Source: Escherichia phage JEP7. From it: a stretch of 52,936 nt of DNA. The position numbers were made by a program, and so were the translations under genes. Position 1 is the stretch's first letter; each line of letters opens with the position of its first letter. This document shows, piece after piece, positions 1 to 52,936 of the stretch. A model generated the notes under the pieces. That model was not told the DNA's origin. It made no database searches and was given only the letters and a program-made list of their open reading frames with translations. The stretch is taken from the sequence record MT764207.1; one strand, written 5' to 3'.

Positions 1-1449
1 ATGAATCTTGACTTTCACCTGCATGACAGACAAGGTGCCGCTCTGCGGTCTCAGGCAACTGAGATTCTGTACGGGGGTGCTGCTGGTGGTGGTAAGTCTC
101 ACCTTATGCGTGTAATGTCAATTATCATGTGTTGCATGATACCTGACTTGCAGATTTACCTTTTCCGCCGAAACTATAACGACCTTACGGCTAACCACAT
201 GGTTGGTCCCACAAGTTATCCTGCCTTGCTGGATGGTATGTGCAAAGCTGGCAAGTGCAAGATTAACTACTCTAGCAACACTATTAAATTCTGGAACGGT
301 GCGAACATCAAACTCTGTCACCTCCAGTACGAAAAAGATATTTATACCTACCAGGGTGCGGAGATTCACGTTCTGCTGATGGATGAGCTTACTCACTTCA
401 CAGAAACGATGTACCGCTTCTTGCGTAACCGTGTCCGACTCGGTGCTCTCAAAGTCCCCGAGAACTTTTTCCGGCCTCTGCCACTCATCTTTTGTGGGTC
501 AAACCCCGGTGGTGTAGGTCACAACTGGGTTAAGCGTACTTTCGTAACTGCTGCTCCTCCGATGAAAATCGTTAAGCAGGAAAAACGCGAAGGTGGTATG
601 GCGCGTCAGTACATACCAGCTAAGATGACTGATAACCCTACGTTGATGGAAAACGACCCTGATTACGGCGACCGTCTTGAAGGTCTTGGTGACCCGGCGC
701 TTGTTGCCGCGATGAAAGAAGGCGACTGGGATATTGTTGCAGGTGGTGCACTCGACGATGTATGGTCAACCAAGTGTATTCTGCCTCGTATGCGTATTCC
801 AAAAGGCTGGACTATCGAACGTTCTCTTGACTGGGGTTCTACTCACCCGTTCTCTGTTGGTATCTGGGCTATTGCAAATGGCGCTTCGCTTACAGACGAC
901 GAAGGCAATGAGTACTTTATTCCGCGTGGTTCCATTATACGTATAGCTGAATGGTATGGGTGCTCTGAAAAAGAAGCTAACAGGGGTATTAAACTTTCTG
1001 CTGCCGAAGTTGCTCAAGGTGTTCTCCGCTTACAGGAAAATCTGCAAGCTGGTGGCTGGATTCAAAGCAACGTTAATCCTGGTCCGGCTGATAGTCAAAT
1101 TTATGCGTGTAAGGAAAAAGACGTTGAGACTATCGCGAAGAAAATGGAAGACGAAGGCGTAACCTGGGTCAAGGCCGACAAGTCACAAGGTTCGAGAATA
1201 AATGGCTTAGAACTATTCCGTCAGCTTCTGAAAAATGTTAAGATGGACGAAACGGAAAAGCCGGGCATTTATTTCATGGAAAACTGTCCAGCAGCCATAA
1301 ACACGTTGCCGGTTCTGCCGCGTGACAAGAACAACACGGAAGATGTCGACACGAACTCTGAAGACCACGTATACGATGATTGTCGTTACATGGTGTTGCG
1401 TGGCATCAACCGTTATACTACCAAGCTCAAAATAAATATGGGACGGTAA
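1..1449 (+). CDS. terL: terminase large subunit
   Basis: 482 aa; N-terminal Walker A-like P-loop YGGAAGGGKS; immediately upstream of portal-sized gene; first gene of the morphogenesis block. Confidence 0.8.
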   Translation: MNLDFHLHDRQGAALRSQATEILYGGAAGGGKSHLMRVMSIIMCCMIPDLQIYLFRRNYNDLTANHMVGPTSYPALLDGMCKAGKCKINYSSNTIKFWNGANIKLCHLQYEKDIYTYQGAEIHVLLMDELTHFTETMYRFLRNRVRLGALKVPENFFRPLPLIFCGSNPGGVGHNWVKRTFVTAAPPMKIVKQEKREGGMARQYIPAKMTDNPTLMENDPDYGDRLEGLGDPALVAAMKEGDWDIVAGGALDDVWSTKCILPRMRIPKGWTIERSLDWGSTHPFSVGIWAIANGASLTDDEGNEYFIPRGSIIRIAEWYGCSEKEANRGIKLSAAEVAQGVLRLQENLQAGGWIQSNVNPGPADSQIYACKEKDVETIAKKMEDEGVTWVKADKSQGSRINGLELFRQLLKNVKMDETEKPGIYFMENCPAAINTLPVLPRDKNNTEDVDTNSEDHVYDDCRYMVLRGINRYTTKLKINMGR

Positions 1450-1450
1450 A

Positions 1451-3013
1451 ATGTCGATAACCCCAAGCAGCACGCCTAACGTCGGATACCAGCGTCCTGA
1501 GCTGACTAAGAACGCTGGTAAGTACCGAATGATTAAGGACTGCATCGAGGGTCAGGAAGCTGTTAAAGCACGCGGTGATTTTTATCTGCCTCGTCCTGAC
1601 CCTACGAACTGCACAGAAGAAAACCTGATGCGGTACAATTCGTACCTGCGTCGCGCTGTGTTCTATAACGTACTACAGCGAACTCTTTCGGGTATGACTG
1701 GCCTGGTATTCCAGCAGCAACCTGAGATGCTGATGCCTGATGATATGGAAGTGCTGAAAGTAAATATCGACGGTGCAGGTATCGGTGCTATTCAGCAAAT
1801 GCGTAAGTGCTTTAAATCAGTGCTTGCGTTTGGACGGGCAGGATTGCTGACTGACTTTCCAAAAGCACGTATCGGTGAGTTTGGTGAATCCATTGGTTTT
1901 ACACGTAAAGAACTAATGGACGGAGAAGTGCAGCCGACAGTAACGCTGTACATGCCATGGCAGATTATAAACTGGCGAGAAGAGTATCGCAACGGCAAAG
2001 TGATGCTCACTCAAGTTGTCATTTGCGAGCAAATACCGGGGGTTACTGATGGCTTTCAGCAAGACTACACACCCGTGTGGCGTCACCTTTACCTGGATGA
2101 AGAAGGCAATTGCAACCAGTCTTTGTGGGTCAATAAGGGCGACAAGAATGCGCAGAACGTCTCCGGTGGTGCGTTGTATGTCACGCAGGAAAATGTTGTC
2201 TTACGCGACTCCAATGGCTTACCGTTGAAGTTTATTCCGTTCCAGTTTATTGGTTCTGAAACAAACAGCGCTGAGATTGACCCTCCGCCGATGTACGACT
2301 TAGCTGTGCTTAATATTGCACACTACCGTAACTCTGCTGACTACGAAGAGTCATGCTTCGTAACAGGTCAACCCACAGTATGGGCGTCTGGGCTTACTGA
2401 GGCATGGGTTGAAGATGTTCTGAAGGGTGAACTGCGACTTGGTTCGTTTGGTGGTATTCCGCTGCCGGCTAACGCCGCTGTAGGTATTATCCAGACCAAC
2501 CCTAACACCCAGCCGTTTGAAGCGATGAAGCAAAAAGAAGCGCAGATGATTGCAATCGGTGCTCGACTGATTCGCGAGAACGGTAAGGTAGAACGACGCG
2601 AAGTTGAGATTAAGAACGAAGCTGCATCTGAGGCATCGCTTATCGTAACTGTTGCGCAGAACGTTGAAGCTGCTTACCGTAAGGCAATCGAATGGTGTGG
2701 TCTGTTCTACGGACACCCTAAAGAAGAGATTACGATTAACCTGAGCTACAACTTCATCTATAGCCAGTTGACGTATCAAGAACGCCAACAGCTGGTTAAC
2801 GAATGGATTGCTGGTGCTATCACGTTCAGTGAGATGCGTAGTAATCTCAAACAGGCTGGCATTGCTAAACTCACTGACGAAGAAGCCAAGAAGCTCATTG
2901 ACGAAGAGCTGGCTGAACGTGATGCACGTGAGGTAGCAAAAGAAGCAGAAAAGAACGCTCAAGCAGCTAAGAACAGCGATGGGCAGGAAAATAATCCAGA
3001 AAAAACTGAATAA
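1451..3013 (+). CDS. portal protein (putative)
   Basis: 520 aa ORF directly after terL (stop/start 1 nt apart) and before scaffold/capsid genes; acidic C-terminal tail; assignment by synteny and size. Confidence 0.55.
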   Translation: MSITPSSTPNVGYQRPELTKNAGKYRMIKDCIEGQEAVKARGDFYLPRPDPTNCTEENLMRYNSYLRRAVFYNVLQRTLSGMTGLVFQQQPEMLMPDDMEVLKVNIDGAGIGAIQQMRKCFKSVLAFGRAGLLTDFPKARIGEFGESIGFTRKELMDGEVQPTVTLYMPWQIINWREEYRNGKVMLTQVVICEQIPGVTDGFQQDYTPVWRHLYLDEEGNCNQSLWVNKGDKNAQNVSGGALYVTQENVVLRDSNGLPLKFIPFQFIGSETNSAEIDPPPMYDLAVLNIAHYRNSADYEESCFVTGQPTVWASGLTEAWVEDVLKGELRLGSFGGIPLPANAAVGIIQTNPNTQPFEAMKQKEAQMIAIGARLIRENGKVERREVEIKNEAASEASLIVTVAQNVEAAYRKAIEWCGLFYGHPKEEITINLSYNFIYSQLTYQERQQLVNEWIAGAITFSEMRSNLKQAGIAKLTDEEAKKLIDEELAERDAREVAKEAEKNAQAAKNSDGQENNPEKTE

Positions 3014-3018
3014 AGCTA

Positions 3019-3047
3019 TTTACTTTCGGTTTACCTGGCTATATAAT
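3019..3047 (+). promoter_or_regulatory. sigma70-like promoter (TTTACT-N17-TATAAT)
   Basis: -35 TTTACT at 3019-3024, 17-nt spacer, -10 TATAAT at 3042-3047, in the gap between portal and scaffold genes. Confidence 0.45.
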
Positions 3048-3190
3048 CCTTCATGTCAACCGCGCAACAGCCGGCCACGAGAGTCTGCAGGGCTCAGTGG
3101 ATTTCGGATGGCTGGCTGCGCGGTTTGACCCAAACCTGTTCAGAGCCCACTTGAGTGGATTGAGCCCCTCTCATATAGGATTGTAAAATT

Positions 3191-3904
3191 ATGGCACTTA
3201 AAACAGTTGTAACTGACCTTACCGAAGTTGATGAAGGCTTCCGTGGCCTGTATATCAAAGACGAAGCATCTGGCGCATTCCGTTTGGACGTTGAACCAGA
3301 CGAAAAAACGCTGAAAGAATTAGAAGACCTGCGCAAAGAAAAACAGCGTATGGAACAGCACACCAAAAAGCTTCTCGAAGAAAAGAAAAAAGAAGCTGAA
3401 CGTGCTCGCCTGGCTGAAGAAGAACGCGCACGTCGTGAGCGTGATGTTGAATCTCTTGAGCGCTCTATCAAAGAGAAACATCAGGCTGAACTGGAACAGT
3501 ATACTAATCGTCAGGCACAGCTGCAAGCTCAGCTGGAAGCGCAAATGGTTGATAACCTGGCGCTGAACCTGGCTAACCAACTCTCTGACACCCCGGCACT
3601 TATTATGCCACACATCAAGGCCCGACTGCGCGCTCAGGAAATTGATGGTAAGTGGCGTACTACTGTCGTGGATGTTATGGGTAACCCGACTGCTACAACG
3701 CCAGATGAACTAGTGGAACATATGCGCGCTGATAAGCAGTTTGCACCTCTTGTGCGTGGAACCAAGGCTGGCGGTGGCGGTGCCAACGGCGGCGGAGCTA
3801 ATCCTGGTGGGAACGGCGGTGGCGAACAGCACACTTTCGGAGGCGGGGACGACCGCATAGCACGTGCTCGTGCTAAAATCCAAAACACACAATGGGGCAA
3901 ATAA
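3191..3904 (+). CDS. scaffolding protein (putative)
   Basis: 237 aa, highly charged coiled-coil-like (EEKKKEAERARLAEEERARRERD), Gly-rich C-terminus, located between portal and major capsid genes. Confidence 0.5.
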   Translation: MALKTVVTDLTEVDEGFRGLYIKDEASGAFRLDVEPDEKTLKELEDLRKEKQRMEQHTKKLLEEKKKEAERARLAEEERARRERDVESLERSIKEKHQAELEQYTNRQAQLQAQLEAQMVDNLALNLANQLSDTPALIMPHIKARLRAQEIDGKWRTTVVDVMGNPTATTPDELVEHMRADKQFAPLVRGTKAGGGGANGGGANPGGNGGGEQHTFGGGDDRIARARAKIQNTQWGK

Positions 3905-3907
3905 GTT

Positions 3908-4885
3908 ATGTCACTGTATATTTTTAACGAACAAGTACGTTCTACCGCCACCGAACTGGTCGACCAGGACGTACAGAAGTTTAACGAAGCTTCTGCTGGT
4001 ACCCTTATCCTGGGTAACCAGTACGTAATCGGTGATTACGTTGAGCAGGCAATGTGGCAGCTGGTTGACGGTATCGCTACTCGTCGTAACGCTTACGCAG
4101 GCACCAACAAAGTTGATGCGCAGACTCTGGGCCAGATTCTGGACCGCTCTGTTAAGATCGACGGCCGTGTTGGTCCTCTGAACATTACCGGTACTATGAT
4201 GCGTCGCATCGGTGCAGGTGATACTGAACCAGCAGCTGTTGTTGCTGCACAGGCTTCTGCTGCGATGTTCCAGGATTACCTGAACACCACTGCTGCATGT
4301 CTGGTAGCTGCTATCGGTGCAAACGCTGATGTTGTTCTGGACGTAACTGCAGGCTCTGGTGCTGCTGCAAACATCACCATGCAGAACCTGAACAAAGTCA
4401 ACGCGAAGATGGGTGACCGTTCTCAGCAGATTCGTGCGTACATCATGCACTCTACTGCGTTCCACTCCCTCATCGACCAGGCTATCAACAACACAGAACA
4501 CCTGTTCCAGATTGGTGACCTGAACGTGTACAAAGACTTCCTGGGTCGTCGTTATGTCGTTTCCGACATCCCGGCTCTGGTTGATGGCGCCGGTGCTTCC
4601 GCTAAGTACCGCACTCTGGGTCTGACCCCGTCTGCTGCAATCGTTCAGGTCGGCGGCCTGTACGACATGGTTACCTCCGAGCAAACCGGTGGTGAAAACA
4701 TCCTGCGTCAGATGCAGGGTGAATACGACTTCAACGTGTCGCTGAAAGGCTACAGCTGGGTCGGTCACAAAGCTGGTCAGTCTCCGACTGATGAAGACCT
4801 GGCTGCTCAGGCTTCCTGGTCTAAAGTTGCAACTTCCAACAAAGACACCGCTGGTGTTATGTTGCTGGCTAAGTCTGCAATCTAA
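3908..4885 (+). CDS. major capsid protein (putative)
   Basis: 325 aa, follows scaffold gene by 3 nt; strong intrinsic terminator immediately downstream; assignment by synteny. Confidence 0.6.
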   Translation: MSLYIFNEQVRSTATELVDQDVQKFNEASAGTLILGNQYVIGDYVEQAMWQLVDGIATRRNAYAGTNKVDAQTLGQILDRSVKIDGRVGPLNITGTMMRRIGAGDTEPAAVVAAQASAAMFQDYLNTTAACLVAAIGANADVVLDVTAGSGAAANITMQNLNKVNAKMGDRSQQIRAYIMHSTAFHSLIDQAINNTEHLFQIGDLNVYKDFLGRRYVVSDIPALVDGAGASAKYRTLGLTPSAAIVQVGGLYDMVTSEQTGGENILRQMQGEYDFNVSLKGYSWVGHKAGQSPTDEDLAAQASWSKVATSNKDTAGVMLLAKSAI

Positions 4886-4907
4886 CCCACAAACGGGACT
4901 AACAAAA

Positions 4908-4937
4908 GGCGAGCTGACGAGCTCGCCTTTTTTATTT
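4908..4937 (+). terminator. rho-independent terminator
   Basis: GGCGAGC-TGACGA-GCTCGCC hairpin (4908-4927) followed by TTTTTTATTT. Confidence 0.75.
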
Positions 4938-4963
4938 ACACGTATAAAGTTCTGGTATATAAT
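4935..4963 (+). promoter_or_regulatory. sigma70-like promoter (TTTACA-N17-TATAAT)
   Basis: -35 TTTACA 4935-4940, -10 TATAAT 4958-4963; 27 nt upstream of ATG at 4990. Confidence 0.5.
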
Positions 4964-4989
4964 CGGACTAAACTTGCTGGAGGCTTTCT

Positions 4990-5490
4990 ATGGCATACAC
5001 ACTTGTTGTGGAAGACGGTTCAATTGTTCCGGGTGCTAACTCGTATGTTAGCGCTGCAGAAGTAGACGAGTTTATCACTAACGAAGGTATTCTCATTCAG
5101 CCAGGAACTGACCCGTATTACCAGGCTGCCAAAGCAGCTATTCGACTTGATAACCAGTTTAACTGGCTAGGTCGTAAGGTCAGCAAAACACAGAGCATGG
5201 CTTGGCCCCGTACAGGTCTCGGTGCGTGCAATGTTGATATAGCGGAATCTGTAATTCCGCGAGAAGTTAAGCTGGCACAGCTTTATATGCTGGCTAGCGT
5301 ATTGAGCTACGACGGCGAGGAAGGTGTACGCGGTGACCAGGCTTTGCGCCGTAAGAAAGTTGGTAACCTGGAGATTGAATACTTCGACTCCAAGTCAGGT
5401 GTTACCGGTGCAACTGACCTTTGGACTTCAGACGTCAAGGTCATGCTCAAGCACCTTGTGGGTGCATCACTGAGAACGCGGAGAGTATAA
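4990..5490 (+). CDS. head-tail connector / head completion protein (putative)
   Basis: 166 aa ORF with GGAGG RBS, first gene after capsid terminator; function by position only. Confidence 0.35.
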   Translation: MAYTLVVEDGSIVPGANSYVSAAEVDEFITNEGILIQPGTDPYYQAAKAAIRLDNQFNWLGRKVSKTQSMAWPRTGLGACNVDIAESVIPREVKLAQLYMLASVLSYDGEEGVRGDQALRRKKVGNLEIEYFDSKSGVTGATDLWTSDVKVMLKHLVGASLRTRRV

Positions 5491-5978
5491 TGATTCGCAT
5501 ACGCCTTTACCGTCGTGACAAACAAAAGTTCGAGTTCACCTACCGTGCCTTTAAGTCATTCGAAGGTCAAGGCGTATCAGTAGGTGTTCACCCAGAACAT
5601 AACAGACGCGTAAACCCTAGAGATCGTATAACAAACGCTGAGCTTGCAATGGTGCATGAATACGGTCTTAACGGTCTACCAGAACGAAGCTTTCTTCGTA
5701 GCGCTGTTGGCGGTAGGGGTAAAGGTCGACAGGCGATAAACAAAGCTTTCCGTGATAACGTGCCTGCCGTTCTTAGAGGAAGTATGACTGCCCATGAACT
5801 TAACGACAGAATAGGCCGTATGCTTGTCGATGCTGTTCACGACAGAATGGACAGTGACGTGCCACCTCCTAACACCGAGCTGACAGAAGAACGCAAGCGC
5901 GGACCTGGTACACTTAGAGAATCTATGCAATTGTATGATTCGATAGGTTACAAGGTTGGCAGAAACTGGAGGCTATAA
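5490..5978 (+). CDS. neck / head-tail joining protein (putative)
   Basis: ATG at 5490 overlaps upstream stop (TAATG), RBS GAGAG; track ORF 5421-5978 trimmed to this start. Confidence 0.3.
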   Translation: MIRIRLYRRDKQKFEFTYRAFKSFEGQGVSVGVHPEHNRRVNPRDRITNAELAMVHEYGLNGLPERSFLRSAVGGRGKGRQAINKAFRDNVPAVLRGSMTAHELNDRIGRMLVDAVHDRMDSDVPPPNTELTEERKRGPGTLRESMQLYDSIGYKVGRNWRL

Positions 5979-6355
5979 TGCTCAAGATAACTTCGCTAAT
6001 GAAGGATAAGTCCTTTGTGGCATTAACAGATGTTCTTCTCCGAAATGATTCGCGCTTACCAAACGGTGACTTCGAAGACGAATATACAGCTGCAAAGTAT
6101 CTGTGTAATATTCAACCTGGTGCAGCTACCAACCAGCCTAACCTGTTGACTAAAGACGATGGCGAGCATGAGTTCCCACGTATTGCGATATACTGTGGAC
6201 AAGAGCTGAAGCTCGGAGACTTCGTTATATACGAAGACCAGCCATACCGTGTATTCCGTATCGACCCATGGAGTCGTCATGGCCACTACTACGTTACAGC
6301 AATTCTACATAAAGGACCTCAGGGAGCTCGTTCAGAAGCTTTTACCATTACCTGA
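5978..6355 (+). CDS. hypothetical virion protein
   Basis: 125 aa; ATG overlaps upstream stop (TAATG), RBS GGAGG. Confidence 0.3.
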   Translation: MLKITSLMKDKSFVALTDVLLRNDSRLPNGDFEDEYTAAKYLCNIQPGAATNQPNLLTKDDGEHEFPRIAIYCGQELKLGDFVIYEDQPYRVFRIDPWSRHGHYYVTAILHKGPQGARSEAFTIT

Positions 6356-6806
6356 CGGGACATGTATTATTGGTGAAGAGTCTGGTACAGTTGACGGTAG
6401 TCCGTATGTTTACTTGCGCCCTGGCGACGCATATGACTTCGGACCTCCTCGAACCAGACAAGGCGCTGACGGCTTTGAGTACGTCAGTAAGCCTATGATG
6501 ACATCTGTACGTATTACAGCTGTCGGTAAGAATGCTGCTGAGCTAATGCGTAAGCTACACATAGCACTAGGTAGTTCACCAGCTAAGCAGTTTAACCGTT
6601 TACGACATTATGCAATAACCAAAATATCGAAGATTGATAATGTCGGTGGTGCTATCGGTGCAGGCTATGCCCAGAAGTCAATGATGACTGTTGACATTAG
6701 CTATGTGCATAAAGTTAAGATTGAGCAACCGTACATCTACAAGGTTGACATCACTTGTATGGATGATAACGGTAACAAAGCGACTGGTACAGTAGAGGAA
6801 CCGTAA
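6279..6806 (+). CDS. hypothetical virion protein
   Basis: ATG at 6279 preceded by GGAG; track ORF begins at a GTG at 6249; overlaps upstream gene. Confidence 0.3.
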   Translation: MATTTLQQFYIKDLRELVQKLLPLPDGTCIIGEESGTVDGSPYVYLRPGDAYDFGPPRTRQGADGFEYVSKPMMTSVRITAVGKNAAELMRKLHIALGSSPAKQFNRLRHYAITKISKIDNVGGAIGAGYAQKSMMTVDISYVHKVKIEQPYIYKVDITCMDDNGNKATGTVEEP

Positions 6807-7429
6807 TGGCAACTGGAGTAGACCCGGAACTGCAAGCGCAGCTGGATAAGCTAACAACTGCTGTCCAGCTCATTCATGACTTCGGTATGTCAGACGACCC
6901 AAACATCCCTAACCCGGAAGGTGGTGTCATACGCACACTCGAAGGCATTAACGCTGCAATTAACGAAGCTATACCAAACTTTGAAAATGCTAACGAAGCT
7001 GCTATCCAGGCGCGCGCTGCTCGTGATGTAGCTATTGCAGCCAAAGAAGCTGCAGAAACCGCAGCTGAACAGGCTACAGTATCTTCGACGTCAGCAATCT
7101 ATGAGTATGGCAATGTTGCAAGTGCAGCTACCGTAACTATACCTGCTGCATCTAAAACAATTGTTAGCATTACCCTTAATCAGCCAAACACCGTAATTAA
7201 TATCGGTAATGTATCTGACCCGTCTACTGTTGCGCGTCAGATTACTATTGCTATTAAGCAAGGTACTGGTTCTAACAAGGTGACCGCTTGGGATCCCAGA
7301 ATAAAATGGGCCAACAACAGGAAGCCCGTTCTGTCATTCCTTGTGGGTTACACAGATGTTGTTACGTTGCTGACCTTTGACTCAGGCGCAACTTGGATGG
7401 GTTTCTTTAACGGTGGATGGATTAAATAA
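6806..7429 (+). CDS. hypothetical virion protein
   Basis: 207 aa, Ala-rich helical N-terminal half; start overlaps upstream stop. Confidence 0.3.
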   Translation: MATGVDPELQAQLDKLTTAVQLIHDFGMSDDPNIPNPEGGVIRTLEGINAAINEAIPNFENANEAAIQARAARDVAIAAKEAAETAAEQATVSSTSAIYEYGNVASAATVTIPAASKTIVSITLNQPNTVINIGNVSDPSTVARQITIAIKQGTGSNKVTAWDPRIKWANNRKPVLSFLVGYTDVVTLLTFDSGATWMGFFNGGWIK

Positions 7430-10386
7430 TGCACACGATGTTGCTTAAAGACGGATCAGACCATCGAGCTAATGTCGAAAGCCTTATCGAAGGTCACCAC
7501 CATTTTCTTGAGCGCAATACTGGTAGAACTGACGACGCTACGCGTCAGCACTATATCTTCAACCCAGAAGGAGTAGTGTCGAACAACCGCCATTTTATTG
7601 CGCACACTATGATGGAGTACCAGCCTAACGGTGATGCTCCGTCTGAAAGTCAGTCGCTGCTGATACTCGGCGAAATTCACGCGTACCTTGCTACTAAGGA
7701 ACAGCGGTATCTGGACAAAGCAATTGAGTACTTCAATGCTTACGTCAAGTACTATTACGAGGGGGACCCAATCCCTGATACTCCTCGACGCTGGATCGCT
7801 AACTGGCTTTGTAATGGCAAAGAGCCTGTGCTAGCCAGCTTCCCGATCAACCCTGATTCACCAACACAGGGCGGCTATAAAAATGTGCCTGTTAAATTTG
7901 TTAACGGCAAAGCACAAATCCCTCATGGTTCTCCTTTCTGGGGCGAGTACCTGGATGTTGCTACTTGGGCCCACAGGGGGCACATGGCTTGGCCTGCTAT
8001 TAATGGTGGTGTCCGTGTTATTAAAAATAAAGTTGACTGGGACGATATTTACAACAATTATCGCATCACTACCATGCCAGCTGACCCGTGGAATCAGTTA
8101 GCCTGGATTGACTGGCCGAGGTATCTGGGTGAACCAAGCTACACTGTGGACTGGTCAGCTGCTGAACCTCCTGTACATCTCATCGAGTATATTGTTGCAT
8201 GGACCAATAACAAGATTGGTGTTCTGCCTGGCAAAAACGATGAGCTATGGGGAGGCGAGATTCTTGAGACTGGACTGCCTGACTCTCGTAGAGGTGAGAT
8301 TCAACTCCGTGACCACACTGTTAACGGTGTGTATCTGCTTAACTATGCCGTTAAGCTTCCTGTTGAACACGGTGGTTATTTGCTTAAGCGAAATGAAGTA
8401 TGGCACAACAGACCGGTAAACGTTCCATTGTACGGTGAGCTTCAACGCGGTAATGCTGCTGATGCTGAGTTGTGGTTCTGTGACTGCTGCTATATGCTGT
8501 GGCGAATTACTAACGAGCAAAAGTATTACAACGCTTGGCGAGCTGTCCTGTTTACACTGGAGGAGTATATTGATATTGATAAACAAGACCAGTTCTTCAG
8601 ACAAGACCCTCACGCGTCGTCTCCGTTTACTGATGGTATCTCTTATGATTGGACTTATCCTGAACTGGCACAAGCTATATATTCACGTGATGAAAATGGT
8701 TATATAGTTCTACGTCAGAACCAAAAAGCTCAATCATCTCTGGAGCAACAGGCTGTATGGTTTAAGTGTAAGCCAACAGCTAAGATACGTACCGAGGTTG
8801 GTGGTAAAGATGACGCTGGTCAGAATATCAGTGTCAAGGTGGAAATGTACATGAACCGTGAAAAGGTTGACGTCGAGCAAAACGTCTATCGTTTTGTCAC
8901 ACAGCTACCTGCTCTTGGTGCTTCTCCTGCTAACTACGACATTCCGTTAAGCGATTTTGTCGCAGGTACTAAGCCAGACGGTTCTGAGTATATCTTAGCT
9001 GATATTCGTTCATCCACTGATTATGGTAATGCCACTATTGCAGTGTCTTATCGTACTGACATACTCGACAACAGACGTGGCAACACTGTTCGTATGACTA
9101 TACCTGATAGTTCGTCAGGTGCCATTATAGGCTTTTGGTTACTGGAATCTTCCCAGGCACCTTTAAACTCGCTGACGTATACTTCTACAGGTCCGTTGTA
9201 CATCAAAGTAACTGACGCGCAAGGCTGGAGCTGGGTACGTGATTTACCTGCCGCATCAGGCTGGGTAACTCAGCAGATTCGTACATGGGAGTTCAGGCTG
9301 GCGTCATACCAGGAAAACCCAGGTACACCACCTACCAGCCCACAATTCGGCGAGATTAAGCAGTTCTCGTTTGTACTGCCTGACGGCGTTAATACGTCGA
9401 CAAGTATTAGCTGGTACTGTGTGAATGATGTTCCGCCTCGCTATAACTGGCCAATTGGTTACACGATTAAGTATCGTCTTACTTTCTCGGCTGATAACCC
9501 GTACACAGCTAAGCTAGGTGACTGTACTGTGCTGGACTATGAGAACGATAACCTTGCATATACGCCTGGTGTTATTCCGTTCTCCAACATTTATAACCCT
9601 GATTCTCAGCAGTTTGACGGCTGGCATGGTCTACCTTACCCTGGTTATCAGTATCCGTTTGTCTTTACGCATGATGATACTGCGGCTGGTACGACCAGAC
9701 TTAACAACATGGTTAACTTCTTATACGATTCTCAGCAATGGTACTTTAAGAAGTTTGGCCAGCTAGGTCCTGGCGCATCTGCTTTTATCTGGAACCGTTG
9801 GGATAACTTTAAATACGGTGTACCTGATACATTTACCATGTATCACTGGGGCAACGGTAGTGCATGGTCAGGTTACCAGCCTCGTGCTTACTTCTCCGCA
9901 GCACGTGGATGGTATGAGCTAGTAAACCGTGGTAAGCCGGTTCCGAGTAAGCTTATTGCTTACGTGGATAACTGGTCAAAATGGTTGCTTGACTTCATGG
10001 AAAGGTCAGGAGGTGTGTCACCTTCTAACTTCCCGCAAGAAGGTGTTGCTCTGCCAGTCCCTTCAGACTTCACAGGTCACATGTGTGGACTATGGCTTGC
10101 TGGAGCAGCTATGTCAGCCCTTTGTGGGTCAACAGTATCAGGACTTGATAAGCTGATGGATATGCTTGTCAATGAGCTAGAAGACCACTATGACCTAACT
10201 GGTATTCCGGGGCATGTAATGGATGGTGGTTGGTCGCCAGCGTTACGCCTTGAAACTGGTACAGGACCTGAAAGCAACGCCATGTACTATGGTTTTTACT
10301 CTGGCGAAATATTACGAGGGTTGGGCTTATACCTGCTATACAAAAACAAAGGGGCTAAAGCAGATATTTATGATTTAGGCCCGTAA
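7429..10386 (+). CDS. large Trp/Tyr-rich virion-associated protein, possibly carbohydrate-active
   Basis: 985 aa single ORF, very rich in W/Y/N/D/G; lies between neck genes and Ig-like proteins; no P-loop or other motif recognised. Confidence 0.3.
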   Translation: MHTMLLKDGSDHRANVESLIEGHHHFLERNTGRTDDATRQHYIFNPEGVVSNNRHFIAHTMMEYQPNGDAPSESQSLLILGEIHAYLATKEQRYLDKAIEYFNAYVKYYYEGDPIPDTPRRWIANWLCNGKEPVLASFPINPDSPTQGGYKNVPVKFVNGKAQIPHGSPFWGEYLDVATWAHRGHMAWPAINGGVRVIKNKVDWDDIYNNYRITTMPADPWNQLAWIDWPRYLGEPSYTVDWSAAEPPVHLIEYIVAWTNNKIGVLPGKNDELWGGEILETGLPDSRRGEIQLRDHTVNGVYLLNYAVKLPVEHGGYLLKRNEVWHNRPVNVPLYGELQRGNAADAELWFCDCCYMLWRITNEQKYYNAWRAVLFTLEEYIDIDKQDQFFRQDPHASSPFTDGISYDWTYPELAQAIYSRDENGYIVLRQNQKAQSSLEQQAVWFKCKPTAKIRTEVGGKDDAGQNISVKVEMYMNREKVDVEQNVYRFVTQLPALGASPANYDIPLSDFVAGTKPDGSEYILADIRSSTDYGNATIAVSYRTDILDNRRGNTVRMTIPDSSSGAIIGFWLLESSQAPLNSLTYTSTGPLYIKVTDAQGWSWVRDLPAASGWVTQQIRTWEFRLASYQENPGTPPTSPQFGEIKQFSFVLPDGVNTSTSISWYCVNDVPPRYNWPIGYTIKYRLTFSADNPYTAKLGDCTVLDYENDNLAYTPGVIPFSNIYNPDSQQFDGWHGLPYPGYQYPFVFTHDDTAAGTTRLNNMVNFLYDSQQWYFKKFGQLGPGASAFIWNRWDNFKYGVPDTFTMYHWGNGSAWSGYQPRAYFSAARGWYELVNRGKPVPSKLIAYVDNWSKWLLDFMERSGGVSPSNFPQEGVALPVPSDFTGHMCGLWLAGAAMSALCGSTVSGLDKLMDMLVNELEDHYDLTGIPGHVMDGGWSPALRLETGTGPESNAMYYGFYSGEILRGLGLYLLYKNKGAKADIYDLGP

Positions 10387-10392
10387 CCACTA

Positions 10393-10421
10393 TTTACTTA
10401 ACCGAGGCGCCAGCCTATAAT
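10393..10421 (+). promoter_or_regulatory. sigma70-like promoter embedded in an inverted repeat
   Basis: TTTACT 10393-10398, N17, TATAAT 10416-10421; GCGCCAGC...GCTGGCGC dyad straddles the -10. Confidence 0.45.
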
Positions 10422-10453
10422 AAGCTGGCGCACCCAATAAGAGGATTCTCCAG

Positions 10454-11092
10454 ATGGCAAATCGTACTACAGCCAACCGTCCTGTTAAAGACGCAGACCT
10501 GCGTCAAGAGTCGGTTACTCAGTTCCCGTTAGCAAAGCCGACCAAGCTTGATGAGAACGGAAAATTCATTCCAACCCCAGTTACCGGTGTAACTGTTACC
10601 CCTAAAGCTAAGTCAATTGCTGTTGGTGAGTTTACTACTCTGACAGCAGCAGTAGCCCCGGCAGACGCAGATGACGTCACCGTATTGTGGGAAAGCGATA
10701 CACCTGCTAATGCAACTGTTGATGGTTCAGGTCGTGTTCAGGGTATCAAAGTAGGTTCAGCAACTATTACTGCTAAATCCAAGCTTGACCCTGCCAAAAC
10801 CGATACCGTAGCAATTACGGTAACTGCTCCGCCTGTAGCCGTCACTGGTGTTACGTTAGCGCCTAAGTCGCCCAGCGTTGTAGTAGGCTCTACTGTACAG
10901 CTGACTGCAACTGTGCTGCCTGCTGGCGCTACTAACAAAGCTGTTACCTACGAGTCCAATGACACGGCTAAAGCTACTGTTAGCGCTACCGGTCTGGTGA
11001 CTGGTAAAGCAGCTGGCGTCGTCACCATCACTGTCAAAACAGCTGATGGCAGCTTCACTGACACCGCGTCAGTAACTGTTACTGCTGAGTAA
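10454..11092 (+). CDS. Ig-like (BIG2) domain protein
   Basis: 212 aa with two repeats of the pattern VTGVT..PK...VGxT.QLTATV.P..AT...V.W.S....ATV...G.V.........TIT typical of bacterial Ig-like group 2 domains. Confidence 0.6.
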   Translation: MANRTTANRPVKDADLRQESVTQFPLAKPTKLDENGKFIPTPVTGVTVTPKAKSIAVGEFTTLTAAVAPADADDVTVLWESDTPANATVDGSGRVQGIKVGSATITAKSKLDPAKTDTVAITVTAPPVAVTGVTLAPKSPSVVVGSTVQLTATVLPAGATNKAVTYESNDTAKATVSATGLVTGKAAGVVTITVKTADGSFTDTASVTVTAE

Positions 11093-11103
11093 GGAGCTGA
11101 TTG

Positions 11104-13233
11104 ATGTCGCTTCCACTTAATGAGGTTGTCGACGTCCAGTTCAGTAAGAGCAACGGGGGTAAAGGTTTTACCCCCAATGTTCCGCTGGAAGGTATAATGC
11201 TTTCTAACTACGAGTACTCAATCGTCGCGGGTGATGACCCTGTTCAGCTAGTTGTGCGTTACATTCCAACCAACGCTACTGAGCGTGGTATGGCATGGAA
11301 ATCTAGCGACCCGGACGTTATCACTGTTGATGAGCTCGGATTTGTGAAGCCACTGGCGGAAGGTGTTGCATACGTGACTGGTACGTCTGTTGACGGCGGT
11401 TATACAGTACGGGCAAAGTTTAACATTGCTCGGGCACCTATCCTTGTTGAATCTGTTACAGTGTCTCCCACAAGTGTGACGCTTGAAGAGGGCAAGACTC
11501 AACGCCTGACATACACCTATTTACCTGCTAATGCAGACAAACCTGATTTCTACTGGATTTCAGACGATGAGTCTGTTGCTATAGTTAACGACAGCGGGCT
11601 TGTCACTGCCATTGGAGATGGCGAAACAACTGTAAACGTGCAGTACGGTGTTGACAGCTCTATATTCGATAGCTGTACTGTAACTGTTATTCCGCCTGTT
11701 GTACACGTTACAGGAGTTGAGTTTCTTACTCAGTCGCCTATTAACGTTAATATCGGAAGCACAGCTGGTACTAGTATTCGTATATCGCCAGAAGATGCCA
11801 CTGACAAAACAGTGACATACGAAAGCAGTGCGCCTGATGTAGCAACTGTGGATACTGACGGAAATGTTACTGGTATTATAGCTGGTAATGCCACTGTTAC
11901 TGTTAAGACGAATGACGGTGATAAGACTGACACTCTTGACATTATAGTCAGGGTACCTGCTGTAAATGTTACAGGTGTAAGTATTGATGAAGGCGATACA
12001 GCTTCTATGGAGGTTGGTGACACGCTTCAGCTACATGCCACTGTGACTCCTGAAAATGCTACTGACCCGTCTGTTGTATGGAGTGCTCCTGTATCAGAAG
12101 TTGCGTCTGTGACTGAAGCTGGTTTGGTAACCGCTAACGCTGCAGGTTTAATTGATGTTACTGTTATCACTAATGATGGGAACTTTACTGATAGAATCGA
12201 GGTTAAAGTTACAGACCCCAGAATCGCAGTTACGGATGTTGCATGGGCTCCTGACTCTCCGACTAAAGTAAGTGCCGGCCATCAGGTGCAAACTAAAATT
12301 GTTATAACACCTGACAACGCAACTAACAAAAAAGTTAGCTACAATAGTTCAAACCCAGACGCTGTTACTGTTGACACTAACGGAGTTATATACGGCCAAT
12401 CTCCTGGAACTTCGACTATTACAGTTACAACAGACGACGGTGGACTTGTTGCTTCGTTTGTAGCGACTTGCACAGAGGTGGCTGTTATTACACCAGATGG
12501 TCTTGGTGGTATTCCAGTAGGTGGTACTCAGCAGTTCACTTACACTGTTAACCAGTCTGACGCTGAGCTGACTAATATTCGTTATGAGTCTGCTGACCCA
12601 GCTATTGCAACTGTTGATTCATCAGGCGTTGTAACTGGTGTTGCTAGCGGCGGATGTAACATCTGGATTTACGCAACTAGTAATGGTGCTGACATTAGCG
12701 CAGCTACTTGGGCACAAATTTCTGAGAGGGTACAGGTCTATCCGCAGTATGCTGAATGGCTTGTGGGTAACACCAAACAACTTGATGTTGAGATCTATCC
12801 GTCGGACTCTAAGAGCGTTACTGTTACTTATAGCTCGTCAGATGACTCTATAATTAGTGTAGATGCAAATGGCTTGATGACTGCTAAGTCTGAAGGTTCA
12901 GCAACTATTACTGCTAACGTTGTAATGAACGGTGTTGCTGCTTCTGGTACAACATCTCCTTACGTGTCTGAGCTTTCTGTTACTACGGATTCGCTGCCTG
13001 CACTTACTGTTGGTAACACGCAGCAGCTCGTTGTAACTGTTAGACCTGAATACGCTAAGACAGACGCAGGCTATAGCATTCAGTATACAACTACAGACGA
13101 TACTGTCGCTACTGTAAGTAATGCTGGTGTTATTACTGGTGTTGGTAGTGGTGGATGTCGTATTGGTGCCACAGTAACTGTGAGAAACGCTACAGCGTCG
13201 GACAGCTCTTATCAGTCCGTCGATGCAGCATAA
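11104..13233 (+). CDS. multi-domain Ig-like (BIG2) repeat protein
   Basis: about 709 aa with at least six tandem Ig-like repeats of the same pattern; ATG at 11104 with AGGAG RBS (track starts at a TTG at 11101). Confidence 0.6.
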   Translation: MSLPLNEVVDVQFSKSNGGKGFTPNVPLEGIMLSNYEYSIVAGDDPVQLVVRYIPTNATERGMAWKSSDPDVITVDELGFVKPLAEGVAYVTGTSVDGGYTVRAKFNIARAPILVESVTVSPTSVTLEEGKTQRLTYTYLPANADKPDFYWISDDESVAIVNDSGLVTAIGDGETTVNVQYGVDSSIFDSCTVTVIPPVVHVTGVEFLTQSPINVNIGSTAGTSIRISPEDATDKTVTYESSAPDVATVDTDGNVTGIIAGNATVTVKTNDGDKTDTLDIIVRVPAVNVTGVSIDEGDTASMEVGDTLQLHATVTPENATDPSVVWSAPVSEVASVTEAGLVTANAAGLIDVTVITNDGNFTDRIEVKVTDPRIAVTDVAWAPDSPTKVSAGHQVQTKIVITPDNATNKKVSYNSSNPDAVTVDTNGVIYGQSPGTSTITVTTDDGGLVASFVATCTEVAVITPDGLGGIPVGGTQQFTYTVNQSDAELTNIRYESADPAIATVDSSGVVTGVASGGCNIWIYATSNGADISAATWAQISERVQVYPQYAEWLVGNTKQLDVEIYPSDSKSVTVTYSSSDDSIISVDANGLMTAKSEGSATITANVVMNGVAASGTTSPYVSELSVTTDSLPALTVGNTQQLVVTVRPEYAKTDAGYSIQYTTTDDTVATVSNAGVITGVGSGGCRIGATVTVRNATASDSSYQSVDAA

Positions 13234-13258
13234 AAATTAATTAACTTTGCCTCGGCCA

Positions 13259-13287
13259 TTTACTTGGGTAAACTTACTGAGTATAAT
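13259..13287 (+). promoter_or_regulatory. sigma70-like promoter flanked by an inverted repeat
   Basis: TTTACT 13259-13264, N17, TATAAT 13282-13287; CGGCCAT...ATGGCCG dyad flanks it. Confidence 0.45.
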
Positions 13288-13319
13288 GGCCGGAAAGTCC
13301 ACCCAAGAGGTAATCAAAA

Positions 13320-14459
13320 ATGCCGTTGAATGTAAACCAGATTGTAAACGTTCAACTGAACAACACTCCAACTGGTATCAGCAAAGGTGACTTCGGTAAG
13401 CTGGCTCTTTTAACTCAGGACCCTGGCACTGCTTTTCCTGACAGCGAAAACGGACACTATGTTGAAATCGGCAGCTACTCTGAAGCCGAGTCTTATTGGG
13501 GTACTGGTTCAGTTGTGCTTGGCGCGTTGAAGATTTTCTTTGCACAATCTCCGCGTCCTCGTTCAGTAGTTATCGCCTCATGGAACAACACCTCTACTCT
13601 GGATGCGGCTATTAAAGCATTCAACGATGTGTACCCTGACTGGTATGTTCTGCGTCCGCTCCCACCTACTGGTGAGCTGTCTGACGATGACATCGATTTG
13701 CTGGCGTCAACTGTTGCTGCTTACGACAAAAAGCGTTGCAGCTATACTACCACTAAAGCAACTCATATTGAAAACAGCGACTCCAACCCGATTAAAGTTC
13801 TGGCTGGTAAAGGCTACAACAATATGTGGCTTCAGTACGATAAGAACAACCAGCACTACGCAGACATCTCTGCTATGGCGCGTGCTCTGTCTGTTAACTT
13901 CTCTGGTAACCGCACCACTATTACCATGAAGTTCAAACAAGAGCCTGGTATTACACCGAACAACACTTTAACGCTTACTGAAGCTAACAAGTGTAAAGCG
14001 CTGGGTATTAACTGGTACACCTACTACAGCACCTTTGCTATGCTTGCAGAAGGTACTGTCCTTGGTACGTCCAAGCCGCCGCGCTTCTGGGATGAAGTAC
14101 ACGGTCTAGACTGGTTCTGTAATGCAGTTCAGACTTACGTCTTCAACTCAATCGCTACGTCACCCACGAAGGTGCCGCAGACGAACAAAGGTCACGAGCG
14201 CCTTACCGGTGCTGCAGCTGTTGCTTGTCAGCAGGCTGTCGACAACGGCTTGGTTGCGCCTGGTATCTGGTACGGTGATGAGTTTGGTACACTGTCTTAT
14301 GGTGACCGACTCGAAACAGGTTTCTACATCTACATCCCTGACGTAGATGACCAGCCTCTGGATGAGCGTGAAGCTCGTCAGGCCGTTGTAATGCAAATCG
14401 CGATTAAGCTGGCTGGTGCAATCCACTCCAGCGACATCCTGATTAACTTCACTCGCTAA
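13320..14459 (+). CDS. tail sheath protein (putative)
   Basis: 379 aa, first gene of tail block, followed by a tube-sized gene, a frameshifted chaperone and the tape measure gene; assignment by gene order. Confidence 0.4.
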   Translation: MPLNVNQIVNVQLNNTPTGISKGDFGKLALLTQDPGTAFPDSENGHYVEIGSYSEAESYWGTGSVVLGALKIFFAQSPRPRSVVIASWNNTSTLDAAIKAFNDVYPDWYVLRPLPPTGELSDDDIDLLASTVAAYDKKRCSYTTTKATHIENSDSNPIKVLAGKGYNNMWLQYDKNNQHYADISAMARALSVNFSGNRTTITMKFKQEPGITPNNTLTLTEANKCKALGINWYTYYSTFAMLAEGTVLGTSKPPRFWDEVHGLDWFCNAVQTYVFNSIATSPTKVPQTNKGHERLTGAAAVACQQAVDNGLVAPGIWYGDEFGTLSYGDRLETGFYIYIPDVDDQPLDEREARQAVVMQIAIKLAGAIHSSDILINFTR

Positions 14460-14470
14460 GGAGCAGATCA

Positions 14471-14902
14471 ATGATCATCGATTCTTCTGAATGCGTGTTG
14501 AGCCTGAATGGTGTTCAGCTGTCCGACTGGGCAGACGGTGCCGATGTCATTGACGTGCAATGGGTGGACCCAGCTTCCACCTATCTTGCAGGCGCTGATG
14601 GCGGTGGTATCCAGATTATGAACCCGTCCAAAGCCATTAAGCTGACTATCAAAGTTAAGCAAAGTGGTCCGGACGCCAAATGGCTTAACGACCAATACAA
14701 CCTGCAGCGTAACAACATTCGTGGATTCGTCCCGTTTGTGCTGCAAGCTAAAGACCTGCTGAACCAGGATTTGGCATGGGGTAAAAAAGGTTACTTTACC
14801 GATGGTTCCCCGTGGACTCGTGGTAACGGCCATAACCCGACTACCTTCTCTATTGTGTTCCACCAAGGTGGCATGCAGTTGACTGAAGGCTTTGACCAGT
14901 AA
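14471..14902 (+). CDS. tail tube protein (putative)
   Basis: 143 aa, between sheath-sized gene and chaperone; synteny only. Confidence 0.4.
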   Translation: MIIDSSECVLSLNGVQLSDWADGADVIDVQWVDPASTYLAGADGGGIQIMNPSKAIKLTIKVKQSGPDAKWLNDQYNLQRNNIRGFVPFVLQAKDLLNQDLAWGKKGYFTDGSPWTRGNGHNPTTFSIVFHQGGMQLTEGFDQ

Positions 14903-14920
14903 CAATAAAGGAAAGCACAA

Positions 14921-15349
14921 ATGACTGAGCCCAAATCATTTGACATCGACGACGTAACGTACAACATGACACTCGCAAACGCGCTGCAAGCCTGGACAGT
15001 CCTGAAAAAAGCAGGTAAGCTGTTCAAAGGCATTGGCAACGCTGACATTGTGGGTAAAGACGGCAAAGTGGACGGTAAGAAAGCAATGCTGGTCCTGTTG
15101 GACGCTGTTCTGGAGAACGCAGGTTCTGACGAGATGACAGCTATTGAGGAATTAATCTTCCGCAATACTGTTGTTGTAGTTGATGGCAAACCGCGTAAGC
15201 TGTCTGACTGTAAAGACCAACACTTCAACGCATATCGTAGCCACATCTTCGGTGTGCTTAAGGAGGGATTGGTATATCAGTTCGCGGATTTTTTCAAAGG
15301 GAATGGCCTGTCAGGTCTAGCGGGTCTAGCCACGCCCTTGACGAAATAA
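14921..15349 (+). CDS. tail assembly chaperone (G-like, short form)
   Basis: 142 aa immediately upstream of tape measure gene; contains slippery heptamer T_TTT_TTC near its 3' end. Confidence 0.55.
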   Translation: MTEPKSFDIDDVTYNMTLANALQAWTVLKKAGKLFKGIGNADIVGKDGKVDGKKAMLVLLDAVLENAGSDEMTAIEELIFRNTVVVVDGKPRKLSDCKDQHFNAYRSHIFGVLKEGLVYQFADFFKGNGLSGLAGLATPLTK

Positions 15350-15531
15350 AACGCAAGCAACAGTCAGGGACGCAAGAAACTGACTGGTTCATTTGGCTTC
15401 CTATTCTCAAGGGTCATGTGACCCTTGCAGAATTAAAGTCGTCTTACAGCTTGTGTGATTTGTGCGACCTGCATATTGCTATTCTGGACTATGCCGAGTT
15501 AGAGGAAATCCATGGCGACCATAATCGATAG
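14921..15531 (+). CDS. tail assembly chaperone, -1 frameshift-extended form (GT-like)
   Basis: slippery site T_TTT_TTC at 15289-15295 in the zero frame; the -1 frame is open for 78 codons from 15295 to TAG at 15529-15531, filling the apparent gap before the tape measure gene. Confidence 0.5.
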
Positions 15532-17173
15532 CTTTCTGGTAACGCTTGAGAGTAAAGCCGATAGCGCAGGCTTTGACCTCTTCGACCAGCTGTCCCGCCG
15601 TTTTGTGATTACCCTCGGCGATGTAATCAATCTTGCTGAGCGTGCCGCTGGTGCGCTCGGTAGGATGTTTGCGCCTGCGTTAGAGGCTGACGTACTCGCC
15701 GCCAAGATTAAAGGCTTCGGCTACGACGTCGAATCGACGTGGAAAACGCTGATGGATATGTCTTTGCAAATGGGTACACCATTTCAAGAGGCACTAGACG
15801 GCTTTACTAAACTTAAAGCGTATGGCGTTGACCCGTTAAACGGTTCACTACAAATGCTCAAAACAATCACTGCTGCAACAGGCGGTGATTTGGCGCGTAC
15901 CATTGTTGCGTATGGCCAGGCAACTGCGATGGGTTCATTGCAGGGCCAGGAAAAGAACCAATTCATTAACGCCGGTGTTGACATCTGGGGCGCATTGTCC
16001 CGTTACACTGGTAAGAAGCTTGGCGAGCTTCAGGATATGATGCGGCAGAAGCAAATCACTGCCGACATACTGACTAGCGCGCTCAAACAAGAAGCCGAAC
16101 GTTTAAAACCAATTGCCCACGAAGTGTCGCAGACACTCAAAGCGCAGTTAACTAACCTGAGTACAATTTGGTATGCTGCTCGCTCTAAGATTACCCAGAC
16201 CCGAGTATGGGACGAGGTAACCAAAGGCGCGATAAATATGGTTAAGTCACTTACCGCAGTGCTTAACGATACCACACTTACTGCAGCATTTAAAAAGTTT
16301 GATGAAATTGTATTCAATACAATTGAAAATATAAAACGACTTATCTACGTTATCGGGGATAACTTCCCGTTAATGGTTGCAATAACTTCGTACGCACTAT
16401 TGGCACTTATTCCCGTGCTGACTAAGGTCGGCAATGCCTTTGTGGGTTTAGCTGCCAAAATACTTATGAACCCGCTTACGTGGATTGTACTTGCTATCGG
16501 CGCAGTTATTGCTGTACTCGCTGACCTCGATGATGCTCTGGCAGGACGTGAGACAGTTGTTAAGTGGTCAAAAGACGTTGTTGCTGCATGGGGAATTGTC
16601 AAGCAGTATATCGTAGTTATTGCAGACTTTATTCTGTCAATATTTGACGGCCGCTTATGGAACCGGCTCGGTAACTGGTGGCAAGGTTTCCTCGGCGAAG
16701 TTAAGCAAGGCATAGAGCAAATAAAGCTGTGGTTGTCTGAAGCACTTTACCAGCTGCCTGGCGGTAAGTTCCTGATGGCGTTGTTTGGTAAGCTCGATTC
16801 TACGCTTGGCTTTGCTGGCAACAAACTTGTGACAGGTGCTGAGGCCACTGTTAATGCTGTGTCGCCTACAACTGAGCAGGGCGGAAGCTTCTGGAGTAAG
16901 GCACTCAACTGGTCAATGCGTAACTTCAACCCTATCACAGGGGAGATGACAGCTGGGGGTCAGGCTATGCAGTCGGCGATAAATACTGCTAAGCAAAACC
17001 AGCAGCAGAACGCGACTGTTATCCACCAGGATAATAGCGTTAAAGTTGACGCTACTATTACCGGTGTACAGAACCCACAAGAAGTAGGTCGTGAGGTCAA
17101 TGACCAGGTCAAACAGGCGCAGAAAGAGAATGCTACTGTAAGGGCTAACAACAAAACGGCGGTAACACAATGA
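15512..17173 (+). CDS. tail tape measure protein
   Basis: 553 aa; Ala/Gln-rich helical protein with central hydrophobic segments (LMVAITSYALLALIPVL..., IVLAIGAVIAVLADL); directly after chaperone frameshift cassette. Confidence 0.65.
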   Translation: MATIIDSFLVTLESKADSAGFDLFDQLSRRFVITLGDVINLAERAAGALGRMFAPALEADVLAAKIKGFGYDVESTWKTLMDMSLQMGTPFQEALDGFTKLKAYGVDPLNGSLQMLKTITAATGGDLARTIVAYGQATAMGSLQGQEKNQFINAGVDIWGALSRYTGKKLGELQDMMRQKQITADILTSALKQEAERLKPIAHEVSQTLKAQLTNLSTIWYAARSKITQTRVWDEVTKGAINMVKSLTAVLNDTTLTAAFKKFDEIVFNTIENIKRLIYVIGDNFPLMVAITSYALLALIPVLTKVGNAFVGLAAKILMNPLTWIVLAIGAVIAVLADLDDALAGRETVVKWSKDVVAAWGIVKQYIVVIADFILSIFDGRLWNRLGNWWQGFLGEVKQGIEQIKLWLSEALYQLPGGKFLMALFGKLDSTLGFAGNKLVTGAEATVNAVSPTTEQGGSFWSKALNWSMRNFNPITGEMTAGGQAMQSAINTAKQNQQQNATVIHQDNSVKVDATITGVQNPQEVGREVNDQVKQAQKENATVRANNKTAVTQ

Positions 17174-18066
17174 GTGACATCTTTGCTGGAATTACTGATG
17201 CTGCCAACGACTTGTACCAAGAAGCCCGCGACAGACTCATGGGCGACGGTACGACCACCTTACGCTTCCGCAACTGCGGAGGCATTAAGATGGATGCTGT
17301 CACCAATGAGGAACATCAGTCTGACCTTGACATCGCTGACAATGAACTTGAGTCCGGGGCTAAGGCTTCGGACCATGCTGCAGTACAACCAAAAGTTATT
17401 ACTGTAACTGGCGTGGTAGTTGGTTATATCGACGAGTCAATTCAAGAGTCAACAATTAAGGATGTAACCGGTCTACGGTCTATGGATTTCTTGGATGATA
17501 TTCAGCTTCCACAGGTAGTGTCTACTGCGCTTGAAGGAACAAGGGACTTTGCTGTTAACAAGCTAGCATCCTTTATAGACTGGGGCGGTTTAGACGCTAC
17601 CATTTCACGCTCTTTAGTTCCATGGCTTCCTGACTTTAGTATAGCTGAACAGCTTAAGTCTTCGGACAATATGAGGATTGAACAGGTATACCGTACCTTG
17701 CTGGATTTACAGAAAAACGTTATCTACTGTGACGTTGACACTGGTATCTTCAAGTATACGAATATGCTTTTGAAGTCTGTTCGTGTTGTACAGGAGAAAG
17801 ACGGTTCAGCTACGTTTACCCTTACGTTCCGTGAAGTCATCGAAGTGCCGATTGTAGTTACAAACGCTGTAGCCGCTAAGTCGACAGGTCGCCCTGCTAA
17901 TAACGGCACTAAGAAAAGCGGACGTGCACAAGGACAGGGTGATGCCACCAGTAAGAAGGACATAAACACAACTACACCGATTAGCGAGAAACGTGTAAAC
18001 GATAACCGCGGTTTTGGTGTAACACTCGGTGACATGTTTGGCTTTAACTTACGAGGCATATTCTGA
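17170..18066 (+). CDS. tail/baseplate protein (putative)
   Basis: 298 aa ORF after tape measure gene; position only. Confidence 0.3.
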   Translation: MSDIFAGITDAANDLYQEARDRLMGDGTTTLRFRNCGGIKMDAVTNEEHQSDLDIADNELESGAKASDHAAVQPKVITVTGVVVGYIDESIQESTIKDVTGLRSMDFLDDIQLPQVVSTALEGTRDFAVNKLASFIDWGGLDATISRSLVPWLPDFSIAEQLKSSDNMRIEQVYRTLLDLQKNVIYCDVDTGIFKYTNMLLKSVRVVQEKDGSATFTLTFREVIEVPIVVTNAVAAKSTGRPANNGTKKSGRAQGQGDATSKKDINTTTPISEKRVNDNRGFGVTLGDMFGFNLRGIF

Positions 18067-18458
18067 TGATATTTACCACAACTGCTTTCCTTGACATTAT
18101 AGGTAATGATGGTTCTGGTATTTACGACTTGGAACCTACCTCCGAAGGTAAGCAATCAATATCAATTTCTATCGCTGGATATACGTATAACATTGAGTTG
18201 TACTATAACACGGTAGGTCAGCTCTGGCAGGCTACAGTGACTGACATATCAAGTAATGCTGTACTTTGTTCCAGTTATGCTTTACAATATGGGCGTATTG
18301 CTTTTGGTAACTGGGACACGCGTATAGCGTTGCTGGTAAGTGACAAATCCTCCAGCCGCATCGGTCCTATGACTACAGATGACATGGGAGGACGTTGCAG
18401 TGTCTACATCGTCGACAAAACAGCCTACCCGTCAGTTTGGCCGCGCGTTAAAGCTTGA
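18066..18458 (+). CDS. tail/baseplate protein (hypothetical)
   Basis: 130 aa; ATG overlaps upstream stop. Confidence 0.3.
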   Translation: MIFTTTAFLDIIGNDGSGIYDLEPTSEGKQSISISIAGYTYNIELYYNTVGQLWQATVTDISSNAVLCSSYALQYGRIAFGNWDTRIALLVSDKSSSRIGPMTTDDMGGRCSVYIVDKTAYPSVWPRVKA

Positions 18459-19359
18459 GGTCAGCAACGGTAAAGATGAAGGCATAATCATCTCAAATCT
18501 TCGTGTTACCTTTGACATTCAAAAGGGTAACACGAAGCATCCAAACAAAGCGACAATCACAGTGTTCAACTTGACTGAATCCAACCGTTATAAGTTGGCG
18601 TCAGGTACCTGGGATTACGTCCGTCTCTCTGTGGGTTACGGTCTTGACAACATAGTTTATCGTTTGATATTCGAAGGCGATATTACTCGTGCTAACGACC
18701 AACGAAACGGCCTTGACATTCAGACTGTTCTCGAATGCGGCGATGCCCGTAAATCTTACAACGATGGCTTTGTTAATACGACGCTGGCTGCTGGCTCTAC
18801 GTATGACAGTGTTGTTGACGTTTGCCTGGCTAGTATGCCAAGCGTTGAAGAAGGGTACGTCTGCCTTGACAGCAACAAACCAGCTTTCCTGAGAGCACGT
18901 ACTCTGTTCGGACAAACGCACAGTGTACTCGACCAGGTTGCTGCTGCCAACAAGGCTACCTGGTCTATACAAGACAATAAACTTAATATCATTCCTAATG
19001 ACTCTGTTACTGACTATGACGTTGTTGTGCTGTCAGAATCGTCTGGCATGATTGGTGCTCCTCGCGGCACAGACAAAGGTCTTGAGGTTACTTGCAACCT
19101 GAATCCTACTCTGGCCATTGGTGGTCTTGTACAAGTAAATTCTATGTTTACACAGTACAACGGACAGTATAAAATCGACACTATAAGATTTCGGGGTGAC
19201 AATAAACCGAAAGGACCGTGGCGTGCTGACTTGACGGTTCTTGGCGGACAGTTCGCGAAGAAAGTTCGTCGACTCAAGAAGCCACGCAAACTGTCGAAGA
19301 TTGAGTACGACTATGTTACTGAACCCGGTGTTGACCATACAGTAGGCGGAGGTAGCTGA
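18400..19359 (+). CDS. baseplate hub / tail protein (putative)
   Basis: GTG at 18400 preceded by GGGAGGA RBS (track ORF starts at ATG 18379, same frame); about 319 aa. Confidence 0.3.
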   Translation: MSTSSTKQPTRQFGRALKLEVSNGKDEGIIISNLRVTFDIQKGNTKHPNKATITVFNLTESNRYKLASGTWDYVRLSVGYGLDNIVYRLIFEGDITRANDQRNGLDIQTVLECGDARKSYNDGFVNTTLAAGSTYDSVVDVCLASMPSVEEGYVCLDSNKPAFLRARTLFGQTHSVLDQVAAANKATWSIQDNKLNIIPNDSVTDYDVVVLSESSGMIGAPRGTDKGLEVTCNLNPTLAIGGLVQVNSMFTQYNGQYKIDTIRFRGDNKPKGPWRADLTVLGGQFAKKVRRLKKPRKLSKIEYDYVTEPGVDHTVGGGS

Positions 19360-20006
19360 TGTCAGCTATTGATTATAATACAGCAACACTTGACGAGGCC
19401 ATTGAAGCTGCACTGTTTGCCGCAATGATTGGTAAGCGCCACTGTTTACCTGGTCGTATAGTATCGTTTAACAGTGACCTACAGACTGTTGTTGTTGAGC
19501 CTATGGTTAGCGCCGAAAACGAAGATGGTTCAATGAGACCACTACCACCAGCAGCTGATGTTCCTTTATTCCAGCTAGGCGGTGGTGATTTTGTTATAAC
19601 GCTTGAACCAAAGAAAGGCGACCCGTGCTTACTTCTTGTTGCCGACAGATGTATTGACGTATGGTATGAGCTGGCTGAAAACGCTATACCAGGTGACTTC
19701 CGACAGAATGACCTGTCAGACTGCTTCTGTCTTGTGGGCTTCAGACCTAAGCCTCTGAAGATAACAAACTGGATGGAAGGCGTAACTATCCGTAAGGTTG
19801 ACGGAAGTCACTATATCAATATTAATAATGCTGGCAAGGTATCGATAAAGGCTACAGTAGTGGACTTGCTTGATACACCAACACTTAATGCACCAAACAC
19901 AGAAGCCAAGTTTAAAGAAGTTGACATTGGCGGCGTTAAGATGTCCAAACACAGACACCAAGAAAATGGTGACGGTGGCGGTATTACTAATGGCCCGCAA
20001 AACTAG
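19359..20006 (+). CDS. baseplate spike protein (gpV-like, putative)
   Basis: 215 aa, His-rich C-terminus (KHRHQENGDGGG); synteny with W- and J-like genes. Confidence 0.35.
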   Translation: MSAIDYNTATLDEAIEAALFAAMIGKRHCLPGRIVSFNSDLQTVVVEPMVSAENEDGSMRPLPPAADVPLFQLGGGDFVITLEPKKGDPCLLLVADRCIDVWYELAENAIPGDFRQNDLSDCFCLVGFRPKPLKITNWMEGVTIRKVDGSHYININNAGKVSIKATVVDLLDTPTLNAPNTEAKFKEVDIGGVKMSKHRHQENGDGGGITNGPQN

Positions 20007-20016
20007 GTAACCCACA

Positions 20017-20388
20017 ATGCGAACTAGACGACTCGATTCAAACTGGGACTGGAATTTTGGGCGTGGCCGACTTGACTACGCCGATACGTCTGAGTCCATT
20101 GAACAACGCATCGTGCAGATACTCCGCTGTTATACTATGGACTGGGTACATGACCTGGACTATGGTATTGACTGGTTCGGACTAATGGAGAAGCCTGTTC
20201 GATGGGCTGACCTGGAAGCTGCAATCAAGACAGCAATACTTGCGGAGTATGGAGTTAGTTCTATCGAGAGCTTTACCCTAAGCTTCGACCCTGACTCACG
20301 TCACGCTGTTTATTCGGTTGAGGTTAATGATATTTACCACAACACAACCTCTATTAACAGAAGTATTAATTTAACCGGAGAAAACTGA
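20017..20388 (+). CDS. baseplate wedge protein (gpW/gp25-like, putative)
   Basis: 123 aa small protein immediately upstream of J-like gene. Confidence 0.35.
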   Translation: MRTRRLDSNWDWNFGRGRLDYADTSESIEQRIVQILRCYTMDWVHDLDYGIDWFGLMEKPVRWADLEAAIKTAILAEYGVSSIESFTLSFDPDSRHAVYSVEVNDIYHNTTSINRSINLTGEN

Positions 20389-21560
20389 TGGGCTCTGTAA
20401 CTAGCACAGGCTATGTTCCCGTCAAGCTCGACGACTGGATCAGCAGATTCGAAACGCTCTTCCGTCGTGTGTACGGCGCGGATATTGATTTGTCAGCTAA
20501 GTCTGCTGACGGACAAATGGTTGGTATTCTGGCGCAGATGTTTGCAGACCAGGACGAGCAAGTTGCAATTCTGTTTTCTATGCTTGACCCTAACCAGGCA
20601 TCTGGTGTATACGTAGACCAGTTCCTTGCCTACGTAGCGCTTCAGCGTAAAGGCGAGATGTCAACGCTGTTGACCAGGGTTAAGATCGAAGGTGACCGTA
20701 ACACTATTATACGTACTCCTTACTATGTAACTGACAGCTCGAATAACGTGTACCAGCTTAACTCCACTGTTGCGCTGGATGATAACGGTGTAGTCGAAAC
20801 AAGCTTCAGTTCTGTTAAGACTGGCCGCTTTGTCGTACTTGCAAACGATGAGCTTAAACCACAGACCATCGTTTCTGGCGTGCGTAAAGTTACCAACATG
20901 CAAGTGTCATCTGGCGGTGCGTCCACTGAGCTCGACTCTGAGGCAATAGACCGGGCGTATAACTCTTACGGCAAACCTGGCACGAACAGCTTAGACGGTA
21001 TTGTTGCTGAGATTCGTCAGATGACTGATGTTATCGCGTGTAACGGTTACGAGAACGAAGAAGATACTCGGGACCCGTTAACTGGCTTACCTCCTCACAG
21101 TATGCAGATTGTTGTGGATGGTGGTTCGCCTGCTGCTATTGCTGACTGTATCTTCCGTCGTAAAACTAATGGCTGTAAGCAGATTGGCACTGTGTCTTAT
21201 CAGATTACGGATAAGTCAGGTACACAGCGCACAATGAAATGGAGTCAGCCTACTTATGTTGAGGCTTATGCTTCACTCGTTGTAGCCCGTAAGGAACTGT
21301 TTACCGACGTTTCCGAGGAACTTATTAAGAATGCTATTCTGTCCAAGGTATACAATATCGGTGAAGAGGTATCAACCTACGAACTGGGTCAGCTAATTCA
21401 AGAAGCGAATGGCGTAAGCCCTAACTTCTACATCAAGACTTTCTTTGTGGGTAAATCAGCTAATCCGTCGACAGATACGATTCTGCGTATCACTGCTCTT
21501 GAGCGTGCAATATTCGCTGCAGACCGTATCACTATTGCAGTGGTGAATGCTGATGGCTGA
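20388..21560 (+). CDS. baseplate J-like protein (putative)
   Basis: 390 aa; position between W-like and I-like genes upstream of tail fibre. Confidence 0.4.
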   Translation: MGSVTSTGYVPVKLDDWISRFETLFRRVYGADIDLSAKSADGQMVGILAQMFADQDEQVAILFSMLDPNQASGVYVDQFLAYVALQRKGEMSTLLTRVKIEGDRNTIIRTPYYVTDSSNNVYQLNSTVALDDNGVVETSFSSVKTGRFVVLANDELKPQTIVSGVRKVTNMQVSSGGASTELDSEAIDRAYNSYGKPGTNSLDGIVAEIRQMTDVIACNGYENEEDTRDPLTGLPPHSMQIVVDGGSPAAIADCIFRRKTNGCKQIGTVSYQITDKSGTQRTMKWSQPTYVEAYASLVVARKELFTDVSEELIKNAILSKVYNIGEEVSTYELGQLIQEANGVSPNFYIKTFFVGKSANPSTDTILRITALERAIFAADRITIAVVNADG

Positions 21561-22206
21561 ATATCATAAACTACTTATTCAACAGTACGCTGATAAACCA
21601 AAAGCTGTTGCAACTATTAAGGGCTTCGATGATGCAATTCAAGGTATCTGGGACGGCGCCCAACAAGTTGTTGATAGCCTTAATATAGATAAAGCTTTTG
21701 GTAAAGGTCTTGATAATGTTGCAGCCCGCGTCGGTGCATCTCGTGTTCTCAAGAAAGGCGTAGACCGTAAGTTCTTCGGCTTTACCAACAAAGTACCAGA
21801 CGTGCTTGGCTTCGGTGGTTCGTCTGGTAATAAAGGTGGCCCGTTCTATCGCTACGGTGCATCAGTTTGGGACCCGGTAATTCTTGACGACATTGACCTG
21901 CGTACTTACATCAAGATGAAAATCTGGAAGAACATGCAAGACGGTACTATGCCGTATCTAATTGACTTCCTGATTGAATTCTTCGGAATGAATAACTTCG
22001 TTATAACTGACAACGAAGATATGACAATGACTCTGGAGATATACAGTACTCTGACTCCGCTTAAACAAGTGTTGATTCAGAACTATGATATTCTTCCGCG
22101 CCCCACAGGGGTGAAGATTGAACTTAACACGAGCGTTGACGTCACGGATAGTCTGTACCGTTACGCTACTGTAAACTTACCAGCACAGGTGAATGTATAT
22201 GGCTGA
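21547..22206 (+). CDS. baseplate/tail protein (gpI-like, putative)
   Basis: 219 aa; overlaps both neighbours; synteny. Confidence 0.3.
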   Translation: MLMAEYHKLLIQQYADKPKAVATIKGFDDAIQGIWDGAQQVVDSLNIDKAFGKGLDNVAARVGASRVLKKGVDRKFFGFTNKVPDVLGFGGSSGNKGGPFYRYGASVWDPVILDDIDLRTYIKMKIWKNMQDGTMPYLIDFLIEFFGMNNFVITDNEDMTMTLEIYSTLTPLKQVLIQNYDILPRPTGVKIELNTSVDVTDSLYRYATVNLPAQVNVYG

Positions 22207-23533
22207 TGTACAAACAAGACCCGATAACGACATCTTCGCCAGCTCCGCGGGTACTGGTGAACTGCTGCCGTTCGGTGACCTTGCTCGTGGCTGGGGTGCA
22301 ACCCTTGGCTACTCAGAAGGTATTCCTCCGATGGAGTGGTTTAACTTTATCGGTAACCGTACTGACAAAGGTATCCACTACATCCTTCAGCAGGGTGTTG
22401 ATATATGGGTAGAAACTGAGACCTACCCGGTTGGTGCACTGGTTAAAGTTAACGCCGACAATATGCTGTACCGTTGTCTGGTGCAGAACATTAATATGCC
22501 ACCGTCTGCTAACCCTACACAGTGGCGTCCTGTACTTGACCTGACAGCTGCATCTGCTGCAGCACGACAGGTTGGTAAAGCCTCTGGTAACGTAATCCAG
22601 GTCGGTGCATTTGGCTTAGGCGGCAACGCTGAGGTAGTTACTAATGCTAACAGCATTGTAAACGACGGTATCTACCAGCTTCCAGCGTCAGGTACGGGCG
22701 GACCTACTAACGGCGTTGAGACTGAGATTCTGCATATCAACTGGGATGAGAAAAACGCTTCACAGTGGGGACGCACCAAGGGTAAGCGCGTAATAGCCAT
22801 GCGCGAGAAGGTTAACAATACCTGGGGCGGATGGTCATACTCTTACGGGCCTGACAATAAACCTACTGCCTCTGAGCTGGGTATTAATCAGGACTTCATC
22901 CCTATGGATGGTTCTGACTCAATCCGAGGTAACTTAGGTACTGTCGGCTGGCTGCATATTGCACGTACTACTTCCGACTTGCTACGTGCTGCTAACTCCG
23001 CCGGCGTAGGTACTGTTGAGTACTCCGGTAACATCGCAGGCGGTACTGCTGTTCAGGAGTTGCTGACTTCGGTTTCTGTTGCGGCTAACAGTAATGTTAT
23101 CACTGCGGCTCGCTGGGGTTCTGTGCCTATGTCACATATCCAGCACCTTCTTACGGCAGGTGGCGCTACCCAGATTAACATGGCGGTATGTCGCCCTGGT
23201 GGTATTGCCGACCGCCGTACAGTAGCTTTGCAGGTGGATGGCCTTAACAGCCGAGTAACTACCACAAATAGCTTTATTTTATGCGAGAATGGTGTTAGAG
23301 TATATTCACCTAACAACCCGCAGCCTATCGATACTTCAGCCGGTAACGTTCGGGGTATTCGACTCGGCGCTCGTATTGCTGCTGGTGTATCCGAGTCAAC
23401 GTTCTACCCTGGGCATGTAATGACTGGCTGGCGCTTCGGCAATAAGAAAGAGCTGCGTGGTGGTACATACTGGTCAGCGCCGTTACAGTATTATATCAAC
23501 GGCACTTGGATTAACGTAAGCAACGTATCGTAA
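22193..23533 (+). CDS. tail fibre protein
   Basis: 446 aa, Gly/Ala/Thr/Ser-rich; followed by two tail-fibre-assembly-like genes. Confidence 0.5.
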   Translation: MYMADVQTRPDNDIFASSAGTGELLPFGDLARGWGATLGYSEGIPPMEWFNFIGNRTDKGIHYILQQGVDIWVETETYPVGALVKVNADNMLYRCLVQNINMPPSANPTQWRPVLDLTAASAAARQVGKASGNVIQVGAFGLGGNAEVVTNANSIVNDGIYQLPASGTGGPTNGVETEILHINWDEKNASQWGRTKGKRVIAMREKVNNTWGGWSYSYGPDNKPTASELGINQDFIPMDGSDSIRGNLGTVGWLHIARTTSDLLRAANSAGVGTVEYSGNIAGGTAVQELLTSVSVAANSNVITAARWGSVPMSHIQHLLTAGGATQINMAVCRPGGIADRRTVALQVDGLNSRVTTTNSFILCENGVRVYSPNNPQPIDTSAGNVRGIRLGARIAAGVSESTFYPGHVMTGWRFGNKKELRGGTYWSAPLQYYINGTWINVSNVS

Positions 23534-23542
23534 AGGTTTATT

Positions 23543-24085
23543 ATGACTAAGCATAAGGTGTTCCGTAACTTTACCATGTACCATCCTGAGGTAACAGAAG
23601 AGAACGAGAACATTGTAAATGCTGGTGCAATCTTCCTCAAGGATGAGGAAGGTCGCGACTGGTACAATCTAGCAAAAGAGTTCGCTATCAAATACGAAGG
23701 CGCAACGTTCTTGCAGGTAGATAAGAACGGAGTTGTAATTGCCGCACATACCGACCCGACTATGTTCCATCCTGTGGGCTGCGATATGGTTGTAACGTAC
23801 GACCCGCCCTTCAACATCTTCGAGACGGTTGGCGAATGGCTGTTTGACGGTAAAGAGTTTACGCTTAACGCACCAATGATGAAGGAGATTGCTCGTGAGC
23901 GTAAAGAACAAGCTCTGTCCATCGCTTCGACCAAGGTCAGTGTTTTACGCGACACAGTTGATAGTGGCAATGCTACCGATGAAGAAAAAGAGCTATTTGC
24001 TAAGTGGCGTGATTACAGGATTGCTGTCAATCGTCTTGACATTAACCTTGGTTCCGCTATGGTTGTTCCACCTATGCCGGAGTAA
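23543..24085 (+). CDS. tail fibre assembly protein (putative)
   Basis: 180 aa; paralog of next gene (shared ...FLKDEEGRDWYNLAKEFA... vs ...FIKDNNGNDWRKLAKELA...); position after fibre gene. Confidence 0.5.
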   Translation: MTKHKVFRNFTMYHPEVTEENENIVNAGAIFLKDEEGRDWYNLAKEFAIKYEGATFLQVDKNGVVIAAHTDPTMFHPVGCDMVVTYDPPFNIFETVGEWLFDGKEFTLNAPMMKEIARERKEQALSIASTKVSVLRDTVDSGNATDEEKELFAKWRDYRIAVNRLDINLGSAMVVPPMPE

Positions 24086-24088
24086 ACC

Positions 24089-24592
24089 ATGCAACTGTCA
24101 TTTTTCAACTTTACAGAATACAACCCACAAAGGACAGCGGAGACACTTCCGCTGATTAAGCAAGGCGTTGTATTCATCAAGGATAACAATGGTAATGACT
24201 GGCGCAAGCTGGCTAAAGAGCTGGCTAAGAATAAAGAGCTGGTTCATTACATTGTTGTGGACAAGTACAATGCTGTTGCCGCGTATGCTAACGATCCTAC
24301 GCTACTGTTTCCTGTTAATTGCGATTTGCATATTGTTGAGTCTGTCCCTGCTGATAAGTTTGCGGATTGCTATTACGAGTGGTCTTACGTTAATGGCAAA
24401 TTCGTTAAGCACTCAGAACTGCAGAAGGTGATTGCAGAAGAACGCCTGCAGGAAGAACAGGCTTGGGTTGAAGGACAACTCGACACTGAAGAAGATGAGG
24501 AACGTATTATCGCTCTCCATAAATTCCGTGCCGATTTGTTGCTGCTTGTTATGTCAGATGCGCCGCATATCGACTGGCCTGTACGACCGTAA
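24089..24592 (+). CDS. tail fibre assembly protein paralog (putative)
   Basis: 167 aa; paralogous to 23543-24085. Confidence 0.45.
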   Translation: MQLSFFNFTEYNPQRTAETLPLIKQGVVFIKDNNGNDWRKLAKELAKNKELVHYIVVDKYNAVAAYANDPTLLFPVNCDLHIVESVPADKFADCYYEWSYVNGKFVKHSELQKVIAEERLQEEQAWVEGQLDTEEDEERIIALHKFRADLLLLVMSDAPHIDWPVRP

Positions 24593-24599
24593 CTAATTG

Positions 24600-24640
24600 C
24601 TACCAGCAAGCTTGTGCAGTTGCTGGTAGTGTTTCTTTTA
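24600..24640 (+). terminator. rho-independent terminator (putative)
   Basis: CTACCAGCAA / TTGCTGGTAG 10-bp stem with 10-nt loop followed by TGTTTCTTTT, just after the stop of 24089-24592. Confidence 0.5.
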
Positions 24641-24660
24641 CGCTTGAGTCGTGCTATAAT
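24632..24660 (+). promoter_or_regulatory. promoter with extended -10 (TGcTATAAT)
   Basis: TGCTATAAT at 24652-24660 upstream of holin start. Confidence 0.4.
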
Positions 24661-24694
24661 CCACTCTGGGTATACAATAAACCGGAGATATGGG

Positions 24695-24955
24695 ATGTTT
24701 GACTACAACGACAAGTCTTCCCTTATTGGCCAGTTTGTGGCTTGGGTAACAATAACAGTAAGTACTTTATCACTAAGTGATTGGGGTACTCTTATCGGTA
24801 TACTCAGTTCCTTGGTGATGCTGATTGTTGTTACGTATAACCAAACACGGCGAACCAAAATTATGTCGGATTATTACAATCGTAAGAAGCCGATAGAGGA
24901 TGAAGTCGCATCGAAAGAAGAGGTGTTGCGTGAGTCTGAAATCAGCAGCGACTAA
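24695..24955 (+). CDS. holin (class II-like)
   Basis: 86 aa from ATG 24695 (RBS GGAGAT); two hydrophobic helices (LIGQFVAWVTITVSTLSL, WGTLIGILSSLVMLIVV) and charged C-terminus; directly upstream of lysozyme. Confidence 0.6.
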   Translation: MFDYNDKSSLIGQFVAWVTITVSTLSLSDWGTLIGILSSLVMLIVVTYNQTRRTKIMSDYYNRKKPIEDEVASKEEVLRESEISSD

Positions 24956-25475
24956 AGGAGGTTGCAGCGTGCTGGCTATCATCGGGCTTGTATTGTCGAT
25001 GACGAGTACACATGTCCGTACTAATAAAGAAGGTCTTGAAATAATCGGTAATGCAGAAGGTTGTATGCGCAACCCGTATGTATGTCCTACTGGTTACTTA
25101 ACAGTTGGCATTGGTAGCCGCATCTACAGCGATGAGCCCGCTGTACGGCGCGAAGGCCTGACAGACCAGGAGATTGCTGACCGCTGGGTCAAGAATATTC
25201 AAGAGGCTGAAAAGTGTGTTAATGACTGGTTTCACGGTAAAGACATGAACACCAACCAGTTCAGCGCCATGACCTCTATGGTATTTAACCATGGTTGCAC
25301 TAGACTCCGTAAGAACAAGGATGGTTCACCTACCAAAATATATACTGCTGCTCGTAAACAAAACTGGACGGAAATGTGTAACCGCATAACTGACTGGGAT
25401 ATGGGCGGCAAGTACAGGGGCTTGACAATACGTAAGCAAAAGGAAAAAGCGTTATGTCTAAAACCGGTGCAATAA
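24900..25475 (+). CDS. endolysin, lysozyme family with N-terminal signal-anchor (SAR)-like segment
   Basis: catalytic-region pattern EGLEIIGNAEGCMRNPYVCPTGYLTVGIG resembles T4/P21-type lysozymes; N-terminal Gly/Ala-rich weakly hydrophobic segment GGCSVLAIIGLVLSMTST; alternative GTG starts at 24930 and 24969 (the latter with AAAGGAGG RBS). Confidence 0.7.
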   Translation: MKSHRKKRCCVSLKSAATKGGCSVLAIIGLVLSMTSTHVRTNKEGLEIIGNAEGCMRNPYVCPTGYLTVGIGSRIYSDEPAVRREGLTDQEIADRWVKNIQEAEKCVNDWFHGKDMNTNQFSAMTSMVFNHGCTRLRKNKDGSPTKIYTAARKQNWTEMCNRITDWDMGGKYRGLTIRKQKEKALCLKPVQ

Positions 25476-25783
25476 TTGCAGCTATTCTCGGCATCGCCAT
25501 TGTGTTCTTGTCTTTGTGGGTACGTGAGCTGAAAGATGATGTTGCCGATCGCGACTGTACAATCAAACAGCTTAACAAAACCAATGGCGAATTGTCTGCT
25601 GCTAATCAAACGCTGATTAATTCCGTAAAGGATGAGCGTGAGGCTTCAGCCAAACGCGCTAGTAAGATAGCTGAGCTTGAGCAACAACTGCGTGACAGGA
25701 AAGGTAAATATGACGAAGCTACAAAAGATGATTCGTGCGCTAATACCGTTGCTCCTTCTGCCGTTCTTGACCTCATGCGCTGA
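25454..25783 (+). CDS. i-spanin (Rz-like)
   Basis: 109 aa; N-terminal transmembrane helix (GAIIAAILGIAIVFLSLWV) then charged coiled-coil periplasmic domain; follows endolysin. Confidence 0.6.
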   Translation: MSKTGAIIAAILGIAIVFLSLWVRELKDDVADRDCTIKQLNKTNGELSAANQTLINSVKDEREASAKRASKIAELEQQLRDRKGKYDEATKDDSCANTVAPSAVLDLMR

Positions 25784-25985
25784 TAAACCTGAAGTTGTTT
25801 ATGTTGACAGGATAGTCAAGGTTTATCCGCCTGGCGCATACATGGTTAAATGTCATAAGCCTGAATTAACCGGTAACACCTGGAAAGCAATAGGTCAGTT
25901 AGCTATTGAACGTGGAACAGCTCTTGATGATTGTGCAGACAAGATGGACAGCATAATTGACTGGAGTAACAAAGGGGCCGAGTGA
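25710..25985 (+). CDS. o-spanin (Rz1-like lipoprotein)
   Basis: ATG 25710 in the +1 frame inside/overlapping the i-spanin; signal peptide MTKLQKMIRALIPLLLLPFLTSC with lipobox LTSC. Confidence 0.55.
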   Translation: MTKLQKMIRALIPLLLLPFLTSCADKPEVVYVDRIVKVYPPGAYMVKCHKPELTGNTWKAIGQLAIERGTALDDCADKMDSIIDWSNKGAE

Positions 25986-26002
25986 AGGCCCCTTCATTTA
26001 TT
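25974..26002. terminator. bidirectional terminator hairpin between convergent gene blocks
   Basis: GGGGCC-GAGTGAA-GGCCCC hairpin flanked by A-run upstream and TTCATTTATT downstream, at the junction of + strand lysis genes and - strand genes. Confidence 0.55.
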
Positions 26003-26225
26003 AGCGTTTACCTTTTAGTTCGTTATACTGCGCACACGCTGCACACAGCACTGTACCGGGTAAAAGCTGACGTCGTTTTTCTTCAATGTCTTCCCCACAC
26101 TGGTAGCACGTCAGCGGGCTTACTCCGGTGTATCTTACTCGGTTCGATAGTGCTGCGTCCCGGGCAACTTGTTCAGCTTCAGAAGCCATATCAGTAATGT
26201 CCGATGTGCGCATAGACTCAATCAT
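26001..26225 (-). CDS. DksA/TraR-family C4 zinc-finger protein
   Basis: 74 aa with CxxC-N17-CxxC (CYQCGEDIEEKRRQLLPGTVLCAACA) characteristic of the TraR/DksA zinc finger. Confidence 0.6.
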   Translation of the reverse strand: MIESMRTSDITDMASEAEQVARDAALSNRVRYTGVSPLTCYQCGEDIEEKRRQLLPGTVLCAACAQYNELKGKR

Positions 26226-26500
26226 TATTTTCCCTCTTCTTCACAATACAGGGTTTCTAATTCATCGCATAGCTGTTGCGTCCAGTAATCATCCTCGCCA
26301 CGTATCTGGAAGCACAGCACAGGAATATCCTGTCGTAAAATATCGCTCTTGTAAATCTTTTTGGCAACAGCTTCTGGTTCTTCCTGGAATATCTTCATAA
26401 ACCAGTCCAGGCCTGACGTGCAGCCTGAGGCGTCTAGTATCTCCTTCGCCCTTAACTTAAGCGTTTCATCTACCTTATACTCTAAACCTATATTAGACAT
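26225..26500 (-). CDS. hypothetical protein
   Basis: 91 aa ORF, ATG overlapping downstream stop. Confidence 0.3.
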   Translation of the reverse strand: MSNIGLEYKVDETLKLRAKEILDASGCTSGLDWFMKIFQEEPEAVAKKIYKSDILRQDIPVLCFQIRGEDDYWTQQLCDELETLYCEEEGK

Positions 26501-26515
26501 ATCATAGACCTTTAA

Positions 26516-28483
26516 TTAGTGCGCCTCTGCCCAGTTACTTTCTATCTTAGCATCAGTAAGAACAGGTACACGAAGCGGTAGCACAGTTTCCATGACCCGT
26601 ACGAAATCGTAGAATCCATCTTCTGCTTGCTTACCAGTTGGTAGAGAGAAGTTAAGCTCATCGTGTACCGTCAGGCGAGGCACGCCAATCACGTCGAAGT
26701 AACCGTCTTCATACCCTTTCAGCATTGCAGACTTCATCTGGTCTGCTGACGACCCTTGCAGCACTCGGTTGATTGCTTTGTGGGTGTCTGCCAGTTTAAT
26801 GTTTGGGCCATACTCCTGACGTGCTTCTTCAAATGGCAAAGGCGTCTTCCCGAATCCACCACGTTTTGGGACCCATTTGTTGAACCACGTTTTCCGGCCC
26901 ATAAAGGTTTCTACATACCCCTGGCTATAACATAAATCTTCATAATGCTTCATGGTAGCACCAATGAATGGTGCACCCTGATGGTACGCCTTCAGAACAG
27001 GTTCTGCTTCTTCAGGTGTCATTGCTAACTTACGGGCAAGAGCATTAAGCATCATGCCGTACAACAAACCAAAGTTGATGGTCTTAGCCGGTTTACGCTC
27101 TATAACGTGACCTGAGGCTTCCTTGATAATATCGACCATAACATTGTGGTAATCTGCTTCCGGGTTAGCCGCGAAAATTGCTCGTAACTCATCAGCGCCC
27201 GGGCCGACTGCAAAATGCGCCATGAATCTATATTCAATTTGGGCGTAGTCTGCGGATCCCCATCGGTGTCCGACATCCGGTACGAAACAAGCACGAAGGA
27301 GTGGTCCCAGTATTTTGTGTCTAGACGGTATATTCTGCAGATTAGGGTCAGATGAGCTAAACCGACCACTAACGGTTCCACCGTCATCACCGCGCATTTG
27401 ATGGAATTGACCGTGAAGGAAGCCATTTGTATTCATCCCCAATATATAGCCACGAATAAACGTGGACTGGATTTTTTCATAAGACTTAATCTCAGACACC
27501 AGTTCCGCAAACGGATGGTGCAAGCCTGCTAAGAAGTCCGCTGTAAACGACGGATTACCCGCCGCTGTTTTGAAGTACTCCAGACCTAAATGGTCAAATG
27601 CAAGTGCTAAATCAGGACCGGAGTTAACGTTAATGTTAAAGCCAATCTGGTCTTTAATCTGCTGGTGCATTTTCCTTATTTCAGCGCTAAGCGTATCATC
27701 CGCCTCTTTGGCTTTGTCAAGGTCAACACGCACACCTGCAAAACGCATCTTAAGCATTAATGGAATGAGCTTGCACTCCATATAGAATACGTCTGTTAAA
27801 CACCAGCGACTTAACAAAGGCCACTGGGCTTTGATAATGTGTATTGGTAAGTCGGCGTCAGATTCAGCGTAGTAACCCACAAGACGAGGAGGTGTTTTGT
27901 AGATGTACTTTCTGGCTTCACCTGTTGGCTTACAACCATAAGCATCTGAAATCCATTGGTACATCTCAGCTGAGTCTTTACCTTCGCCTACATACTTTCG
28001 TCCAAGTCCTTCAAGTGCAACACGCGCGCCTGGGTCGAGTAATGCTTCCGCGAATTGTACATCCATGCACAATCCTTTGACTTCCACGCCTTCTGCTGCA
28101 AGCCAGCCCAAGTCATATGTGATGTTAGCACCGACTTTAACTTGGTTAGGTCGCGAGAGTTCGAGCCGAAGCCAACCAAGTACTTCCTCAGCTGGAAGGT
28201 TATCCTCTTCGCCGAGCTCGTGTCTGATTGGGTAGTAAGCCTTGAAGCCATTGTCCGTAGCGATACTAACTCCAACGATATGACCTTCCCTCCTGGCCCA
28301 ACCACTACCATTTGCATCCATCCCTGGGTCATATGTTTCACAGTCAAGACCGATAATCTTCGCAGAAGACAAATCCGGGTAATGCGCGCGCGGCCGCCAT
28401 CCAGTATCCCTGACGTATGGTATAGGACGGTTGATAGGTTTAACATTCTTTGCACCTTCAAAGCTATCGAATAAAAAGCTCAT
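26516..28483 (-). CDS. DNA polymerase, family A (PolI-like) with 3'-5' exonuclease domain
   Basis: 655 aa; polymerase motif A (DYAQIEYR), motif B (KTINFGLLYGM), motif C (TVHDELNF); N-terminal exonuclease-like region (GLDCETYD). Confidence 0.9.
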   Translation of the reverse strand: MSFLFDSFEGAKNVKPINRPIPYVRDTGWRPRAHYPDLSSAKIIGLDCETYDPGMDANGSGWARREGHIVGVSIATDNGFKAYYPIRHELGEEDNLPAEEVLGWLRLELSRPNQVKVGANITYDLGWLAAEGVEVKGLCMDVQFAEALLDPGARVALEGLGRKYVGEGKDSAEMYQWISDAYGCKPTGEARKYIYKTPPRLVGYYAESDADLPIHIIKAQWPLLSRWCLTDVFYMECKLIPLMLKMRFAGVRVDLDKAKEADDTLSAEIRKMHQQIKDQIGFNINVNSGPDLALAFDHLGLEYFKTAAGNPSFTADFLAGLHHPFAELVSEIKSYEKIQSTFIRGYILGMNTNGFLHGQFHQMRGDDGGTVSGRFSSSDPNLQNIPSRHKILGPLLRACFVPDVGHRWGSADYAQIEYRFMAHFAVGPGADELRAIFAANPEADYHNVMVDIIKEASGHVIERKPAKTINFGLLYGMMLNALARKLAMTPEEAEPVLKAYHQGAPFIGATMKHYEDLCYSQGYVETFMGRKTWFNKWVPKRGGFGKTPLPFEEARQEYGPNIKLADTHKAINRVLQGSSADQMKSAMLKGYEDGYFDVIGVPRLTVHDELNFSLPTGKQAEDGFYDFVRVMETVLPLRVPVLTDAKIESNWAEAH

Positions 28484-29478
28484 CAGTCCCCTCTCACATA
28501 CGCAATTACAACTGTACGAGTTGAGTTTTCCATTTTGAGCGCCTGACTACCAAGCCCTATTCTTTCCATGCCTTTAGCCAGTTTACTCATCTGACTAATA
28601 ACACAGTTGAACGGTTTACTAAACTTAGTCGACTGGAACTTAATGTCGACGGACATCTTAGGAATAATCTTGTCTGGTAAGTCTGCTTTTGCTGTTGACT
28701 CGCCAGTTATCTCCAGAATGGCTTGACCTTCGTCATACCCAGTAAGCTGGTCCATAACTTCCAGGAATTCAGGAGTGATGGCCTGCATATCCATTTCCAT
28801 ATTGAAGAACTTCGATACGTCTGGCCATTTGGCTGCGAGTACCGGAGCATCCATCTGTACGCCATCCGCAAAACCGAAGAACATCTGACCGCGGGTATAT
28901 CCTACGCTTGTGGGTTCCATCTTCAGCTTAACCAGAGCCTCAAGCATTGGTTTGGCTATGGCACATTCAAATTCAAAATCTACATTCAACTTCTCGCGTA
29001 TCATATACTTACCGTTAGTGGCGTAAGCATAACCATCGCGCAGAAGTAAAGATGTTGCCCATACCTGCGGTGCTTCGTTAGGTACCCATTTGGCTAAGGC
29101 AGTTAATACCGGGAGTAATTCGCCATGTGCTGAATACCAGTTGTTAACTGTAGCAAGCGGCGGTATTGGTTCATTAAGCGCTTGCATTCTTGTTTTAAGT
29201 ACACCTGCTGTGACCGTGAGGTTTCCAGCGGCTGTAATGTTAAAAGTAATCTGTTCAGTTCTTGCCGCATTAACGGCCTTACGAAATGATTCAGCATCCA
29301 CTTGCAGGTCTGGAAATCCTTTACATGGCGCTCGTAGTAATACGTTCTTGTAGTATGAATGGATTGTTCCGTCTGCAATCCATATTTTGCCCATAAGACC
29401 ACTATCAGTATACTTGATGGGACGAGCTTGTTGAACGGCAGTCTGTATTTGTTTGGTGTCATAGTTAAACTTGCTCAT
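28483..29478 (-). CDS. hypothetical protein (replication-associated by position)
   Basis: 331 aa ORF between DNA polymerase and ThyA-like gene; no motif recognised. Confidence 0.3.
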   Translation of the reverse strand: MSKFNYDTKQIQTAVQQARPIKYTDSGLMGKIWIADGTIHSYYKNVLLRAPCKGFPDLQVDAESFRKAVNAARTEQITFNITAAGNLTVTAGVLKTRMQALNEPIPPLATVNNWYSAHGELLPVLTALAKWVPNEAPQVWATSLLLRDGYAYATNGKYMIREKLNVDFEFECAIAKPMLEALVKLKMEPTSVGYTRGQMFFGFADGVQMDAPVLAAKWPDVSKFFNMEMDMQAITPEFLEVMDQLTGYDEGQAILEITGESTAKADLPDKIIPKMSVDIKFQSTKFSKPFNCVISQMSKLAKGMERIGLGSQALKMENSTRTVVIAYVRGD

Positions 29479-29508
29479 AGCATAACGGGGCCGAAGCCCC
29501 GCTCCATC

Positions 29509-30393
29509 TTATACGGCCATTTGTAGTTTGATGTTTGGCATTGGTTTGTACTTCTCAACCATTGGCGTAACATCGGCAGGAGTGAAGTCAAACACTGACA
29601 CGTCGTAAATTGCGTTAATGTCAGGACGACCTTCAAAGTTAGTGTCCAGTGTAGTATCAGAATTGCTTACGATACGTTGCAGGAAAATCTTTGCAGCATC
29701 GATATGATTCTGATAGATGTGATAGTCACCCAGCGTAACAGTCATATCACCTACCCCAGTACCCAGCTCAGCAGCAATGGTAATCTGCAGCATTTGATGC
29801 AACAGAATATCGTGAGGCAGACCCAGAATAACATCCGCGCTACGCATGTGGAACATCAGCTCTAATTCATTGCGGTTGTTAATGAACAGCTGAAAACCAT
29901 GGTAACAAGGCGGAAGGGCCATGGCGTCCATCTCTTGTGGGTTCCATGCCGTAATGTATGCCCGGCGGTCAGTAGGCTTAACCTTCAGCGTTTCAATAAC
30001 ATCTTTAAGCTGGTTAGTAAGAACACCATTCTTGTAGAATGGCTTAATCCATTGCACGCCGTACACAGGACCTAAGTCACGGTTGTCTGGCGTACCCCAG
30101 CGTTTGTTTGCGTCCTGCAGGTTACCTTCCCACCAGTTGCAGCCAAAGCCTTTGAGCGTGTCGACGTTTGAAATACCGTTGATAAAGCAGTAAAGCTCAG
30201 CAGCAACAGCTTTGATGTTAACAGGTTTAAACACCGGCACCATCAGTTTGTTGTCGTTAAAAGCCAGCTTAAATGCTGTACCAAAACAACGGCGTGTACC
30301 AACACCTGTACGGTCTACAACATCCTCGCCTTTACGCAGGATAAAAGAAATGATGTCGCTGTAAAGAGAATCGACAGTGCTATATGTTTTCAT
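29509..30393 (-). CDS. thymidylate synthase-fold enzyme with Asn-to-Asp at the pyrimidine specificity position (putative dCMP C5-hydroxymethylase or -methylase)
   Basis: 294 aa; by-eye alignment to E. coli ThyA across DRTGVGT, DLGPVYGVQW, RRAYITAWNP, ALPPC (catalytic Cys163, codon 29905-29907), RSADVILGLPHD, GDYHIYQNH; residue matching ThyA Asn177 is Asp195 (codon 29809-29811). Confidence 0.85.
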   Translation of the reverse strand: MKTYSTVDSLYSDIISFILRKGEDVVDRTGVGTRRCFGTAFKLAFNDNKLMVPVFKPVNIKAVAAELYCFINGISNVDTLKGFGCNWWEGNLQDANKRWGTPDNRDLGPVYGVQWIKPFYKNGVLTNQLKDVIETLKVKPTDRRAYITAWNPQEMDAMALPPCYHGFQLFINNRNELELMFHMRSADVILGLPHDILLHQMLQITIAAELGTGVGDMTVTLGDYHIYQNHIDAAKIFLQRIVSNSDTTLDTNFEGRPDINAIYDVSVFDFTPADVTPMVEKYKPMPNIKLQMAV

Positions 30394-30986
30394 TAAAACA
30401 GTTCCTTTTGAGCCGGGTTAACGTGTGCGTCGATGATGGCCTGGATGTCAGGTGCTTTCCATCCTTCAGGCTTAACAATATCCTGACCAGACTTATGCTT
30501 ACTGTTGCTTGCATCAGGCTTAGCACGTTCTTTCGCCATGTTAGCAACTTGTACCGCATCCCATGCTGCGTCGAGTGGCCAGTTGTTGTTTGCACACCAG
30601 GTAATCAGGTGGATAATTAACTGGGCCAGACGGTCGCAATGAGTGTCTTCAGTATCCTTAACGTATACAATAAGGCCGTCAGCATCGAAGCGGTCCATAA
30701 ATCCGCATGGCGTAGTTAACAGAATCGGATACTCAAATTCGTTGGTGAACCATGCAGTCTGGTCATACAGATATAACGTACCTGCAGCAATGTAAATTAA
30801 ATCTACAATACCGTCTAAGAATCCAGCTTTATCGCCGTCCTTCTTAGCTTGTTTAATTTCTTCCATCTCCTCAATAAGACGGTCATAGCGAAGCTTGAAC
30901 TCAGGTTTACCGCCTTGACTAACAGGCTTGAGGTCAAACTTCTCATGAAAAGCGGTAACGCCTGCAGCAATTTTACTGAATCGCAT
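30393..30986 (-). CDS. MazG-like nucleoside triphosphate pyrophosphohydrolase (putative)
   Basis: 197 aa; acidic helical segment RLIEEMEEIKQAKKDGDKAGFLDGIVDLIYIAAG resembling the EExxE...D metal-binding helices of all-alpha NTP pyrophosphatases; AGGAG RBS. Confidence 0.45.
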   Translation of the reverse strand: MRFSKIAAGVTAFHEKFDLKPVSQGGKPEFKLRYDRLIEEMEEIKQAKKDGDKAGFLDGIVDLIYIAAGTLYLYDQTAWFTNEFEYPILLTTPCGFMDRFDADGLIVYVKDTEDTHCDRLAQLIIHLITWCANNNWPLDAAWDAVQVANMAKERAKPDASNSKHKSGQDIVKPEGWKAPDIQAIIDAHVNPAQKELF

Positions 30987-31371
30987 TTCGTAACTCCTTA
31001 CAAACAGTTTCGATAAACTTACGCTTAATTTCTGTAGACCAGATAATATGACGAGCCTGTTCTAAAGTGTCCCAACGTTCTTTACCCACAGGAAAGGGAA
31101 CAATGAAAAGGCCGGTACGGGATATGCGCTTGATAAACGGGAATTTACAGCGCATGGTTGTTTCAAACTTGATAAAGTTGGTTTGCACTTCGCGTGTAAA
31201 CTTGACCTTATCAAATTCATGTTCAAGAGTTTGAGCAAGGTTGCATACTTCCTGGAAAGAAGATGTGGGTAAATAATCTTCGCGGCCGACGGTGTTCACG
31301 TAGTCGATTTGGCCTTCGAGTCGAAGTATCCAAATCCTGTAATAAGCTTCAGCAACACGTTGTAGGTTCAT
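30973..31371 (-). CDS. hypothetical protein
   Basis: 132 aa; GAGGAGAG RBS; first gene downstream of promoter at 31398-31426. Confidence 0.3.
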   Translation of the reverse strand: MNLQRVAEAYYRIWILRLEGQIDYVNTVGREDYLPTSSFQEVCNLAQTLEHEFDKVKFTREVQTNFIKFETTMRCKFPFIKRISRTGLFIVPFPVGKERWDTLEQARHIIWSTEIKRKFIETVCKELRNAIQ

Positions 31372-31397
31372 TGTATCTCTCCTCTAAAAGATAACTT

Positions 31398-31426
31398 ATT
31401 ATACCACATCACTCTCTAGTGGTAAA
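31398..31426 (-). promoter_or_regulatory. promoter with TTTACC -35 and extended -10 (TGgTATAAT), CCAC/GTGG dyad in spacer
   Basis: minus-strand reading CTTTACCACTAGAGAGTGATGTGGTATAAT; 17-nt spacer. Confidence 0.5.
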
Positions 31427-31453
31427 GCACTTTTTACGCTTCTGGTAAAAATA

Positions 31454-31482
31454 AAAAGGACCAGCGTTAACTGGTCCTTTTG
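31454..31482 (-). terminator. rho-independent terminator (minus-strand orientation)
   Basis: GGACCAG-CGTTAA-CTGGTCC stem-loop with A-run on + strand, i.e. hairpin followed by TTTTTATTTTT on the minus strand. Confidence 0.6.
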
Positions 31483-32047
31483 GCAGGGTGGCGTAAGGAG
31501 ATACAAGGCATCATAACTATGCAACCAGGCAGCGCATATGAGATTGGCCAAAAGATTTACCATTTTAATCCCCGCGACGAGACGAAAGGAGGTGCCATCA
31601 AGTAGCCAATCACATATGCGTTACTTGCTGTGTGCTCTCACCGCGGAAAGTATAGAGCGTTGCACTTATCACACCGATGGAGTGGCAAAAGCACACAGCA
31701 AGTACAACCTTAGTTGTGGTGTCTTAGCACCTGAGTTATTGTGGATAACCTGCACCCGACGGGTGTCAAAAAGATACGCCAAAACACCACAACTAAAATT
31801 GTGACCGCCGTCTACACCAGGCGCCTGGGGTCAAGGTAGCGAGCCAATACCCTTTTCAGCGTCGGAGGAATCGAACCTCACACATCACGGCTTTTACCAA
31901 ATCTCGGTCAGCGAGCAGAATTGAACTGCATTCACTGGACACCCTCACTGTTTCAACACACCAGGCTTAATTGATTGTTGATAAGAAGAGAGATGTAAGG
32001 ATGTCCATTGAATGCACCTCCGTAGAGGTGCGTTCAGATCAGCGCTA
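31483..32047 (-). ncRNA. candidate structured non-coding RNA / long 3' UTR
   Basis: about 570 nt without a credible ORF between the stop of 32048-32515 and the terminator; contains nested inverted repeats (CTTAGTTGTGGTGT ... ACACCACAACTAA enclosing CACCC-GAC-GGGTG), a 12-bp palindrome CCAGGCGCCTGG and a tRNA T-arm-like GAGGTTCGATTCCTC on the minus strand. Confidence 0.3.
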
Positions 32048-32515
32048 TTATTCAGCAACTTCTTCGTTGTCGCCTTCGATCGCGCCAGCCAGTTTAGCAG
32101 CTTCAGCTTTAGCAGCTTCTGCTTTCTGGCGAGCTTTTTCAGCTTTCTCTTCAGCTTTGCGAATCTGCTCAGCAGCTTTCGCTTCGGCTTTTTCAGCTTT
32201 GATGCGAGCACGCTCTTCAGCTTTACGCTGTTTTTCAGCGGCTTTAGCAGCATCGCGTTCTGCTTTAGCGGTATCAACACGCTTAGCCAGAACTTTACCA
32301 GTGGCTTTACGCCAGTAGGTCAGCTGGGAAGAAACAGTACCACGGGACATTTCGGTAGTGGCAACAACTTCGTCCATAACGTCAGAGCTGGACTTGCCTT
32401 CTTCATGGGCTTTATCAGCCAGGTCCCATACGTAACGTGCGCCAGTACCAGCTGCCGGATACAGTACGCCGTTAACTTCTTCTTTACCAGTTACAAAAGT
32501 CAGTTTCTCGCTCAT
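32048..32515 (-). CDS. Lys/Ala/Glu-repeat protein (histone H1-like, putative DNA-binding)
   Basis: ATG 32515 with GAGGA RBS; C-terminal third is KAAEK/AEKA low-complexity repeats; codon choice typical of highly expressed genes. Confidence 0.4.
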   Translation of the reverse strand: MSEKLTFVTGKEEVNGVLYPAAGTGARYVWDLADKAHEEGKSSSDVMDEVVATTEMSRGTVSSQLTYWRKATGKVLAKRVDTAKAERDAAKAAEKQRKAEERARIKAEKAEAKAAEQIRKAEEKAEKARQKAEAAKAEAAKLAGAIEGDNEEVAE

Positions 32516-32621
32516 AATTTTTTCCTCGTCTACAGGGCTTAATGTTTGTTCGTTACGTGAGTTAATATACGTCATTTAAAAGAGTGTGTAAACACCTTTT
32601 TTAAACTTTTTTCATTAGTGT

Positions 32622-32849
32622 CTAGAAAGGCACATCATAGTCAAAAAGTTTACATCCGGAAGACAGGACTGCCGGCGGTGGTGTTTTGCCTCCGGATAAT
32701 AGACAACCTCCTGCCTGAAAACTACGGCAGTTCGCACAGCTCATATCCTGCAGGTATATAATAAGCTGCCGGCGAACATGCCGTGGTAAAGCTTTAGCTT
32801 GGGTAGCTACCCGTTCAAATAGTTCTCTGTCATCGAGCGCCATAGCCAT
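32622..32849 (-). CDS. hypothetical small Cys-containing protein
   Basis: 75 aa ORF overlapping the helicase 3' end; weak call. Confidence 0.25.
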   Translation of the reverse strand: MAMALDDRELFERVATQAKALPRHVRRQLIIYLQDMSCANCRSFQAGGCLLSGGKTPPPAVLSSGCKLFDYDVPF

Positions 32850-34500
32850 TCCCCCAGTCGTAGTTCATGATTTGTGGGTAGGGTCGTTTAATCCATACCT
32901 TGATGCGCTTAGGAATAGCCAGCTCACCCTTACGGCGAATAAACTCATCGCATGTTTCAGGCGGTTCGGTTCCTGCAGCATTACGCCACCAGGCATCTGC
33001 CATTTGCTTAGCATTACCATGGGCCTCAATATTTACCCAAGTTGTGTACACTTCCAGGTTTGAATAATACACAACCTTTATACTGTCAGGCCGTCCTTGC
33101 TTCTGGAATAAAGAATAGTTTACCAGCGTAACATCCTTATCCACAACACGAAGCTGACCGTTAGTCATTACCTCTTCTTCTGATGAAGTGAAGGCAATAG
33201 CAGGTCCGTTAACTGTAAATTCAAATTCATGTCCGCACATCGGATATACACCATTCTCGTCTGGCGTACTTCCTTTAGCCGGATGTTTACATGTACGAGC
33301 AGCATAACCACTTACCTGGTGGCAGATAGGGCACTCTTTACCGCCAGGTGTTTTCTCTGACCGTTTCTTTTTCTTCTTACCAAGACGTGGCGGAACAGCC
33401 GGGTCATCAATAGGACCAAGGTCAATGGTGTTAGATGTGAAGTCCATAACAAGACAGTCATGCTTACCAGGCGCTGTACGTAATCCTCGACCGAGTATCT
33501 GCACCCACAAGGCAACAGACGTGGACGGGCGCAAGATGCCGAGCATATCAATTTCAGGATAGTCAAAGCCTGTTGTCAATACGTTTACGTTTACGCATAC
33601 CCTGGCACGTCCGCTTGTAAACTCTTCCAGTGCGGCTTCACGTTCTTTCTTTGTAAGACCGCCATGCACAACTACAGTCTGCCACCCGCGCAGATTAAAT
33701 TCGTCTGCTATGTTGTGGGCGTGCTCAACACTTGTGGCAAATACAAGAACGTGGTTCCTGTCTTTACCGTAGTGCATCATCTCACGAATAGCCGCGACTG
33801 TTATACTATGCTGGTTGGCTACCTTCTCGAGCTCTGACGGGATATAGTCACCCATCCTTTCGCCAACATTACTGGTGTCAATCTTGGTTAACACTTTCTT
33901 GTTGACCAGGCGCGACAGGAAGCCTTCATTTACCAGTCGGGTGAATGCGTCAGGTGTTGTAAGGTCATAGCAGATGTCGGTAAATATACCACAGTCAAGC
34001 AAGTGACCACCTGCCAGTCGATACGGAGTTGCTGTAAGGCCTGTTACCTTTACCTTAGGATTAAGCTCTTTGAAATGAGCAATAACCTTACGGTATGTTG
34101 TTTCAGACTTCTCAGGAACGAGATGGGCTTCGTCAATGAATATAAGATTGAACTTACCTGCTTCTTCCAGGTTCTTAATAATCGACTGTACTGACGCTAC
34201 AACTATACGACCTGAAAAGTCTTTGTGTCCTGCACCTGAAGAGTAGATTGATACTGGTGCTTGTGGCCAGTGGCGAACAATTGCTTTGGCGTCTTGTTCT
34301 ACCAGCTCCTTGACGTGTGTCAATATAAGAATGCGCTGACGTGGATAGCTGGTAAGAATATCCTTCATCAACATACCAAGCACAGGTGATTTACCTGAAC
34401 CTGTTGGCATGACAATAAGTGGGTTACCACTATAAGAATTGAAGTACGACCACCAAGCGGTCACAGCTTCTTGTTGATACCAGCGAGCTTCAAAAGCCAT
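32830..34500 (-). CDS. superfamily 2 DEAD/DEAH-box DNA helicase with C-terminal zinc-ribbon
   Basis: 556 aa; motif I VMPTGSGKS, motif II FIDEAH, motif III-like LTATP; C-terminal CPICH...C...C cluster. Confidence 0.8.
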   Translation of the reverse strand: MAFEARWYQQEAVTAWWSYFNSYSGNPLIVMPTGSGKSPVLGMLMKDILTSYPRQRILILTHVKELVEQDAKAIVRHWPQAPVSIYSSGAGHKDFSGRIVVASVQSIIKNLEEAGKFNLIFIDEAHLVPEKSETTYRKVIAHFKELNPKVKVTGLTATPYRLAGGHLLDCGIFTDICYDLTTPDAFTRLVNEGFLSRLVNKKVLTKIDTSNVGERMGDYIPSELEKVANQHSITVAAIREMMHYGKDRNHVLVFATSVEHAHNIADEFNLRGWQTVVVHGGLTKKEREAALEEFTSGRARVCVNVNVLTTGFDYPEIDMLGILRPSTSVALWVQILGRGLRTAPGKHDCLVMDFTSNTIDLGPIDDPAVPPRLGKKKKKRSEKTPGGKECPICHQVSGYAARTCKHPAKGSTPDENGVYPMCGHEFEFTVNGPAIAFTSSEEEVMTNGQLRVVDKDVTLVNYSLFQKQGRPDSIKVVYYSNLEVYTTWVNIEAHGNAKQMADAWWRNAAGTEPPETCDEFIRRKGELAIPKRIKVWIKRPYPQIMNYDWGNGYGAR

Positions 34501-34526
34501 TTATCATCTCCTCATTAACTTTATAT

Positions 34527-34555
34527 ATTATACCACTTCCTTGTGGTAAAGTATA
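34527..34555 (-). promoter_or_regulatory. promoter with extended -10 (TGgTATAAT) and CCAC/GTGG dyad
   Basis: minus-strand reading CTTTACCACAAGGAAGTGGTATAAT upstream of helicase gene. Confidence 0.45.
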
Positions 34556-34558
34556 CTT

Positions 34559-35437
34559 TTATTTTAAGGAAAGTTTAACGGGCTTCTCATCCTGCGGGAA
34601 GACATCAGCAGGGCGATAATCATCACAAGCTGCTAATTGCTCTTCGAGTGTTTCGAGTTCTTTCTGGTGCTTGTTGCAGTACCACACTTTGCCCTGGAGC
34701 GGTTTACTGTAATGGCAGGTTCTGCAGTTCCTGTCTGGCATTGCTCCTTTGTGGCACAGGTGATGGTATTCGCACATCCCTGGTTTGCACTCCCACCAAA
34801 TAGGCGATTCAGAAATCTTCGGCATATCCAAACCAGATTCCGCATATACAACAGCCTCCGCTTTACTCAGTTGTATGTCGCTTTCCAGTAAGTCAATCTC
34901 GACCACCTCAAAATACATCTCGTCGGTGTTCTTGTTGATTGCGATGTACACAGCTTGATTCAGCTTAAGCTTCCGCATGTATACCTGCATCTGGGCATAG
35001 TGTACCGGCTTACTTGCTTTAACAGACTTGAGCTTGACTAACTCTTTAAACGACTTATCGCCATGCGTCTTGAATTCAGCAAGTGCCCATACGCCTTTGT
35101 ATTTAATTACACAGTCACAAGACCCAGAGAAGATGTCATTGAATTCGTGTATGCGCCATTGCTTACCAGTCTTGGGATTGACGTCCAGCACCTCATCACA
35201 TACGGAACGAAGCCACTTTACAATTCTGCTTTCTTCAAGGTTACCTCGCTCAAACAGACGAAGTTGCTTAGCTGTAAACTTCTCCTTGAACGACCAGTGC
35301 AGAACGTGCCAAAGATAGCGATAGCAGTTGTGCCCTATCTGCGATGCTCCAAGATGCCCGCGTCGTTCTTCTCTTTCGTGGGCTTCGACTATCTTGATGT
35401 CAATACGTTTCTGCAGGTCGTCAAACGGACTTGGCAT
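34559..35437 (-). CDS. PD-(D/E)XK exonuclease (Cas4/RecB-nuclease-like) with C-terminal Cys cluster
   Basis: ATG 35437 with GAGGAG RBS; D...EFK motif (DCVIKYKGVWALAEFKTHGD); C-terminal CKPGMC...C..C....C cysteine cluster. Confidence 0.5.
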   Translation of the reverse strand: MPSPFDDLQKRIDIKIVEAHEREERRGHLGASQIGHNCYRYLWHVLHWSFKEKFTAKQLRLFERGNLEESRIVKWLRSVCDEVLDVNPKTGKQWRIHEFNDIFSGSCDCVIKYKGVWALAEFKTHGDKSFKELVKLKSVKASKPVHYAQMQVYMRKLKLNQAVYIAINKNTDEMYFEVVEIDLLESDIQLSKAEAVVYAESGLDMPKISESPIWWECKPGMCEYHHLCHKGAMPDRNCRTCHYSKPLQGKVWYCNKHQKELETLEEQLAACDDYRPADVFPQDEKPVKLSLK

Positions 35438-35906
35438 TGTTAAACTCCTCAACGCTGAATTCATCGTACACAATATTATGAGCCCACAAATGAGCGACGG
35501 CGTTTGCCATACTGTCTTTCCATTTGGATTGTGAAGCTGTATGAGCCAATGCAACTACACGAACCAGGTTAAGGTTGGCTATCAGCATATCTGCACAATG
35601 TTCGCACGGCGGGTAGGTTATGTAGATGGTAACCGGGCCTAAAGAAGGAGTGTCTAACTCACTCCTTATATTAGCTAAGGTATTTATCTCGCTATGAATA
35701 GTTAGAGCGTTCTTGAGGCTATTAGGCACTATTCTTATAGAGTCTAGCTGCGTAGGTAAGCCGTTATATCCAGTGGAAATAATACGCTTGTTCTGGTCCA
35801 CAAGAACACTACCGACTTGACGTTTCGGGTCCTTTGACCAGCTTGCAACTTCACAAGCTATGCGCATAAACCGCTTGTCCCACTTGTCCATCTTCTTCTT
35901 TTGCAT
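35421..35906 (-). CDS. dCMP deaminase (cytidine/deoxycytidylate deaminase family)
   Basis: 161 aa; zinc-binding motifs HSEINT and PCEHC. Confidence 0.85.
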   Translation of the reverse strand: MQKKKMDKWDKRFMRIACEVASWSKDPKRQVGSVLVDQNKRIISTGYNGLPTQLDSIRIVPNSLKNALTIHSEINTLANIRSELDTPSLGPVTIYITYPPCEHCADMLIANLNLVRVVALAHTASQSKWKDSMANAVAHLWAHNIVYDEFSVEEFNNAKSV

Positions 35907-35925
35907 GGTAGTCTCCGTATACGAA

Positions 35926-35945
35926 AATAGGGGCCGAAGCCCCTA
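35926..35945 (-). terminator. GGGGC-UUCG-GCCCC hairpin (possible terminator/attenuator)
   Basis: minus-strand hairpin GGGGCTTCGGCCCC followed by TATTTTCG, between SSB-like gene stop and dCMP deaminase start. Confidence 0.4.
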
Positions 35946-35967
35946 TTGAATATCTACTCGGCAGGGA

Positions 35968-36513
35968 TTACTCTTCCCAAGGAGCTGCTTCACCACCATC
36001 AGTACCAGGTGCCGTTGCAGTAGCACTCCCCTTCATTGAAGTACCCGCACCTGCACCTACTTTCTTCGTCGTCGATGCAGTTGCTTGAGACTGACCGCCT
36101 ACTGCAGTAGTTGCTTCAGTTGACGCTTTGTATTCGCGAATATCGTTTTGTGGGTCGTATTCACCGGTCTTGTCGATACGAACACCAACTTTACCGGCTA
36201 CAATACGGTTTTCCAGTAAGTCGGTAGAAGTCAGTTCAACAATACCCAGCGCACGACACAACGCAGACAGTTTGCGATGACCGATTTCAACAGCTTGTGC
36301 ATTAGGGTTGGAGTAGGTAATCATGTCAAATACAACACGGTTAGCGAACTCACCTTCCTGCACTTTCAGACGCAGGGACAGGTAAGAACCAGTGCCTGCT
36401 TTAGTCGGCTTCAGCTCAACCTCTTCAATCATGAAGTTGTACCAGCCTTTCGGGATAGGGTCAAAAGACTGTTGCGGTTCGACGGTAGAGCTGTTGAAGT
36501 TTAATTCAGCCAT
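35968..36513 (-). CDS. putative ssDNA-binding protein
   Basis: 181 aa; Gly/Ala/Thr-rich flexible C-terminal region ending in acidic tail (APWEE); adjacent to RecA-like ATPase; weak call. Confidence 0.3.
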   Translation of the reverse strand: MAELNFNSSTVEPQQSFDPIPKGWYNFMIEEVELKPTKAGTGSYLSLRLKVQEGEFANRVVFDMITYSNPNAQAVEIGHRKLSALCRALGIVELTSTDLLENRIVAGKVGVRIDKTGEYDPQNDIREYKASTEATTAVGGQSQATASTTKKVGAGAGTSMKGSATATAPGTDGGEAAPWEE

Positions 36514-36585
36514 TGTTTGGTATCCTGTTTAAGTTTAGTTTAATTTCGTTTAACGCTTTACCGGCAGCGTTCGGCCGTGATGCTT

Positions 36586-36615
36586 ATTATACGCCACTTT
36601 TTATCATGGCGTAAA
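36586..36615 (-). promoter_or_regulatory. promoter (TTTACG ... GTGGCGTATAAT)
   Basis: minus-strand reading GTTTACGCCATGATAAAAAGTGGCGTATAAT. Confidence 0.4.
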
Positions 36616-36620
36616 CACTT

Positions 36621-37505
36621 TTATTTGCTGGTTTCTTTCTCAGCTTGAGCGGCTTTCTTCGCCATCCAGGCTTGGTGCTTCTCTTTCGATTCGTCCGAAC
36701 CGATTTTAGTGAGCTGCACGTTTGGGTCGTCGTTCTGCATCTGTTCTGCAGCTCGACCTGTCAGGAGCAGGTAGCTGTCTGACTCCGGATGATAATACCA
36801 CAGCTGGTAAGGATGATAGCCTTGTAGCTTATCATAAATCCAGCCCAGATCTGCAGGTTCACGTGCATCCAGTTCACGGCCTGGTGCGTTACGGCACTTA
36901 GCTTCCCATTGATAGTCAGGTTGTGTCTGAATATAGCGCTCGCTGTTACCATTGGCATCAGGTGCAGTCATACGTAAAGCAAGCACCGCATCCATAAGGT
37001 ACGGTAACTGTTTAGGTAACTGCTGACCAGGCATAAGAGGTGAGTACAACATTGCACCAGTAACCTCGTCCTTGTTCTTCTCAAGCTTGCACAGGTATGC
37101 AACGCTGAAAGGCAAGTCACGGAACTGACGCATGATATACATCATCTTGTCGTTGGTATTACCATACGCCTGTCGTTTGTCATTAACCTGTGACTTCTCG
37201 TAGTCCAGACAAACTTCAGCAACATCTGATAGTGAGTCGAAAATCAGATGCTCATACTTCTGCGCATCCTTACTTTCGGTAAGCCATTTGTACAGCGCCA
37301 GAATGTCGTTGAACGTATTGATTGGCGTAGAGTCGATGTCAGCGTCTGCAATTGACATCAAACCGCCTTCGGCATTAATGACAAGAACCTTGTCATGAGG
37401 CAAGGTCTTAGCCAGGGTGGTTTTACCAACACCTGATGCGCCGTAAATAGCGACCTTAGGTCGCTTATTTTCTACGGCTTGTTTAGTAGATACAATCTGA
37501 ACCAT
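36621..37505 (-). CDS. RecA-like P-loop ATPase (Sak4-like recombination protein, putative)
   Basis: 294 aa; Walker A AIYGASGVGKTT near N-terminus; Walker B-like LIFD. Confidence 0.5.
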   Translation of the reverse strand: MVQIVSTKQAVENKRPKVAIYGASGVGKTTLAKTLPHDKVLVINAEGGLMSIADADIDSTPINTFNDILALYKWLTESKDAQKYEHLIFDSLSDVAEVCLDYEKSQVNDKRQAYGNTNDKMMYIMRQFRDLPFSVAYLCKLEKNKDEVTGAMLYSPLMPGQQLPKQLPYLMDAVLALRMTAPDANGNSERYIQTQPDYQWEAKCRNAPGRELDAREPADLGWIYDKLQGYHPYQLWYYHPESDSYLLLTGRAAEQMQNDDPNVQLTKIGSDESKEKHQAWMAKKAAQAEKETSK

Positions 37506-37735
37506 TAATGATAGTCCTCGTAAAGTGATTCTTCATCGCAGTACATACGATAAAGAGCTTCTTCGGCTTCTTCCAGGGTGTCAAACTCCTCGCCACAGAC
37601 GGAGTATTTTGTGGGTTCATCGAATGACTCGACGATGTGCCAGTCATGATGAATACCGTATGTCCACAAGTCGCAGTCATCTTTTGCAACAAGCTTACGT
37701 GTGGAACGAAATTGTGCTAGAGTATTGATGCTCAT
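37505..37735 (-). CDS. hypothetical protein
   Basis: ATG 37735 with AGGAGAG RBS (track ORF extends to 37774 across the promoter). Confidence 0.3.
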   Translation of the reverse strand: MSINTLAQFRSTRKLVAKDDCDLWTYGIHHDWHIVESFDEPTKYSVCGEEFDTLEEAEEALYRMYCDEESLYEDYH

Positions 37736-37762
37736 ATTCTCTCTCCTCATGTGTATAGAGGT

Positions 37763-37791
37763 ATTATACACCACTTACATGGGGTAAGTAC
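37763..37791 (-). promoter_or_regulatory. promoter (CTTACC ... GTGGTGTATAAT)
   Basis: minus-strand reading GTACTTACCCCATGTAAGTGGTGTATAAT. Confidence 0.4.
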
Positions 37792-37795
37792 ACTA

Positions 37796-38242
37796 CTATT
37801 TTACACTAACAGCTTGACACGATAGCCGTGACAAACCGAGGTTGGCTATGACACCATCGAGCAATACTCCTGCATGCTCTTCGTTGTATGCTTCTACCCA
37901 CAAAGGGATGGTCACGCCCTTCATATGGTCGCTGTATACGTTGAACGTAAACAATTGTTTGTGTGCTTTGTCAACACGCACAACAGTAAGATTACCATCC
38001 TCTCGTGGCGGAAGCTCAACGCCGTTATTACTCCAGAAGCTACGGAATTCGTCGCTGTTAACAATACCATGCACGACACGTTCTGTAAGTTCTGTTTTGA
38101 GGTCAGCACGTGCCTTTGTACTGATAAAGAAACGACAAGAGAAGAAGGCATTGACGTTTAGCACATCAACAGCATACACAACGTTATGCTCTTCAGTAGT
38201 TGGCGCTTTATAAACAATATATTTAGTCTTGAACAGGTCCAT
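37796..38242 (-). CDS. hypothetical protein
   Basis: ATG 38242 with GGAGAG RBS (track ORF starts at a GTG at 38278). Confidence 0.3.
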   Translation of the reverse strand: MDLFKTKYIVYKAPTTEEHNVVYAVDVLNVNAFFSCRFFISTKARADLKTELTERVVHGIVNSDEFRSFWSNNGVELPPREDGNLTVVRVDKAHKQLFTFNVYSDHMKGVTIPLWVEAYNEEHAGVLLDGVIANLGLSRLSCQAVSVK

Positions 38243-38290
38243 AGTACTCTCCAGGGAGGAAGACTGGCGGGCTTGCACCCGCCTAAGTTA

Positions 38291-39196
38291 TTACAGCAGT
38301 TCTGCTTTCAGCGCAGCGATACCATCGAGCAATGCTTTGATGTCCGGGTTAGATGCCGCCAGGTCAGCAACAACTGACTGACGACGACGTTCCAGCTCTT
38401 TCTCAACTTCCAGGTCGAGTCGTGCTGACGCTTCACGCAGTAAGTCTTCAACCTGCTGACGACGCTGATACTTGTTAAAGTCAGGCACATCAACCAGCCA
38501 TTTGAGAGTTGCAGTGTTATAGCCGGAAGTATTGGCTGCACTTACAGACACAACATCAACGAGCTTGGTACCGTTCAGCTCCGGATAATTAACATTGCGA
38601 ACGTCAACAACTGCTTTGTCACCTACACTTACTTTGCCGATGTACTTGTAAGTGTACACACGACCATTCGGTTCAAACTTAACACCAACAAACTTCAGTT
38701 TGTCGTCTGCAATAACCTCTTCCTCAACTTTGAAGTTGATTGCAGTATTCTTAACAGGTGCAGCCGCTTTGAGCTTAGCAACCATGTACTGTTCGGAATG
38801 AGACGGACGGCACAGACGGAAGACGTCTTCATTGTAGGTCAGCCAGTTACCGGTCTCATCCATGCATGCAATCTGATTAGTGCCATCCAGCGAACGAACG
38901 CCCGGGCGATTCTTCTCAACACGATACAGCTTACCTTCTTTCAGGTTAGCATAAGAACGGCGGGCGATACCCCAGTTGTGTTTTTCAGATTCATACTTAG
39001 CGAAACGGTCAACACTGAAGTTCTGCTTCAGGCCACGGTCGTCGATTACCCATAAGTTATCGTAAGCCCCGCAAAAAGAACCTAGGTTGGCATACACTTT
39101 GCCCTGCGTCAACAGGGAAGTGGTTCCCTCGTCAACACAGATAACAAAACCCAGAGCTTCGTGTGCTTTACCGCTGCGGTCAAATACTGTAGTCAT
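38291..39196 (-). CDS. hypothetical protein
   Basis: 301 aa; AAGGAAAC RBS; coiled-coil C-terminus. Confidence 0.3.
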   Translation of the reverse strand: MTTVFDRSGKAHEALGFVICVDEGTTSLLTQGKVYANLGSFCGAYDNLWVIDDRGLKQNFSVDRFAKYESEKHNWGIARRSYANLKEGKLYRVEKNRPGVRSLDGTNQIACMDETGNWLTYNEDVFRLCRPSHSEQYMVAKLKAAAPVKNTAINFKVEEEVIADDKLKFVGVKFEPNGRVYTYKYIGKVSVGDKAVVDVRNVNYPELNGTKLVDVVSVSAANTSGYNTATLKWLVDVPDFNKYQRRQQVEDLLREASARLDLEVEKELERRRQSVVADLAASNPDIKALLDGIAALKAELL

Positions 39197-39278
39197 TTCT
39201 TGTTTCCTTGTATACCAGTTTAATTGTATGCCAGAGTTATTCCCTGCGCATGTGCTTTATTGCTTAACCGTTAAAGAC

Positions 39279-39307
39279 ATTATATCATTAGCGAGTGGTG
39301 ACGTACA
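39279..39307 (-). promoter_or_regulatory. promoter with extended -10 (TGaTATAAT)
   Basis: minus-strand reading GTGTACGTCACCACTCGCTAATGATATAAT. Confidence 0.4.
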
Positions 39308-39310
39308 CAT

Positions 39311-39601
39311 TTATTTTAAGGCAGAAGTGCAAATAGCATCACACAAACAATAATGAGCACGGTCGTAGTCTTCAAACAAGAACACTTCGCCATTGGCGAC
39401 AACTTCATTACTGTTGACCTGCAGGCTAATACCTGAATGCAGAAGCACATCCATAGCCTGGTCCTTGTTCTTGTACGGGTCCCAAATAAGCTGGAAGCCT
39501 GACCCACAAAGGAGACATCCCTTGAGCTCCGGAAGAGTTGACTCCTTCACGGTCACATTACAAATCTTAGCCAGCTTAGCACGAGAATCGAGAGTACTCA
39601 T
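39311..39601 (-). CDS. hypothetical protein
   Basis: 96 aa; ATG overlaps upstream stop. Confidence 0.3.
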   Translation of the reverse strand: MSTLDSRAKLAKICNVTVKESTLPELKGCLLCGSGFQLIWDPYKNKDQAMDVLLHSGISLQVNSNEVVANGEVFLFEDYDRAHYCLCDAICTSALK

Positions 39602-39876
39602 TTACGTTTGTGTGGAGGTGTATATGTTTTCTTCGGTACGCCGAACATGGCCGCATATGTACCGACTTCTTTCTTTGTTGGCTTATCCACAATCTCGTCA
39701 ATCACGATTAAGTCATGGTTGATATTGCGAAAGACTTCAGCCGCTCTTTTCTCAACAGGAGTAAAGTCAATAACCAGCTCTTTGCCTATCAGGCTTTCTT
39801 TGAACTTGTCAAATAGCCATTTGTCACGCGGACCAGGATTGCCCATAAACATAACACGCATCTGCTTATTGTCCAT
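39598..39876 (-). CDS. hypothetical protein
   Basis: 92 aa basic protein. Confidence 0.3.
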   Translation of the reverse strand: MDNKQMRVMFMGNPGPRDKWLFDKFKESLIGKELVIDFTPVEKRAAEVFRNINHDLIVIDEIVDKPTKKEVGTYAAMFGVPKKTYTPPHKRK

Positions 39877-39944
39877 GGATGATATACCCCGTTATTTGTG
39901 TTGCCAGGTACAAACCGTATACCACACACCCAACTAGTATGGCA

Positions 39945-40244
39945 TCAAGAATAAGATGGGCTATCCTCACGTTTGATCTCCACGTTACGGCTGTTAACAA
40001 CTTCCAGGCTGGTACCATCATTTTTGTGGGTTACACGAATAAATGCAACACCCTCAGCCTGTGCCTGCTCAATAGCTTTATTCAGCACAACATTATCCTG
40101 TACCATATGACGTACGCGAGGAAGGATATTACAAAGAGGTTCCATCTCATCCATTCCTGCAGTACGCATGACGGACTTGAGAATGCCAAGATGATGCTTG
40201 TAACGGTCTTCAAGATTATACTTCTTGCTGTTATCTGATGCCAT
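39945..40244 (-). CDS. hypothetical protein
   Basis: ATG 40244 with GGAG RBS (track ORF starts at a TTG at 40256). Confidence 0.3.
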   Translation of the reverse strand: MASDNSKKYNLEDRYKHHLGILKSVMRTAGMDEMEPLCNILPRVRHMVQDNVVLNKAIEQAQAEGVAFIRVTHKNDGTSLEVVNSRNVEIKREDSPSYS

Positions 40245-40263
40245 GTAAGTCTCCAAAAGTCAA

Positions 40264-40282
40264 GGGGCTTGTGCTAAGCCCC
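40264..40282 (-). terminator. hairpin (possible terminator)
   Basis: GGGGCTT-GTGCT-AAGCCCC stem-loop between genes; minus-strand downstream CTTTTGG. Confidence 0.35.
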
Positions 40283-40288
40283 GTCTAA

Positions 40289-40738
40289 TTACTCGGCTTC
40301 TTCCGTAGCCGCCGGGGTGAATGTTACAGTCGGAATACCAGGCGAGGTCTTCACAACAGGGTCGACGATAGCCAGTTGTTCTGGTGTCAGGTTACGGTAT
40401 GCAGTAACTGACATTTCATACTTGGTTTTAAACAGCTTGGCAACAACAGTCTTCGGTAACTTCTTCATTACATCAGGCACAAGCTTCTGATCAAGTGAGC
40501 GGTTAACCTTCTGCTCAACCTTGAGTTTACCAGGTACGCCATGCATACTGAACTCAACAGTTTGTGTACCTTCTTTACCGCGGTTGATAATCATGTCGCG
40601 TTCAAGACGTGCTTTAATGGTCCGGCGCAACGTCTCCTGGTCAGCTTTCGCTTGTGCCATCCAGCGGTTCAGATTCGCCAGCTTGTCGTACAGCTGTTCC
40701 GTGTCCATCGATTCCAGTTCTTGTGGGTTCAATGCCAT
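40289..40738 (-). CDS. hypothetical protein
   Basis: ATG 40738 with GAGGA RBS; overlaps upstream ORF by about 98 nt. Confidence 0.3.
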   Translation of the reverse strand: MALNPQELESMDTEQLYDKLANLNRWMAQAKADQETLRRTIKARLERDMIINRGKEGTQTVEFSMHGVPGKLKVEQKVNRSLDQKLVPDVMKKLPKTVVAKLFKTKYEMSVTAYRNLTPEQLAIVDPVVKTSPGIPTVTFTPAATEEAE

Positions 40739-41009
40739 CAGTTGTTTCCTCAGGTTGCATGTGCATAGTTGCACCAATTAGTAGACAATAGTTATTGAAC
40801 ATTGTACGTAGTGCCTGGCCCGCAGCAATATCCGTTACGTCTATTATACCACTTTTAGTGGTGACGCGTAAAGCTTTTTCTTTCTTTGTTTTTTCCACGA
40901 ATGCAATGCTGATGATTTCTTCCGCATGGATTACGTGGATGGTACCTGCAAACTCACCAGTCTTAGCTGGCGCCTGGTACACTAACGACATAGACGGTTG
41001 GTTACTCAC
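40641..41009 (-). CDS. hypothetical protein
   Basis: GTG start at 41009 with AGGAG RBS; 3' part overlaps next gene and contains promoter-like sequence. Confidence 0.25.
   Translation of the reverse strand: MSNQPSMSLVYQAPAKTGEFAGTIHVIHAEEIISIAFVEKTKKEKALRVTTKSGIIDVTDIAAGQALRTMFNNYCLLIGATMHMQPEETTDGIEPTRTGIDGHGTAVRQAGESEPLDGTSES
40843..40872 (-). promoter_or_regulatory. promoter with extended -10 (TGgTATAAT) and CCAC/GTGG dyad
   Basis: minus-strand reading CTTTACGCGTCACCACTAAAAGTGGTATAAT. Confidence 0.4.
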
Positions 41010-41019
41010 TTAATTGCTC

Positions 41020-41457
41020 CTATTTGTATAAGTCCATCCAGTTACGATACTCGTCATAAAACCGGTCAAACTCGTTTTTGGTGAGTGCAATAGCAACACC
41101 ATTTACCAGATGCATGGTTCGTGTTTTGATGTTGACATACATGACATTGCTGTACGGGAATAAGCTACCGTCATTGTCAGTAAAATAAGTAGGTGTAATA
41201 TGAAGCGCATCACGCAATGCAACCAGTGATTCAACAGCTTCAGCGTGCCATTCACGTTTGAAGGTCATGCAAGGCGGTGCACCGTCTTCGTCCTGGGTAC
41301 CGCGCAAAGTAAGGTATACAATTTCGGCAGTATCATTGTGTACAATTACGCTAATGTCAACGATGTCGCTGGTACGGAAGGTAACAAAGTGCTCTTCAAT
41401 TACTTGTTCGTCGGTATTAGGGCTGACGCCCTGAAAGGTCTTGAGTGTGTGAAACAT
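41020..41457 (-). CDS. hypothetical protein
   Basis: ATG 41457 with AAGGAG RBS; last gene of the minus-strand replication block. Confidence 0.3.
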   Translation of the reverse strand: MFHTLKTFQGVSPNTDEQVIEEHFVTFRTSDIVDISVIVHNDTAEIVYLTLRGTQDEDGAPPCMTFKREWHAEAVESLVALRDALHITPTYFTDNDGSLFPYSNVMYVNIKTRTMHLVNGVAIALTKNEFDRFYDEYRNWMDLYK

Positions 41458-41550
41458 TGGTTGTATCTCCTTAGCAGAATGTACGTCTATTATGTATATA
41501 AAGGAGGGGAAAGTAAATAGATATAAATGTATAAAATACATAAAAGTCTA

Positions 41551-41580
41551 TTTACTCTGGTTTAATAACGTGTATATAAT
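41551..41580 (+). promoter_or_regulatory. sigma70-like promoter (TTTACT ... TATAAT)
   Basis: in AT-rich divergent intergenic region 41458-41610. Confidence 0.4.
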
Positions 41581-41610
41581 GAGAGCCCCACAAACAAGAG
41601 GAGAGACTCA

Positions 41611-41943
41611 ATGATAAAGCCAAAACTGTTGCGGCATATTCGCAACGGTATTAAGCTACTCGCCGAAGGCAATGAATATGCCTGCAAGCAACGCGGTATT
41701 ACAAAAGTCGGCCTGTTCAATAAAGAGTTACCAACTCGCTACTTTACCAAATCACCACTAACACTCGTACCTGCAGCGGAGTATTATAAAGACCCCGAAG
41801 CAGCCCGGGCTAAAATCAAGGAAGGTCTTGACCGACTTGTAGAGGAAGGCTATTTGACAGTACGTCAACACACTGAATCATCTTATTACTATAAGCCAAC
41901 TTCTAAGGTAACCAGCAATGACAATGACGAGTCAGCCGAGTGA
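41611..41943 (+). CDS. hypothetical protein (possible regulator)
   Basis: 110 aa basic protein with GAGGAGAG RBS, first gene of rightward operon containing primase-helicase. Confidence 0.3.
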   Translation: MIKPKLLRHIRNGIKLLAEGNEYACKQRGITKVGLFNKELPTRYFTKSPLTLVPAAEYYKDPEAARAKIKEGLDRLVEEGYLTVRQHTESSYYYKPTSKVTSNDNDESAE

Positions 41944-44452
41944 TATTCTCGGTCTGAAATACTTTAAGCCAGAAGGGATTCCCCAAGTCTTCAAAGATAT
42001 GAAGCGCTGGGCTATCTTTGAGCTAACGTACGAAGACGAGACTCTTGAAGTTCAATCCAAACCGAAGAAACCTGCAAGAGCGCCATCAGGCCGTTCCTTC
42101 AGCACAACAGTGCCTGAAGAGTGGATGACTTTCGACGACGCCCTGACACGTTGTATTCGCAATCGTGAAATGAAGATTAAAGCTGTACAGGGTAATATCA
42201 CCTTTGTGCCGGCTTTGGTTGTTCCTCGCCAGTGGTACTTTGTTGACCTGGACAACCATGAAGATAACCCAGACATTGAAGCTACCCACAAGGCGATAAT
42301 TGAGGGGACCCGTGGTGCTTATGCCGAGACGTCAATCTCTGGCAAAGGGCAACACATTGCAATCCCTTTACCCTGGACTGCAGCAACATCTAAAGAGAAA
42401 GACGAACAGCTGGACATCAAAATCCAGAAGGCTGAGATGTTCCTGGTAATGACGGGTAACGTGTTGAGTGAGTTCAATGCTAATCCTGTTTCAGCCCGTG
42501 AATGGCATGCAGCAATTGAGAAGTTCTTTCTTGAATCAAGCGCACCTGACATTGATGTTGAGTTTGAGCAAGACGAAGACCGTGGCGAAGAGTATGACAA
42601 AGAGCTGTACGAACAGCTAGCCGACAATACTCGCTGGGCTTTAGAACACTATCTGAATGAGCATGCACCAGACGGTGTTGGTGTGAGTAACGACGGTTCT
42701 GAACGTTTAAGCCGTATCCTAAAAGACTTGCTTCGTGTAACCCGTAACTATGAAGTTACACAACGCATCTTTATGGCCAGCAAAGCTGCAGCATACGAAG
42801 GTCGTCGTCCTAGCCGACATAACTTGTCTGTTGATAAGTACCATCAGTGGTTCAGTCGTGTCGGTAAGACTGTGCTGAAAGAGATGCAACGTGATGGCTT
42901 ATTCGTTAAGACCAAGTTTGCTCTTGACATCAACAAAGAGTTAACCAAGAATTCTGGTGTCTCCCTGGCTGAGAATGTTGAGTTCAAAGTCAACGACGAT
43001 ATTCTGCCATCTGATGTATTCGTCAGGACGGCTCCGTCCGGGTTTAAACGGCTTATTGCTGAGATACAGGATAACATATCTCCTGCTAACAGGGTTAACG
43101 ACTATGCCATCGGCACAGCTCTTAACATCCTGAGCAACTGCGCTGGTCGCAAGTATGTTTGTCCAGTAGGCGGTCATGCTAACTTCCTGGTAACCAACAT
43201 CATTCTTGTGGGTGGTTCATCAATCGGTAAATCGTTGTATACTGAGATGTTCCCACAAATCCAGGCAAGCTTACCTGACACATCGCCTATCAGCCTTAAT
43301 CGTATTCCAAGGGAACAGACTTTTGCAACCAGGACGTTTGCTGAACTGATGTCCAACCCGTCATACCATTCAGTACAGTTGTTCTATCCTGAATTTGGTC
43401 TGGCTTTAGGTTCAGGCTTACGCATGAATCCTAACAACCCGGACAACTTTCAGAAAGCTCTGATGGACGCTTCAACCAAGCGTAAGGTTGGTGGTATACT
43501 GACAGGTATCAAACGTGCTAATGCTGACAATGATGTCAAGACAGTAAGCGAACCGTGTTACTCTATCCTGGGTGACTCCACTCAAGAGCTTATTCTTGAC
43601 AACACCCGGAAGCAAGACTTCTCAAGTGGCTTTTTGCCCCGCTTCCTGTTCATCCCGAACTATGAACGAGCGGAGTTTGCCAAACCTGAGAAGGTAGGAC
43701 GTCGCCAGCAGATTCGCCGTACTCAATTCTCCAAAGAGCTGATTGAGAAGCTGGAAGCAATCGCTTATGTGAATGCTATCCCGCCTAACGGTAAACTAAG
43801 GCATGACCCGATTCCTATTTACGACGAATCGGACGATGATGACTTCCTGTATGAGTACCAGTGCAATATTAATGACATGCGCAAGTATTACAGGGACAAC
43901 GAAGTAGCATCCGCCTTTGTGGGCCGAATGGGTGAGTATGTATTCAACATAGCAGCACTGATTGGCTTACTCGACAACTGGGATGCTCCTGTAATGACCA
44001 GGGACAACATCGAATGGGCTTACAAATATGTTCTTCGTTGTATAACCGCCTGGGTCAATAACACAAGCAGGATAGTCGCACCACCAACTACCAACGCCGA
44101 AGTAGTGGACGGCTTCCTAAAAGTCTACAGGGACATTTTGGCCCTTTACACCAAAAGAGGATGGTCTGGCATTGTCAAGCATTATCCCGAAGGTGTTGTA
44201 AGAAGTATCCGGGAAGAACACCTCCAGATGAATGGTTTAAGCATATATGCTATTCGTCAGTCTTTGAGCTGGTTTAAATCGAATTACGGTTTTAACATCA
44301 CAGCTAATAACAAAGTCATTGACGGTATGCTCCAGGATATGATTGACCAGGACTATTTAGCAGTACAAGTATATAAGCCCACAAGAGGCCGATCTGCTAA
44401 CATTTACTGCCTGACGGAGCGAGGATATGACACTGCTAAGAAGTTAAAATAA
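41918..44452 (+). CDS. DNA primase / SF3 helicase fusion (D5/P4-type)
   Basis: 844 aa; C-terminal Walker A GGSSIGKS in a helicase-like domain; N-terminal region with acidic DxD-like motifs (FVDLDNHED); replication-block position. Confidence 0.65.
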   Translation: MTMTSQPSDILGLKYFKPEGIPQVFKDMKRWAIFELTYEDETLEVQSKPKKPARAPSGRSFSTTVPEEWMTFDDALTRCIRNREMKIKAVQGNITFVPALVVPRQWYFVDLDNHEDNPDIEATHKAIIEGTRGAYAETSISGKGQHIAIPLPWTAATSKEKDEQLDIKIQKAEMFLVMTGNVLSEFNANPVSAREWHAAIEKFFLESSAPDIDVEFEQDEDRGEEYDKELYEQLADNTRWALEHYLNEHAPDGVGVSNDGSERLSRILKDLLRVTRNYEVTQRIFMASKAAAYEGRRPSRHNLSVDKYHQWFSRVGKTVLKEMQRDGLFVKTKFALDINKELTKNSGVSLAENVEFKVNDDILPSDVFVRTAPSGFKRLIAEIQDNISPANRVNDYAIGTALNILSNCAGRKYVCPVGGHANFLVTNIILVGGSSIGKSLYTEMFPQIQASLPDTSPISLNRIPREQTFATRTFAELMSNPSYHSVQLFYPEFGLALGSGLRMNPNNPDNFQKALMDASTKRKVGGILTGIKRANADNDVKTVSEPCYSILGDSTQELILDNTRKQDFSSGFLPRFLFIPNYERAEFAKPEKVGRRQQIRRTQFSKELIEKLEAIAYVNAIPPNGKLRHDPIPIYDESDDDDFLYEYQCNINDMRKYYRDNEVASAFVGRMGEYVFNIAALIGLLDNWDAPVMTRDNIEWAYKYVLRCITAWVNNTSRIVAPPTTNAEVVDGFLKVYRDILALYTKRGWSGIVKHYPEGVVRSIREEHLQMNGLSIYAIRQSLSWFKSNYGFNITANNKVIDGMLQDMIDQDYLAVQVYKPTRGRSANIYCLTERGYDTAKKLK

Positions 44453-44463
44453 GTAAGTAAATC

Positions 44464-44506
44464 AAGGGCTTGGGTAATTGTAAAAATCCTAAGCCCTTAT
44501 TTTTTA
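44464..44506 (+). terminator. rho-independent terminator
   Basis: AAGGGCTTGGG / CCTAAGCCCTT stem with 13-nt loop followed by ATTTTTTAAG directly after primase-helicase stop. Confidence 0.6.
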
Positions 44507-44599
44507 AGCTTATTTTACAAACTGATTAATATTTAAACTATAATTAAATATATGGGCTCTAAGAGTATGATTTTATTACTCTTTTACAAATCATAATAT

Positions 44600-44860
44600 A
44601 TGAGCTCCTTATAAAAGATTAAGGGGGTAAAAAAGGGGGATACAAGTACCGGATAAAGGGGGTATATATTTATTTATTATTATTATTATTATTATATATT
44701 ATTAATTATATTAGAAGTAATAAAAACAGCTACTTAGAGGCGTCTATATGTATGATCCGGTTTATCTCTTTATTAATATCAGAACCGGATGAAAAAAATT
44801 TACGCCGGCGAAAAAAATAAAAAAGCCGGATTGATAAATAAATCTGTAGACGTTTACACT
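44600..44860. repeat. AT-rich iteron/microsatellite region (candidate replication origin or regulatory hub)
   Basis: three AAGGGGG(T/A)A copies (44622, 44634, 44656); (TTA)7 microsatellite about 44676-44697; repeated CCGGAT/ATCCGG/GCCGGC motifs each followed by A-runs. Confidence 0.4.
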
Positions 44861-44882
44861 GTAAAAAAGATGTGCTACAATA
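44854..44882 (+). promoter_or_regulatory. sigma70-like promoter (TTTACA-N17-TACAAT)
   Basis: upstream of gene starting 44936. Confidence 0.45.
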
Positions 44883-44935
44883 TTTATCAATGTTGCTGAT
44901 TACCAAAACTTTGAATTGTATACGAGGCTGAATAA

Positions 44936-45367
44936 ATGGTTAATATAAGACAGAAAGGACAGAACTTTGAGCGTAAAATGGCTAAGAAGTTTAATAGCTC
45001 GTTCGGATTAACTGTTGAGCGCAATCTTCAACAGTCTATTAATGGCGGGGATGACTTGCTGGGTGTGCCGTTTTTCAGTGTTGAACTGAAGAAGCACAAT
45101 ACCAAGTCTATCGGAACATGGTGGAGACAGTGTGCGGCATCGGCAAAGGCTCAGAACAAGATGCCGGTACTGATATACGAACTACCAAGAAAACAGCCTA
45201 CCGTGGTGATGAATAAGGCTGATGTGATTGACTGTTTTCCAAGTGGCACGACTTTTAACGAGGCATCGAACCGCCTCTTTGTGGGTCTAGTAGAATTAAC
45301 ATGGGAACAATTTTGCCGGGTCTACAACTATTACGTTGCGCCCGGCACTCAATATCACGTCAATTAA
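44936..45367 (+). CDS. putative PD-(D/E)XK-type nuclease (Holliday-junction-resolvase-like)
   Basis: 143 aa; motif GGDDLLGVPFFSVELKKH consistent with D...ExK nuclease core; weak call. Confidence 0.3.
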   Translation: MVNIRQKGQNFERKMAKKFNSSFGLTVERNLQQSINGGDDLLGVPFFSVELKKHNTKSIGTWWRQCAASAKAQNKMPVLIYELPRKQPTVVMNKADVIDCFPSGTTFNEASNRLFVGLVELTWEQFCRVYNYYVAPGTQYHVN

Positions 45368-45549
45368 TCTTGTTTCAGCTCGTCACAAATGACACGCTGA
45401 TTTTTGGCAGGGATAATACCAAGATTCAGTAAGGTGTATGGACTATCGGCGGCACATTGTTCAACGGTAGTCCATTCAGTTTTGGATTCAACAATTTTGT
45501 AACTACAATCATGAGTAGCCACACATGTTGCCAGGATTAAGCCAATCAC
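45364..45549 (-). CDS. hypothetical small protein
   Basis: 61 aa, GTG start; hydrophobic N-terminus with LATC lipobox-like motif but no charged n-region. Confidence 0.25.
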   Translation of the reverse strand: MIGLILATCVATHDCSYKIVESKTEWTTVEQCAADSPYTLLNLGIIPAKNQRVICDELKQD

Positions 45550-45725
45550 AAGTAATCGCCTTCAACCAGGAACTCAAACAGTTGGTTGTAAACGTTGCAA
45601 CCTTTAGCGAAAGAGCTTTCAGCAGGTTTACCATCGCGGACGATCATCATATACTCACCGCCATGAATATCAACCCAATATTGCATGCCACCTTTGACCG
45701 TGTTACGTTGTAAGAATTTAAACAT
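45546..45725 (-). CDS. hypothetical small protein (not in ORF track)
   Basis: 59 codons; ATG overlaps upstream stop (TAATG); AAGGAG RBS; translation MFKFLQRNTVKGGMQYWVDIHGGEYMMIVRDGKPAESSFAKGCNVYNQLFEFLVEGDYL. Confidence 0.35.
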   Translation of the reverse strand: MFKFLQRNTVKGGMQYWVDIHGGEYMMIVRDGKPAESSFAKGCNVYNQLFEFLVEGDYL

Positions 45726-45970
45726 TATTTGCTCCTTATTCCAAGTTTATTCAATAACCAAATTGTCATGTCAACCCAGGTTAACGGTACAGTTTTCGGG
45801 GGTTGATAATTCCAGCAGCTTGCAGTTCTTTGTATTTCTGCTTGGCGCCGCTCCGCTTCGCGTAATACCGCATCGTCAGAAGTGCCGGCAGAAAAAAGAT
45901 CGGTAACACCAGATAAATCGCGTTGATTAACACGTCGAGCAATGTCATATAAATCATCCTTAGAAAACAT
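45725..45970 (-). CDS. hypothetical protein
   Basis: 81 aa; start overlaps the 3' end of the 41-codon ORF upstream. Confidence 0.3.
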   Translation of the reverse strand: MFSKDDLYDIARRVNQRDLSGVTDLFSAGTSDDAVLREAERRQAEIQRTASCWNYQPPKTVPLTWVDMTIWLLNKLGIRSK

Positions 45971-46085
45971 AAGCCAATACCATAAGAATTATCAGAAAGA
46001 TCCCAACCAGCTTCCTCATAGCCCGACCTTCAGCATATGCAGGATTCACAACAGAATACTCAACAACATGTTTACATCGGACCAT
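45960..46085 (-). CDS. hypothetical small membrane peptide (not in ORF track)
   Basis: 41 codons; GGAGG RBS 4 nt before ATG; C-terminal hydrophobic helix KLVGIFLIILMVLAYVF. Confidence 0.3.
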   Translation of the reverse strand: MVRCKHVVEYSVVNPAYAEGRAMRKLVGIFLIILMVLAYVF

Positions 46086-46197
46086 AAGGCCTCCACTTGT
46101 GGGTTAATTCAAGCATGAGGACTTTCATCAAATCCTCAGGATTGAATTAATTACCAGCTTTTAATCAAGCCCTGTCAGCGCCAGGACTTGACTAATA

Positions 46198-46398
46198 TCA
46201 CTCTATCATTACCTGAACTACTATTATACACTCTTTATTGAAGCGAGTAAACACTTTTCCACCATTAGTGCGTTTAGCCCCAGATTTTAGAGCTGACTGG
46301 CACCAGATATGCCACTCCTCAACTGTCAAGAATTTTTGCTCAGCTTTGGGTGGCAATCCATGGGCAAGGTCTACCGTCGTAAATTTGACTAGTGGCAT
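46198..46398 (-). CDS. hypothetical protein
   Basis: 66 aa from ATG 46398 (track ORF starts at a GTG at 46401). Confidence 0.3.
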   Translation of the reverse strand: MPLVKFTTVDLAHGLPPKAEQKFLTVEEWHIWCQSALKSGAKRTNGGKVFTRFNKECIIVVQVMIE

Positions 46399-46787
46399 CA
46401 CTTGACCTCAAACTTTGACTCGTCGTATTCCGGATCAGTCACGTCCCGGGTCGCACAATTTTTGATTGCTTCCCAGTAGCGTTGGGCATCATCACCATCG
46501 ACGTAAACCGTCCAGTGGCCATAACCACCTTCAAATCTGTCCCAGGCTTGTTCCCAGACTTTGCCATCTTCCAGCTTGTACCAAGTTGGACGACTGTCAA
46601 ACTCACGAATTGGATGGTACCCCATCAAGGGATTCATCAGGTCGATAATGTCTTCCCGACTAATCTCCTGGTTCTCCCACAACACCGTCATGAATTGCTC
46701 AAACTTGAAGGCGTTTGGCAGAACTTTGAGTACTTTACCGTCACAATATACGGTATAGGTGCCATCTTCGCATTTTGCACTGTACAT
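46398..46787 (-). CDS. hypothetical protein
   Basis: 129 aa from ATG 46787 with AGGAGAG RBS; preceded by conserved leader and dyad. Confidence 0.35.
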   Translation of the reverse strand: MYSAKCEDGTYTVYCDGKVLKVLPNAFKFEQFMTVLWENQEISREDIIDLMNPLMGYHPIREFDSRPTWYKLEDGKVWEQAWDRFEGGYGHWTVYVDGDDAQRYWEAIKNCATRDVTDPEYDESKFEVK

Positions 46788-46855
46788 GTTTCTCTCTCCT
46801 ATTGATATAATTTCAATCATGAACTATCACAACTTTGGATAGTTCATTGTTGAAA

Positions 46856-47029
46856 CTATACTAACTTTGTTGCGATCTGAATTGTCAGCCGGAAATCTTC
46901 CATCAAGTTATCAAACTCTTTGGAACCACCAACAGCATCAGATATTTGATCTTTCACAATTTGGGCATTTGATTCCAGTAATTCAATCAGGTGCGCCAAT
47001 TCGTCTTCAGTCAATTTCAAATCTTTCAT
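46856..47029 (-). CDS. small acidic helical protein, paralog family member A
   Basis: 57 aa from ATG 47029; N-terminus MKDLKLTEDELAHLIELLE similar to the products of 47289-47447 and 48144-48317. Confidence 0.35.
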   Translation of the reverse strand: MKDLKLTEDELAHLIELLESNAQIVKDQISDAVGGSKEFDNLMEDFRLTIQIATKLV

Positions 47030-47283
47030 AATGCATCCACCCAAGCCATAACTTTTGCCAGTCTTACAACGTCTTCATGGTCCCGCTCGCCATCAGAAAA
47101 TTCGCTGGCGATGATATCCATAATTGACGCCAGATTCATGTTGATGATGTAGGCGTGTTGGCGCACTTCATCAATTCCTGAATCTATCACCAGTTCCGCA
47201 AATTCTTGTGAACCTTCATCCCATTCAGCCCAATACTGCTCAGCATAAAAGTCCAGTTCTTTTTTCATCTCAATATCAGTCAT
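47026..47283 (-). CDS. highly acidic small protein
   Basis: 85 aa, many D/E and aromatic residues; AGGAG RBS. Confidence 0.35.
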   Translation of the reverse strand: MTDIEMKKELDFYAEQYWAEWDEGSQEFAELVIDSGIDEVRQHAYIINMNLASIMDIIASEFSDGERDHEDVVRLAKVMAWVDAL

Positions 47284-47288
47284 TTTGA

Positions 47289-47447
47289 TTACTCCTCAGA
47301 ACCTGAAAATTTGTCATCAATGGACTCAACAATATAATCAAGAGTTGAAGTGTGAGAACTATCAGAAAAAGTGCCCATCTTCTCCAGCTCAATCATCATA
47401 TCCCGTAAAGCCATTGCCTGGTCTTTGGTCAGTTTAATTTTAAGCAT
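47289..47447 (-). CDS. small acidic helical protein, paralog family member B
   Basis: 52 aa from ATG 47447 with CAGGAGAG RBS; MLKIKLTKDQAMALRDMMIELE. Confidence 0.35.
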   Translation of the reverse strand: MLKIKLTKDQAMALRDMMIELEKMGTFSDSSHTSTLDYIVESIDDKFSGSEE

Positions 47448-47511
47448 GTTTCTCTCCTGTTGATTGTGAATAATTTCAATTGATGGCACTACTTGAGTGC
47501 CATCTCAAAAA

Positions 47512-48048
47512 TTACTCTTCAGTTTCTTGGGTTTCAGGTTTTTGACCAGTTACTGACTTGCCATCAGTCACTTTACCAGATTTTACATCATTCCGGTAGT
47601 ATGACATATATGACTGGATAACTCTTTTGGCTTTGATGTCATCCGCCTCCATCCCACAGGCTTTCATGGCATCAACTAGGGCCAGTTTGGAATCTTCCTT
47701 ATCCATCAGGTTATAATCCTTAAACACCAGATAACAAGTGTCCTTGGTTGATGGACCAGATGACTTCCGGGTCCCGCCATTGGAAGATCTTGATGCCACA
47801 ACTTTGACCTCTTCAACTTCCAGTTGGTTCAGTTCATCAAACAATGCCTTGACCAACACTTCTTTGGAGTCCTTGACAGTTGCAGAACTTTCATCATTAA
47901 GGGACTTAATCATCTTAATGATCTGGTTATTGGCAAAGTACTGAAGACTATCCATCTGCACTACAATAGTCCCAAGACTTTCAGTAGTCAGACCAGATTT
48001 TACAGACTCAACAGAAAAGGCGGAAGTCAGGTAAACATAGTTAGTCAT
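47512..48048 (-). CDS. hypothetical protein
   Basis: 178 aa from ATG 48048 with GAGGA RBS; Ser/Lys/Glu-rich. Confidence 0.35.
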   Translation of the reverse strand: MTNYVYLTSAFSVESVKSGLTTESLGTIVVQMDSLQYFANNQIIKMIKSLNDESSATVKDSKEVLVKALFDELNQLEVEEVKVVASRSSNGGTRKSSGPSTKDTCYLVFKDYNLMDKEDSKLALVDAMKACGMEADDIKAKRVIQSYMSYYRNDVKSGKVTDGKSVTGQKPETQETEE

Positions 48049-48143
48049 TGATGTATCCTCATTGATAGAATTTTTGATAAGTGTCAATCCTTGACAAGTA
48101 AGTCCAATCATGAGGACTTTTACCAAGTCCCCATTGTTGGAAA

Positions 48144-48317
48144 TTACTTCAACTTATCCAGAATTGATTGGAGTAACTTGACCCTCACTTCCTGGTCTTT
48201 GACATCCCTTCCACTCTCCCTGTCATATTCCAACAGGTCACTTTCCATAAATAAAGTAGTGTCCAATTGGTCAACCAATAATTCCAGTTCTTCTTGGGAC
48301 AATTCTAAAACTTTCAT
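48144..48317 (-). CDS. small acidic helical protein, paralog family member C
   Basis: 57 aa from ATG 48317 with AGGAGT RBS; MKVLELSQEELELLVDQLD. Confidence 0.35.
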   Translation of the reverse strand: MKVLELSQEELELLVDQLDTTLFMESDLLEYDRESGRDVKDQEVRVKLLQSILDKLK

Positions 48318-48321
48318 CTTA

Positions 48322-48468
48322 TTACTCCTGATATTTAATAACTTGGGATTGGATAAAGTCAACACAATCTTCCACATCCATTGACTCAAAGTCTGGAACT
48401 GGACCATTGTTTATATTGACACACCAAAGCCCTTCATTGGTATCATACCAAAGTGTGTAGTTGTCCAT
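48322..48468 (-). CDS. hypothetical small protein
   Basis: 48 aa from ATG 48468 with GAGGTGA RBS; first gene of leftward early block. Confidence 0.3.
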   Translation of the reverse strand: MDNYTLWYDTNEGLWCVNINNGPVPDFESMDVEDCVDFIQSQVIKYQE

Positions 48469-48834
48469 CTTAATAGTCACCTCTTGTACTAGTTTCCAGT
48501 TGTGACTACTGTTACCAATAGTCACTGGTTGAAACTATTACTAGTGTTACTATCAACAAGAAACATGTTACCAGATTGTTAAAGAGCAAAAGGTACCATT
48601 GACATCTACCAGATGTACCTGTTGACTGGTTAAGTACTACCTACCCAAATTAAACCATACTAATACCCTCCAGACCAGTTGACTGGTCACTTGGTCATCA
48701 CATTCAATAAATATATAATAGTCCAATCCCTCTTGATTGTACACCTTATATTTGTAAGTTTATGCAAGTTTTTAGAAATGATAATCACTTGCGATTGAGA
48801 GTGGTTCTCATATGCAATTGATATAGTTTCACAT

Positions 48835-48914
48835 GTAATTACTCACTTCAAAATGGTCGGCGGGGGTTATAGTAACGTAGGGGTGCCACTTAAAGGAGCC
48901 GGCGAAATTATTTC
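48835..48914. repeat. GC-rich direct repeat, copy 1
   Basis: TAATTACTCACTTCAAAATGG-TCGGCGGGGGT...GGGTGCCAC...AGGAGCCGGCGAAATT; imperfect copy of 49010-49090. Confidence 0.5.
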
Positions 48915-49009
48915 TAAAAATATAATTTCAATCTGAATTATAGACGCTTTGTACTATAACGGCCGAAGTAGTTCACCCGGTAATTGTACCAATCATAATA
49001 GTTACCAGA

Positions 49010-49090
49010 GTAATCATTTCAATCGAAATAGGTGCGGCGGGGGTAATTTCGCAAGGGTGCTACCCGCCAGGAGCCAGCGGAATTTTTTTA
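49010..49090. repeat. GC-rich direct repeat, copy 2
   Basis: TAATCATTTCAATCGAAATAGG-TGCGGCGGGGGT...GGGTGCTAC...AGGAGCCAGCGGAATT followed by a T-run. Confidence 0.5.
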
Positions 49091-49319
49091 TTTTTTGGTA
49101 TTTTTGCCTTATCAGGACCAATCATCATCAGATTGATACAATAGGAGCTAACCTTTTGCCTAACACAATAATAAGTGAAGCCCCTCTAAAATTTTTTTTT
49201 ATATTTTTCGGAAATTGTGTAGACACTCACTAAAAAGTGGTGTACTTTCTCTCCTCCACGCGCTATCATTAATGTGAATCATCAAACGGCCTCACGGTCT
49301 CCTACTTGTGGGTAACATT

Positions 49320-49805
49320 ATGAAAATTGTTCAATTAGAGCCATATCCGCCTCAATTGGCTATCGTTTGCAGCGAAAAAGAGCACGAAGAGCTCCAAAAA
49401 CTGATGGATTTGCCTGATTTTGGCAACTGGAATGACCGAGAAACGCGTACTGCATCTACCTTTACGTTCTCTCGCGTTAACTATCCGTACCTGTTAATCG
49501 TCGTCGAGCTGTACCACCCGGACGACCTGAAGTACAACACCATTTCCCACGAAGGCATTCACGTAATGTCGTCGCTGATGAACTATGTCGGCCTTAAATA
49601 CGACCCAGAAAACGATGAATGGTACGCATATCAGCATGATTTCATCGTAAATGCCATTTGTAAGGCCCATGACGAGTACATTGAGCGCCAAAAAACGCCA
49701 AAAACTAAGCCAAAAATCGAAACAGGCAACCATCCTGTGATACTGCCACAAGACGTTATGAACTCGCTTTTGACTGACACTACTGGGGACTTTTTAGGTG
49801 ATTGA
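49320..49805 (+). CDS. HExxH-motif protein (putative zinc metallopeptidase-like)
   Basis: about 161 aa from ATG 49320 (track starts at a GTG at 49308); HEGIH motif (NTISHEGIHVMSSLM). Confidence 0.3.
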   Translation: MKIVQLEPYPPQLAIVCSEKEHEELQKLMDLPDFGNWNDRETRTASTFTFSRVNYPYLLIVVELYHPDDLKYNTISHEGIHVMSSLMNYVGLKYDPENDEWYAYQHDFIVNAICKAHDEYIERQKTPKTKPKIETGNHPVILPQDVMNSLLTDTTGDFLGD

Positions 49806-50307
49806 AATACTCCGTAAGTATTTTCGCTATGAGCCAGACACAGGCTTATTGTACAGAATACGACAGGCTAAAACAGGTAAACGAGTCGATTTGAGCCAGC
49901 CTGTAGGCACGGAACATAGCGGTTATCTGTTTTGCAGTGTACCAGAAGGCATTCGTACAAAGCCTGTGCACGTAATCTGCTATGCTTTACAAACTGGCGA
50001 ACTACCTGAAGTAGTTGACCATAAAGATGGTAACGGGCTTAACAACAAATGGTACAACCTTCGTAACGGTACTCAAACGCAGAACCGGTATAACTCAAAA
50101 GTCAAATCAAGTAACACAACAGGCGTAAAAGGCTTGTTTGAGTACGCACCAAAAGGTCGTAAACCTCTTTGGAAAGCCAGCATTAAAGTAGATGGAGTCA
50201 ATCATCAGAAGTATTTCCCTTATACTGATAACGGTAGGCTGGAAGCTATTGAGTGGCTTGACGAACAAAGACATCAACATGGCGAATTCGCCAACAAAGG
50301 AAATTAA
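49798..50307 (+). CDS. HNH homing endonuclease with AP2-like DNA-binding domain
   Basis: 169 aa; HNH core VVDHKDGNGLNNKWYNLRNGTQTQN; C-terminal GVKGLFEYAPKGRKPLWKASIKVDGVNHQKYFPYTDNGRLEAIEW resembles AP2 domain. Confidence 0.75.
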   Translation: MIEILRKYFRYEPDTGLLYRIRQAKTGKRVDLSQPVGTEHSGYLFCSVPEGIRTKPVHVICYALQTGELPEVVDHKDGNGLNNKWYNLRNGTQTQNRYNSKVKSSNTTGVKGLFEYAPKGRKPLWKASIKVDGVNHQKYFPYTDNGRLEAIEWLDEQRHQHGEFANKGN

Positions 50308-50308
50308 T

Positions 50309-50983
50309 GTGATAAACCTAATCTTCGCAATGGGCCAAAATGGGGAATTCGGGTTATCTCCGGAGTTTATGAAGCATCAGGTTGACTCGTGCAAGACCAT
50401 GGAAGAGGTTCGTGCGCTTCCTAAGTCTGGTCTGCCCTGGAAATGTCCGTCAGACATGCTCTTTTTCAGGACTATGACTAATTCAGTTGCGACAGAACCA
50501 GGCTATAATGCGTATCAGCAACTACGTGGACAGTTCCCAAGTGACCAGTTGCGAAACATGATAGCAGATGTAACGGTAAAAATGGTCGGACATAGTGTAC
50601 TGTTAGCCGGTCGTAACACGTATATGACTATGAGTCTGCCTATGTCAGCCCACAGAATACTGCTGCCGGTATCTCGCCAGATTATGGCTTCAGAAGGCTA
50701 CAATAATTTGGGTGAGATGGCAGCAGACCTTGAATCCAGAGGTACTGACGTCTGGATTGTAGGCGGTGCCGAGTTGATACTTTCGGCCCTTGAAGAGCAT
50801 GCAAAAGACTTACTCCGTATCGACAACATGTTTATCAGTACGATCAAGCAATCAGGTCCAAGTGATATTTTAATGGATCGTAGCAAATTAATGATGTACA
50901 TTGATAGCGACTTCACTTATAATGATGAATATGTTGATAACAAACAAGTTCTGATACAACGGTACAGGAGTTTACACGAATGA
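50309..50983 (+). CDS. dihydrofolate reductase
   Basis: GTG 50309 with AAAGGA RBS (in-frame ATG also at 50279); DHFR-like order of motifs: INLIFAMGQNGEFG, LPW, DMLFF, VLLAGRNTY, VWIVGGAELI. Confidence 0.75.
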   Translation: MINLIFAMGQNGEFGLSPEFMKHQVDSCKTMEEVRALPKSGLPWKCPSDMLFFRTMTNSVATEPGYNAYQQLRGQFPSDQLRNMIADVTVKMVGHSVLLAGRNTYMTMSLPMSAHRILLPVSRQIMASEGYNNLGEMAADLESRGTDVWIVGGAELILSALEEHAKDLLRIDNMFISTIKQSGPSDILMDRSKLMMYIDSDFTYNDEYVDNKQVLIQRYRSLHE

Positions 50984-51486
50984 ACATCATAATCGAGGGT
51001 CCCGATAATGCTGGTAAAAGTACACTTATTGAGTTCCTTAAATCTCATACTGGCCGCAATGTTATTCATAATACTGTTGATAAAGACCCCGAATCGGTCA
51101 TGGCTAAACAGGCCAAAGAAAACGCGTTGGAAGGCAATTGCATTTATGACCGTAGCGCTGTTATATCTGAGTATATCTATTGTCTGGTTCTTCAACGTAC
51201 GCCTGTCATCAATATTAATGTATCACATGTAGCAGATATGTGTGACAACGCCATCGTTATCTTTTGTATGCCGCCTGTTGAAAAGGTACTGGCAACTACA
51301 AAAGACGAAATGCCTGGTGTTGTGGAAAATCTTGAGGCGTTATACAATCAGTATGACAACCTCATTGACGAGCTGGTTATGATGAGTAAGCAGTTCTTCA
51401 TTTACGACTGGACTGTTGAAGAAGACGGTCCTGAAGCAGTTCTCGAATACATCAACGAACGTATTAATAAGGAGTGGAACAAATGA
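50980..51486 (+). CDS. P-loop deoxynucleoside monophosphate kinase (thymidylate-kinase-like)
   Basis: 168 aa; N-terminal Walker A IIIEGPDNAGKST; CAGGAG RBS; adjacent to DHFR. Confidence 0.55.
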   Translation: MNIIIEGPDNAGKSTLIEFLKSHTGRNVIHNTVDKDPESVMAKQAKENALEGNCIYDRSAVISEYIYCLVLQRTPVININVSHVADMCDNAIVIFCMPPVEKVLATTKDEMPGVVENLEALYNQYDNLIDELVMMSKQFFIYDWTVEEDGPEAVLEYINERINKEWNK

Positions 51487-52175
51487 GCCCAGTATACAAT
51501 AGCACAGTCACGCTGTCAGCAACCGTAGGAGACGTCAACAAGACTGTTACTGTGGGTTCAACTAACCCGAACCTGTCAGGTGACGACCTGCTGCGCCTGG
51601 CCAAACGTGCTCTTGAAGATAACGAAGTGACTGGTACTGAAGGCGTCAGCATTGAAATTAACGTCGAAGGATGTCCACACAGCATCAGTATTGCGACTTC
51701 TGGCGATGAAATTGAAAAGTTCAACGATGAGCTGGAATATCGTACTGGTGAGATGTTCAGCAGTGCTCTAAACTGGTACTTGTGCAAGGCCTCAAACTAC
51801 GCTGGCGCTCCTATGTCAGACCGTATGTTAGCTGATATGTCAGCTCGCGAAATTGCTAAAGGCTGGGCGCATGTACAGATGCTGCAGGAGCATATCTGCA
51901 AGCTGGAAAGCTGCAATAAAGATGCGTCTGAGCTTATCACTGCCTATAAACGGCAGATTACCGACCTGCAGCAACTGATGGGCAAGCGTGCTGAAGAATA
52001 TGAGGCTGAGATTCGTAGCCTTAACGGTACAGCTGTTGCTAATAACCGTGCTTTCAGCGAAGAGCGTAAAGCGCTTATTGCCCAGCGTGACGCTGAAAAA
52101 CGTCGTGCAGACGACCTGGCAGATCGTCTCAACTTTATCCGTAAGCATATGGATGCTATGGAAGGGGTAATCTGA
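51483..52175 (+). CDS. hypothetical protein
   Basis: 230 aa from ATG 51483 (overlaps kinase stop, GGAGTGG RBS); C-terminal coiled coil. Confidence 0.3.
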   Translation: MSPVYNSTVTLSATVGDVNKTVTVGSTNPNLSGDDLLRLAKRALEDNEVTGTEGVSIEINVEGCPHSISIATSGDEIEKFNDELEYRTGEMFSSALNWYLCKASNYAGAPMSDRMLADMSAREIAKGWAHVQMLQEHICKLESCNKDASELITAYKRQITDLQQLMGKRAEEYEAEIRSLNGTAVANNRAFSEERKALIAQRDAEKRRADDLADRLNFIRKHMDAMEGVI

Positions 52176-52465
52176 TGGACTTGTTCGATATGGTCGAACA
52201 TCCTGAAGTAAACGGCTTAGCCTCCGCCAAGCCGTTTAGCTGGGATGAGTTCGTAGCAGGCAAACCTGCTGTAACCCACAACGGGCAGATTGCATATTAC
52301 GGAGGCCATAGCGAACATCCGATGTGCACTCACCTGTACAACGCTATAACAACCATAACCGATGAAAACGTTATTAAATACGGAAAAGAGGTAATGCCTT
52401 TTCTTGTAGATGAGCGCGGTTACTTCGAAGGTAAATGGTTCCCGTTTCTGGTAGAAATGGCCTAA
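52175..52465 (+). CDS. hypothetical protein
   Basis: 96 aa; ATG overlaps upstream stop. Confidence 0.3.
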   Translation: MDLFDMVEHPEVNGLASAKPFSWDEFVAGKPAVTHNGQIAYYGGHSEHPMCTHLYNAITTITDENVIKYGKEVMPFLVDERGYFEGKWFPFLVEMA

Positions 52466-52581
52466 AAACCGGATAAATATAAAGGCGTCTAAGCTAGTTC
52501 TTCATCTATATAAGCTACTTATTCGCCTTTCTACTGTAGACTTTCTCATCATCTCTCTAGACACTTCATTTTTATATTCTG

Positions 52582-52610
52582 TTTACTTACTTCGCGTAAC
52601 TCGTTATAAT
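52582..52610 (+). promoter_or_regulatory. sigma70-like promoter (TTTACT-N17-TATAAT)
   Basis: -35 52582-52587, -10 52605-52610, upstream of 52643 gene. Confidence 0.5.
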
Positions 52611-52642
52611 CCCGACTATCCGGATTAACGAGGACGACACCC

Positions 52643-52933
52643 ATGGCAAAACCGAAAAAAACCCGTGAGGCAACAGAAGAACTGTTGGCCACGATGCGAC
52701 GTATCCAGCTGGACCCGTTGGAAGTTATGCAACGGGCTATCATACTTGCTGAACGTGAAGACGACTACAAAGCAATGATGGATGGTGCACTGGGCGTTAT
52801 GCCGTACATGTATCCTAAGCTGAAAGAATCCGTTGTCAAAGCAGACATCGACCAGAACCTGTCTGGTAATGGTGTCAACCTGAACATTACAATAGGCGAC
52901 CAGAAAGTGGTAGATACTACTGGGGAAGAGTAA
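52643..52933 (+). CDS. terminase small subunit (putative)
   Basis: 96 aa with basic N-terminus (MAKPKKTREATEE); last gene of window, so directly upstream of terL if the genome is circularly permuted; GAGGA RBS. Confidence 0.4.
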   Translation: MAKPKKTREATEELLATMRRIQLDPLEVMQRAIILAEREDDYKAMMDGALGVMPYMYPKLKESVVKADIDQNLSGNGVNLNITIGDQKVVDTTGEE

Positions 52934-52936
52934 TAA

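What the first reader, a model, noticed from the sequence alone, without database searches (positions are those of the whole stretch)
46788..47505. Duplicated leader cassette (dyad plus ATTGAAATTAT...AGGAGAGA) in front of two unrelated early genes
Upstream of the genes starting at 46787 and 47447 the minus strand reads [perfect dyad]-ATTGAAATTAT(ATCAAT/TCACAATCAA)-(C)AGGAGAGA(G)AAAC-ATG. The dyads differ in sequence (TGAACTATC-N9-GATAGTTCA at 46821-46847; GATGGCAC-N7-GTGCCATC at about 47482-47504) but occupy the same position. An ATTGAAAT core recurs at about 48918 and 49018. This suggests an RNA processing or translational control element reused across the early transcript.
Basis: seen in the sequence. 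Interest (0 to 1): 0.45.

Follow-up and report, generated by a model that had tools for sequence, protein, structure and literature searches.

The report
Repeated RNA hairpins between early genes
The "dyad plus ATTGAAATTAT" cassette is one two-tier RNA hairpin that sits between genes of this phage's first-expressed operon, and it most likely marks where the host enzyme RNase III cuts the long early transcript, as in phage T7.

Summary
The window is a Rosemountvirus genome (vB_EcoM_PiR-like). ATTGAAATTAT is not a free-standing motif. It is the 3' arm of a lower stem that pairs with (G)UAAUUU / AUAGUUUCAA around the upstream stop codon.

The element is therefore one two-tier hairpin: a lower stem of 8-11 bp, a small internal loop (usually 5'-CA/5'-GA), an upper stem of 9-11 bp and a loop of 4-9 nt. 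A CA-rich spacer, a Shine-Dalgarno sequence and the ATG follow.

Six such hairpins fill the leader and every intercistronic gap over 25 nt of the minus-strand operon 48541-46101. None occurs elsewhere in the window. Nine relatives from several genera carry the same family, with strong compensatory change. The structure holds only on the mRNA strand.

Geometry, position, stop codons inside the lower stem and a frequent U-A/U·G pair near the loop match the RNase III sites of T7 early mRNA. That is my best explanation (about 0.55), and it is untested experimentally.

The cassettes also bound gene modules that differ between phages, and two phages show a hybrid junction. The ATTGAAAT copies at 48922 and 49013 are not family members.

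The parts
48486..48541 (-). H0, the leader hairpin before the first gene (ATG 48468). Its layout is GUAAUAGUUUC / AACCA / GUGACUAUUG / GUAA / CAGUAGUCAC / AACUG / GAAACUAGUAC. An extended outer stem (48565-48462) pairs with the Shine-Dalgarno sequence AAGAGGUGA.
   Evidence: Fold of -34.2 kcal/mol, z = -4.51. Covariance-model hit of 35.9 bits on the minus strand against 10 on the plus strand. Orthologues carry compensatory changes, for example BP63 GUGGCUAUUG/CAGUAGCCAC and fHy-Eco03 GAGACUAUUAG/UUAGUAGUCUC.
48096..48149 (-). H1, in the gap between genes 48144-48317 and 47512-48048. Its layout is AAGUAAUUUCCAA / CA / AUGGGGACUU / GGUAA / AAGUCCUCAU / GA / UUGGACUUACUU. The upstream stop codon UAA lies in the 5' arm of the lower stem.
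   Evidence: Covariance-model hit of 69.6 bits on the minus strand against 23.2 on the plus strand.
47468..47517 (-). The upstream stop codon UAA lies in the 5' arm, and ATTGAAATTAT supplies the 3' side of the internal loop and the lower stem.
   Evidence: Fold of -22.5 kcal/mol, z = -3.75. The partner arm covaries in orthologues: S144 AGUAAUUUC/GAAAUUAUU and fHy-Eco03 AAUAUC/GAUAUU. The covariance-model hit is weak (14.4 bits, E = 0.43) because the model was built from the CA/GA subtype.
47445..47467 (-). Spacer and translation start of cassette A: ACAAUCAAC, then Shine-Dalgarno AGGAGAGA (47459-47452), AAAC, and ATG (47447).
   Evidence: Sequence read; gene annotated in the PiR record.
46801..46865 (-). 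The upstream stop codon UAG lies in the 5' arm.
   Evidence: Fold of -25.8 kcal/mol, z = -5.22. Repeat I3. Covariance-model hit of 37.7 bits on the minus strand against 13.8 on the plus strand. SOI901 has a compensatory change next to the internal loop, UUGAAC...GUUCAA.
46785..46800 (-). Shine-Dalgarno AGGAGAGAG (46800-46792), AAAC, and ATG (46787) of cassette B.
   Evidence: In AV127 and emiel this segment is joined directly to the HA hairpin.
46156..46202 (-). H3', a degenerate family member: a 14-bp uninterrupted stem UUAGUCAAGUCCUG / CAGGGCUUGAUUAA. In SE13, S144 and SE4 the orthologue is a canonical CA/GA hairpin and is followed by an extra gene that is absent here.
46101..46155 (-). H4, before the gene at 46085. 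Its layout is UUAAUUCAAUC / C / UGAGGAUUU / GAUGA / AAGUCCUCA / U / GCUUGAAUUAA. The internal loop is altered relative to relatives, which have CA/GA. The top of the upper stem reads U-A, U·G, A-U, as in T7 R1.1.
   Evidence: Fold. Covariance-model hit of 52 bits on the minus strand against 35.9 on the plus strand..

Best explanation
The cassettes belong to a family of intercistronic two-tier RNA hairpins in the polycistronic early mRNA. That mRNA is read by host RNA polymerase leftward from the promoter region at 48.5-49.1 kb, and the operon lies inside the phage's direct terminal repeat. I propose that they are processing signals for host RNase III, of the kind found in T7 early mRNA.

The proposed mechanism is as follows. 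The roughly 20-24 bp quasi-continuous helix binds RNase III. The internal loop, about one helical turn below the terminal loop, sets the cut and probably restricts it to the 3' strand. Using the T7 R1.1 spacing (13 nt 3' of the loop), the predicted cut is ...UCAUGAU|UGAAAUUAU in HB, near 46816/46815, and ...CAUCAAUU|GAAAUUAUUC in HA, near 47478/47477, each give or take 2 nt.

The upstream message would then end in a protective 3' hairpin. The downstream message would start about 20 nt before its Shine-Dalgarno sequence with an unstructured, CA-rich leader.

Shown here: the structure, its restriction to the sense strand, covariation, confinement to this operon, and the resemblance to T7 sites. 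Inferred: early timing, transcription as one unit, and cleavage by RNase III.

A secondary consequence is supported by comparison between genomes. The repeated hairpin-plus-Shine-Dalgarno cassettes provide homology for recombination that adds or removes gene modules.
For: Structure. All five regions fold far better than shuffles, with z from -3.75 to -5.40 and 0 of 200 shuffles as stable.

Distribution. Every gap over 25 nt in the operon holds a hairpin. Gaps among the middle genes (minus strand, about 34-40 kb) instead carry sigma-70-like TGGTATAAT-type promoter sequences.

Family. Nine relatives show the same architecture in nearly every gap: Rosemountvirus, Loughboroughvirus, fHy-Eco03/KE26 and Erwinia phage SOI901. 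Among 35 unique hairpins there are 23 distinct upper-stem sequences, with a modal length of 10 bp, and CA/GA loops in 19.

Covariation. In 20 distinct sense-strand sequences, 96.3% of cells are paired against 29-51% when the partner is slid. There are 60 double-change cells against at most 7, and 9 of 18 pairs show compensatory change.

RNA rather than DNA. There are 48 G·U pairs against 1 A·C. The sense strand is more stable in 33 of 35 hairpins, with mean -21.6 against -17.3 kcal/mol. Covariance-model scores are always higher on the minus strand.

Specificity. With filters off over the whole window and both strands, the only model hits below E = 0.01 lie at 46.1-48.5 kb.

Likeness to T7. T7 R0.3, R0.5, R1, R1.1 and R1.3 fold as an AU-rich lower stem, an internal loop, a 9-13 bp upper stem and a 3-5 nt loop. 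The stop codons of T7 genes 0.4 and 0.7 lie in the 5' arms of the lower stems.

RNase III determinants (PMC1540722). Substrates span about two helical turns. Internal loops restrict cleavage to one strand and leave a protective 3' hairpin. At least 11 bp are needed between the cut and the loop. The canonical distal box is UA/UG. In this family, position 8 from the internal loop is U·G in 17 of 35 hairpins and position 9 is U-A in 28 of 33. H0 and H4 read U-A, U·G, A-U exactly as R1.1 does.

Other enzymes. There is no phage RNA polymerase, and no early protein has a recognisable domain.
Against: No transcript-end or cleavage data exist for any phage of this group. Early timing and single-unit transcription are inferred.

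Only 2 of the 5 canonical hairpins in the window (H0, H4) carry the UA/UG pair. H1 and HA have C-G there.

The near-invariant CA/GA loop and the conserved UUCAA...UUGAA junction are more sequence-specific than E. coli RNase III is known to need. They could instead reflect another reader, or simply common descent of the copies.

A 2x2 loop may not restrict cleavage to one strand.

I could not place the proximal-box positions exactly, so antideterminants were not scored.

The sequences are related to one another, so the covariation counts overstate the number of independent events. The G·U against A·C count uses pairs taken from sense-strand folds.

The T7 site coordinates come from my memory of Dunn and Studier 1983. 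They are corroborated only by the folds and by the GCAA tetraloop and UA/UG description of R1.1 in PMC1540722.
Confidence: 0.55

Rival explanations
1. The hairpins are binding sites for a specific protein, either one of the uncharacterised early phage proteins or a host factor other than RNase III. That protein would recognise the conserved CA/GA internal loop and its flanking A-U pairs, and would control translation, stability or antitermination of the early genes. Alternatively, they act only as passive barriers to 3' exonucleases, without any endonucleolytic cut.
For: The internal loop (CA/GA in 19 of 35) and its flanks UUCAA/UUGAA and AUG/CAU are far more conserved than the rest of the helix. 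All operon proteins are of unknown function. The extended stem of H0 pairs with the Shine-Dalgarno sequence. RNase III can itself bind some bulge-helix-bulge substrates without cutting them (PMC1540722).
Against: No candidate RNA-binding domain was found in the operon proteins. The loop varies in some members with the geometry unchanged (UGA/AAUU, U/U, a 5x5 loop in H0, and a closed loop in H3'). A constant upper stem of about 10 bp on a helix of about two turns is what a ruler enzyme such as RNase III needs, and a simple stabiliser does not. T7 sites also share loop sequence (CUC/UAUGA) without needing a second factor.
Confidence: 0.2
2. The primary role is at the DNA level. The repeated cassettes would be linker sequences for homologous recombination that shuffle early-gene modules between phages, as PeSLs do in T4-type phages, and the hairpin would be incidental or a target for recombination proteins.
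For: AV127 and emiel lack the three genes between HA and HB. Their junction is identical to HA through ...CAACAGGAGAGA and to HB from GAGAGAGAAACATG onward. SE13, S144 and SE4 carry an extra gene between H3' and H4. PeSL precedent: PMC2839356.
Against: The structure is strand-asymmetric: 48 G·U against 1 A·C, and the sense strand is more stable in 33 of 35. Compensatory changes preserve pairing, which recombination homology does not require. The crossover mapped in the Shine-Dalgarno-to-ATG segment, not in the hairpin. I therefore read recombination as a by-product, not a rival function.
Confidence: 0.08
3. The cassettes are internal sigma-70 promoters and/or intrinsic terminators (true PeSL-type units), so that each gene block is its own transcription unit.
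For: TTGAAA within ATTGAAATTAT resembles a -35 hexamer. In the promoter region the 49013 copy does form TTGAAA-16-TATTAT, matching 10 of 12 positions.
Against: No promoter-like site was called in either cassette, and no -10 element lies 16-18 nt after TTGAAA there. No U-tract follows any of the hairpins, and none was called as a terminator. This phage's real inter-gene promoters look different, of the TGGTATAAT type.
Confidence: 0.04

Closest known systems
RNase III processing signals of phage T7 (and T3) early mRNA: R0.3, R0.5, R1, R1.1, R1.3
   Same: Both are intercistronic elements in a long early transcript made by host RNA polymerase. Both have an AU-rich lower stem, an internal loop, an upper stem and a terminal loop: 9-13 bp and 3-5 nt in T7, 9-11 bp and 4-9 nt here. 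Upstream stop codons lie in the 5' arm of the lower stem (T7 genes 0.4 and 0.7). The pairs U-A, U·G, A-U sit below the loop in R1.1 as in H0 and H4. The loop and top of fHy-Eco03 (GGCAUC-UGCG-GGUGCC) resemble T7 R1 (GUCAUC-UGCG-GGUGGC). Several paralogous copies share loop sequence.
   Different: There is no sequence homology: the covariance model finds nothing in T7. The internal loop here is usually a symmetric 2x2 CA/GA, against the asymmetric 3x5 CUC/UAUGA of T7. Lower stems are longer and more regular. The operon lies in a terminal repeat of a myovirus that has no RNA polymerase of its own. Cleavage is not demonstrated.
PeSLs (promoter-early stem-loops) of T4-type phages (Arbiol et al. 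2010, PMC2839356)
   Same: [quoted passage not shown] Both contain a stem-loop, flank small genes of unknown function, and bound modules that are present or absent between relatives, with chimeric junctions.
   Different: PeSLs are defined by a strong sigma-70 promoter plus a stem-loop that terminates transcription, often GGGG...CCCC. The cassettes here have neither a promoter nor a U-tract or G/C-rich stem.
Intercistronic stabiliser hairpins and RNase III-regulated leaders (for example the lambda N leader and sib). This comparison rests on my own knowledge.
   Same: Both are hairpins at the 3' ends of upstream cistrons. The leader hairpin H0 occludes the Shine-Dalgarno sequence, as the lambda N-leader structure does, where an RNase III cut relieves the block.
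   Different: Here the elements form a stereotyped multi-copy family with a fixed two-tier geometry. No functional data exist.

Membership tests
E. coli-type RNase III processing signal (T7 R1.1 class) | A double helix of about two turns (about 20 bp), which may be interrupted | tested here: met
   A lower stem of 8-11 bp, two non-canonical positions and an upper stem of 9-11 bp give 19-27 pairs per hairpin. The requirement is taken from PMC1540722.
E. coli-type RNase III processing signal (T7 R1.1 class) | An internal loop or bulge about one helical turn (11-13 nt) from the terminal loop, which sets the cut and restricts it to one strand | tested here: met
   The internal loop lies 8-12 bp (mode 10) below the loop in 35 of 35 unique hairpins. 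The T7 sites folded in the same way show the same layout. The 11-bp minimum and the 28-nt product come from PMC1540722.
E. coli-type RNase III processing signal (T7 R1.1 class) | Distal box with the canonical UA/UG pairs | tested here: inconclusive
   Position 8 is U·G in 17 of 35 hairpins and position 9 is U-A in 28 of 33. In the window, H0 and H4 have both pairs, while H1 and HA have C-G at position 8. The exact numbering of the boxes could not be read because the figures are not held.
E. coli-type RNase III processing signal (T7 R1.1 class) | No G-C or C-G antideterminants at proximal-box positions 2 and 4 | tested here: inconclusive
   The pairs flanking the internal loop are mostly A-U: lower-stem position 1 is A-U in 24 of 35, and upper-stem position 1 is A-U in 18 of 35 and G-C in 13 of 35. 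The register of the proximal box relative to the predicted cut is uncertain.
E. coli-type RNase III processing signal (T7 R1.1 class) | Cleavage by RNase III in vivo or in vitro | not testable with these tools
   No transcript-end data or cleavage assays were found for this phage group.
PeSL (T4-type promoter-early stem-loop cassette) | A strong sigma-70 -35/-10 promoter within the cassette | tested here: not met
   No promoter-like site was called in 46788-46865 or 47448-47517 on the minus strand, and manual reading finds no -10 element 16-18 nt after TTGAAA.
PeSL (T4-type promoter-early stem-loop cassette) | The stem-loop acts as a terminator or attenuator | tested here: not met
   No U-tract follows any of the hairpins, and none was called in the terminator scan. 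Function itself was not assayed.
PeSL (T4-type promoter-early stem-loop cassette) | Cassettes flank variable gene modules, and chimeric cassettes occur at deletion or insertion junctions | tested here: met
   Hybrid HA/HB junction in AV127 and emiel; an extra gene between H3' and H4 in SE13, S144 and SE4.
Rho-independent (intrinsic) terminator | A G+C-rich hairpin directly followed by a run of U | tested here: not met
   The 3' flanks are UCACAAUCAAC, AUCAAUAGG, CCCACAAGUGG and GUCAAGGAUUG. The terminator scan is negative at these sites.
Any curated Rfam family | A match to an Rfam covariance model | tested here: not met
   A cmscan of 44400-49400 at E up to 5 returned only a sub-threshold microRNA look-alike (27.4 bits against a gathering threshold of 85) and a lncRNA fragment.
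N4-type hairpin promoters for a virion RNA polymerase | A 5-7 bp stem with a 3-nt loop in DNA, and a giant virion RNA polymerase gene in the genome | tested here: not met
   The stems are 19-27 bp with loops of 4-9 nt. The largest ORFs encode 985, 844, 710 and 655 aa (tail, primase/helicase, tail, DNA polymerase) and none is a phage RNA polymerase. The published S144 analysis also found none.

The most novel reading that the evidence does not exclude
The near-invariant CA/GA internal loop with its UUCAA...UUGAA and AUG...CAU flanks may be the recognition site of a dedicated, still unidentified phage factor, such as one of the domain-less proteins encoded in the terminal repeat. In that reading, each hairpin-plus-Shine-Dalgarno unit works as a portable "expression and exchange" cassette. 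It would process or regulate its own gene and also serve as the crossover point for swapping host-takeover genes among Rosemountvirus, Loughboroughvirus and related Erwinia and Klebsiella phages. That would be an integron-like gene-cassette system built on an RNA element rather than on promoters.
Probability: 0.12. Interest if true: 0.65.

Novelty: new member of a known kind. Interest (0 to 1): 0.42.

Why it matters
If the hairpins are RNase III sites, T7-style processing of early mRNA extends to an unrelated group of myoviruses now used for Salmonella and E. coli biocontrol. It would define the true mRNA units of their uncharacterised host-takeover genes, which lie in the terminal repeat. It would also supply 35 natural substrate variants for studying how RNase III selects its sites, and would predict that phage growth depends on the host rnc gene. 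Separately, the hybrid junctions show how small early genes are gained and lost at cassette boundaries. For annotation, these gaps should not be called promoters, as software did for S144.

Tried and rejected
- Sigma-70 promoter within the cassettes. TTGAAA could serve as a -35 hexamer, but no -10 element lies at the right spacing and the scan is negative.
- Intrinsic terminator. No hairpin is followed by a U-tract.
- Rfam. No family matches.
- The ATTGAAAT copies at 48922 and 49013 as further cassettes. The covariance model finds nothing there. The local dyad GAAAUUAU/AUAAUUUC folds at -4.5 kcal/mol with z of about 0. The 49013 copy is not conserved outside Rosemountvirus.
- A plain MAFFT alignment of the hairpins misaligned the variable upper stems. 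I replaced it with a covariance-model alignment.
- A scan of IMG/VR with CAACAATGA-N16-32-TCATGATTG. Only the ZCSE2, SE13 and SE4 genomes carry several copies. The 34 single-match loci fail the covariance model, apart from two marginal hits at E of about 0.06-0.08.
- Pfam and PHROGs on ten operon proteins, looking for an RNase or a double-stranded-RNA-binding domain. Nothing was found.
- Literature on Rosemountvirus, S144 and fHy-Eco03. None mentions hairpins, RNase III or transcript mapping.
- A literature search for the T7 site coordinates was unproductive, and the held T7 records do not list RNase III sites.
- A first genome-wide hairpin scan with loose criteria was swamped by G+C-rich coding regions. 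I replaced it with folding of each gap and the covariance-model scan.
Full report
**What the window is.** Megablast places the region in Rosemountvirus, a group of myoviruses of Salmonella and E. coli with genomes of about 52 kb. The closest frame of reference is Escherichia phage vB_EcoM_PiR, which has the same length and coordinates and about 97% identity. The finding lies in a run of 12-13 small genes on the minus strand, from 48468 down to 45364. These genes are read leftward from the divergent non-coding region 48469-49307.

The record of phage vB_SalM_Sz carries an exact 4263-bp direct terminal repeat with no mismatches. That repeat corresponds to window 44807-49075. The relative fHy-Eco03 has a 3699-bp terminal repeat covering the same genes, determined with PhageTerm. 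The operon therefore sits wholly inside the terminal repeat, which is the position of first-expressed genes in phages such as T5. "Early" is an inference from this position and from gene content, because no transcript data exist.

**Checking the observation.** The 11-mer ATTGAAATTAT occurs three times exactly and once with a single mismatch, all on the minus strand within 2.2 kb. With up to one mismatch there are 6 matches against 1.33 expected, and 0 of 100 shuffles reach 6.

**The real anatomy.** The repeat finder showed that the dyad of cassette B extends to 23 nt per arm and includes the 11-mer (I3). Folding the five non-coding stretches of the operon as RNA gave one dominant hairpin in each, and two in the 112-nt gap. 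Energies run from -22.5 to -46.6 kcal/mol, z from -3.75 to -5.40, and 0 of 200 shuffles fold as well.

Each hairpin has two tiers:
- a lower stem of 8-11 bp, whose 5' arm usually contains the stop codon of the upstream gene (GAGUAAUUU, AAGUAAUUUCC, UUAGUAUAGUUUCAA);
- a small internal loop;
- a terminal loop of 4-9 nt.

ATTGAAATTAT is the 3' side of the internal loop plus the 3' arm of the lower stem. After the hairpin come 10-50 nt of unstructured, CA-rich RNA, then the Shine-Dalgarno sequence and the ATG.

The six hairpins are H0 (48541-48486), H1 (48149-48096), HA (47517-47468), HB (46865-46801), H3' (46202-46156) and H4 (46155-46101). They occupy the leader and every gap over 25 nt of the operon. 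Gaps among the middle genes (minus strand, about 34-40 kb) instead carry sigma-70-like promoter sequences of the type GTGT(A/T)TAC...TGGTATAAT, and none of these hairpins.

**A conserved family.** I fetched the same operon from nine relatives: emhyr, BP63, SE13 and AV127 (Rosemountvirus); S144 and SE4 (Loughboroughvirus); fHy-Eco03 and KE26; and Erwinia phage SOI901. Folding every gap gave the same object almost everywhere.

Parsed into parts, the 35 unique hairpins have these properties:
- 23 different upper-stem sequences, for example AUGAGGACUU, AUGACAACUU, AUGAACUAUC, AUGCGGUAU, GUGACAAUUAU, AAGUCUCGG, GAUGGCACU and CAGACCUCU;
- an almost constant upper-stem length, with a mode of 10 bp;
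- an internal loop of 5'-CA over 5'-GA in 19 of them, with variants UGA/AAUU (HA), a 5x5 loop in H0, and U/U.

The window has AAUUUU/GAAAUU, S144 has AAUUUC/GAAAUU and fHy-Eco03 has AAUAUC/GAUAUU.

I built a covariance model from nine members and searched the whole window on both strands with filters off. The only hits below E = 0.01 were in 46.1-48.5 kb, and minus-strand scores were always higher: 69.6 against 23.2, 52 against 35.9, 37.7 against 13.8, and 35.9 against 10 bits.

On the 20 distinct sense-strand sequences aligned by the model, 96.3% of cells pair, against 29-51% when the partner is slid by 1-3 columns. There are 60 cells with changes on both sides, against at most 7, and 9 of 18 pairs show compensatory change. 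The alignment is fitted to the model and the sequences are related, so these numbers overstate independence. The contrast with the slid controls is nonetheless large.

**RNA, not DNA.** Within the stems there are 48 G·U pairs and 1 A·C. The sense RNA is more stable than the antisense in 33 of 35 hairpins, with means of -21.6 and -17.3 kcal/mol. One caveat applies: the pairs were taken from sense-strand folds.

**What the hairpins resemble.** They are not intrinsic terminators, because no U-tract follows any of them. They are not sigma-70 promoters, not an Rfam family, and not N4-type hairpin promoters, since the genome encodes no phage RNA polymerase.

Their geometry is that of the RNase III processing signals of T7 early mRNA. 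I folded T7 at the five early sites. The coordinates came from my memory of Dunn and Studier 1983. R1.1 is corroborated by its GCAA tetraloop and UA/UG distal box as described in PMC1540722. Each site shows an AU-rich lower stem, an internal loop (CUC over UAUGA), an upper stem of 9-13 bp and a loop of 3-5 nt. The stop codons of T7 genes 0.4 and 0.7 lie inside the 5' arms of the lower stems.

Pertzev and Nicholson (PMC1540722) state that:
- E. coli RNase III substrates typically span two helical turns;
- internal loops restrict cleavage to one phosphodiester and leave a protective 3' hairpin;
- 11 bp between the cut and the loop is the minimum;
- the canonical distal box is UA/UG.

In this family, position 8 from the internal loop is U·G in 17 of 35 hairpins and position 9 is U-A in 28 of 33. 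H0 and H4 read U-A, U·G, A-U exactly as T7 R1.1 does. One fHy-Eco03 hairpin top (GGCAUC-UGCG-GGUGCC) nearly repeats that of T7 R1 (GUCAUC-UGCG-GGUGGC).

There is no overall sequence homology to T7, since the model finds nothing there. The resemblance is therefore one of design.

**Proposed mechanism.** Host RNA polymerase makes one long leftward transcript, and host RNase III docks on each helix of about 22 bp. Using the R1.1 spacing (13 nt 3' of the loop), it would cut at or just below the 3' side of the internal loop: ...UCAUGAU|UGAAAUUAU in HB and ...CAUCAAUU|GAAAUUAUUC in HA, give or take 2 nt. Each upstream message would keep a 3' hairpin, and each downstream message would begin shortly before its ribosome-binding site. 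For H0, whose outer stem pairs with the Shine-Dalgarno sequence, cutting could also unmask translation of the first gene.

The structure, its strand specificity, covariation, distribution and likeness to T7 are shown here. Transcription as one unit, early timing and cleavage are inferred. I put this explanation at about 0.55.

**Rival explanations.** The strict conservation of CA/GA and its flanks is more than RNase III is known to require, and all operon proteins are of unknown function. A dedicated RNA-binding factor, or a purely stabilising role, therefore remains possible (about 0.2).

A DNA-level role as a recombination linker is real as a consequence. AV127 and emiel lack the three genes between HA and HB, and their junction is HA through ...CAACAGGAGAGA and HB from GAGAGAGAAACATG onward. 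SE13, S144 and SE4 have an extra gene between H3' and H4. This parallels the PeSL cassettes of T4-type phages (PMC2839356). The defining PeSL features, a strong promoter and a terminator stem-loop, were tested here and not met. Recombination alone also does not explain the strand-specific compensatory pairing.

**The other ATTGAAAT copies.** The copy at 48932-48922 lies 4 nt downstream of a -10-like GTCTATAAT that is conserved across genera. The copy at 49023-49013 supplies the TTGAAA of a TTGAAA-16-TATTAT promoter-like site and is not conserved outside Rosemountvirus. Neither copy is a two-tier hairpin.

**Novelty and verdict.** No paper on these phages mentions the hairpins, and the S144 annotation labels some of these gaps as predicted promoters. 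The family appears confined to this phage clade. If it is what it looks like, it is a new member of a known kind: phage early-mRNA RNase III sites. Its added features are location in a terminal repeat and marking of module boundaries.

Noticed in passing
window 44807-49075: This stretch corresponds to the exact 4263-bp direct terminal repeat of phage vB_SalM_Sz (0 mismatches between the two copies) and to the 3699-bp repeat of fHy-Eco03. The window record holds only one copy, so the physical genome ends probably lie near 44807 and 49075.
   Followed up: partly
window 49075-48985 and 48905-48810 (minus strand): Two G+C-rich direct repeat units of about 95 nt (..TTCGCYGGCTCC..GGCACCC..CCCCCGCCG.ACC.ATTT..) lie directly inside the right end of the terminal repeat and are conserved across genera in alignment A4. 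Their function is unknown; it could relate to packaging, the genome terminus or promoters.
   Followed up: no
window 48942-48922 (minus strand): A GTCTA[T/C][A/G]ATT element resembling a -10 hexamer is conserved in all eight aligned phages and lies 4 nt upstream of an ATTGAAATTAT copy. It has no recognisable -35. A transcript starting there would begin with almost the same AUUGAAAUUAU as the predicted RNase III-processed mRNAs.
   Followed up: partly
window 48620-48571 (minus strand): In the operon leader, a 6-bp stem AGGUAC...GUACCU is followed by UUUUGCUCUUU. Loughboroughvirus carries the compensatory AGACAC...GUGUCU. This may be an attenuator, but the fold is weak (-13 kcal/mol, z = 0.17).
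   Followed up: partly
window 48096-48078 (minus strand): A small second hairpin GUCAA-GGA-UUGAC lies directly after H1. BP63 and AV127 carry GCCAG-GGA-UUGGC at the same place, a change that keeps the pairing.
   Followed up: no
window about 34501-39310 (minus strand); also 3014-3190, 4886-4989 and 24593-24694 (plus strand): Intergenic gaps of the middle and late regions carry a recurring promoter-like sequence: GTGT(A/T)TAC..N..TGG(N)TATAAT on the minus strand and CTGG(C)TATATAAT on the plus strand. These differ from the early-operon gaps.
   Followed up: no
window, whole length: The window matches the deposited vB_EcoM_PiR record position for position, with no indels found in the two stretches compared base for base (1-45000 and 43000-52936). 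It differs by about 3% substitutions concentrated in patches, for example 372 of 9937 in the last 10 kb. One difference converts a G·U pair in the HB lower stem to A-U.
   Followed up: partly
window 3058-3125 (plus strand); 52195-52253 (both strands): Two very stable intergenic hairpins, -38.8 and about -26 to -30 kcal/mol, do not belong to the family. The second folds on both strands.
   Followed up: no
L004 (S144) 2065-2083 and 3699-3739: The published S144 annotation places software-predicted promoters on two of the hairpin-bearing gaps. The sequences there are family hairpins without a -10 element.
   Followed up: partly

What the first reader, a model, noticed from the sequence alone, without database searches (positions are those of the whole stretch)
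47026..47283. Highly acidic 85-aa early protein: candidate DNA-mimic or anti-defence factor
The product (MTDIEMKKELDFYAEQYWAEWDEGSQEFAELVIDSGIDEVRQHAYIINMNLASIMDIIASEFSDGERDHEDVVRLAKVMAWVDAL) has a high density of Asp/Glu with interspersed aromatics, a composition shared with known DNA-mimic inhibitors of restriction and other DNA-binding defence proteins. This is a compositional argument only.
Basis: inference. Interest (0 to 1): 0.4.

Follow-up and report, generated by a model that had tools for sequence, protein, structure and literature searches.

The report
Acidic early phage protein, function untested
This is a real 85-residue, very acidic phage gene on a small gain-or-loss cassette in the phage's terminal repeat; it is a reasonable but unproven candidate for blocking a host DNA-binding protein, and it resembles no known DNA mimic or anti-defence protein.

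Summary
The ORF is real. It lies at 47026..47283 on the MINUS strand and encodes 85 aa (pI 4.06, 21 Asp/Glu, net charge -15). It has a GAGGAG ribosome-binding site and an ATGA overlap with the next gene, and it is under purifying selection (dN/dS 0.03-0.18).

The window is a Rosemountvirus (BP63-like myovirus). The gene sits inside the roughly 4.27-kb direct terminal repeat (window 44807..49075), in a leftward block of small, mostly acidic genes of unknown function.

It belongs to phrog_35114, a very small family of about 12 clusters. Every member is acidic (net -8 to -17), and the conserved acidic positions are E20, D22, E23, E27, E30 and E39.

AlphaFold gives a confident five-helix bundle (pLDDT 95). 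A linker-tethered tandem copy also scores well (pTM 0.83), which suggests a homodimer. No sequence, profile or fold search matched Ocr, ArdA, Gam, gp5.9, Arn, SPO1 Gp46 or any other solved structure.

The gene is accessory. SPLA11 and AV127 lack a 627-bp three-gene cassette that contains it, fHy-Eco03 lacks it, and SPHG1 has deleted most of it. It diverges faster than its neighbours (41% versus 70-94% identity).

Verdict: a plausible early inhibitor aimed at the host. DNA mimicry remains an untested inference, and acidity is common among its neighbours. Interest is modest.

The parts
47026..47283 (-). 85-aa acidic ORF (phrog_35114): predicted five-helix bundle, probably a homodimer
47167..47226 (-). 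Codons for residues 20-39. This is the conserved acidic segment (E20, W21, D22, E23, E27, E30, D34, E39) covering the H1-H2 loop, helix 2 and helix 3. Residues 23/27/30/34 fall on one helical face.
   Evidence: Conservation counts, alignment, helix limits. The helical-face argument is inference.
47292..47297 (-). Shine-Dalgarno GAGGAG, 8 nt upstream of the ATG. It lies within the last codons of the upstream 52-aa gene.
   Evidence: read from the sequence
47026..47029 (-). ATGA stop/start overlap with the downstream 57-aa gene, implying translational coupling. The same 4-nt overlap occurs in Loughboroughviruses.
46818..47444 (-). Three-gene indel cassette (52-aa gene 47289..47447, the 85-aa gene, 57-aa gene 46856..47029). 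It is absent from Rosemountviruses SPLA11 and AV127.
47448..47511 (-). Upstream cassette junction: a stable hairpin plus ATTGAAATTAT...AGGAGAGAAAC-ATG module
   Evidence: hairpin -17.6 kcal/mol, z = -3.8
46788..46860 (-). Downstream cassette junction: a second copy of the hairpin plus ATTGAAATTAT...AGGAGAGAGAAAC-ATG module
   Evidence: I3; hairpin -23.6 kcal/mol, z = -6.1
44807..49075 (.). Region equivalent to the direct terminal repeat. It is collapsed to one copy in this assembly and contains the whole leftward small-gene block.
   Evidence: vB_SalM_Sz carries an exact 4,263-bp repeat at both ends, mapping to these window coordinates; fHy-Eco03 has an annotated 3,699-bp terminal repeat.
48715..48743 (-). 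Sigma-70-like promoter (TGTACA, 17 nt spacer, TATTAT) pointing into the block. It is conserved in Rosemount- and Loughborough-type phages.
   Evidence: It is a consensus match plus conservation; no transcript data exist.

Best explanation
The ORF encodes a genuine, accessory protein that is probably expressed early by a Rosemountvirus.

Proposed sequence of events: the gene lies in the terminal repeat. Host RNA polymerase would transcribe it leftward from a conserved sigma-70-type promoter. It would be translated from a strong Shine-Dalgarno site, coupled to the next small gene.

The product is a compact, all-helical protein of 85 residues, probably a homodimer, with net charge -15 per chain. 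The most likely mechanism is stoichiometric inhibition of a host protein that binds nucleic acid. The protein would occupy the target's basic DNA/RNA-binding surface with its conserved acidic ridge (E20, D22, E23, E27, E30, E39) and the adjacent invariant-like aromatic W21. This is loose DNA mimicry of the kind shown for SPO1 Gp46. The target could be a housekeeping protein (nucleoid protein, RNA polymerase, RecBCD) or a DNA-targeting defence enzyme. The sequence cannot say which.

Shown: the gene is real; its location in the terminal repeat; its cassette presence/absence; family-wide acidity; a confident helical fold.

Inferred: early timing, dimer state, binding through the acidic ridge, and the identity or class of the target.
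For: - Real gene under purifying selection.
- Inside the direct terminal repeat.
- A conserved sigma-70-like promoter lies upstream.
- It sits in a block of small unknown genes. The fHy-Eco03 homologue (Gp05) of one of them, the 81-aa protein, is experimentally toxic to E. coli.
- All 13 aligned family members are acidic, net -8 to -17.
- Eight acidic positions are at least 70% conserved, and six of them lie in residues 20-39.
- AF2 monomer pLDDT 95.4. The tandem-linked copy gives pTM 0.83 with both domains above pLDDT 93.
- Accessory and mobile: the cassette is missing in SPLA11 and AV127, the gene is absent in fHy-Eco03, and it is truncated or fused in SPHG1.
- 41% identity to the ZCSE2 orthologue, against 70-94% for neighbouring genes.
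- Homologues also sit in the early-type small-gene arrays of unrelated KF-1-like podophages.
- Precedent: SPO1 Gp46 is small, pI 4.3, encoded in the host-takeover module of a terminal redundancy, and occludes the DNA-binding site of HU (PMC8892312).
Against: - Acidity is shared by most small proteins of the block, so it does not discriminate.
- The charge geometry could not be compared with DNA.
- The dimer prediction used a tether, with no control and no PAE.
- There are no transcript data for timing.
- SPLA11, which lacks the cassette, is among the broadest-host-range phages of its collection, so the cassette is not needed on many Salmonella strains.
- DNA of the related phage S144 resists most restriction enzymes, suggesting base modification, which lessens the need for an anti-restriction mimic.
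Confidence: 0.35

Rival explanations
1. A dedicated anti-defence DNA mimic. The acidic dimer would imitate duplex DNA and block a DNA-targeting immune enzyme (type I R-M, BREX methyltransferase, a RecBCD-type nuclease or similar), as Ocr, ArdA or gp5.9 do.
For: - Composition and conserved acidity.
- Predicted dimer.
- Position in the terminal repeat, likely early.
- Presence/absence polymorphism and faster divergence than neighbours, both typical of counter-defence genes.
Against: - No homology or fold match to Ocr, ArdA, Gam, gp5.9 or Arn.
- The cassette-less phage SPLA11 has a broad host range.
- A related phage has restriction-resistant, probably modified, DNA.
- No family member has been tested.
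- The prior from composition alone is low, because most neighbouring proteins are just as acidic.
Confidence: 0.15
2. A protein-protein modulator that is not a nucleic-acid mimic. Examples would be an adaptor, an inhibitor of a host enzyme or of transcription/translation machinery, or a partner or regulator of another phage early protein such as the translationally coupled 57-aa product. On this reading the acidity only serves solubility or general electrostatics.
For: - A compact helical bundle with many generic helical-bundle neighbours.
- Translational coupling to the 57-aa gene, conserved in two genera.
- In KF-1-like phages the homologue is always followed by a phrog_10459 protein.
- Many small acidic early phage proteins have non-DNA-mimic roles (general knowledge).
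Against: - The partners are not fixed. vB_SE1_KM has the homologue without the 57-aa gene, and fHy-Eco03 has the 57-aa gene without the homologue.
- The conserved polar residues are almost all acidic and clustered, which argues that charge itself is functional.
Confidence: 0.25
3. A dispensable ORFan with no specific function that survives by hitch-hiking in a hyperplastic region.
For: - Missing from several viable relatives.
- Tiny family.
- No annotation anywhere.
Against: - dN/dS well below 1.
- Conserved core and acidic positions across 30-50% identity and across two unrelated phage lineages.
- Very confident fold.
- Strong RBS.
Confidence: 0.05

Closest known systems
[quoted passage not shown] Gp46 is a loose DNA mimic that inhibits HU (PMC8892312; PMC8208478).
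   Same: Small, acidic (Gp46 pI 4.3 versus 4.06 here), encoded among small early genes inside a terminal repeat, with acidic residues concentrated on one part of the protein.
T7 Ocr (gp0.3), Pfam PF08684: a dimeric DNA mimic that blocks type I R-M and BREX
   Same: Acidic, all-helical, probably dimeric, and located near a genome end where early genes lie.
   Different: No Pfam hit, no PDB profile hit and no structural hit. It is 85 aa against about 116 aa for Ocr (from memory). It is a compact five-helix bundle; Ocr, as I recall it, is elongated and DNA-shaped.
T7 gp5.9, lambda Gam and P22 Abc2: RecBCD inhibitors (PMC9836394)
   Same: Small acidic early proteins of phages with linear DNA ends. 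gp5.9 is a helical dimer that mimics DNA.
   Different: No similarity in any search. The related phage S144 is reported to carry a separate Ku/Mu-Gam-like end-protection protein.
PeSL-flanked ORFan cassettes in the hyperplastic regions of T4-type phages (PMC2839356, PMC4122927)
   Same: The gene sits on a cassette bounded by repeated intergenic stem-loop modules. Close relatives differ by precise gain or loss of the cassette at those modules.
   Different: Different phage group. The repeated module here (hairpin plus ATTGAAATTAT...AGGAGAGAAAC) has not been shown to contain a promoter.

Membership tests
phrog_35114 (PHROG family of unknown function) | Full-length match to the family profile | tested here: met
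   E = 1.7e-58 over residues 1-85 of 85. Distant homologues also hit it.
Ocr (PF08684) and ArdA (PF07275) anti-restriction DNA mimics | Sequence match to the Pfam family | tested here: not met
   no such hit for the query or any of the 13 family members, even at E up to 1-10.
Ocr and ArdA anti-restriction DNA mimics | Fold similar to the solved structures | tested here: not met
DNA-mimic proteins (a functional class, not a homology family) | High Asp/Glu content and low pI | tested here: met
   24.7% D+E, pI 4.06, net -15. Conserved across the family. Low specificity, because 7 of 11 neighbouring proteins are similar.
DNA-mimic proteins (a functional class) | Surface carboxylates arranged like the phosphate backbone of duplex DNA | tested here: inconclusive
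The only indications are indirect: conserved E23/E27/E30/D34 share one face of helix 2, next to E20/D22 and E39. APBS and superposition on B-DNA are needed.
DNA-mimic proteins (a functional class) | Binds the DNA-binding site of a target protein and competes with DNA | not testable with these tools
   Needs pull-down, EMSA competition or a co-structure.
DNA-mimic proteins (a functional class) | Oligomeric (usually dimeric) state that extends the acidic surface | tested here: inconclusive
   the (GS)15-tethered tandem copy gives pTM 0.83. There is no control and no PAE, and the tether favours association.
Terminal-repeat host-takeover or pre-early gene sets (SPO1 host-takeover module, T5 pre-early genes) | Encoded within the direct terminal repeat | tested here: met
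   the exact 4,263-bp repeat of vB_SalM_Sz maps to window 44807..49075; the fHy-Eco03 repeat is annotated and described.
Terminal-repeat host-takeover or pre-early gene sets | Transcribed first after infection by host RNA polymerase | not testable with these tools
   Only a conserved sigma-70-like promoter match supports this. No transcriptome of a Rosemountvirus turned up in the literature searches made; those searches were not aimed specifically at transcriptomes.
Known anti-defence proteins with solved structures (Acr, Gad, Tad, Acb and others) | Sequence or fold similarity to any of them | tested here: not met
   PDB profile searches; fold searches; BFVD: only its own BP63 orthologue.

The most novel reading that the evidence does not exclude
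The protein founds a new fold family of dimeric DNA-mimic counter-defence proteins. On this reading it is carried on a stem-loop-bounded mobile cassette in the terminal repeat of Rosemount/Loughborough-type myoviruses, has been exchanged with KF-1-like podoviruses, and neutralises a DNA-targeting defence system of Enterobacterales through the conserved E20-E39 acidic ridge.
Probability: 0.15. Interest if true: 0.55.

Novelty: new member of a known kind. Interest (0 to 1): 0.3.

Why it matters
If the acidic ridge does block a host DNA-binding protein, this would add a structurally new family to the short list of phage DNA mimics. It would also give a handle on the uncharacterised terminal-repeat early block of Rosemountviruses, a genus widely used in Salmonella and E. 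coli biocontrol cocktails.

Natural phage pairs with and without the cassette already exist: SPLA11 and AV127 lack it, while SPLA12, SPLA9 and SPLA2 carry it. That makes the question cheap to test.

If the hypothesis fails, this remains one more hypothetical small acidic early protein, which is ordinary.

Tried and rejected
- Pfam on the query and on all 13 family members: only sub-threshold noise such as ATPgrasp_YheCD and Condensin2nSMC.
- PDB sequence-profile searches with two alignments: nothing below E = 0.2.
- Word-indexed and exhaustive homology searches: the family stays tiny and unnamed. Two of the 13 exhaustive hits (P0010, 1008 aa; P0013, a repetitive 259-aa protein) look spurious and were excluded.
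- Neighbouring genes gave no functional theme. All are PHROG-unknown or have no hit, and Pfam and PDB gave nothing.
- Obligate pairing with the coupled 57-aa gene was considered and rejected. vB_SE1_KM has the homologue without that gene, and fHy-Eco03 has that gene without the homologue.
- An antitoxin role for the toxic 81-aa protein was considered and rejected. fHy-Eco03 keeps the toxic Gp05 without this gene.
- Rfam on the block: only a chance miRNA-like hit far below threshold.
- Literature searches on Rosemountvirus, BP63 and JEP7 found no functional study of this gene.

Full report
**1. The observation**

The ORF exists exactly at 47026..47283, but on the minus strand. It starts with ATG, and its translation is identical to the sequence in the finding.

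It has 85 residues: 10 Asp, 11 Glu, 3 Lys and 3 Arg. Net charge is -15, pI is 4.06, and there are 9 aromatic residues.

Among the 71 CDS positions taken from the near-identical record OM313461, it is the second most negatively charged per residue. The proteome medians are pI 5.41 and 13.5% acidic.

The acidity is real but not unique. Seven of the 11 annotated proteins of the same gene block have pI 4.6 or lower, so composition alone discriminates poorly.

**2. Is it a gene?**

Yes.

- GAGGAG lies 8 nt upstream of the ATG.
- The TGA stop overlaps the ATG of the next gene as ATGA (read).
- The same ORF is annotated in about 50 related phages.
- It matches phrog_35114, a family of unknown function, end to end with E = 1.7e-58.
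- Pairwise dN/dS among six genus members is 0.03-0.18. The exception is comparisons with phage birk (0.15-1.23, based on few substitutions), which has a few clustered N-terminal changes.
- The window carries a private G56D change.

**3. Where it sits**

The window is a Rosemountvirus (BP63-like myovirus). It has the same length as Escherichia phage PiR, with no indels but about 3% substitutions. It is probably phage JEP7, because a cluster member 'JEP7_61' comes from a 52,936-bp contig.

The ORF belongs to a leftward block of 11-12 small genes (45364..48468). The block lies between a PDDEXK/RusA-like nuclease gene and an 840-bp conserved intergenic region.

Two relatives were assembled with their physical ends, and both show that this block lies inside a direct terminal repeat:
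- fHy-Eco03 has an annotated 3,699-bp repeat that encodes 11 genes.
- vB_SalM_Sz has an exact 4,263-bp repeat at both ends, which maps to window 44807..49075.

A sigma-70-like promoter (TGTACA, 17 nt spacer, TATTAT; 48743..48715, minus strand) points into the block. It is conserved in Rosemount- and Loughborough-type phages.

No transcriptome is available, so 'early' is an inference. It rests on this architecture and on the precedent of terminal-repeat early modules: the SPO1 host-takeover module (cited in PMC8892312) and the T5 pre-early genes (my own knowledge).

The fHy-Eco03 homologue (Gp05) of one block member, the 81-aa protein at 45725..45970, was experimentally toxic to E. coli. This supports a host-directed role for the block as a whole.

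**4. The family**

Word-indexed search found only near-identical copies. An exhaustive HMM search of 1.84 billion representatives found 13 hits, of which about 11 are credible. A second profile search added one more. Every name given by a source is 'hypothetical protein'.

Members are 73-94 aa and all are acidic: net -8 to -17, pI 4.05-4.45.

Conserved features:
- a hydrophobic core;
- W21 (12 of 13 sequences), invariant D22 and L51, and W81 and L85 (each at least 90% conserved);
- acidic positions 20, 22, 23, 27, 30, 39, 66 and 70 (at least 70% acidic).

Six of those eight acidic positions fall in residues 20-39. Residues 23, 27, 30 and 34 follow an i, i+4, i+7, i+11 spacing, so they share one face of helix 2. 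That last point is inference.

Homologues occur in two settings:
- in Rosemount/Loughborough-type phages, always in the same early block;
- in three contigs of unrelated KF-1/Amaethon-like podophages, among the first small genes after a long intergenic gap. Each is followed by a phrog_10459 protein of unknown function.

**5. Structure**

AF2 with only seven sequences gives a very confident five-helix bundle: pLDDT 95.4, pTM 0.85, helices at 3-16, 23-34, 37-42, 44-63 and 69-84.

No significant structural neighbour was found:
- Foldseek against PDB: best E is 2.2.
- BFVD: only its own BP63 orthologue.
- afdb50 was unavailable.

Profile searches of PDB sequences and Pfam also found nothing. The protein is therefore not a detectable relative of Ocr, ArdA, Gam, gp5.9, Arn, Ugi, SPO1 Gp46 or any solved anti-defence protein.

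Two copies joined by a (GS)15 linker gave pTM 0.83, with both domains above pLDDT 93. That suggests a homodimer. However, the tether favours association, there was no control, and PAE is not reported, so I treat this as suggestive only.

**6. Accessory and mobile**

The early block is a set of shuffled cassettes, and gene order differs between phages.

- fHy-Eco03 lacks the gene. Its near-twin vB_SE1_KM carries a 53%-identical copy plus a 99-aa gene at the position of the fHy-Eco03 57-aa gene.
- SPHG1 encodes a fusion of the first 20 residues to the body of the downstream 57-aa protein, which amounts to a deletion.
- SPLA11 and AV127 are more than 93% identical to the window in the adjacent 178-aa gene, yet both lack exactly the three-gene cassette (52 aa, 85 aa, 57 aa), window 46818..47444.

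Both cassette junctions are copies of one intergenic module: a stable hairpin followed by ATTGAAATTAT...AGGAGAGAAAC-ATG. This recalls the PeSL-mediated modular shuffling of T4-type phages (PMC2839356, PMC4122927).

About 52 of roughly 60 clade genomes carry a full-length copy.

Between Rosemountvirus and Loughboroughvirus the protein is 41% identical, whereas its neighbours are 70-94% identical.

**7. Interpretation**

Several features fit an early protein aimed at the host whose function depends on negative charge: location in the terminal repeat, cassette polymorphism, rapid divergence under purifying selection, and a conserved acidic ridge on a stable, probably dimeric, scaffold.

The closest working analogue is SPO1 Gp46. 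It has pI 4.3, lies in the host-takeover module of a terminal redundancy, and is a loose DNA mimic that occludes the DNA-binding site of HU.

Whether the target here is a defence enzyme or a housekeeping DNA-binding protein cannot be decided.

Evidence against the specific anti-restriction reading:
- The cassette-less phage SPLA11 is among the broadest-host-range phages of its collection.
- DNA of the related phage S144 resists most restriction enzymes, so it is probably modified.
- S144 is reported to carry a separate Ku/Mu-Gam-like end-protection protein.

My estimates:
- about 0.35 for 'early inhibitor of a host nucleic-acid-binding protein acting through the acidic ridge';
- 0.15 for the narrower 'anti-defence DNA mimic';
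- 0.25 for a non-mimic protein-protein role;
- 0.05 for no function.

**8. Novelty and score**

The gene is already catalogued as a hypothetical protein (phrog_35114). No function is known for any member.

It is best filed as a new, unrelated member of the known kind 'small acidic early phage proteins'. It would become a structurally new DNA-mimic family only if the hypothesis is confirmed.

It is a reasonable and cheaply testable candidate, because natural phages with and without the cassette exist. The evidence for the proposed function remains circumstantial. Interest: 0.3.

Noticed in passing
window 44807..49075: This stretch corresponds to a direct terminal repeat of about 4.27 kb that is collapsed to one copy in this assembly. 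vB_SalM_Sz carries it as an exact 4,263-bp repeat at both ends, and fHy-Eco03 has an annotated 3,699-bp repeat. The physical genome ends therefore lie near 44807 and 49075, not at the window ends.
   Followed up: yes
window 46818..47444; junction modules 47448..47511 and 46788..46860: A three-gene cassette (52 aa, 85 aa, 57 aa) is precisely absent in Rosemountviruses SPLA11 and AV127. Both junctions are copies of a hairpin plus ATTGAAATTAT...AGGAGAGAAAC-ATG module. With up to one mismatch the motif occurs 6 times in the window against 1.3 expected; 4 of these (3 exact) are on the block's transcribed strand. This is a PeSL-like shuffling element outside the T4 group.
   Followed up: partly
window 45725..45970 (-): This 81-aa protein is 68% identical to fHy-Eco03 Gp05, the one protein found clearly toxic to E. 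coli in a published screen (PMC8145870). It has no PHROG, Pfam or PDB match.
   Followed up: partly
L008 (Salmonella phage SPHG1) 2995..3216: An annotated 73-aa ORF is a chimera. The first 20 residues come from the 85-aa protein and are joined to the body of the downstream 57-aa protein. A deletion between the similar 5' ends of the two genes would explain it.
   Followed up: partly
window 46856..47029, 48144..48317 and 47289..47447 (all -): Three small acidic proteins share an N-terminal 'K-L-x-L-T/S-x-D/E-E-L-x-x-L' start. The 57-aa proteins at 46856 and 48144 are linked by BLAST through their orthologues (E about 1e-4 to 1e-6), so the block contains a small paralogous family. Whether the 52-aa protein belongs is judged only by eye.
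   Followed up: partly
window 46198..46398 (-): A 66-aa ORF (MPLVKFTTVDL...) is not annotated in the PiR record but is conserved and annotated in ZCSE2, fHy-Eco03, vB_SE1_KM and metagenomic relatives (37-76% identity). It is a likely missed gene.
   Followed up: partly
window 48469..49307: This 840-bp intergenic region is about 76% identical across phages whose flanking small proteins are only 40-70% identical. It holds the terminal-repeat boundary, promoter-like sites in both directions, and a conserved leader of about 240 nt ahead of the first small gene. Its function is unknown; the packaging end, the origin or regulation are possibilities.
   Followed up: partly
window 47311..47338 (+): The best sigma-70 consensus match of the region (TTGTCA, 16 nt spacer, TATAAT; 11 of 12) lies antisense inside the 52-aa gene, just upstream of the 85-aa ORF's start. 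It may be chance or an antisense promoter. Conservation was not checked.
   Followed up: no
window 47512..48048 (-): The 178-aa protein (phrog_9997) is virion-associated in fHy-Eco03 by mass spectrometry. It has homologues of about 31% identity in T4-like phages (VR7, SP18 and relatives), one of which is annotated as 'rho-N domain-containing'. Its position within the block differs between phages.
   Followed up: no
window 49806..50308: The HNH homing-endonuclease gene (49891..50307, Pfam HNH_3) is an insertion relative to vB_SalM_Sz, SPLA11 and AV127. Their alignments jump from about 49803-49812 to 50309.
   Followed up: partly
whole window versus OM313461.1: The window has exactly the length of phage PiR (52,936 bp) and aligns to it without indels, yet differs at about 1,550 positions (3%). 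A cluster member from a 52,936-bp contig is named JEP7_61, so the window is probably Escherichia phage JEP7.
   Followed up: partly
L013 986..1807; L016 6001..6810; L024 5001..5803: In KF-1/Amaethon-like podophage contigs, the distant homologue of the 85-aa protein is always immediately followed by a 154-160-aa phrog_10459 protein of unknown function. L013 carries a second phrog_10459 copy. They may form a functional pair.
   Followed up: partly
window 46398..46787 (-): The 129-aa protein is modular. fHy-Eco03 gp09 and the vB_SE1_KM 75-aa protein correspond only to its C-terminal half (residues 54-128).
   Followed up: no

What the first reader, a model, noticed from the sequence alone, without database searches (positions are those of the whole stretch)
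48526..49307. 780-bp divergent control region dense in palindromes and repeated TTGACTGG motifs
This region separates the leftward small-gene block (first gene starts at 48468) from the rightward genes (from 49320). It contains the IR GACCAGT-TG-ACTGGTC (48673-48688), the IR ACATCT-ACC-AGATGT (48602-48616), TTGACTGGT twice (about 48622 and 48679), a GTTGA...TCAAC dyad around two ACTAGT sites (48540-48575), and the paired GC-rich repeats reported separately. It is probably the main early regulatory hub.
Basis: seen in the sequence. Interest (0 to 1): 0.5.

Follow-up and report, generated by a model that had tools for sequence, protein, structure and literature searches.

The report
Phage genome end plus early promoters
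This 0.8-kb gene-free stretch of a Rosemountvirus phage genome holds the promoter and folded RNA leader of a block of small early-type genes, the point where the packaged DNA physically ends (the inner edge of a 4.3-kb terminal repeat), and the promoter of the next gene block, which makes it an ordinary though nicely resolved example of known phage architecture.

Summary
The window is a complete Rosemountvirus genome. It is colinear with phage vB_EcoM_PiR; the region is about 97.5% identical.

**Observation.** The motifs exist, but the picture drawn from them is only partly right.
- Short palindromes are not denser than chance.
- The named palindromes and TTGACTGG copies sit in the least conserved 100 bp of the region.
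- They fade out in more distant relatives.

**What 13 relatives conserve.**
- A leftward sigma-70-type promoter, TGTACA-17-TATTAT, at 48743-48715.
- A 240-nt leader. Its roughly 90-nt hairpin (48466-48562, minus strand) shows compensatory changes and buries the ribosome-binding region of the first leftward gene.
- An unexplained, nearly invariant block at 48752-48843.
- Two GC-rich repeats.
- A rightward promoter, TAGACA-17-TACTTT, at 49220-49248.

- Two relatives' records place the right edge of a long direct terminal repeat inside GC repeat 2, at window 49075|49076.
- A third relative's published repeat length fits the same cut positions.
- Restriction mapping of S144 puts a physical end in the same gene gap.
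- The left end maps to 44807, so the predicted repeat is 4,269 bp.

**Verdict.** This is a composite of an early-operon control region and a genome-end or packaging module. It is most like the untranslated region at the inner edge of phage T5's terminal repeat. Interest is modest.

The parts
44807..49075 (+). Predicted direct terminal repeat (4,269 bp). It is present once in this assembly and twice in virion DNA. The finding region covers its last 550 bp.
   Evidence: The vB_SalM_Sz record starts at GGCGAAAAAAATAAAAAAGCCGG (= window 44807) and ends at ...CCAGGAGCC (= window 49075), giving a 4,263-bp repeat. fHy-Eco03 has a 3,699-bp repeat with ends at the homologous positions. The AEV23 paper reports 3,915 bp, which is exactly the distance between the homologous cut motifs in S144. 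Accuracy is about +/-8 nt, because the LPSEYT and AEV23 records are linearised 7-8 nt beyond the cuts.
48466..48562 (-). Long imperfect RNA hairpin in the leader of the first leftward gene. Its base pairs the Shine-Dalgarno-to-AUG spacer.
   Evidence: MFE is -34 kcal/mol, z = -4.74, and 0 of 200 shuffles fold as well. Across 11 relatives, 6 of its 20 pairs show changes on both sides. It is 98.6% paired when read as minus-strand RNA, against 91.4% when read on the plus strand, with 18 versus 2 G.U cells. RNAalifold recovers it.
48575..48587 (-). Invariant leader motif GCTCTTTAACAAT, followed by the near-invariant ACATGTTT. Its function is unknown.
   Evidence: It is identical in all 13 relatives. 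It is unique in the genome at up to 1 mismatch.
48592..48619 (-). On the minus strand it is followed by UUUUGCUCUUU. It is a weak terminator or attenuator candidate.
   Evidence: In Loughboroughvirus and the fHy clade the outer stem changes to GACAC/GTGTC. SOI901 has the inner stem CCTG/CAGG. Four of the 5 outer pairs show changes on both sides. Stability is modest (-11 kcal/mol, z = -0.57). The U run is lost in rivia and BP63.
48617..48687 (+). The two 14-mers ACCTGTTGACTGGT (48617-48630) and ACCAGTTGACTGGT (48674-48687). The second forms the palindrome 48673-48688. Both belong to the ACCAGW cluster.
   Evidence: See (D7). The first copy is kept in 9 of 13 relatives. The second is exact only in window, PiR and Sz; yarpen keeps the palindrome with a 1-nt insertion.
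48715..48743 (-). P_L, a leftward sigma-70-type promoter: -35 TGTACA, a 17-nt spacer, -10 TATTAT. The predicted start is near 48708.
   Evidence: It is found at the same alignment column in all 13 relatives. The -35 is 6/6 invariant, the -10 reads TATxAT with A2 and T6 invariant, and only 2 of 17 spacer columns are invariant. The consensus scan also found it.
48691..48719 (+). P_R1, a candidate rightward promoter TTGGTC-17-TATAAT. Its -10 overlaps that of P_L.
   Evidence: It is the highest-scoring site in the window (11.5 bits). It passes the scan threshold in only 9 of 13 relatives and is absent from SE13, rivia, BP63 and KE25.
48752..48843 (.). The most conserved non-coding block: TGCAAGT-type heptamers (two direct, 10 bp apart; the first reads TGTAAGT in the window), ACTTGCG inverted, TTAGAAATGATAATCA and ATTGATATAGTT. 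Its function is unknown. It may be a protein-binding module for packaging or replication.
   Evidence: Between 48769 and 48843, 17-20 of every 25 columns are invariant across three clades. There is no conserved sigma-70 site. The sequence is unique in the genome. The inverted heptamer is broken without compensation in fHy and KE25.
48856..48910 (+). GC-rich repeat 1: a G box CGGCGGGGGTTAT followed by the cut-type box AGCC|GGCGAAATTATTT.
   Evidence: See (D3, D8). CCGGCG is invariant across the clades examined and the unit is gapless in all nine aligned sequences. CCGGCGAAA occurs exactly only here and at the left genome end. There is no compensatory base-pairing.
49033..49098 (+). GC-rich repeat 2: a G box CGGCGGGGGTAAT, then ...CAGGAGCC|AGCGGAATTTTTTTATTTTTT. 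The right physical genome end falls at 49075|49076.
   Evidence: The consensus RNA structure is worth only -1.4 kcal/mol. Repeat 1 and repeat 2 are similar at P = 0.002.
49220..49248 (+). P_R, the rightward promoter TAGACA-17-TACTTT for the gene starting at 49320. It lies in unique DNA, 145 bp outside the repeat. An overlapping alternative is TGTACT-17-TATCAT, with its -10 at 49264-49269.
   Evidence: Both hexamers are invariant in 13 of 13 relatives, inside the invariant run CTAAAAAGTGGTGTACTTT.

Best explanation
The gap is a composite of three modules. No single 'hub' accounts for it.

**1. Early-operon control, 48469-48743, inside the terminal repeat.**
- Host RNA polymerase starts at P_L, near 48708, and transcribes leftward into a 240-nt leader.
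- The leader carries small, clade-variable hairpins.
- It also carries an invariant motif, GCUCUUUAACAAU.
- Immediately before the first gene there is a roughly 90-nt imperfect hairpin. This hairpin pairs the stretch between the ribosome-binding site and the AUG.
- I infer that the hairpin controls translation or processing of the first small gene. Possible routes are RNase III-type cleavage or unfolding, as in the lambda N leader or the T7 early leader.
- The operon itself is a set of small, low-GC genes of unknown function carried in the repeat. One homologue is toxic to E. coli. I infer that this is a host-takeover set present at both genome ends.

**2. Genome-end module, 48744-49075.**
- It holds a nearly invariant 90-bp block and two GC-rich repeats.
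- Each repeat has a G box (GGGGGTWAT) about 38 nt upstream of a cut-type box (GCC|RGCG followed by an A/T run).
- The packaged DNA ends inside repeat 2, at 49075|49076. This step is shown in relatives.
- The left end, at 44807, has the same core (GCC|GGCG followed by an A-rich run) and G boxes about 150-185 nt upstream.
- I infer that these elements are recognition and cleavage signals used by the terminase to make the fixed ends and duplicate the 4.27-kb repeat.

**3. Promoter P_R, 49076-49319, in unique DNA.**
- This stretch holds the invariant promoter P_R.
- It also holds a short 5'-UTR hairpin for the rightward metabolic gene block.
For: **Identity of the phage**
-.

**Terminal repeat boundary**
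- fHy-Eco03 annotation and paper, based on PhageTerm plus restriction digests.
- Ends of the Sz record.
- The AEV23 PhageTerm length of 3,915 bp equals the distance between the homologous motifs in S144.
- The junction motifs are conserved in six clades.
- CCGGCGAAA occurs exactly only at 44805 and 48899.
- Four of the genome's eight GGGGGTW sites sit at the two boundaries, and the -184 position is kept in relatives.

**Promoters**
-.

**Leader structure**
-.

**Non-coding status and selection**
- Frame-breaking indels occur among relatives.
- The non-coding part of the repeat aligns to fHy-Eco03 over 72% of its length. The neighbouring small ORFs align over 48% and the rightward genes over 35%.

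**Toxicity**
- Gp05 of fHy-Eco03, encoded in the repeat, is toxic.

**Transcription machinery**
- No phage RNA polymerase is reported for this group.
Against: - No reads, transcript maps or binding data exist for this phage. The ends are inferred by homology.
- Two other records (LPSEYT, AEV23) are linearised 7-8 nt beyond the cut positions, so the exact base is uncertain.
- P_L has only a 4/6 match at its -35, and its start site is 240 nt from the gene.
- Hairpin T is thermodynamically unremarkable, so the terminator or attenuator reading is weak.
- The actual cut box in repeat 2 is the least conserved of the three. Repeat 1, which is invariant, is not a mapped end.
- Similarity between the left end and repeat 1 is borderline beyond the shared 9-mer (P = 0.05).
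- The role of the 48752-48843 block is a guess.
Confidence: 0.6

Rival explanations
1. The region is a divergent early control hub. Its palindromes and TTGACTGG/ACCAGW motifs are operator sites bound by a phage or host regulator that switches the two gene blocks.
For: - ACCAGW is strongly clustered here: 6 copies against 0.41 expected, the densest window in the genome.
- The 14-mer repeat is non-random.
- The palindrome at 48673-48688 lies at +20 to +35 of P_L and just upstream of the -35 of the candidate rightward promoter P_R1. The -10 of P_R1 overlaps that of P_L, so mutual exclusion is possible.
Against: - The motifs fall to zero in SOI901 and KE25, while the promoters, the long hairpin and the invariant blocks persist.
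- Palindrome density is at chance level.
- TTGACTGG elsewhere in the genome lies within the long plus-strand gene block and is not a recurring regulatory site.
- At those positions other clades carry different hairpins, so pairing is conserved and sequence is not.
Confidence: 0.2
2. The nearly invariant AT-rich block 48752-48843, with its repeated TGCAAGT heptamers next to a promoter, is the origin of replication. The GC repeats are accessory sites.
For: - It is the highest non-coding conservation in the region.
- It has iteron-like heptamers, two direct and one inverted.
- The cumulative GC-skew minimum is at about 49-50 kb.
- A promoter lies adjacent.
- The primase/helicase gene lies about 4 kb away.
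Against: - The skew minimum coincides with the switch in transcription direction, so it is confounded.
- There are no DnaA boxes.
- Only three heptamers are present, and TGCAAGT is not enriched in the genome.
- Nothing ties the block to replication proteins.
Confidence: 0.12
3. The conserved untranslated module at the inner edge of the repeat works like phage T5's injection stop signal. DNA entry pauses after the repeat, the repeat-borne small genes act, and then the rest of the genome enters.
For: - The topology matches that of T5 Repeat Region 3. T5's region is a 1.2-kb untranslated stretch, mostly inside the left repeat, that overruns 270 bp into unique DNA. It is more conserved than the repeat's ORFs and is rich in repeats and palindromes.
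- Here the gap is 851 bp, with 607 bp inside the repeat and 244 bp outside, and it is better conserved than the small ORFs.
- The repeat is 7.5% of the virion DNA, against 7.9% for T5's first-step transfer.
- A toxic small gene lies in the repeat.
Against: - No DnaA boxes occur within 48377-49272.
- PHROGs assigns no known function to the nine leftward proteins tested, so no A1 or A2 homologue was identified.
- This is a myovirus with a different DNA-delivery apparatus.
- There is no experimental hint of two-step entry.
Confidence: 0.06
4. The GC-rich repeats with their T runs are small structured RNA genes or intrinsic terminators.
For: - Each is a GC-rich segment followed by a T-rich run.
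- In the window, repeat 2 can form GGCGGG/CCCGCC.
Against: - No Rfam family matches the repeats even at E up to 5; the only weak hit lies outside the region at 48082-48169.
- No tRNA or tmRNA gene is found.
- The consensus structures are worth only -1.4 and -3.2 kcal/mol, with 0 compensatory pairs in repeat 1.
- The GGCGGG/CCCGCC stem is broken without compensation in PiR and SE13.
- The terminator scan finds nothing there.
Confidence: 0.04

Closest known systems
Phage T5 left terminal repeat 'Repeat Region 3' / injection stop signal region (Davison, bioRxiv 10.1101/866236)
   Same: - It is a large untranslated region at the inner edge of a long direct terminal repeat that spills into unique DNA.
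- It is full of direct and inverted repeats.
- It is more conserved among relatives than the repeat's small ORFs.
- It lies next to a block of small pre-early genes.
   Different: - The region here is 0.85 kb, against 1.2 kb in T5. The repeat is 4.3 kb, against 10 kb.
- There are no DnaA boxes.
- There is no sequence similarity to T5.
- The phage is a myovirus.
- Two-step DNA transfer is not known for this group.
Published terminal repeats of close relatives: fHy-Eco03 (3,699 bp), AEV23 (3,915 bp), and the S144 physical end 'between cluster E and A'
   Same: - The locus is homologous.
- The junction motifs are the same.
- The gene order is the same.
   Different: - Those papers report only the repeat length or an approximate end position.
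- They do not describe the junction motifs, the G boxes, the promoters or the leader hairpin.
- S144 was interpreted as having short repeats.
Phage T7 early region (A1-A3 promoters followed by RNase III site R0.3 before gene 0.3) and the lambda N-leader RNase III hairpin. This comparison rests on my own knowledge and was not tested here.
   Same: - A host-polymerase promoter is followed by a long leader.
- A long imperfect hairpin lies immediately upstream of the first early gene and overlaps its translation start region.
   Different: - RNase III cleavage is not shown here.
- There is a single promoter, not three.
- There is no sequence similarity.
T7-type concatemer-junction packaging signals (fixed ends, terminal repeat duplicated during packaging). 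This comparison rests on my own knowledge.
   Same: - The termini are fixed.
- The terminal repeat is direct.
- Conserved non-coding sequences lie next to both cut sites.
   Different: - The repeat is about 25 times longer than T7's 160 bp.
- The bipartite G box plus GCC|RGCG cut box, and an extra uncut copy (repeat 1), have no described T7 counterpart.

Membership tests
Genome with long direct terminal repeats and fixed ends | The same sequence is present at both ends of the virion DNA. | tested here: met
   This is met in relatives. The last 40 nt of the Sz record recur at 4224-4263 of its start. fHy-Eco03 is annotated with left and right repeats of 3,699 bp. The window assembly holds one copy only, so for this phage it is an inference by homology.
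Genome with long direct terminal repeats and fixed ends | The ends fall at the same homologous positions in independent isolates. | tested here: met
   The left end is GCC|GGCG and the right end is CC|RRC inside GC repeat 2 in Sz and fHy-Eco03. The S144 motif distance of 3,915 bp equals the PhageTerm value for AEV23. The LPSEYT and AEV23 records break 7-8 nt away.
Genome with long direct terminal repeats and fixed ends | A two-fold read-coverage step and read-start pile-ups at the boundaries. | not testable with these tools
   No sequencing reads are available for the window phage.
Sigma-70 promoter (P_L, P_R) | -35 and -10 hexamers separated by a 16-18 nt spacer, conserved while the spacer varies. 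| tested here: met
   P_L has 6/6 invariant positions in its -35, a -10 reading TATxAT, and 2/17 invariant spacer positions. P_R has both hexamers invariant. Both are present in 13 of 13 relatives.
Sigma-70 promoter (P_L, P_R) | A mapped transcription start. | not testable with these tools
   No transcript data were found in the literature searches.
Intrinsic terminator (hairpin T, 48592-48619, minus strand) | A stable GC-rich stem immediately followed by a U run. | tested here: inconclusive
   The stem shows compensatory changes. However, stability is only -11 kcal/mol with z = -0.57, there is a 7-nt bulge, the U run is interrupted, and the U run is lost in rivia and BP63. The terminator scan did not call it.
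RNase III-type processing hairpin in a phage early leader | A long (over 20 bp) imperfect hairpin between the promoter and the first gene. | tested here: met
   It is a hairpin of about 90 nt at -34 kcal/mol with z = -4.7. It shows covariation and a strand-specific G.U excess.
RNase III-type processing hairpin in a phage early leader | Cleavage by RNase III. | not testable with these tools
   This needs an rnc+ versus rnc- comparison or an in vitro cleavage assay.
T5-type injection stop region | An untranslated repeat-rich region at the inner edge of the terminal repeat that overruns into unique DNA. | tested here: met
   Of the gap, 607 bp lie inside the repeat and 244 bp outside. The T5 description was read.
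T5-type injection stop region | Paired DnaA boxes (TTWTNCACA). | tested here: not met
   There is no match at up to 1 mismatch between 48377 and 49272.
T5-type injection stop region | Two-step DNA transfer that depends on repeat-encoded proteins. | not testable with these tools
   This requires infection experiments.
   The palindrome at 48673-48688 is exact only in window, PiR and Sz, with a 1-nt-insertion variant in yarpen. Other clades carry unrelated hairpins at that position. ACCAGW copies fall to 0 in SOI901 and KE25.
Known RNA families (Rfam 15) | A covariance-model match. | tested here: not met
   The only hit is a chance-level miRNA match outside the region, with E = 0.06 and 27 bits against an 85-bit threshold. 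No tRNA or tmRNA gene was found.

The most novel reading that the evidence does not exclude
A small myovirus uses a T5-like strategy. The conserved untranslated module at the inner edge of its 4.3-kb terminal repeat comprises the invariant block plus the G-box/cut-box repeats. In this reading the module serves two roles. It is the terminase's end-forming signal. It is also a pause or hand-over signal during DNA entry, so that the repeat-borne small toxic genes act as 'pre-early' genes before the rest of the genome arrives.
Probability: 0.06. Interest if true: 0.75.

Novelty: new member of a known kind. Interest (0 to 1): 0.33.

Why it matters
- **Genome annotation.** Most Rosemountvirus and Loughboroughvirus records are deposited without their terminal repeat and with arbitrary start points. 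Knowing that the physical ends lie at GCC|GGCG (44807) and inside GC repeat 2 (49075|49076) lets these therapeutic-candidate genomes be oriented and annotated correctly. It predicts a 57.2-kb virion DNA.
- **Experimental handles.** It identifies a testable bipartite end signal. It also separates real control elements (P_L, the leader hairpin, P_R) from incidental palindromes. That gives clear targets for engineering or for studying the toxic repeat-borne early genes.
- **Limits.** None of this overturns current understanding. It fits known phage designs.

Tried and rejected
- **Rfam.** The E-value scan of 47500-50500 gave nothing relevant.
- **tRNA and tmRNA.** The scan found none.
- **Palindrome density.** It is not above chance, so density was dropped as evidence.
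- **RNA structure in the GC repeats.** There is essentially none and no covariation, so the sRNA and terminator readings were dropped.
- **Genome-wide recurrence of motifs.** TTGACTGG, GCTCTTTAACAAT, TTAGAAATGATAATCAC and TGCAAGT are not recurring promoter-type motifs.
- **DnaA boxes.** None occur in the region.
- **Repeat 1 as a duplicate of the left end.** Similarity is borderline (P = 0.05) beyond the shared CCGGCGAAA, so this is not claimed.
- **Co-variation of GGCGCAA between the left end and repeat 1.** It is seen in fHy-Eco03 but does not hold in KE25.
- **Sigma-70 promoters inside the invariant block 48752-48843.** None is conserved. The PhagePromoter sites annotated in S144 map to non-conserved hexamers.
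- **Exact-pattern scan of IMG/VR.** It gave only two loci that duplicate GenBank phages.
- **PHROGs scan of nine leftward proteins and the first rightward protein.** No hit carries a known function, and two proteins had no hit at all.
- **Small ORFs in the gap.** This includes the 94-aa ORF at 48949-49233. They were rejected as genes because close relatives differ by 1-nt and other frame-breaking indels.
Full report
**Identity of the window**

The window is a complete Rosemountvirus genome.
- It is colinear with Escherichia phage vB_EcoM_PiR (OM313461, also 52,936 bp) at the same coordinates. Identity is 97.6% over 48300-49500 and 97.4% over the finding region.
- Over the last 10.6 kb there are 3.8% substitutions and no indels.
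- Sixty phage records carry a homologue of the finding region. They comprise Rosemountvirus (85-98% identity), Loughboroughvirus (about 76%), and a third clade of fHy-Eco03, SOI901 and KE25 with partial alignment.
- The region lies between a leftward block of small genes of unknown function and a rightward block. The last leftward start is the ATG at 48468. The first rightward start is the ATG at 49320.
- The GTG at 49308 used in the PiR annotation is not kept in frame in fHy-Eco03.
- The gap is non-coding. Its small ORFs are broken by 1-nt and other non-triplet indels among close relatives.

**Checking the observation**

- The GTTGA...TCAAC dyad is at 48528-48557 and holds one ACTAGT, not two.
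- Short perfect inverted repeats are not enriched. There are 4 against 2.5 +/- 2.0 in shuffles, and 26% of same-size genome windows hold as many.
- Two things are non-random. One is the 14-mer repeat that contains TTGACTGG. The other is a cluster of the hexamer ACCAGW in both orientations: 6 copies in 171 nt against 0.41 expected, the densest window in the genome.

**Comparison with relatives**

I aligned 13 relatives.
- The ACCAGW cluster shrinks from 6 copies to 0 in SOI901 and KE25.
- The second TTGACTGG and the palindrome at 48673-48688 exist only in the closest clade. Other clades have unrelated hairpins at that place.

**The leftward promoter and its leader**

A position-weight scan of all 13 sequences finds one leftward sigma-70-type site at the same alignment column in every sequence.
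- It has a -35 TGTACA (48743-48738), a 17-nt spacer and a -10 TATTAT (48720-48715). The -10 reads TATAAT or CATAAT in other clades.
- The -35 is invariant. The -10 keeps T-A-T-x-A-T. Only 2 of 17 spacer positions are invariant. That is the expected signature of a real promoter.
- The predicted start, near 48708, leaves a 240-nt leader.

The last 97 nt of the leader (48562 down to 48466) fold into a long imperfect hairpin.
- Its energy is -34 kcal/mol, with z = -4.7, and no shuffle out of 200 folds as well.
- The hairpin half-pairs the Shine-Dalgarno sequence. It fully pairs the spacer before the AUG (structure).
- I tested the 29 pairs I specified, 20 in this hairpin and 9 in hairpin T. They are 95% paired.
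  - Eleven pairs show changes on both sides, against 4.4 +/- 1.5 in column shuffles (0 of 500 shuffles reach 11).
  - With the partners slid by 1-3 columns, only 0-2 pairs show such changes.
- The long hairpin is 98.6% paired when read as minus-strand RNA and 91.4% when read on the plus strand. It has 18 G.U cells on the minus strand against 2 on the plus strand. This points to an RNA structure on the leftward transcript, not a DNA operator.

- Its outer stem GGTAC/GTACC becomes GACAC/GTGTC in two other clades.
- On the minus strand it is followed by UUUUGCUCUUU.
- It is only modestly stable (-11 kcal/mol, z = -0.6), and the U run is lost in rivia and BP63.
- I therefore rate a terminator or attenuator role as possible and unproven.
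- Just downstream of it on the leftward transcript lies the motif GCTCTTTAACAAT. It is invariant in all 13 sequences and unique in the genome. I cannot explain it.

**The rightward promoters**

- TAGACA-17-TACTTT (49220-49248) is invariant in all 13 sequences. It is embedded in the invariant run CTAAAAAGTGGTGTACTTT.
- An overlapping alternative is TGTACT-17-TATCAT.
- A strong-looking rightward site, TTGGTC-17-TATAAT (48691-48719), overlaps the -10 of P_L. It is missing in four relatives.

The physical right end of the genome falls inside this gap. Four lines of evidence agree.
- fHy-Eco03 is deposited with 3,699-bp direct terminal repeats found by PhageTerm and confirmed by restriction digests. 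The repeat ends at ...TTTAAGCCCC|GGCAAATTTTTT, inside the homologue of GC repeat 2. The genome begins |GGCGCAAAAAG.
- vB_SalM_Sz is 97.6% identical to the window here. Its record begins at GGCGAAAAAAATAAAAAAGCCGG (= window 44807) and ends at ...CCAGGAGCC (= window 49075). Its repeat is 4,263 bp.
- The AEV23 paper reports a PhageTerm repeat of 3,915 bp. The distance between the homologous cut motifs in its close relative S144 is exactly 3,915 bp.

For the window phage this predicts a repeat of 44807-49075 (4,269 bp) and a virion DNA of about 57.2 kb. The LPSEYT and AEV23 records are linearised 7-8 nt beyond the cut positions. I therefore give the cut as accurate to about +/-8 nt.

**Anatomy of the end module**

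- Both GC-rich repeats have a G box (CGGCGGGGGTWAT) about 38 nt upstream of a cut-type box. In repeat 1 the box is AGCC|GGCGAAATTATTT. In repeat 2 it is AGCC|AGCGGAATTTTTTT (D3 and D8). The two repeats are similar at P = 0.002.
- The left end has the same core in every clade: GCC|GGCG followed by an A-rich run.
- CCGGCGAAA occurs exactly only at the left end and in repeat 1.
- Four of the genome's eight GGGGGTW sites lie at the two boundaries, all on the plus strand. The G box about 184-193 nt upstream of the left cut is kept in six of the seven left flanks examined.
- The repeats show no conserved RNA structure.
- Repeat 1 is gapless across all clades, which suits a protein-binding DNA element.
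- Between P_L and repeat 1 lies the most conserved block of the gap, 48752-48843. Across 48769-48843, 17-20 columns of every 25 are invariant. It has TGCAAGT-type heptamers and no conserved promoter.
- I infer that the block and the repeats are terminase recognition and cleavage signals. A replication-origin role for the block cannot be excluded. The cumulative GC-skew minimum is near 49-50 kb, but that coincides with the switch in transcription direction.

**Selection on the non-coding DNA**

- The non-coding part inside the repeat aligns to the distant fHy-Eco03 over 72% of its length.
- The adjacent small ORFs align over 48%, and the rightward genes over 35%.
- In fHy-Eco03 the one clearly toxic protein of unknown function, Gp05, is encoded in the repeat's leftward block. 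Its gene aligns to window 45725-45970.
- All the leftward proteins that hit PHROGs fall in families of unknown function.

**Comparison with known systems**

- The closest analogue is the T5 left-repeat 'Repeat Region 3'. It is a 1.2-kb untranslated, repeat-rich stretch, mostly inside the repeat, that overruns 270 bp into unique DNA. It is more conserved than the repeat's ORFs and is proposed as the injection stop signal.
- The topology here is the same, with 607 bp inside the repeat and 244 bp outside.
- The defining DnaA boxes are absent, so I do not file this region as a member of that family.
- The arrangement of promoter, long leader and hairpin before the first gene recalls the T7 early leader and the lambda N leader. 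That comparison rests on my own knowledge and is untested here.

**Verdict**

There is divergent promoter activity, but the named motifs are lineage-specific leader features.
- Most of the gap is best read as the genome-end module of a long terminal repeat.
- This is a new member of known kinds. It is useful for annotating and engineering these phages and is not surprising.

Noticed in passing
window 44453-44806: The AT-rich spacer left of the left genome end (GC 0.35 in the 44-45 kb bin) has three features. It has three G boxes (AAGGGGGTAA, AAGGGGGATA, AAGGGGGTAT) at -184, -172 and -149 from the cut. It has an ATT/TAT microsatellite. It has CCGGAT copies on both sides of the cut. The -184 G box is conserved in most relatives.
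   Followed up: partly
window 44853-44881 (+): A near-consensus promoter, TTTACA-17-TACAAT, lies 46 nt inside the left genome end, upstream of the RusA-like resolvase gene (44936-45367). It is conserved in all clades examined.
   Followed up: partly
window 49288-49299 (+): A small hairpin in the 5'-UTR of the first rightward gene changes with compensation between clades. It is GGCC-UCAC-GGUC here, GGAC-UUCG-GUCC in fHy-Eco03, GAGGC...GCCUC in SOI901 and KE25, and GGAC...GUCC in Loughboroughvirus. This was read from the alignment and was not tested statistically.
   Followed up: no
window 49798-50307 (+): An ORF that PiR annotates as a homing endonuclease sits between the first rightward gene and the dihydrofolate-reductase-like gene. 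Relatives such as fHy-Eco03 have a different small gene there, which suggests a mobile insertion.
   Followed up: no
window 42300-52936 versus PiR (L001): The window and PiR have the same length and no indels over 10.6 kb, but differ by 405 substitutions in patches. Within the gap the differences are confined to 48810-49074. There the window carries the variants seen in yarpen and rivia, and PiR carries those of SE13 and BP63. This looks like recombination mosaicism among co-circulating relatives.
   Followed up: partly
L021 (LPSEYT record start) and L016 (AEV23 record start): Two other deposited records are linearised 7 nt beyond the right cut (AGCAAAA) and 8 nt beyond the left cut (GGCGGAAA). 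This could be an assembly artefact. It could also hint that the real ends are staggered by 7-8 nt.
   Followed up: partly
window 48921-48942 (+): A perfect 7-nt inverted repeat, TATAATT-N8-AATTATA, lies just after GC repeat 1. On the minus strand a conserved -10-like TATAAT/TACAAT (48942-48937) with a poor -35 is present in 12 of 13 relatives.
   Followed up: no
Relatives S144 and fHy-Eco03 (literature): Both papers report that the virion DNA resists all tested restriction enzymes except AT-only cutters. This implies an unidentified base modification. The GC-rich cut boxes would therefore be modified DNA in vivo.
   Followed up: no

What the first reader, a model, noticed from the sequence alone, without database searches (positions are those of the whole stretch)
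48835..49090. Pair of about 80-bp GC-rich imperfect direct repeats in an AT-rich non-coding region
Copy 1 (48835-48914) and copy 2 (49010-49090) share the order TAAT..TTCAA..AAATGG / GCGGCGGGGGT / GGGTGC.AC / AGGAGCC.GCG.AATT at roughly 70 percent identity. Each contains internal G/C complementarity (GGCGGG...CCCGCC in copy 2), and copy 2 ends in a long T-run. Neither folds as a tRNA in my manual attempts. They could be small structured RNAs, paired protein-binding sites, or transcription pause or termination elements.
Basis: seen in the sequence. Interest (0 to 1): 0.55.

Follow-up and report, generated by a model that had tools for sequence, protein, structure and literature searches.

The report
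Repeated signal at phage genome end
The two GC-rich repeats are real, and the second sits where related phages' packaged DNA ends, so they are most likely protein-recognised DNA signals that mark where the replicated phage chromosome is cut for packaging, not RNA genes.

Summary
The two units align at 59 of 85 columns (z = 7), are 61-66% GC in 30-37% GC DNA, and each is about 100 bp (48815-48914, 48990-49089).

The window is a Rosemountvirus genome with its long direct terminal repeat (DTR) collapsed to one copy. In three relatives with read-based termini (vB_SalM_Sz, fHy-Eco03, AEV23), the right DTR boundary falls inside copy 2, after GCC (window 49075|49076). The left end is at 44806|44807 (GCC|GGCG). 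The AEV23 paper's DTR length of 3,915 bp equals left end to copy 2 exactly.

Both copies, and their 175-177 bp spacing, are kept in five lineages whose neighbouring protein is only 37-39% identical. Copy 1 is a hybrid. Its left half matches copy 2, and its right half matches the first 45 bp of the genome (TAGAC at +40 in both).

Nothing supports RNA, tRNA, a terminator or coding sequence.

Best reading: these are DNA recognition and cleavage modules for the terminus-generating nuclease (terminase). Copy 2 is the right-end cut site and copy 1 is an internal accessory or ancestral site. Binding and cleavage are inferred, not shown. This is a new member of a known kind, of moderate interest.

The parts
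48815..48914 (+). Copy 1 (C1) of the roughly 100-bp module: GTTTCACATGTAAT (48826-48839), GAAA-like box, GGCGGGGGT (48859-48867), GGGTGC (48881-48886) and GCCGGC with its cut-equivalent position at 48900|48901. It lies inside the predicted DTR, 175 bp left of the right end.
   Evidence: Mean identity across 5 lineages is 0.74. The bottom-strand PWM score is 11.2, one of only 4 hits in the window.
48901..48945 (+). Right half of C1: GGCGAAA, then an A/T-rich 36 nt, then TAGAC at 48941-48945. It resembles the first 45 nt of the genome's left end, not the right flank of copy 2.
   Evidence: the L-right versus C1-right alignment gives z = 2.3-4.9 in 6 lineages. TAGAC or TAGGC sits at offset 39-40 in L and 40 in C1 in every lineage. 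Mean identity is 0.85.
48990..49089 (+). Copy 2 (C2) of the module: GTTACCAGAGTAAT (49001-49014), GAAAT, GGCGGGGGT (49036-49044), GGGTGC (49055-49060) and GGAGCC|AGCGG. The predicted right physical end of virion DNA is at 49075|49076.
   Evidence: Searches give DTR boundaries at the homologous position in Sz, fHy-Eco03 and AEV23. The bottom-strand PWM score is 27.9, the best in the window.
49076..49097 (+). Outer flank of the right-end cut: AGCGGAA followed by T7AT6. It is the first DNA outside the DTR. Read on the minus strand it is an A-run, then TT, then N, then GCT^GGC, the same layout as the outer flank of the left-end cut.
44785..44829 (+). Left-end site (L): CCGGATGAAAAAAATTTACGCC|GGCGAAAAAAATAAAAAAGCCGG. 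The predicted left physical end is at 44806|44807.
   Evidence: In AEV23, phage homology stops exactly at this cut. The top-strand PWM score is 16.7.
44807..49075 (.). Predicted direct terminal repeat (4,269 bp), present once in the window because the deposited or assembled genome is collapsed.
   Evidence: By homology to Sz (4,263 bp), fHy-Eco03 (3,699 bp) and AEV23 (3,915 bp).
44847..44881 (+). TAGAC box at +40 from the left end, followed by a strong sigma-70-like promoter (TTTACA, 17 nt, TACAAT with TG) that reads into the first DTR gene (a PDDEXK/RusA-like nuclease, 44936-45367).
49178..49208 (+). Possible third, partial copy (C3-like): AAGCCCC TCTAAAA T9 ATA T5. It shares the 'AAG, then a C-rich core, then a T-run' end of the module but lacks GGC and the G5 box. 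It lies upstream of TAGACA (49220) and the invariant TAAAAAGTGGTGTACTTT.
   Evidence: PWM score 13.8. Conserved in all 11 genomes.

Best explanation
The two repeats are paralogous copies of a roughly 100-bp double-stranded DNA module that serves genome-end formation in a phage with a long direct terminal repeat. Each module has a recognition part: a small inverted repeat GTTAC-N4-GTAAT, GAAA, a G5-TAA box, GGTG and TTAAG. This is followed about 30-33 bp after the G-box by the motif GCC|GGC and an A/T tract. Copy 2 carries the cut that makes the right end of packaged DNA (49075|49076). The same GCC^GGC motif, preceded on the cut strand by an A-run and TT, occurs in inverted orientation at the left end (44806|44807). 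The concatemer junction carries one DTR. Nicks on opposite strands at L and C2, followed by strand-displacement synthesis, would duplicate the 4,269-bp repeat, as proposed for T7. Copy 1 lies 175 bp inside the DTR. It is not the end reported for any of the three phages with read-based termini. It most likely acts as an accessory binding site for the terminase or end-processing complex, in the manner of cosB or pacB, or as a second 'effector' copy of the cut site. Shown: the position of the ends in three relatives, the conservation, the shared cut motif and the absence of RNA or coding signals. Inferred: which protein binds, nicking versus double-strand cutting, and the role of copy 1.
For: (1) Physical ends. 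In vB_SalM_Sz, deposited with two identical 4,263-bp DTR copies, the right end is ...CCTGCCAGGAGCC|AGCGGAATTTTTTT, inside copy 2. In fHy-Eco03 (DTR 3,699 bp, from PhageTerm plus restriction digests, PMC8145870) it is ...TTTAAGCCCC|GGCAAATTTTTT, at the homologous position. In AEV23 the published PhageTerm DTR of 3,915 bp (PMC12918118) equals the L-to-C2 distance exactly; L-to-C1 would be 3,740 bp. Phage homology in that record also stops exactly at the L cut. Restriction mapping of S144 places a physical end in this same intergenic gap (PMC7432712). (2) A PWM trained only on other phages' L (top strand) and C2 (bottom strand) sites finds 4 hits above 8 bits in about 106,000 window positions: C2 27.9, L 16.7, a C3-like site 13.8 and C1 11.2. 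(3) Both copies and their 175-177 bp spacing are kept in 11 genomes from 5 lineages, although the adjacent protein is only 37-39% identical between those lineages. Mean identity is 0.74 for C1 and 0.63 for C2, against 0.51-0.57 for the spacer and flanks. (4) The architecture is modular. C1 and C2 share the left half. C1 and L share the right half, with TAGAC at +40. (5) There is no conserved ORF, no RNA family, no tRNA and no stable or covarying fold. (6) The genome encodes a large terminase and portal at 1-3013.
Against: The ends were not determined for this phage itself; they are transferred by homology. No binding or cleavage data exist, and the ends in databases are 5' ends after library end-repair, so a blunt cut, a staggered cut and nicks cannot be told apart. 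One Rosemountvirus paper (vB_SenM-1, PMC7503781) reported a 'COS' call from PhageTerm with termini elsewhere. Copy 1 is better conserved than copy 2 and follows an invariant extended -10-like ATTGATATAGT, so part of the conservation could serve transcription. The A/T tracts next to L and the C3-like site sit where UP elements of promoters would be. The left end lacks the G-box module at the same distance; G5 boxes lie 143-184 bp upstream instead. The recognition part therefore cannot be the whole story for both ends.
Confidence: 0.6

Rival explanations
1. The repeats are operator or promoter-associated binding sites for a transcription regulator or RNA polymerase in the divergent early control region. 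The genome end merely happens to lie there.
For: The 780-bp region lies between divergent gene clusters. An invariant extended -10-like ATTGATATAGT ends 7 nt before copy 1, and a weaker CATAATAGT precedes copy 2. The right halves of L, C1 and the C3-like site share an A/T-rich tract followed by TAGAC, which at L and at 49220 abuts promoter-like hexamers. GTAAT is locally enriched: 4 occurrences against 0.38 expected (post hoc).
Against: This does not explain why three independently determined right ends fall at the same GCC| position inside copy 2. It does not explain why the same cut motif recurs at the left end on the opposite strand. The -10-like element of copy 2 loses its A2 in the other lineages, and no -10 follows TAGAC at C1. 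The two roles are not mutually exclusive.
Confidence: 0.15
2. Copy 1 is a functionless evolutionary relic: a right-end to left-end junction created by end-joining or duplication, followed by deletion. Only copy 2 is functional.
For: C1 is exactly the C2 left half joined at GCC|GGCG to the L right half. This is the sequence expected if a right end were ligated to a left end. None of the three phages with read-based termini has its reported end at C1.
Against: C1 is the better conserved copy: 0.74 overall and 0.85 for its right half, against 0.51-0.57 for neighbouring non-coding DNA. It and the 175-177 bp spacing are retained in five lineages whose adjacent protein has diverged to 37-39% identity. 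A neutral relic should have decayed.
Confidence: 0.12
3. The repeats encode small structured RNAs, or copy 2 is an intrinsic terminator or pause site.
For: Copy 2 of Rosemountvirus has GGCGGG...CCCGCC and is followed by T7AT6. A promoter-like element precedes copy 1.
Against: Rfam gives 0 hits at gathering score and at E<=1. ARAGORN finds nothing. Folding z-scores are +1.55, -0.14, -0.53, -1.07, +0.18 and -0.08. The consensus folds are -2.1 and -8.8 kcal/mol with zero or unfavourable covariation terms. The hairpin is absent in the Loughboroughvirus, SOI901 and KE25 copies, and the terminator scan calls nothing at copy 2.
Confidence: 0.05
4. The repeats are iteron-like elements of a replication origin located in the AT-rich region at the DTR boundary.
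For: The context is AT-rich with several conserved short repeats and palindromes: TGCAAGT twice, TGATAATCA and GAGAGTGGTTCTC in 48720-48833. Origins of linear phages often lie near the ends.
Against: There are only two full copies, 175 bp apart, rather than an array. No initiator gene is adjacent. The idea does not explain the coincidence with the cut sites.
Confidence: 0.08

Closest known systems
Concatemer-junction packaging signals of T7/T3 (separate terminase-binding pacB and cleavage pacC elements; terminal repeat duplicated during processing)
   Same: Exact, sequence-specific ends. One repeat copy per concatemer junction must be duplicated (T7 model summarised in PMC10438801). Recognition sequences sit next to, but are distinct from, the cut. 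Related cut motifs occur at the two boundaries.
   Different: The repeat here is 4.3 kb, against 160-230 bp. The phage is a myovirus with no phage RNA polymerase (PMC7432712). There is no sequence similarity. A full paralogous copy of the right-end module lies 175 bp inside the repeat. Details of pacB and pacC are from my own knowledge and were not tested here.
Lambda cos (cosQ-cosN-cosB)
   Same: A composite site in which a nicking core with partial twofold symmetry is flanked by repeated binding sites for the small terminase subunit, plus an extra element needed for the terminal cut. A/T-rich bendable DNA lies alongside.
   Different: Lambda makes 12-nt cohesive ends at a single site. Here two cut sites 4.3 kb apart give a long direct repeat. 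The comparison is from established knowledge, not a test.
Exact-DTR Bacillus cereus-group phages (SBP8a, I48-like, Q8-like)
   Same: Position-specific ends. The terminal sequence at one end (5'-AGGTTTT...) is the inverted complement of the other (...AAAACCT-3'), and the authors read this as the terminase recognition or cleavage site (PMC5418689). Here the A-run, TT, GCC^GGC layout is likewise inverted between L and C2.
   Different: The motif and the phages are unrelated, and no duplicated 100-bp module is reported there.
Long terminal repeats of T5 and SPO1-type phages
   Same: Kilobase-long exact DTRs that carry early host-takeover genes, and a collapsed single copy in most assemblies.
   Different: As far as I know, the cis-acting boundary signals of those phages are not defined at sequence level. 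There is no similarity to compare.
Type IIE restriction enzymes such as NaeI (GCC^GGC), which need a second, uncut copy of the site as an allosteric effector
   Same: The same hexamer core, GCC|GGC. The arrangement is two copies, of which one (C2) gives the reported end and the other (C1, a perfect GCCGGC) does not.
   Different: This is an analogy from memory only. No NaeI-like protein was sought or found, and the cut at C2 in this window is GCC|AGC, not a perfect NaeI site.

Membership tests
Phage genome-terminus (terminase recognition and cleavage) site at a DTR boundary | Coincides with a physical end of virion DNA | tested here: met
   Met by homology. The right ends of Sz, fHy-Eco03 and AEV23 map inside copy 2, after GCC or CCC. 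S144 restriction mapping places an end in this gap. It was not measured for the window phage itself.
Phage genome-terminus (terminase recognition and cleavage) site at a DTR boundary | The same cut motif at both boundaries of the repeat, and rare elsewhere in the genome | tested here: met
   The leave-window-out PWM gives 4 hits above 8 bits: C2, L, the C3-like site and C1. The genome-wide 99.99th percentile is 3.7 bits.
Phage genome-terminus (terminase recognition and cleavage) site at a DTR boundary | Conserved in related phages beyond the neutral background | tested here: met
   Present in 11 genomes from 5 lineages. Identity is 0.74 and 0.63 against 0.51-0.57 for the flanks, and spacing is 175-177 bp.
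Phage genome-terminus (terminase recognition and cleavage) site at a DTR boundary | Bound and cut by the phage terminase, and required in cis for packaging | not testable with these tools
   Needs EMSA or footprinting, in vitro cleavage, and mutant phage or plasmid-transduction assays.
Intrinsic (rho-independent) terminator | A G+C-rich hairpin with a short loop immediately followed by a U-run, conserved in relatives | tested here: not met
   The scan calls none at copy 2. The stems possible before the T-run differ or are absent among lineages.
Structured small RNA (any Rfam family or a novel one) | A match to a covariance model, or a fold more stable than shuffles with compensatory changes | tested here: not met
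   Rfam gives 0 hits. Z-scores run from +1.55 to -1.07. RNAalifold gives -2.1 and -8.8 kcal/mol, and the long-range pairs are invariant or broken. Only a 5-bp GTTAC/GTAAT inverted repeat shows one compensatory swap.
tRNA or tmRNA | Cloverleaf detected by ARAGORN | tested here: not met
   0 genes in the whole window.
Protein-coding gene | An open reading frame conserved in frame and strand across relatives | tested here: not met
   Stop-free stretches over C1 and C2 change strand, frame and extent between lineages. The G-run length varies (5 or 6 G) among close relatives.
Iteron-type replication origin | An array of three or more short direct repeats next to an AT-rich unwinding element and an initiator gene | tested here: inconclusive
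   There are two full copies plus a partial third, in an AT-rich context, and no initiator was identified nearby.

The most novel reading that the evidence does not exclude
Long direct terminal repeats in this phage group are made by a 'split-site' system. An ancestral single cut site survives as copy 1, with its left half joined to its right half at GCC|GGCG. Its right half was copied to the left boundary and its left half to the right boundary, so one nuclease makes strand-specific nicks at A-run-TT-GCC^GGC on opposite strands 4.3 kb apart. The uncut hybrid copy 1 acts as the obligatory loading or effector site that licenses the right-end cut 175 bp away. This would be a sequence-defined, testable mechanism for how kilobase-long terminal repeats are specified. 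That question is still open for T5- and SPO1-type phages.
Probability: 0.25. Interest if true: 0.65.

Novelty: new member of a known kind. Interest (0 to 1): 0.45.

Why it matters
Most deposited genomes of this phage group (Rosemountvirus, Loughboroughvirus and allies, used as Salmonella and E. coli biocontrol candidates) are collapsed, arbitrarily opened circles without termini. The motifs defined here allow the true ends and the roughly 3.7-4.3-kb terminal repeat to be placed by sequence alone. For this window that gives 44807-49075. They also provide concrete cis-elements (L, C1, C2) for testing how a terminase specifies a long exact terminal repeat, which is poorly understood compared with cos, pac and T7-type short repeats. 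Knowing the ends also matters for engineering and rebooting these phages from synthetic DNA.

Tried and rejected
- **tRNA or tmRNA:** ARAGORN found none.
- **Known RNA family:** Rfam gave nothing at gathering score or at E<=1.
- **Stable RNA fold of either copy, either strand, or the whole 265 nt:** none was better than shuffles.
- **Conserved consensus structure:** none was supported.
- **Intrinsic terminator at copy 2:** not called, and no conserved hairpin.
- **Coding potential:** no conserved frame.
- **A further copy at 45798/45884 (GGGGGTT ... GCCGGC):** this lies in coding sequence and is unrelated.
- **Global enrichment of GGGGGTW or GCCGGC:** not enriched in the genome, only locally clustered.
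- **Widening the family:** the IMG/VR protein-pattern and DNA-pattern scans returned only the four RefSeq genomes already known. The single metagenome scan with the invariant 18-mer gave 46 hits, of which only one 1.6-kb contig was related, so there are no extra lineages and no informative contig ends.
- **AEV23 record ends as direct evidence:** the record is chimeric with E. coli DNA and starts 8 nt inside the repeat. Only the homology breakpoint and the published DTR length were used.
- **Copy 1 as an alternative right end:** no deposited record ends there, but minor ends cannot be excluded without reads.

Full report
**1. The observation**

Copy 1 (48835-48914) and copy 2 (49010-49090) align at 59 of 85 columns. 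The global score is 25, against -12.9 +/- 5.3 for 2000 dinucleotide-preserving shuffles (z = 7.1). An unbiased local alignment of the two halves of the intergenic region picks out the same pair, with score 32 against a shuffle maximum of 20. It lengthens the unit to about 100 bp: 48815-48914 and 48990-49089.

The cores are 61% and 66% GC. The spacer between them is 30% GC and the whole intergenic region 37%. Copy 2 is followed by T7AT6. The GGCGGG/CCCGCC complementarity is real but belongs only to copy 2 of Rosemountvirus genomes.

**2. Context**

The window is a complete Rosemountvirus genome. It is colinear with Escherichia phage vB_EcoM_PiR (OM313461, 52,936 bp) and 92-98% identical in this region to about 45 Salmonella and E. 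coli phages. More distant relatives are in Loughboroughvirus, the fHy-Eco03/vB_SE1_KM lineage, Erwinia phage SOI901 and KE25/KE26.

The repeats lie in a roughly 780-bp AT-rich gap. To the left is a leftward cluster of small early genes, ending at 48468/48525. To the right is a rightward cluster starting at 49308. The large terminase and portal genes are at 1-3013.

**3. The key result: copy 2 contains the physical right end of the virion DNA**

Three relatives from three lineages have read-based termini, and all three place the right end inside copy 2.

| Phage | Lineage | DTR length | Right end | Source |
|---|---|---|---|---|
| vB_SalM_Sz | Rosemountvirus | 4,263 bp (two identical copies in the record) | ...CCTGCCAGGAGCC \| AGCGGAATTTTTTT | |
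| fHy-Eco03 | fHy-Eco03/KM | 3,699 bp (PhageTerm, checked by restriction digests, PMC8145870) | ...TTTAAGCCCC \| GGCAAATTTTTT, the homologous position | |
| AEV23 | Loughboroughvirus | 3,915 bp (PhageTerm, PMC12918118) | left cut to copy-2 cut is exactly 3,915 bp; copy 1 would give 3,740 bp | |

- The Sz record starts at GGCGAAAAAAATAAAAAAGCCGG.
- In the AEV23 record, phage homology also stops precisely at the left cut, where foreign E. coli DNA is joined to GGCGGAAAATTT.
- The left-end sequence occurs once in the window, at 44807.

By homology, the window phage has a 4,269-bp direct terminal repeat at 44807-49075, collapsed to one copy in the record. The right end falls at 49075|49076, inside copy 2, and the T-run is the first DNA outside the repeat.

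**4. Anatomy of the sites**

Across six lineage representatives the left end is always ...A-run-TT-N(2-5)-(G/C)CC|GGCG.... Read on the bottom strand, the right end is A-run-TT-N(1-3)-GC(C/T)^GG(C/G). The two boundaries therefore carry the same motif in inverted orientation. This is what would be expected if one nuclease cuts or nicks opposite strands with the 'outside' DNA on the same side of the enzyme.

A position weight matrix was trained only on the other phages' left-end (top strand) and copy-2 (bottom strand) sites. It finds four hits above 8 bits in the roughly 106,000 positions of the window:

| Site | Strand | Score (bits) |
|---|---|---|
| Copy 2 | bottom | 27.9 |
| Left end | top | 16.7 |
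| Conserved partial copy at 49184 | bottom | 13.8 |
| Copy 1 | bottom | 11.2 |

The 99.99th percentile of all positions is 3.7 bits.

**5. Conservation**

Both copies are present in all 11 genomes compared, from five lineages. A 22-sequence alignment of all the copies gives this consensus: GTTAC..GTAAT..GAAA..G..GGGGG..T..C..GTG..TA..T..GCC|GGC..A.TT.TTT.

The distance between the two cut motifs is 175-177 bp in every genome. Mean pairwise identity among the five lineages is:

| Segment | Mean identity |
|---|---|
| Copy 1 | 0.74 |
| Copy 1, right half | 0.85 |
| Copy 2 | 0.63 |
| Spacer between the copies | 0.57 |
| DNA to the right of copy 2 | 0.51 |

The protein encoded immediately downstream is only 37-39% identical between these lineages. 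The elements are under selection.

**6. Copy 1 is a hybrid**

The left half of copy 1 is the paralogue of the left half of copy 2. Its right half is GGCGAAA, then 36 nt of A/T-rich DNA, then TAGAC at +40. That resembles the first 45 nt of the genome's left end, not the right flank of copy 2. The alignment gives z = 2.3-4.9 in six lineages, and TAGAC or TAGGC sits at +39/40 at the left end and at +40 at copy 1 in every lineage.

Copy 1 therefore looks like a right end joined to a left end at GCC|GGCG. None of the three phages with read-based termini has its reported end there.

**7. Alternatives tested**

- *RNA.* Rfam finds nothing at gathering score or at E<=1, and ARAGORN finds nothing. The minimum free energies of each copy, on either strand, and of the whole 265-nt span are no better than shuffles, with z from +1.55 to -1.07. 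RNAalifold gives -2.1 kcal/mol for copy 2 and -8.8 kcal/mol for copy 1 with an unfavourable covariation term. The long-range pairs are invariant or broken.
- *A small inverted repeat.* The only pairing kept by a compensatory change is a 5-bp inverted repeat, GTTAC-N4-GTAAT, which is ATAAC-N4-GTTAC in fHy-Eco03 and KM. It sits at the 5' edge of the unit and is as easily read as a dimer-binding DNA site.
- *Terminator.* None is called at copy 2, and the possible stems before the T-run differ or vanish between lineages.
- *Coding.* No frame is conserved.

**8. Interpretation**

I conclude that the repeats are DNA signals for genome-end formation. Copy 2 is the right-end recognition and cleavage module. 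The left end shares only the cut core and the outer flank. Copy 1 is an internal paralogue.

The T7-type scheme fits the inverted arrangement: one repeat per concatemer junction, cuts at both boundaries, and the second copy made by synthesis (PMC10438801). Nicking versus double-strand cutting cannot be decided from database ends.

For copy 1 I favour an accessory loading or effector role. The reasons are its strong conservation and its fixed distance from the cut. The relic explanation is weakened by the same facts.

A transcriptional role cannot be excluded and may coexist. An invariant extended -10-like ATTGATATAGT (48817-48827) points into copy 1. The A/T tracts beside the left end and the 49178-49208 element sit where promoter UP elements would be.

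One paper reported a PhageTerm 'COS' call for a Rosemountvirus (vB_SenM-1, PMC7503781). This conflicts with the three DTR determinations, and I regard it as the weaker evidence.

**9. Comparison with known systems and novelty**

Functionally, the closest systems are:

- the T7/T3 concatemer-junction signals;
- lambda cos;
- the inverted terminal motifs of exact-DTR Bacillus phages (PMC5418689).

There is no sequence relationship to any of them. The position of the repeat boundary is already annotated for fHy-Eco03. I did not find the following described in the papers I could search: the duplicated module, its conservation, the shared inverted cut motif and the hybrid nature of copy 1.

I rate this a new member of a known kind, a phage terminus or packaging signal, with moderate interest. 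It would become more interesting if copy 1 proves to be a required second site.

**10. Limits**

The family is small: 59 records, with no further lineages in IMG/VR or the metagenome scan. The ends are inferred for this phage by homology. All protein-DNA steps are inference.

Noticed in passing
window 45500-52399 versus L001 (OM313461.1): The window has the same length and coordinates as vB_EcoM_PiR, but over 6,900 bp it differs by 314 substitutions and no indels. The differences are spread very unevenly (0-39 per 300 nt), and many in coding regions are spaced by multiples of three. It looks like a mosaic or another version of the record. Unexplained.
   Followed up: partly
window 48720-48833: This is the most conserved non-coding block of the intergenic region (mean identity 0.80 in five lineages). 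It contains TTGATTGTACA, TGCAAGT twice, TGATAATCA, GAGAGTGGTTCTC and the invariant ATTGATATAGT (an extended -10-like TGnTATAGT) pointing into copy 1. It could hold early promoters or operators, or be part of the packaging signal.
   Followed up: partly
window 49220-49248: TAGACA, then 17 nt, then TACTTT, with the 18-mer TAAAAAGTGGTGTACTTT invariant in all 11 genomes. It lies 60 nt upstream of the first rightward gene. It is probably a conserved promoter or regulatory site of unusual sequence.
   Followed up: no
window 44623-44714: Three G5 boxes (GGGGGTA, GGGGGAT, GGGGGTA) are followed by a (TTA)n/(TA)n microsatellite. They lie 95-185 bp outside the left end and are partly conserved in other lineages. 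The stretch is annotated as 'repeat_region' in the MT0744xx records. The G5TAA box is the same motif as in copies 1 and 2, so this may be the left-end counterpart of the recognition module.
   Followed up: partly
window 49891-50307: An HNH_3 homing-endonuclease gene (Pfam E = 8e-10) is inserted between the first rightward gene and the dihydrofolate-reductase-like gene. fHy-Eco03 has only a short unrelated ORF at that place.
   Followed up: no
window 44936-45367: The first gene inside the terminal repeat encodes a PDDEXK_15/RusA-like nuclease (Pfam 5e-18). It is driven by a near-consensus promoter (TTTACA, 17 nt, TACAAT) 46 bp from the left end. A nuclease at the leading end could take part in end processing.
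   Followed up: no
L018 (OR810919.1, AEV23) record 53,890-55,637: The deposited AEV23 genome is chimeric. E. coli-like DNA (an IS5 transposase and a methyltransferase) is joined exactly at the phage left end, and the record starts 8 nt inside the repeat.
   Followed up: yes
PP583539.1 (hit H11): A record named 'Listeria phage 220426122051' is 96% identical to this Salmonella/E. coli phage group. The host label is doubtful.
   Followed up: no
window 48835, 48866, 49010, 49043: Each unit has two GT(A/T)AT motifs 31-33 bp apart, about three helical turns. GTAAT occurs 4 times on the + strand in 48800-49100, against 0.38 expected. This was a post hoc count.
   Followed up: partly
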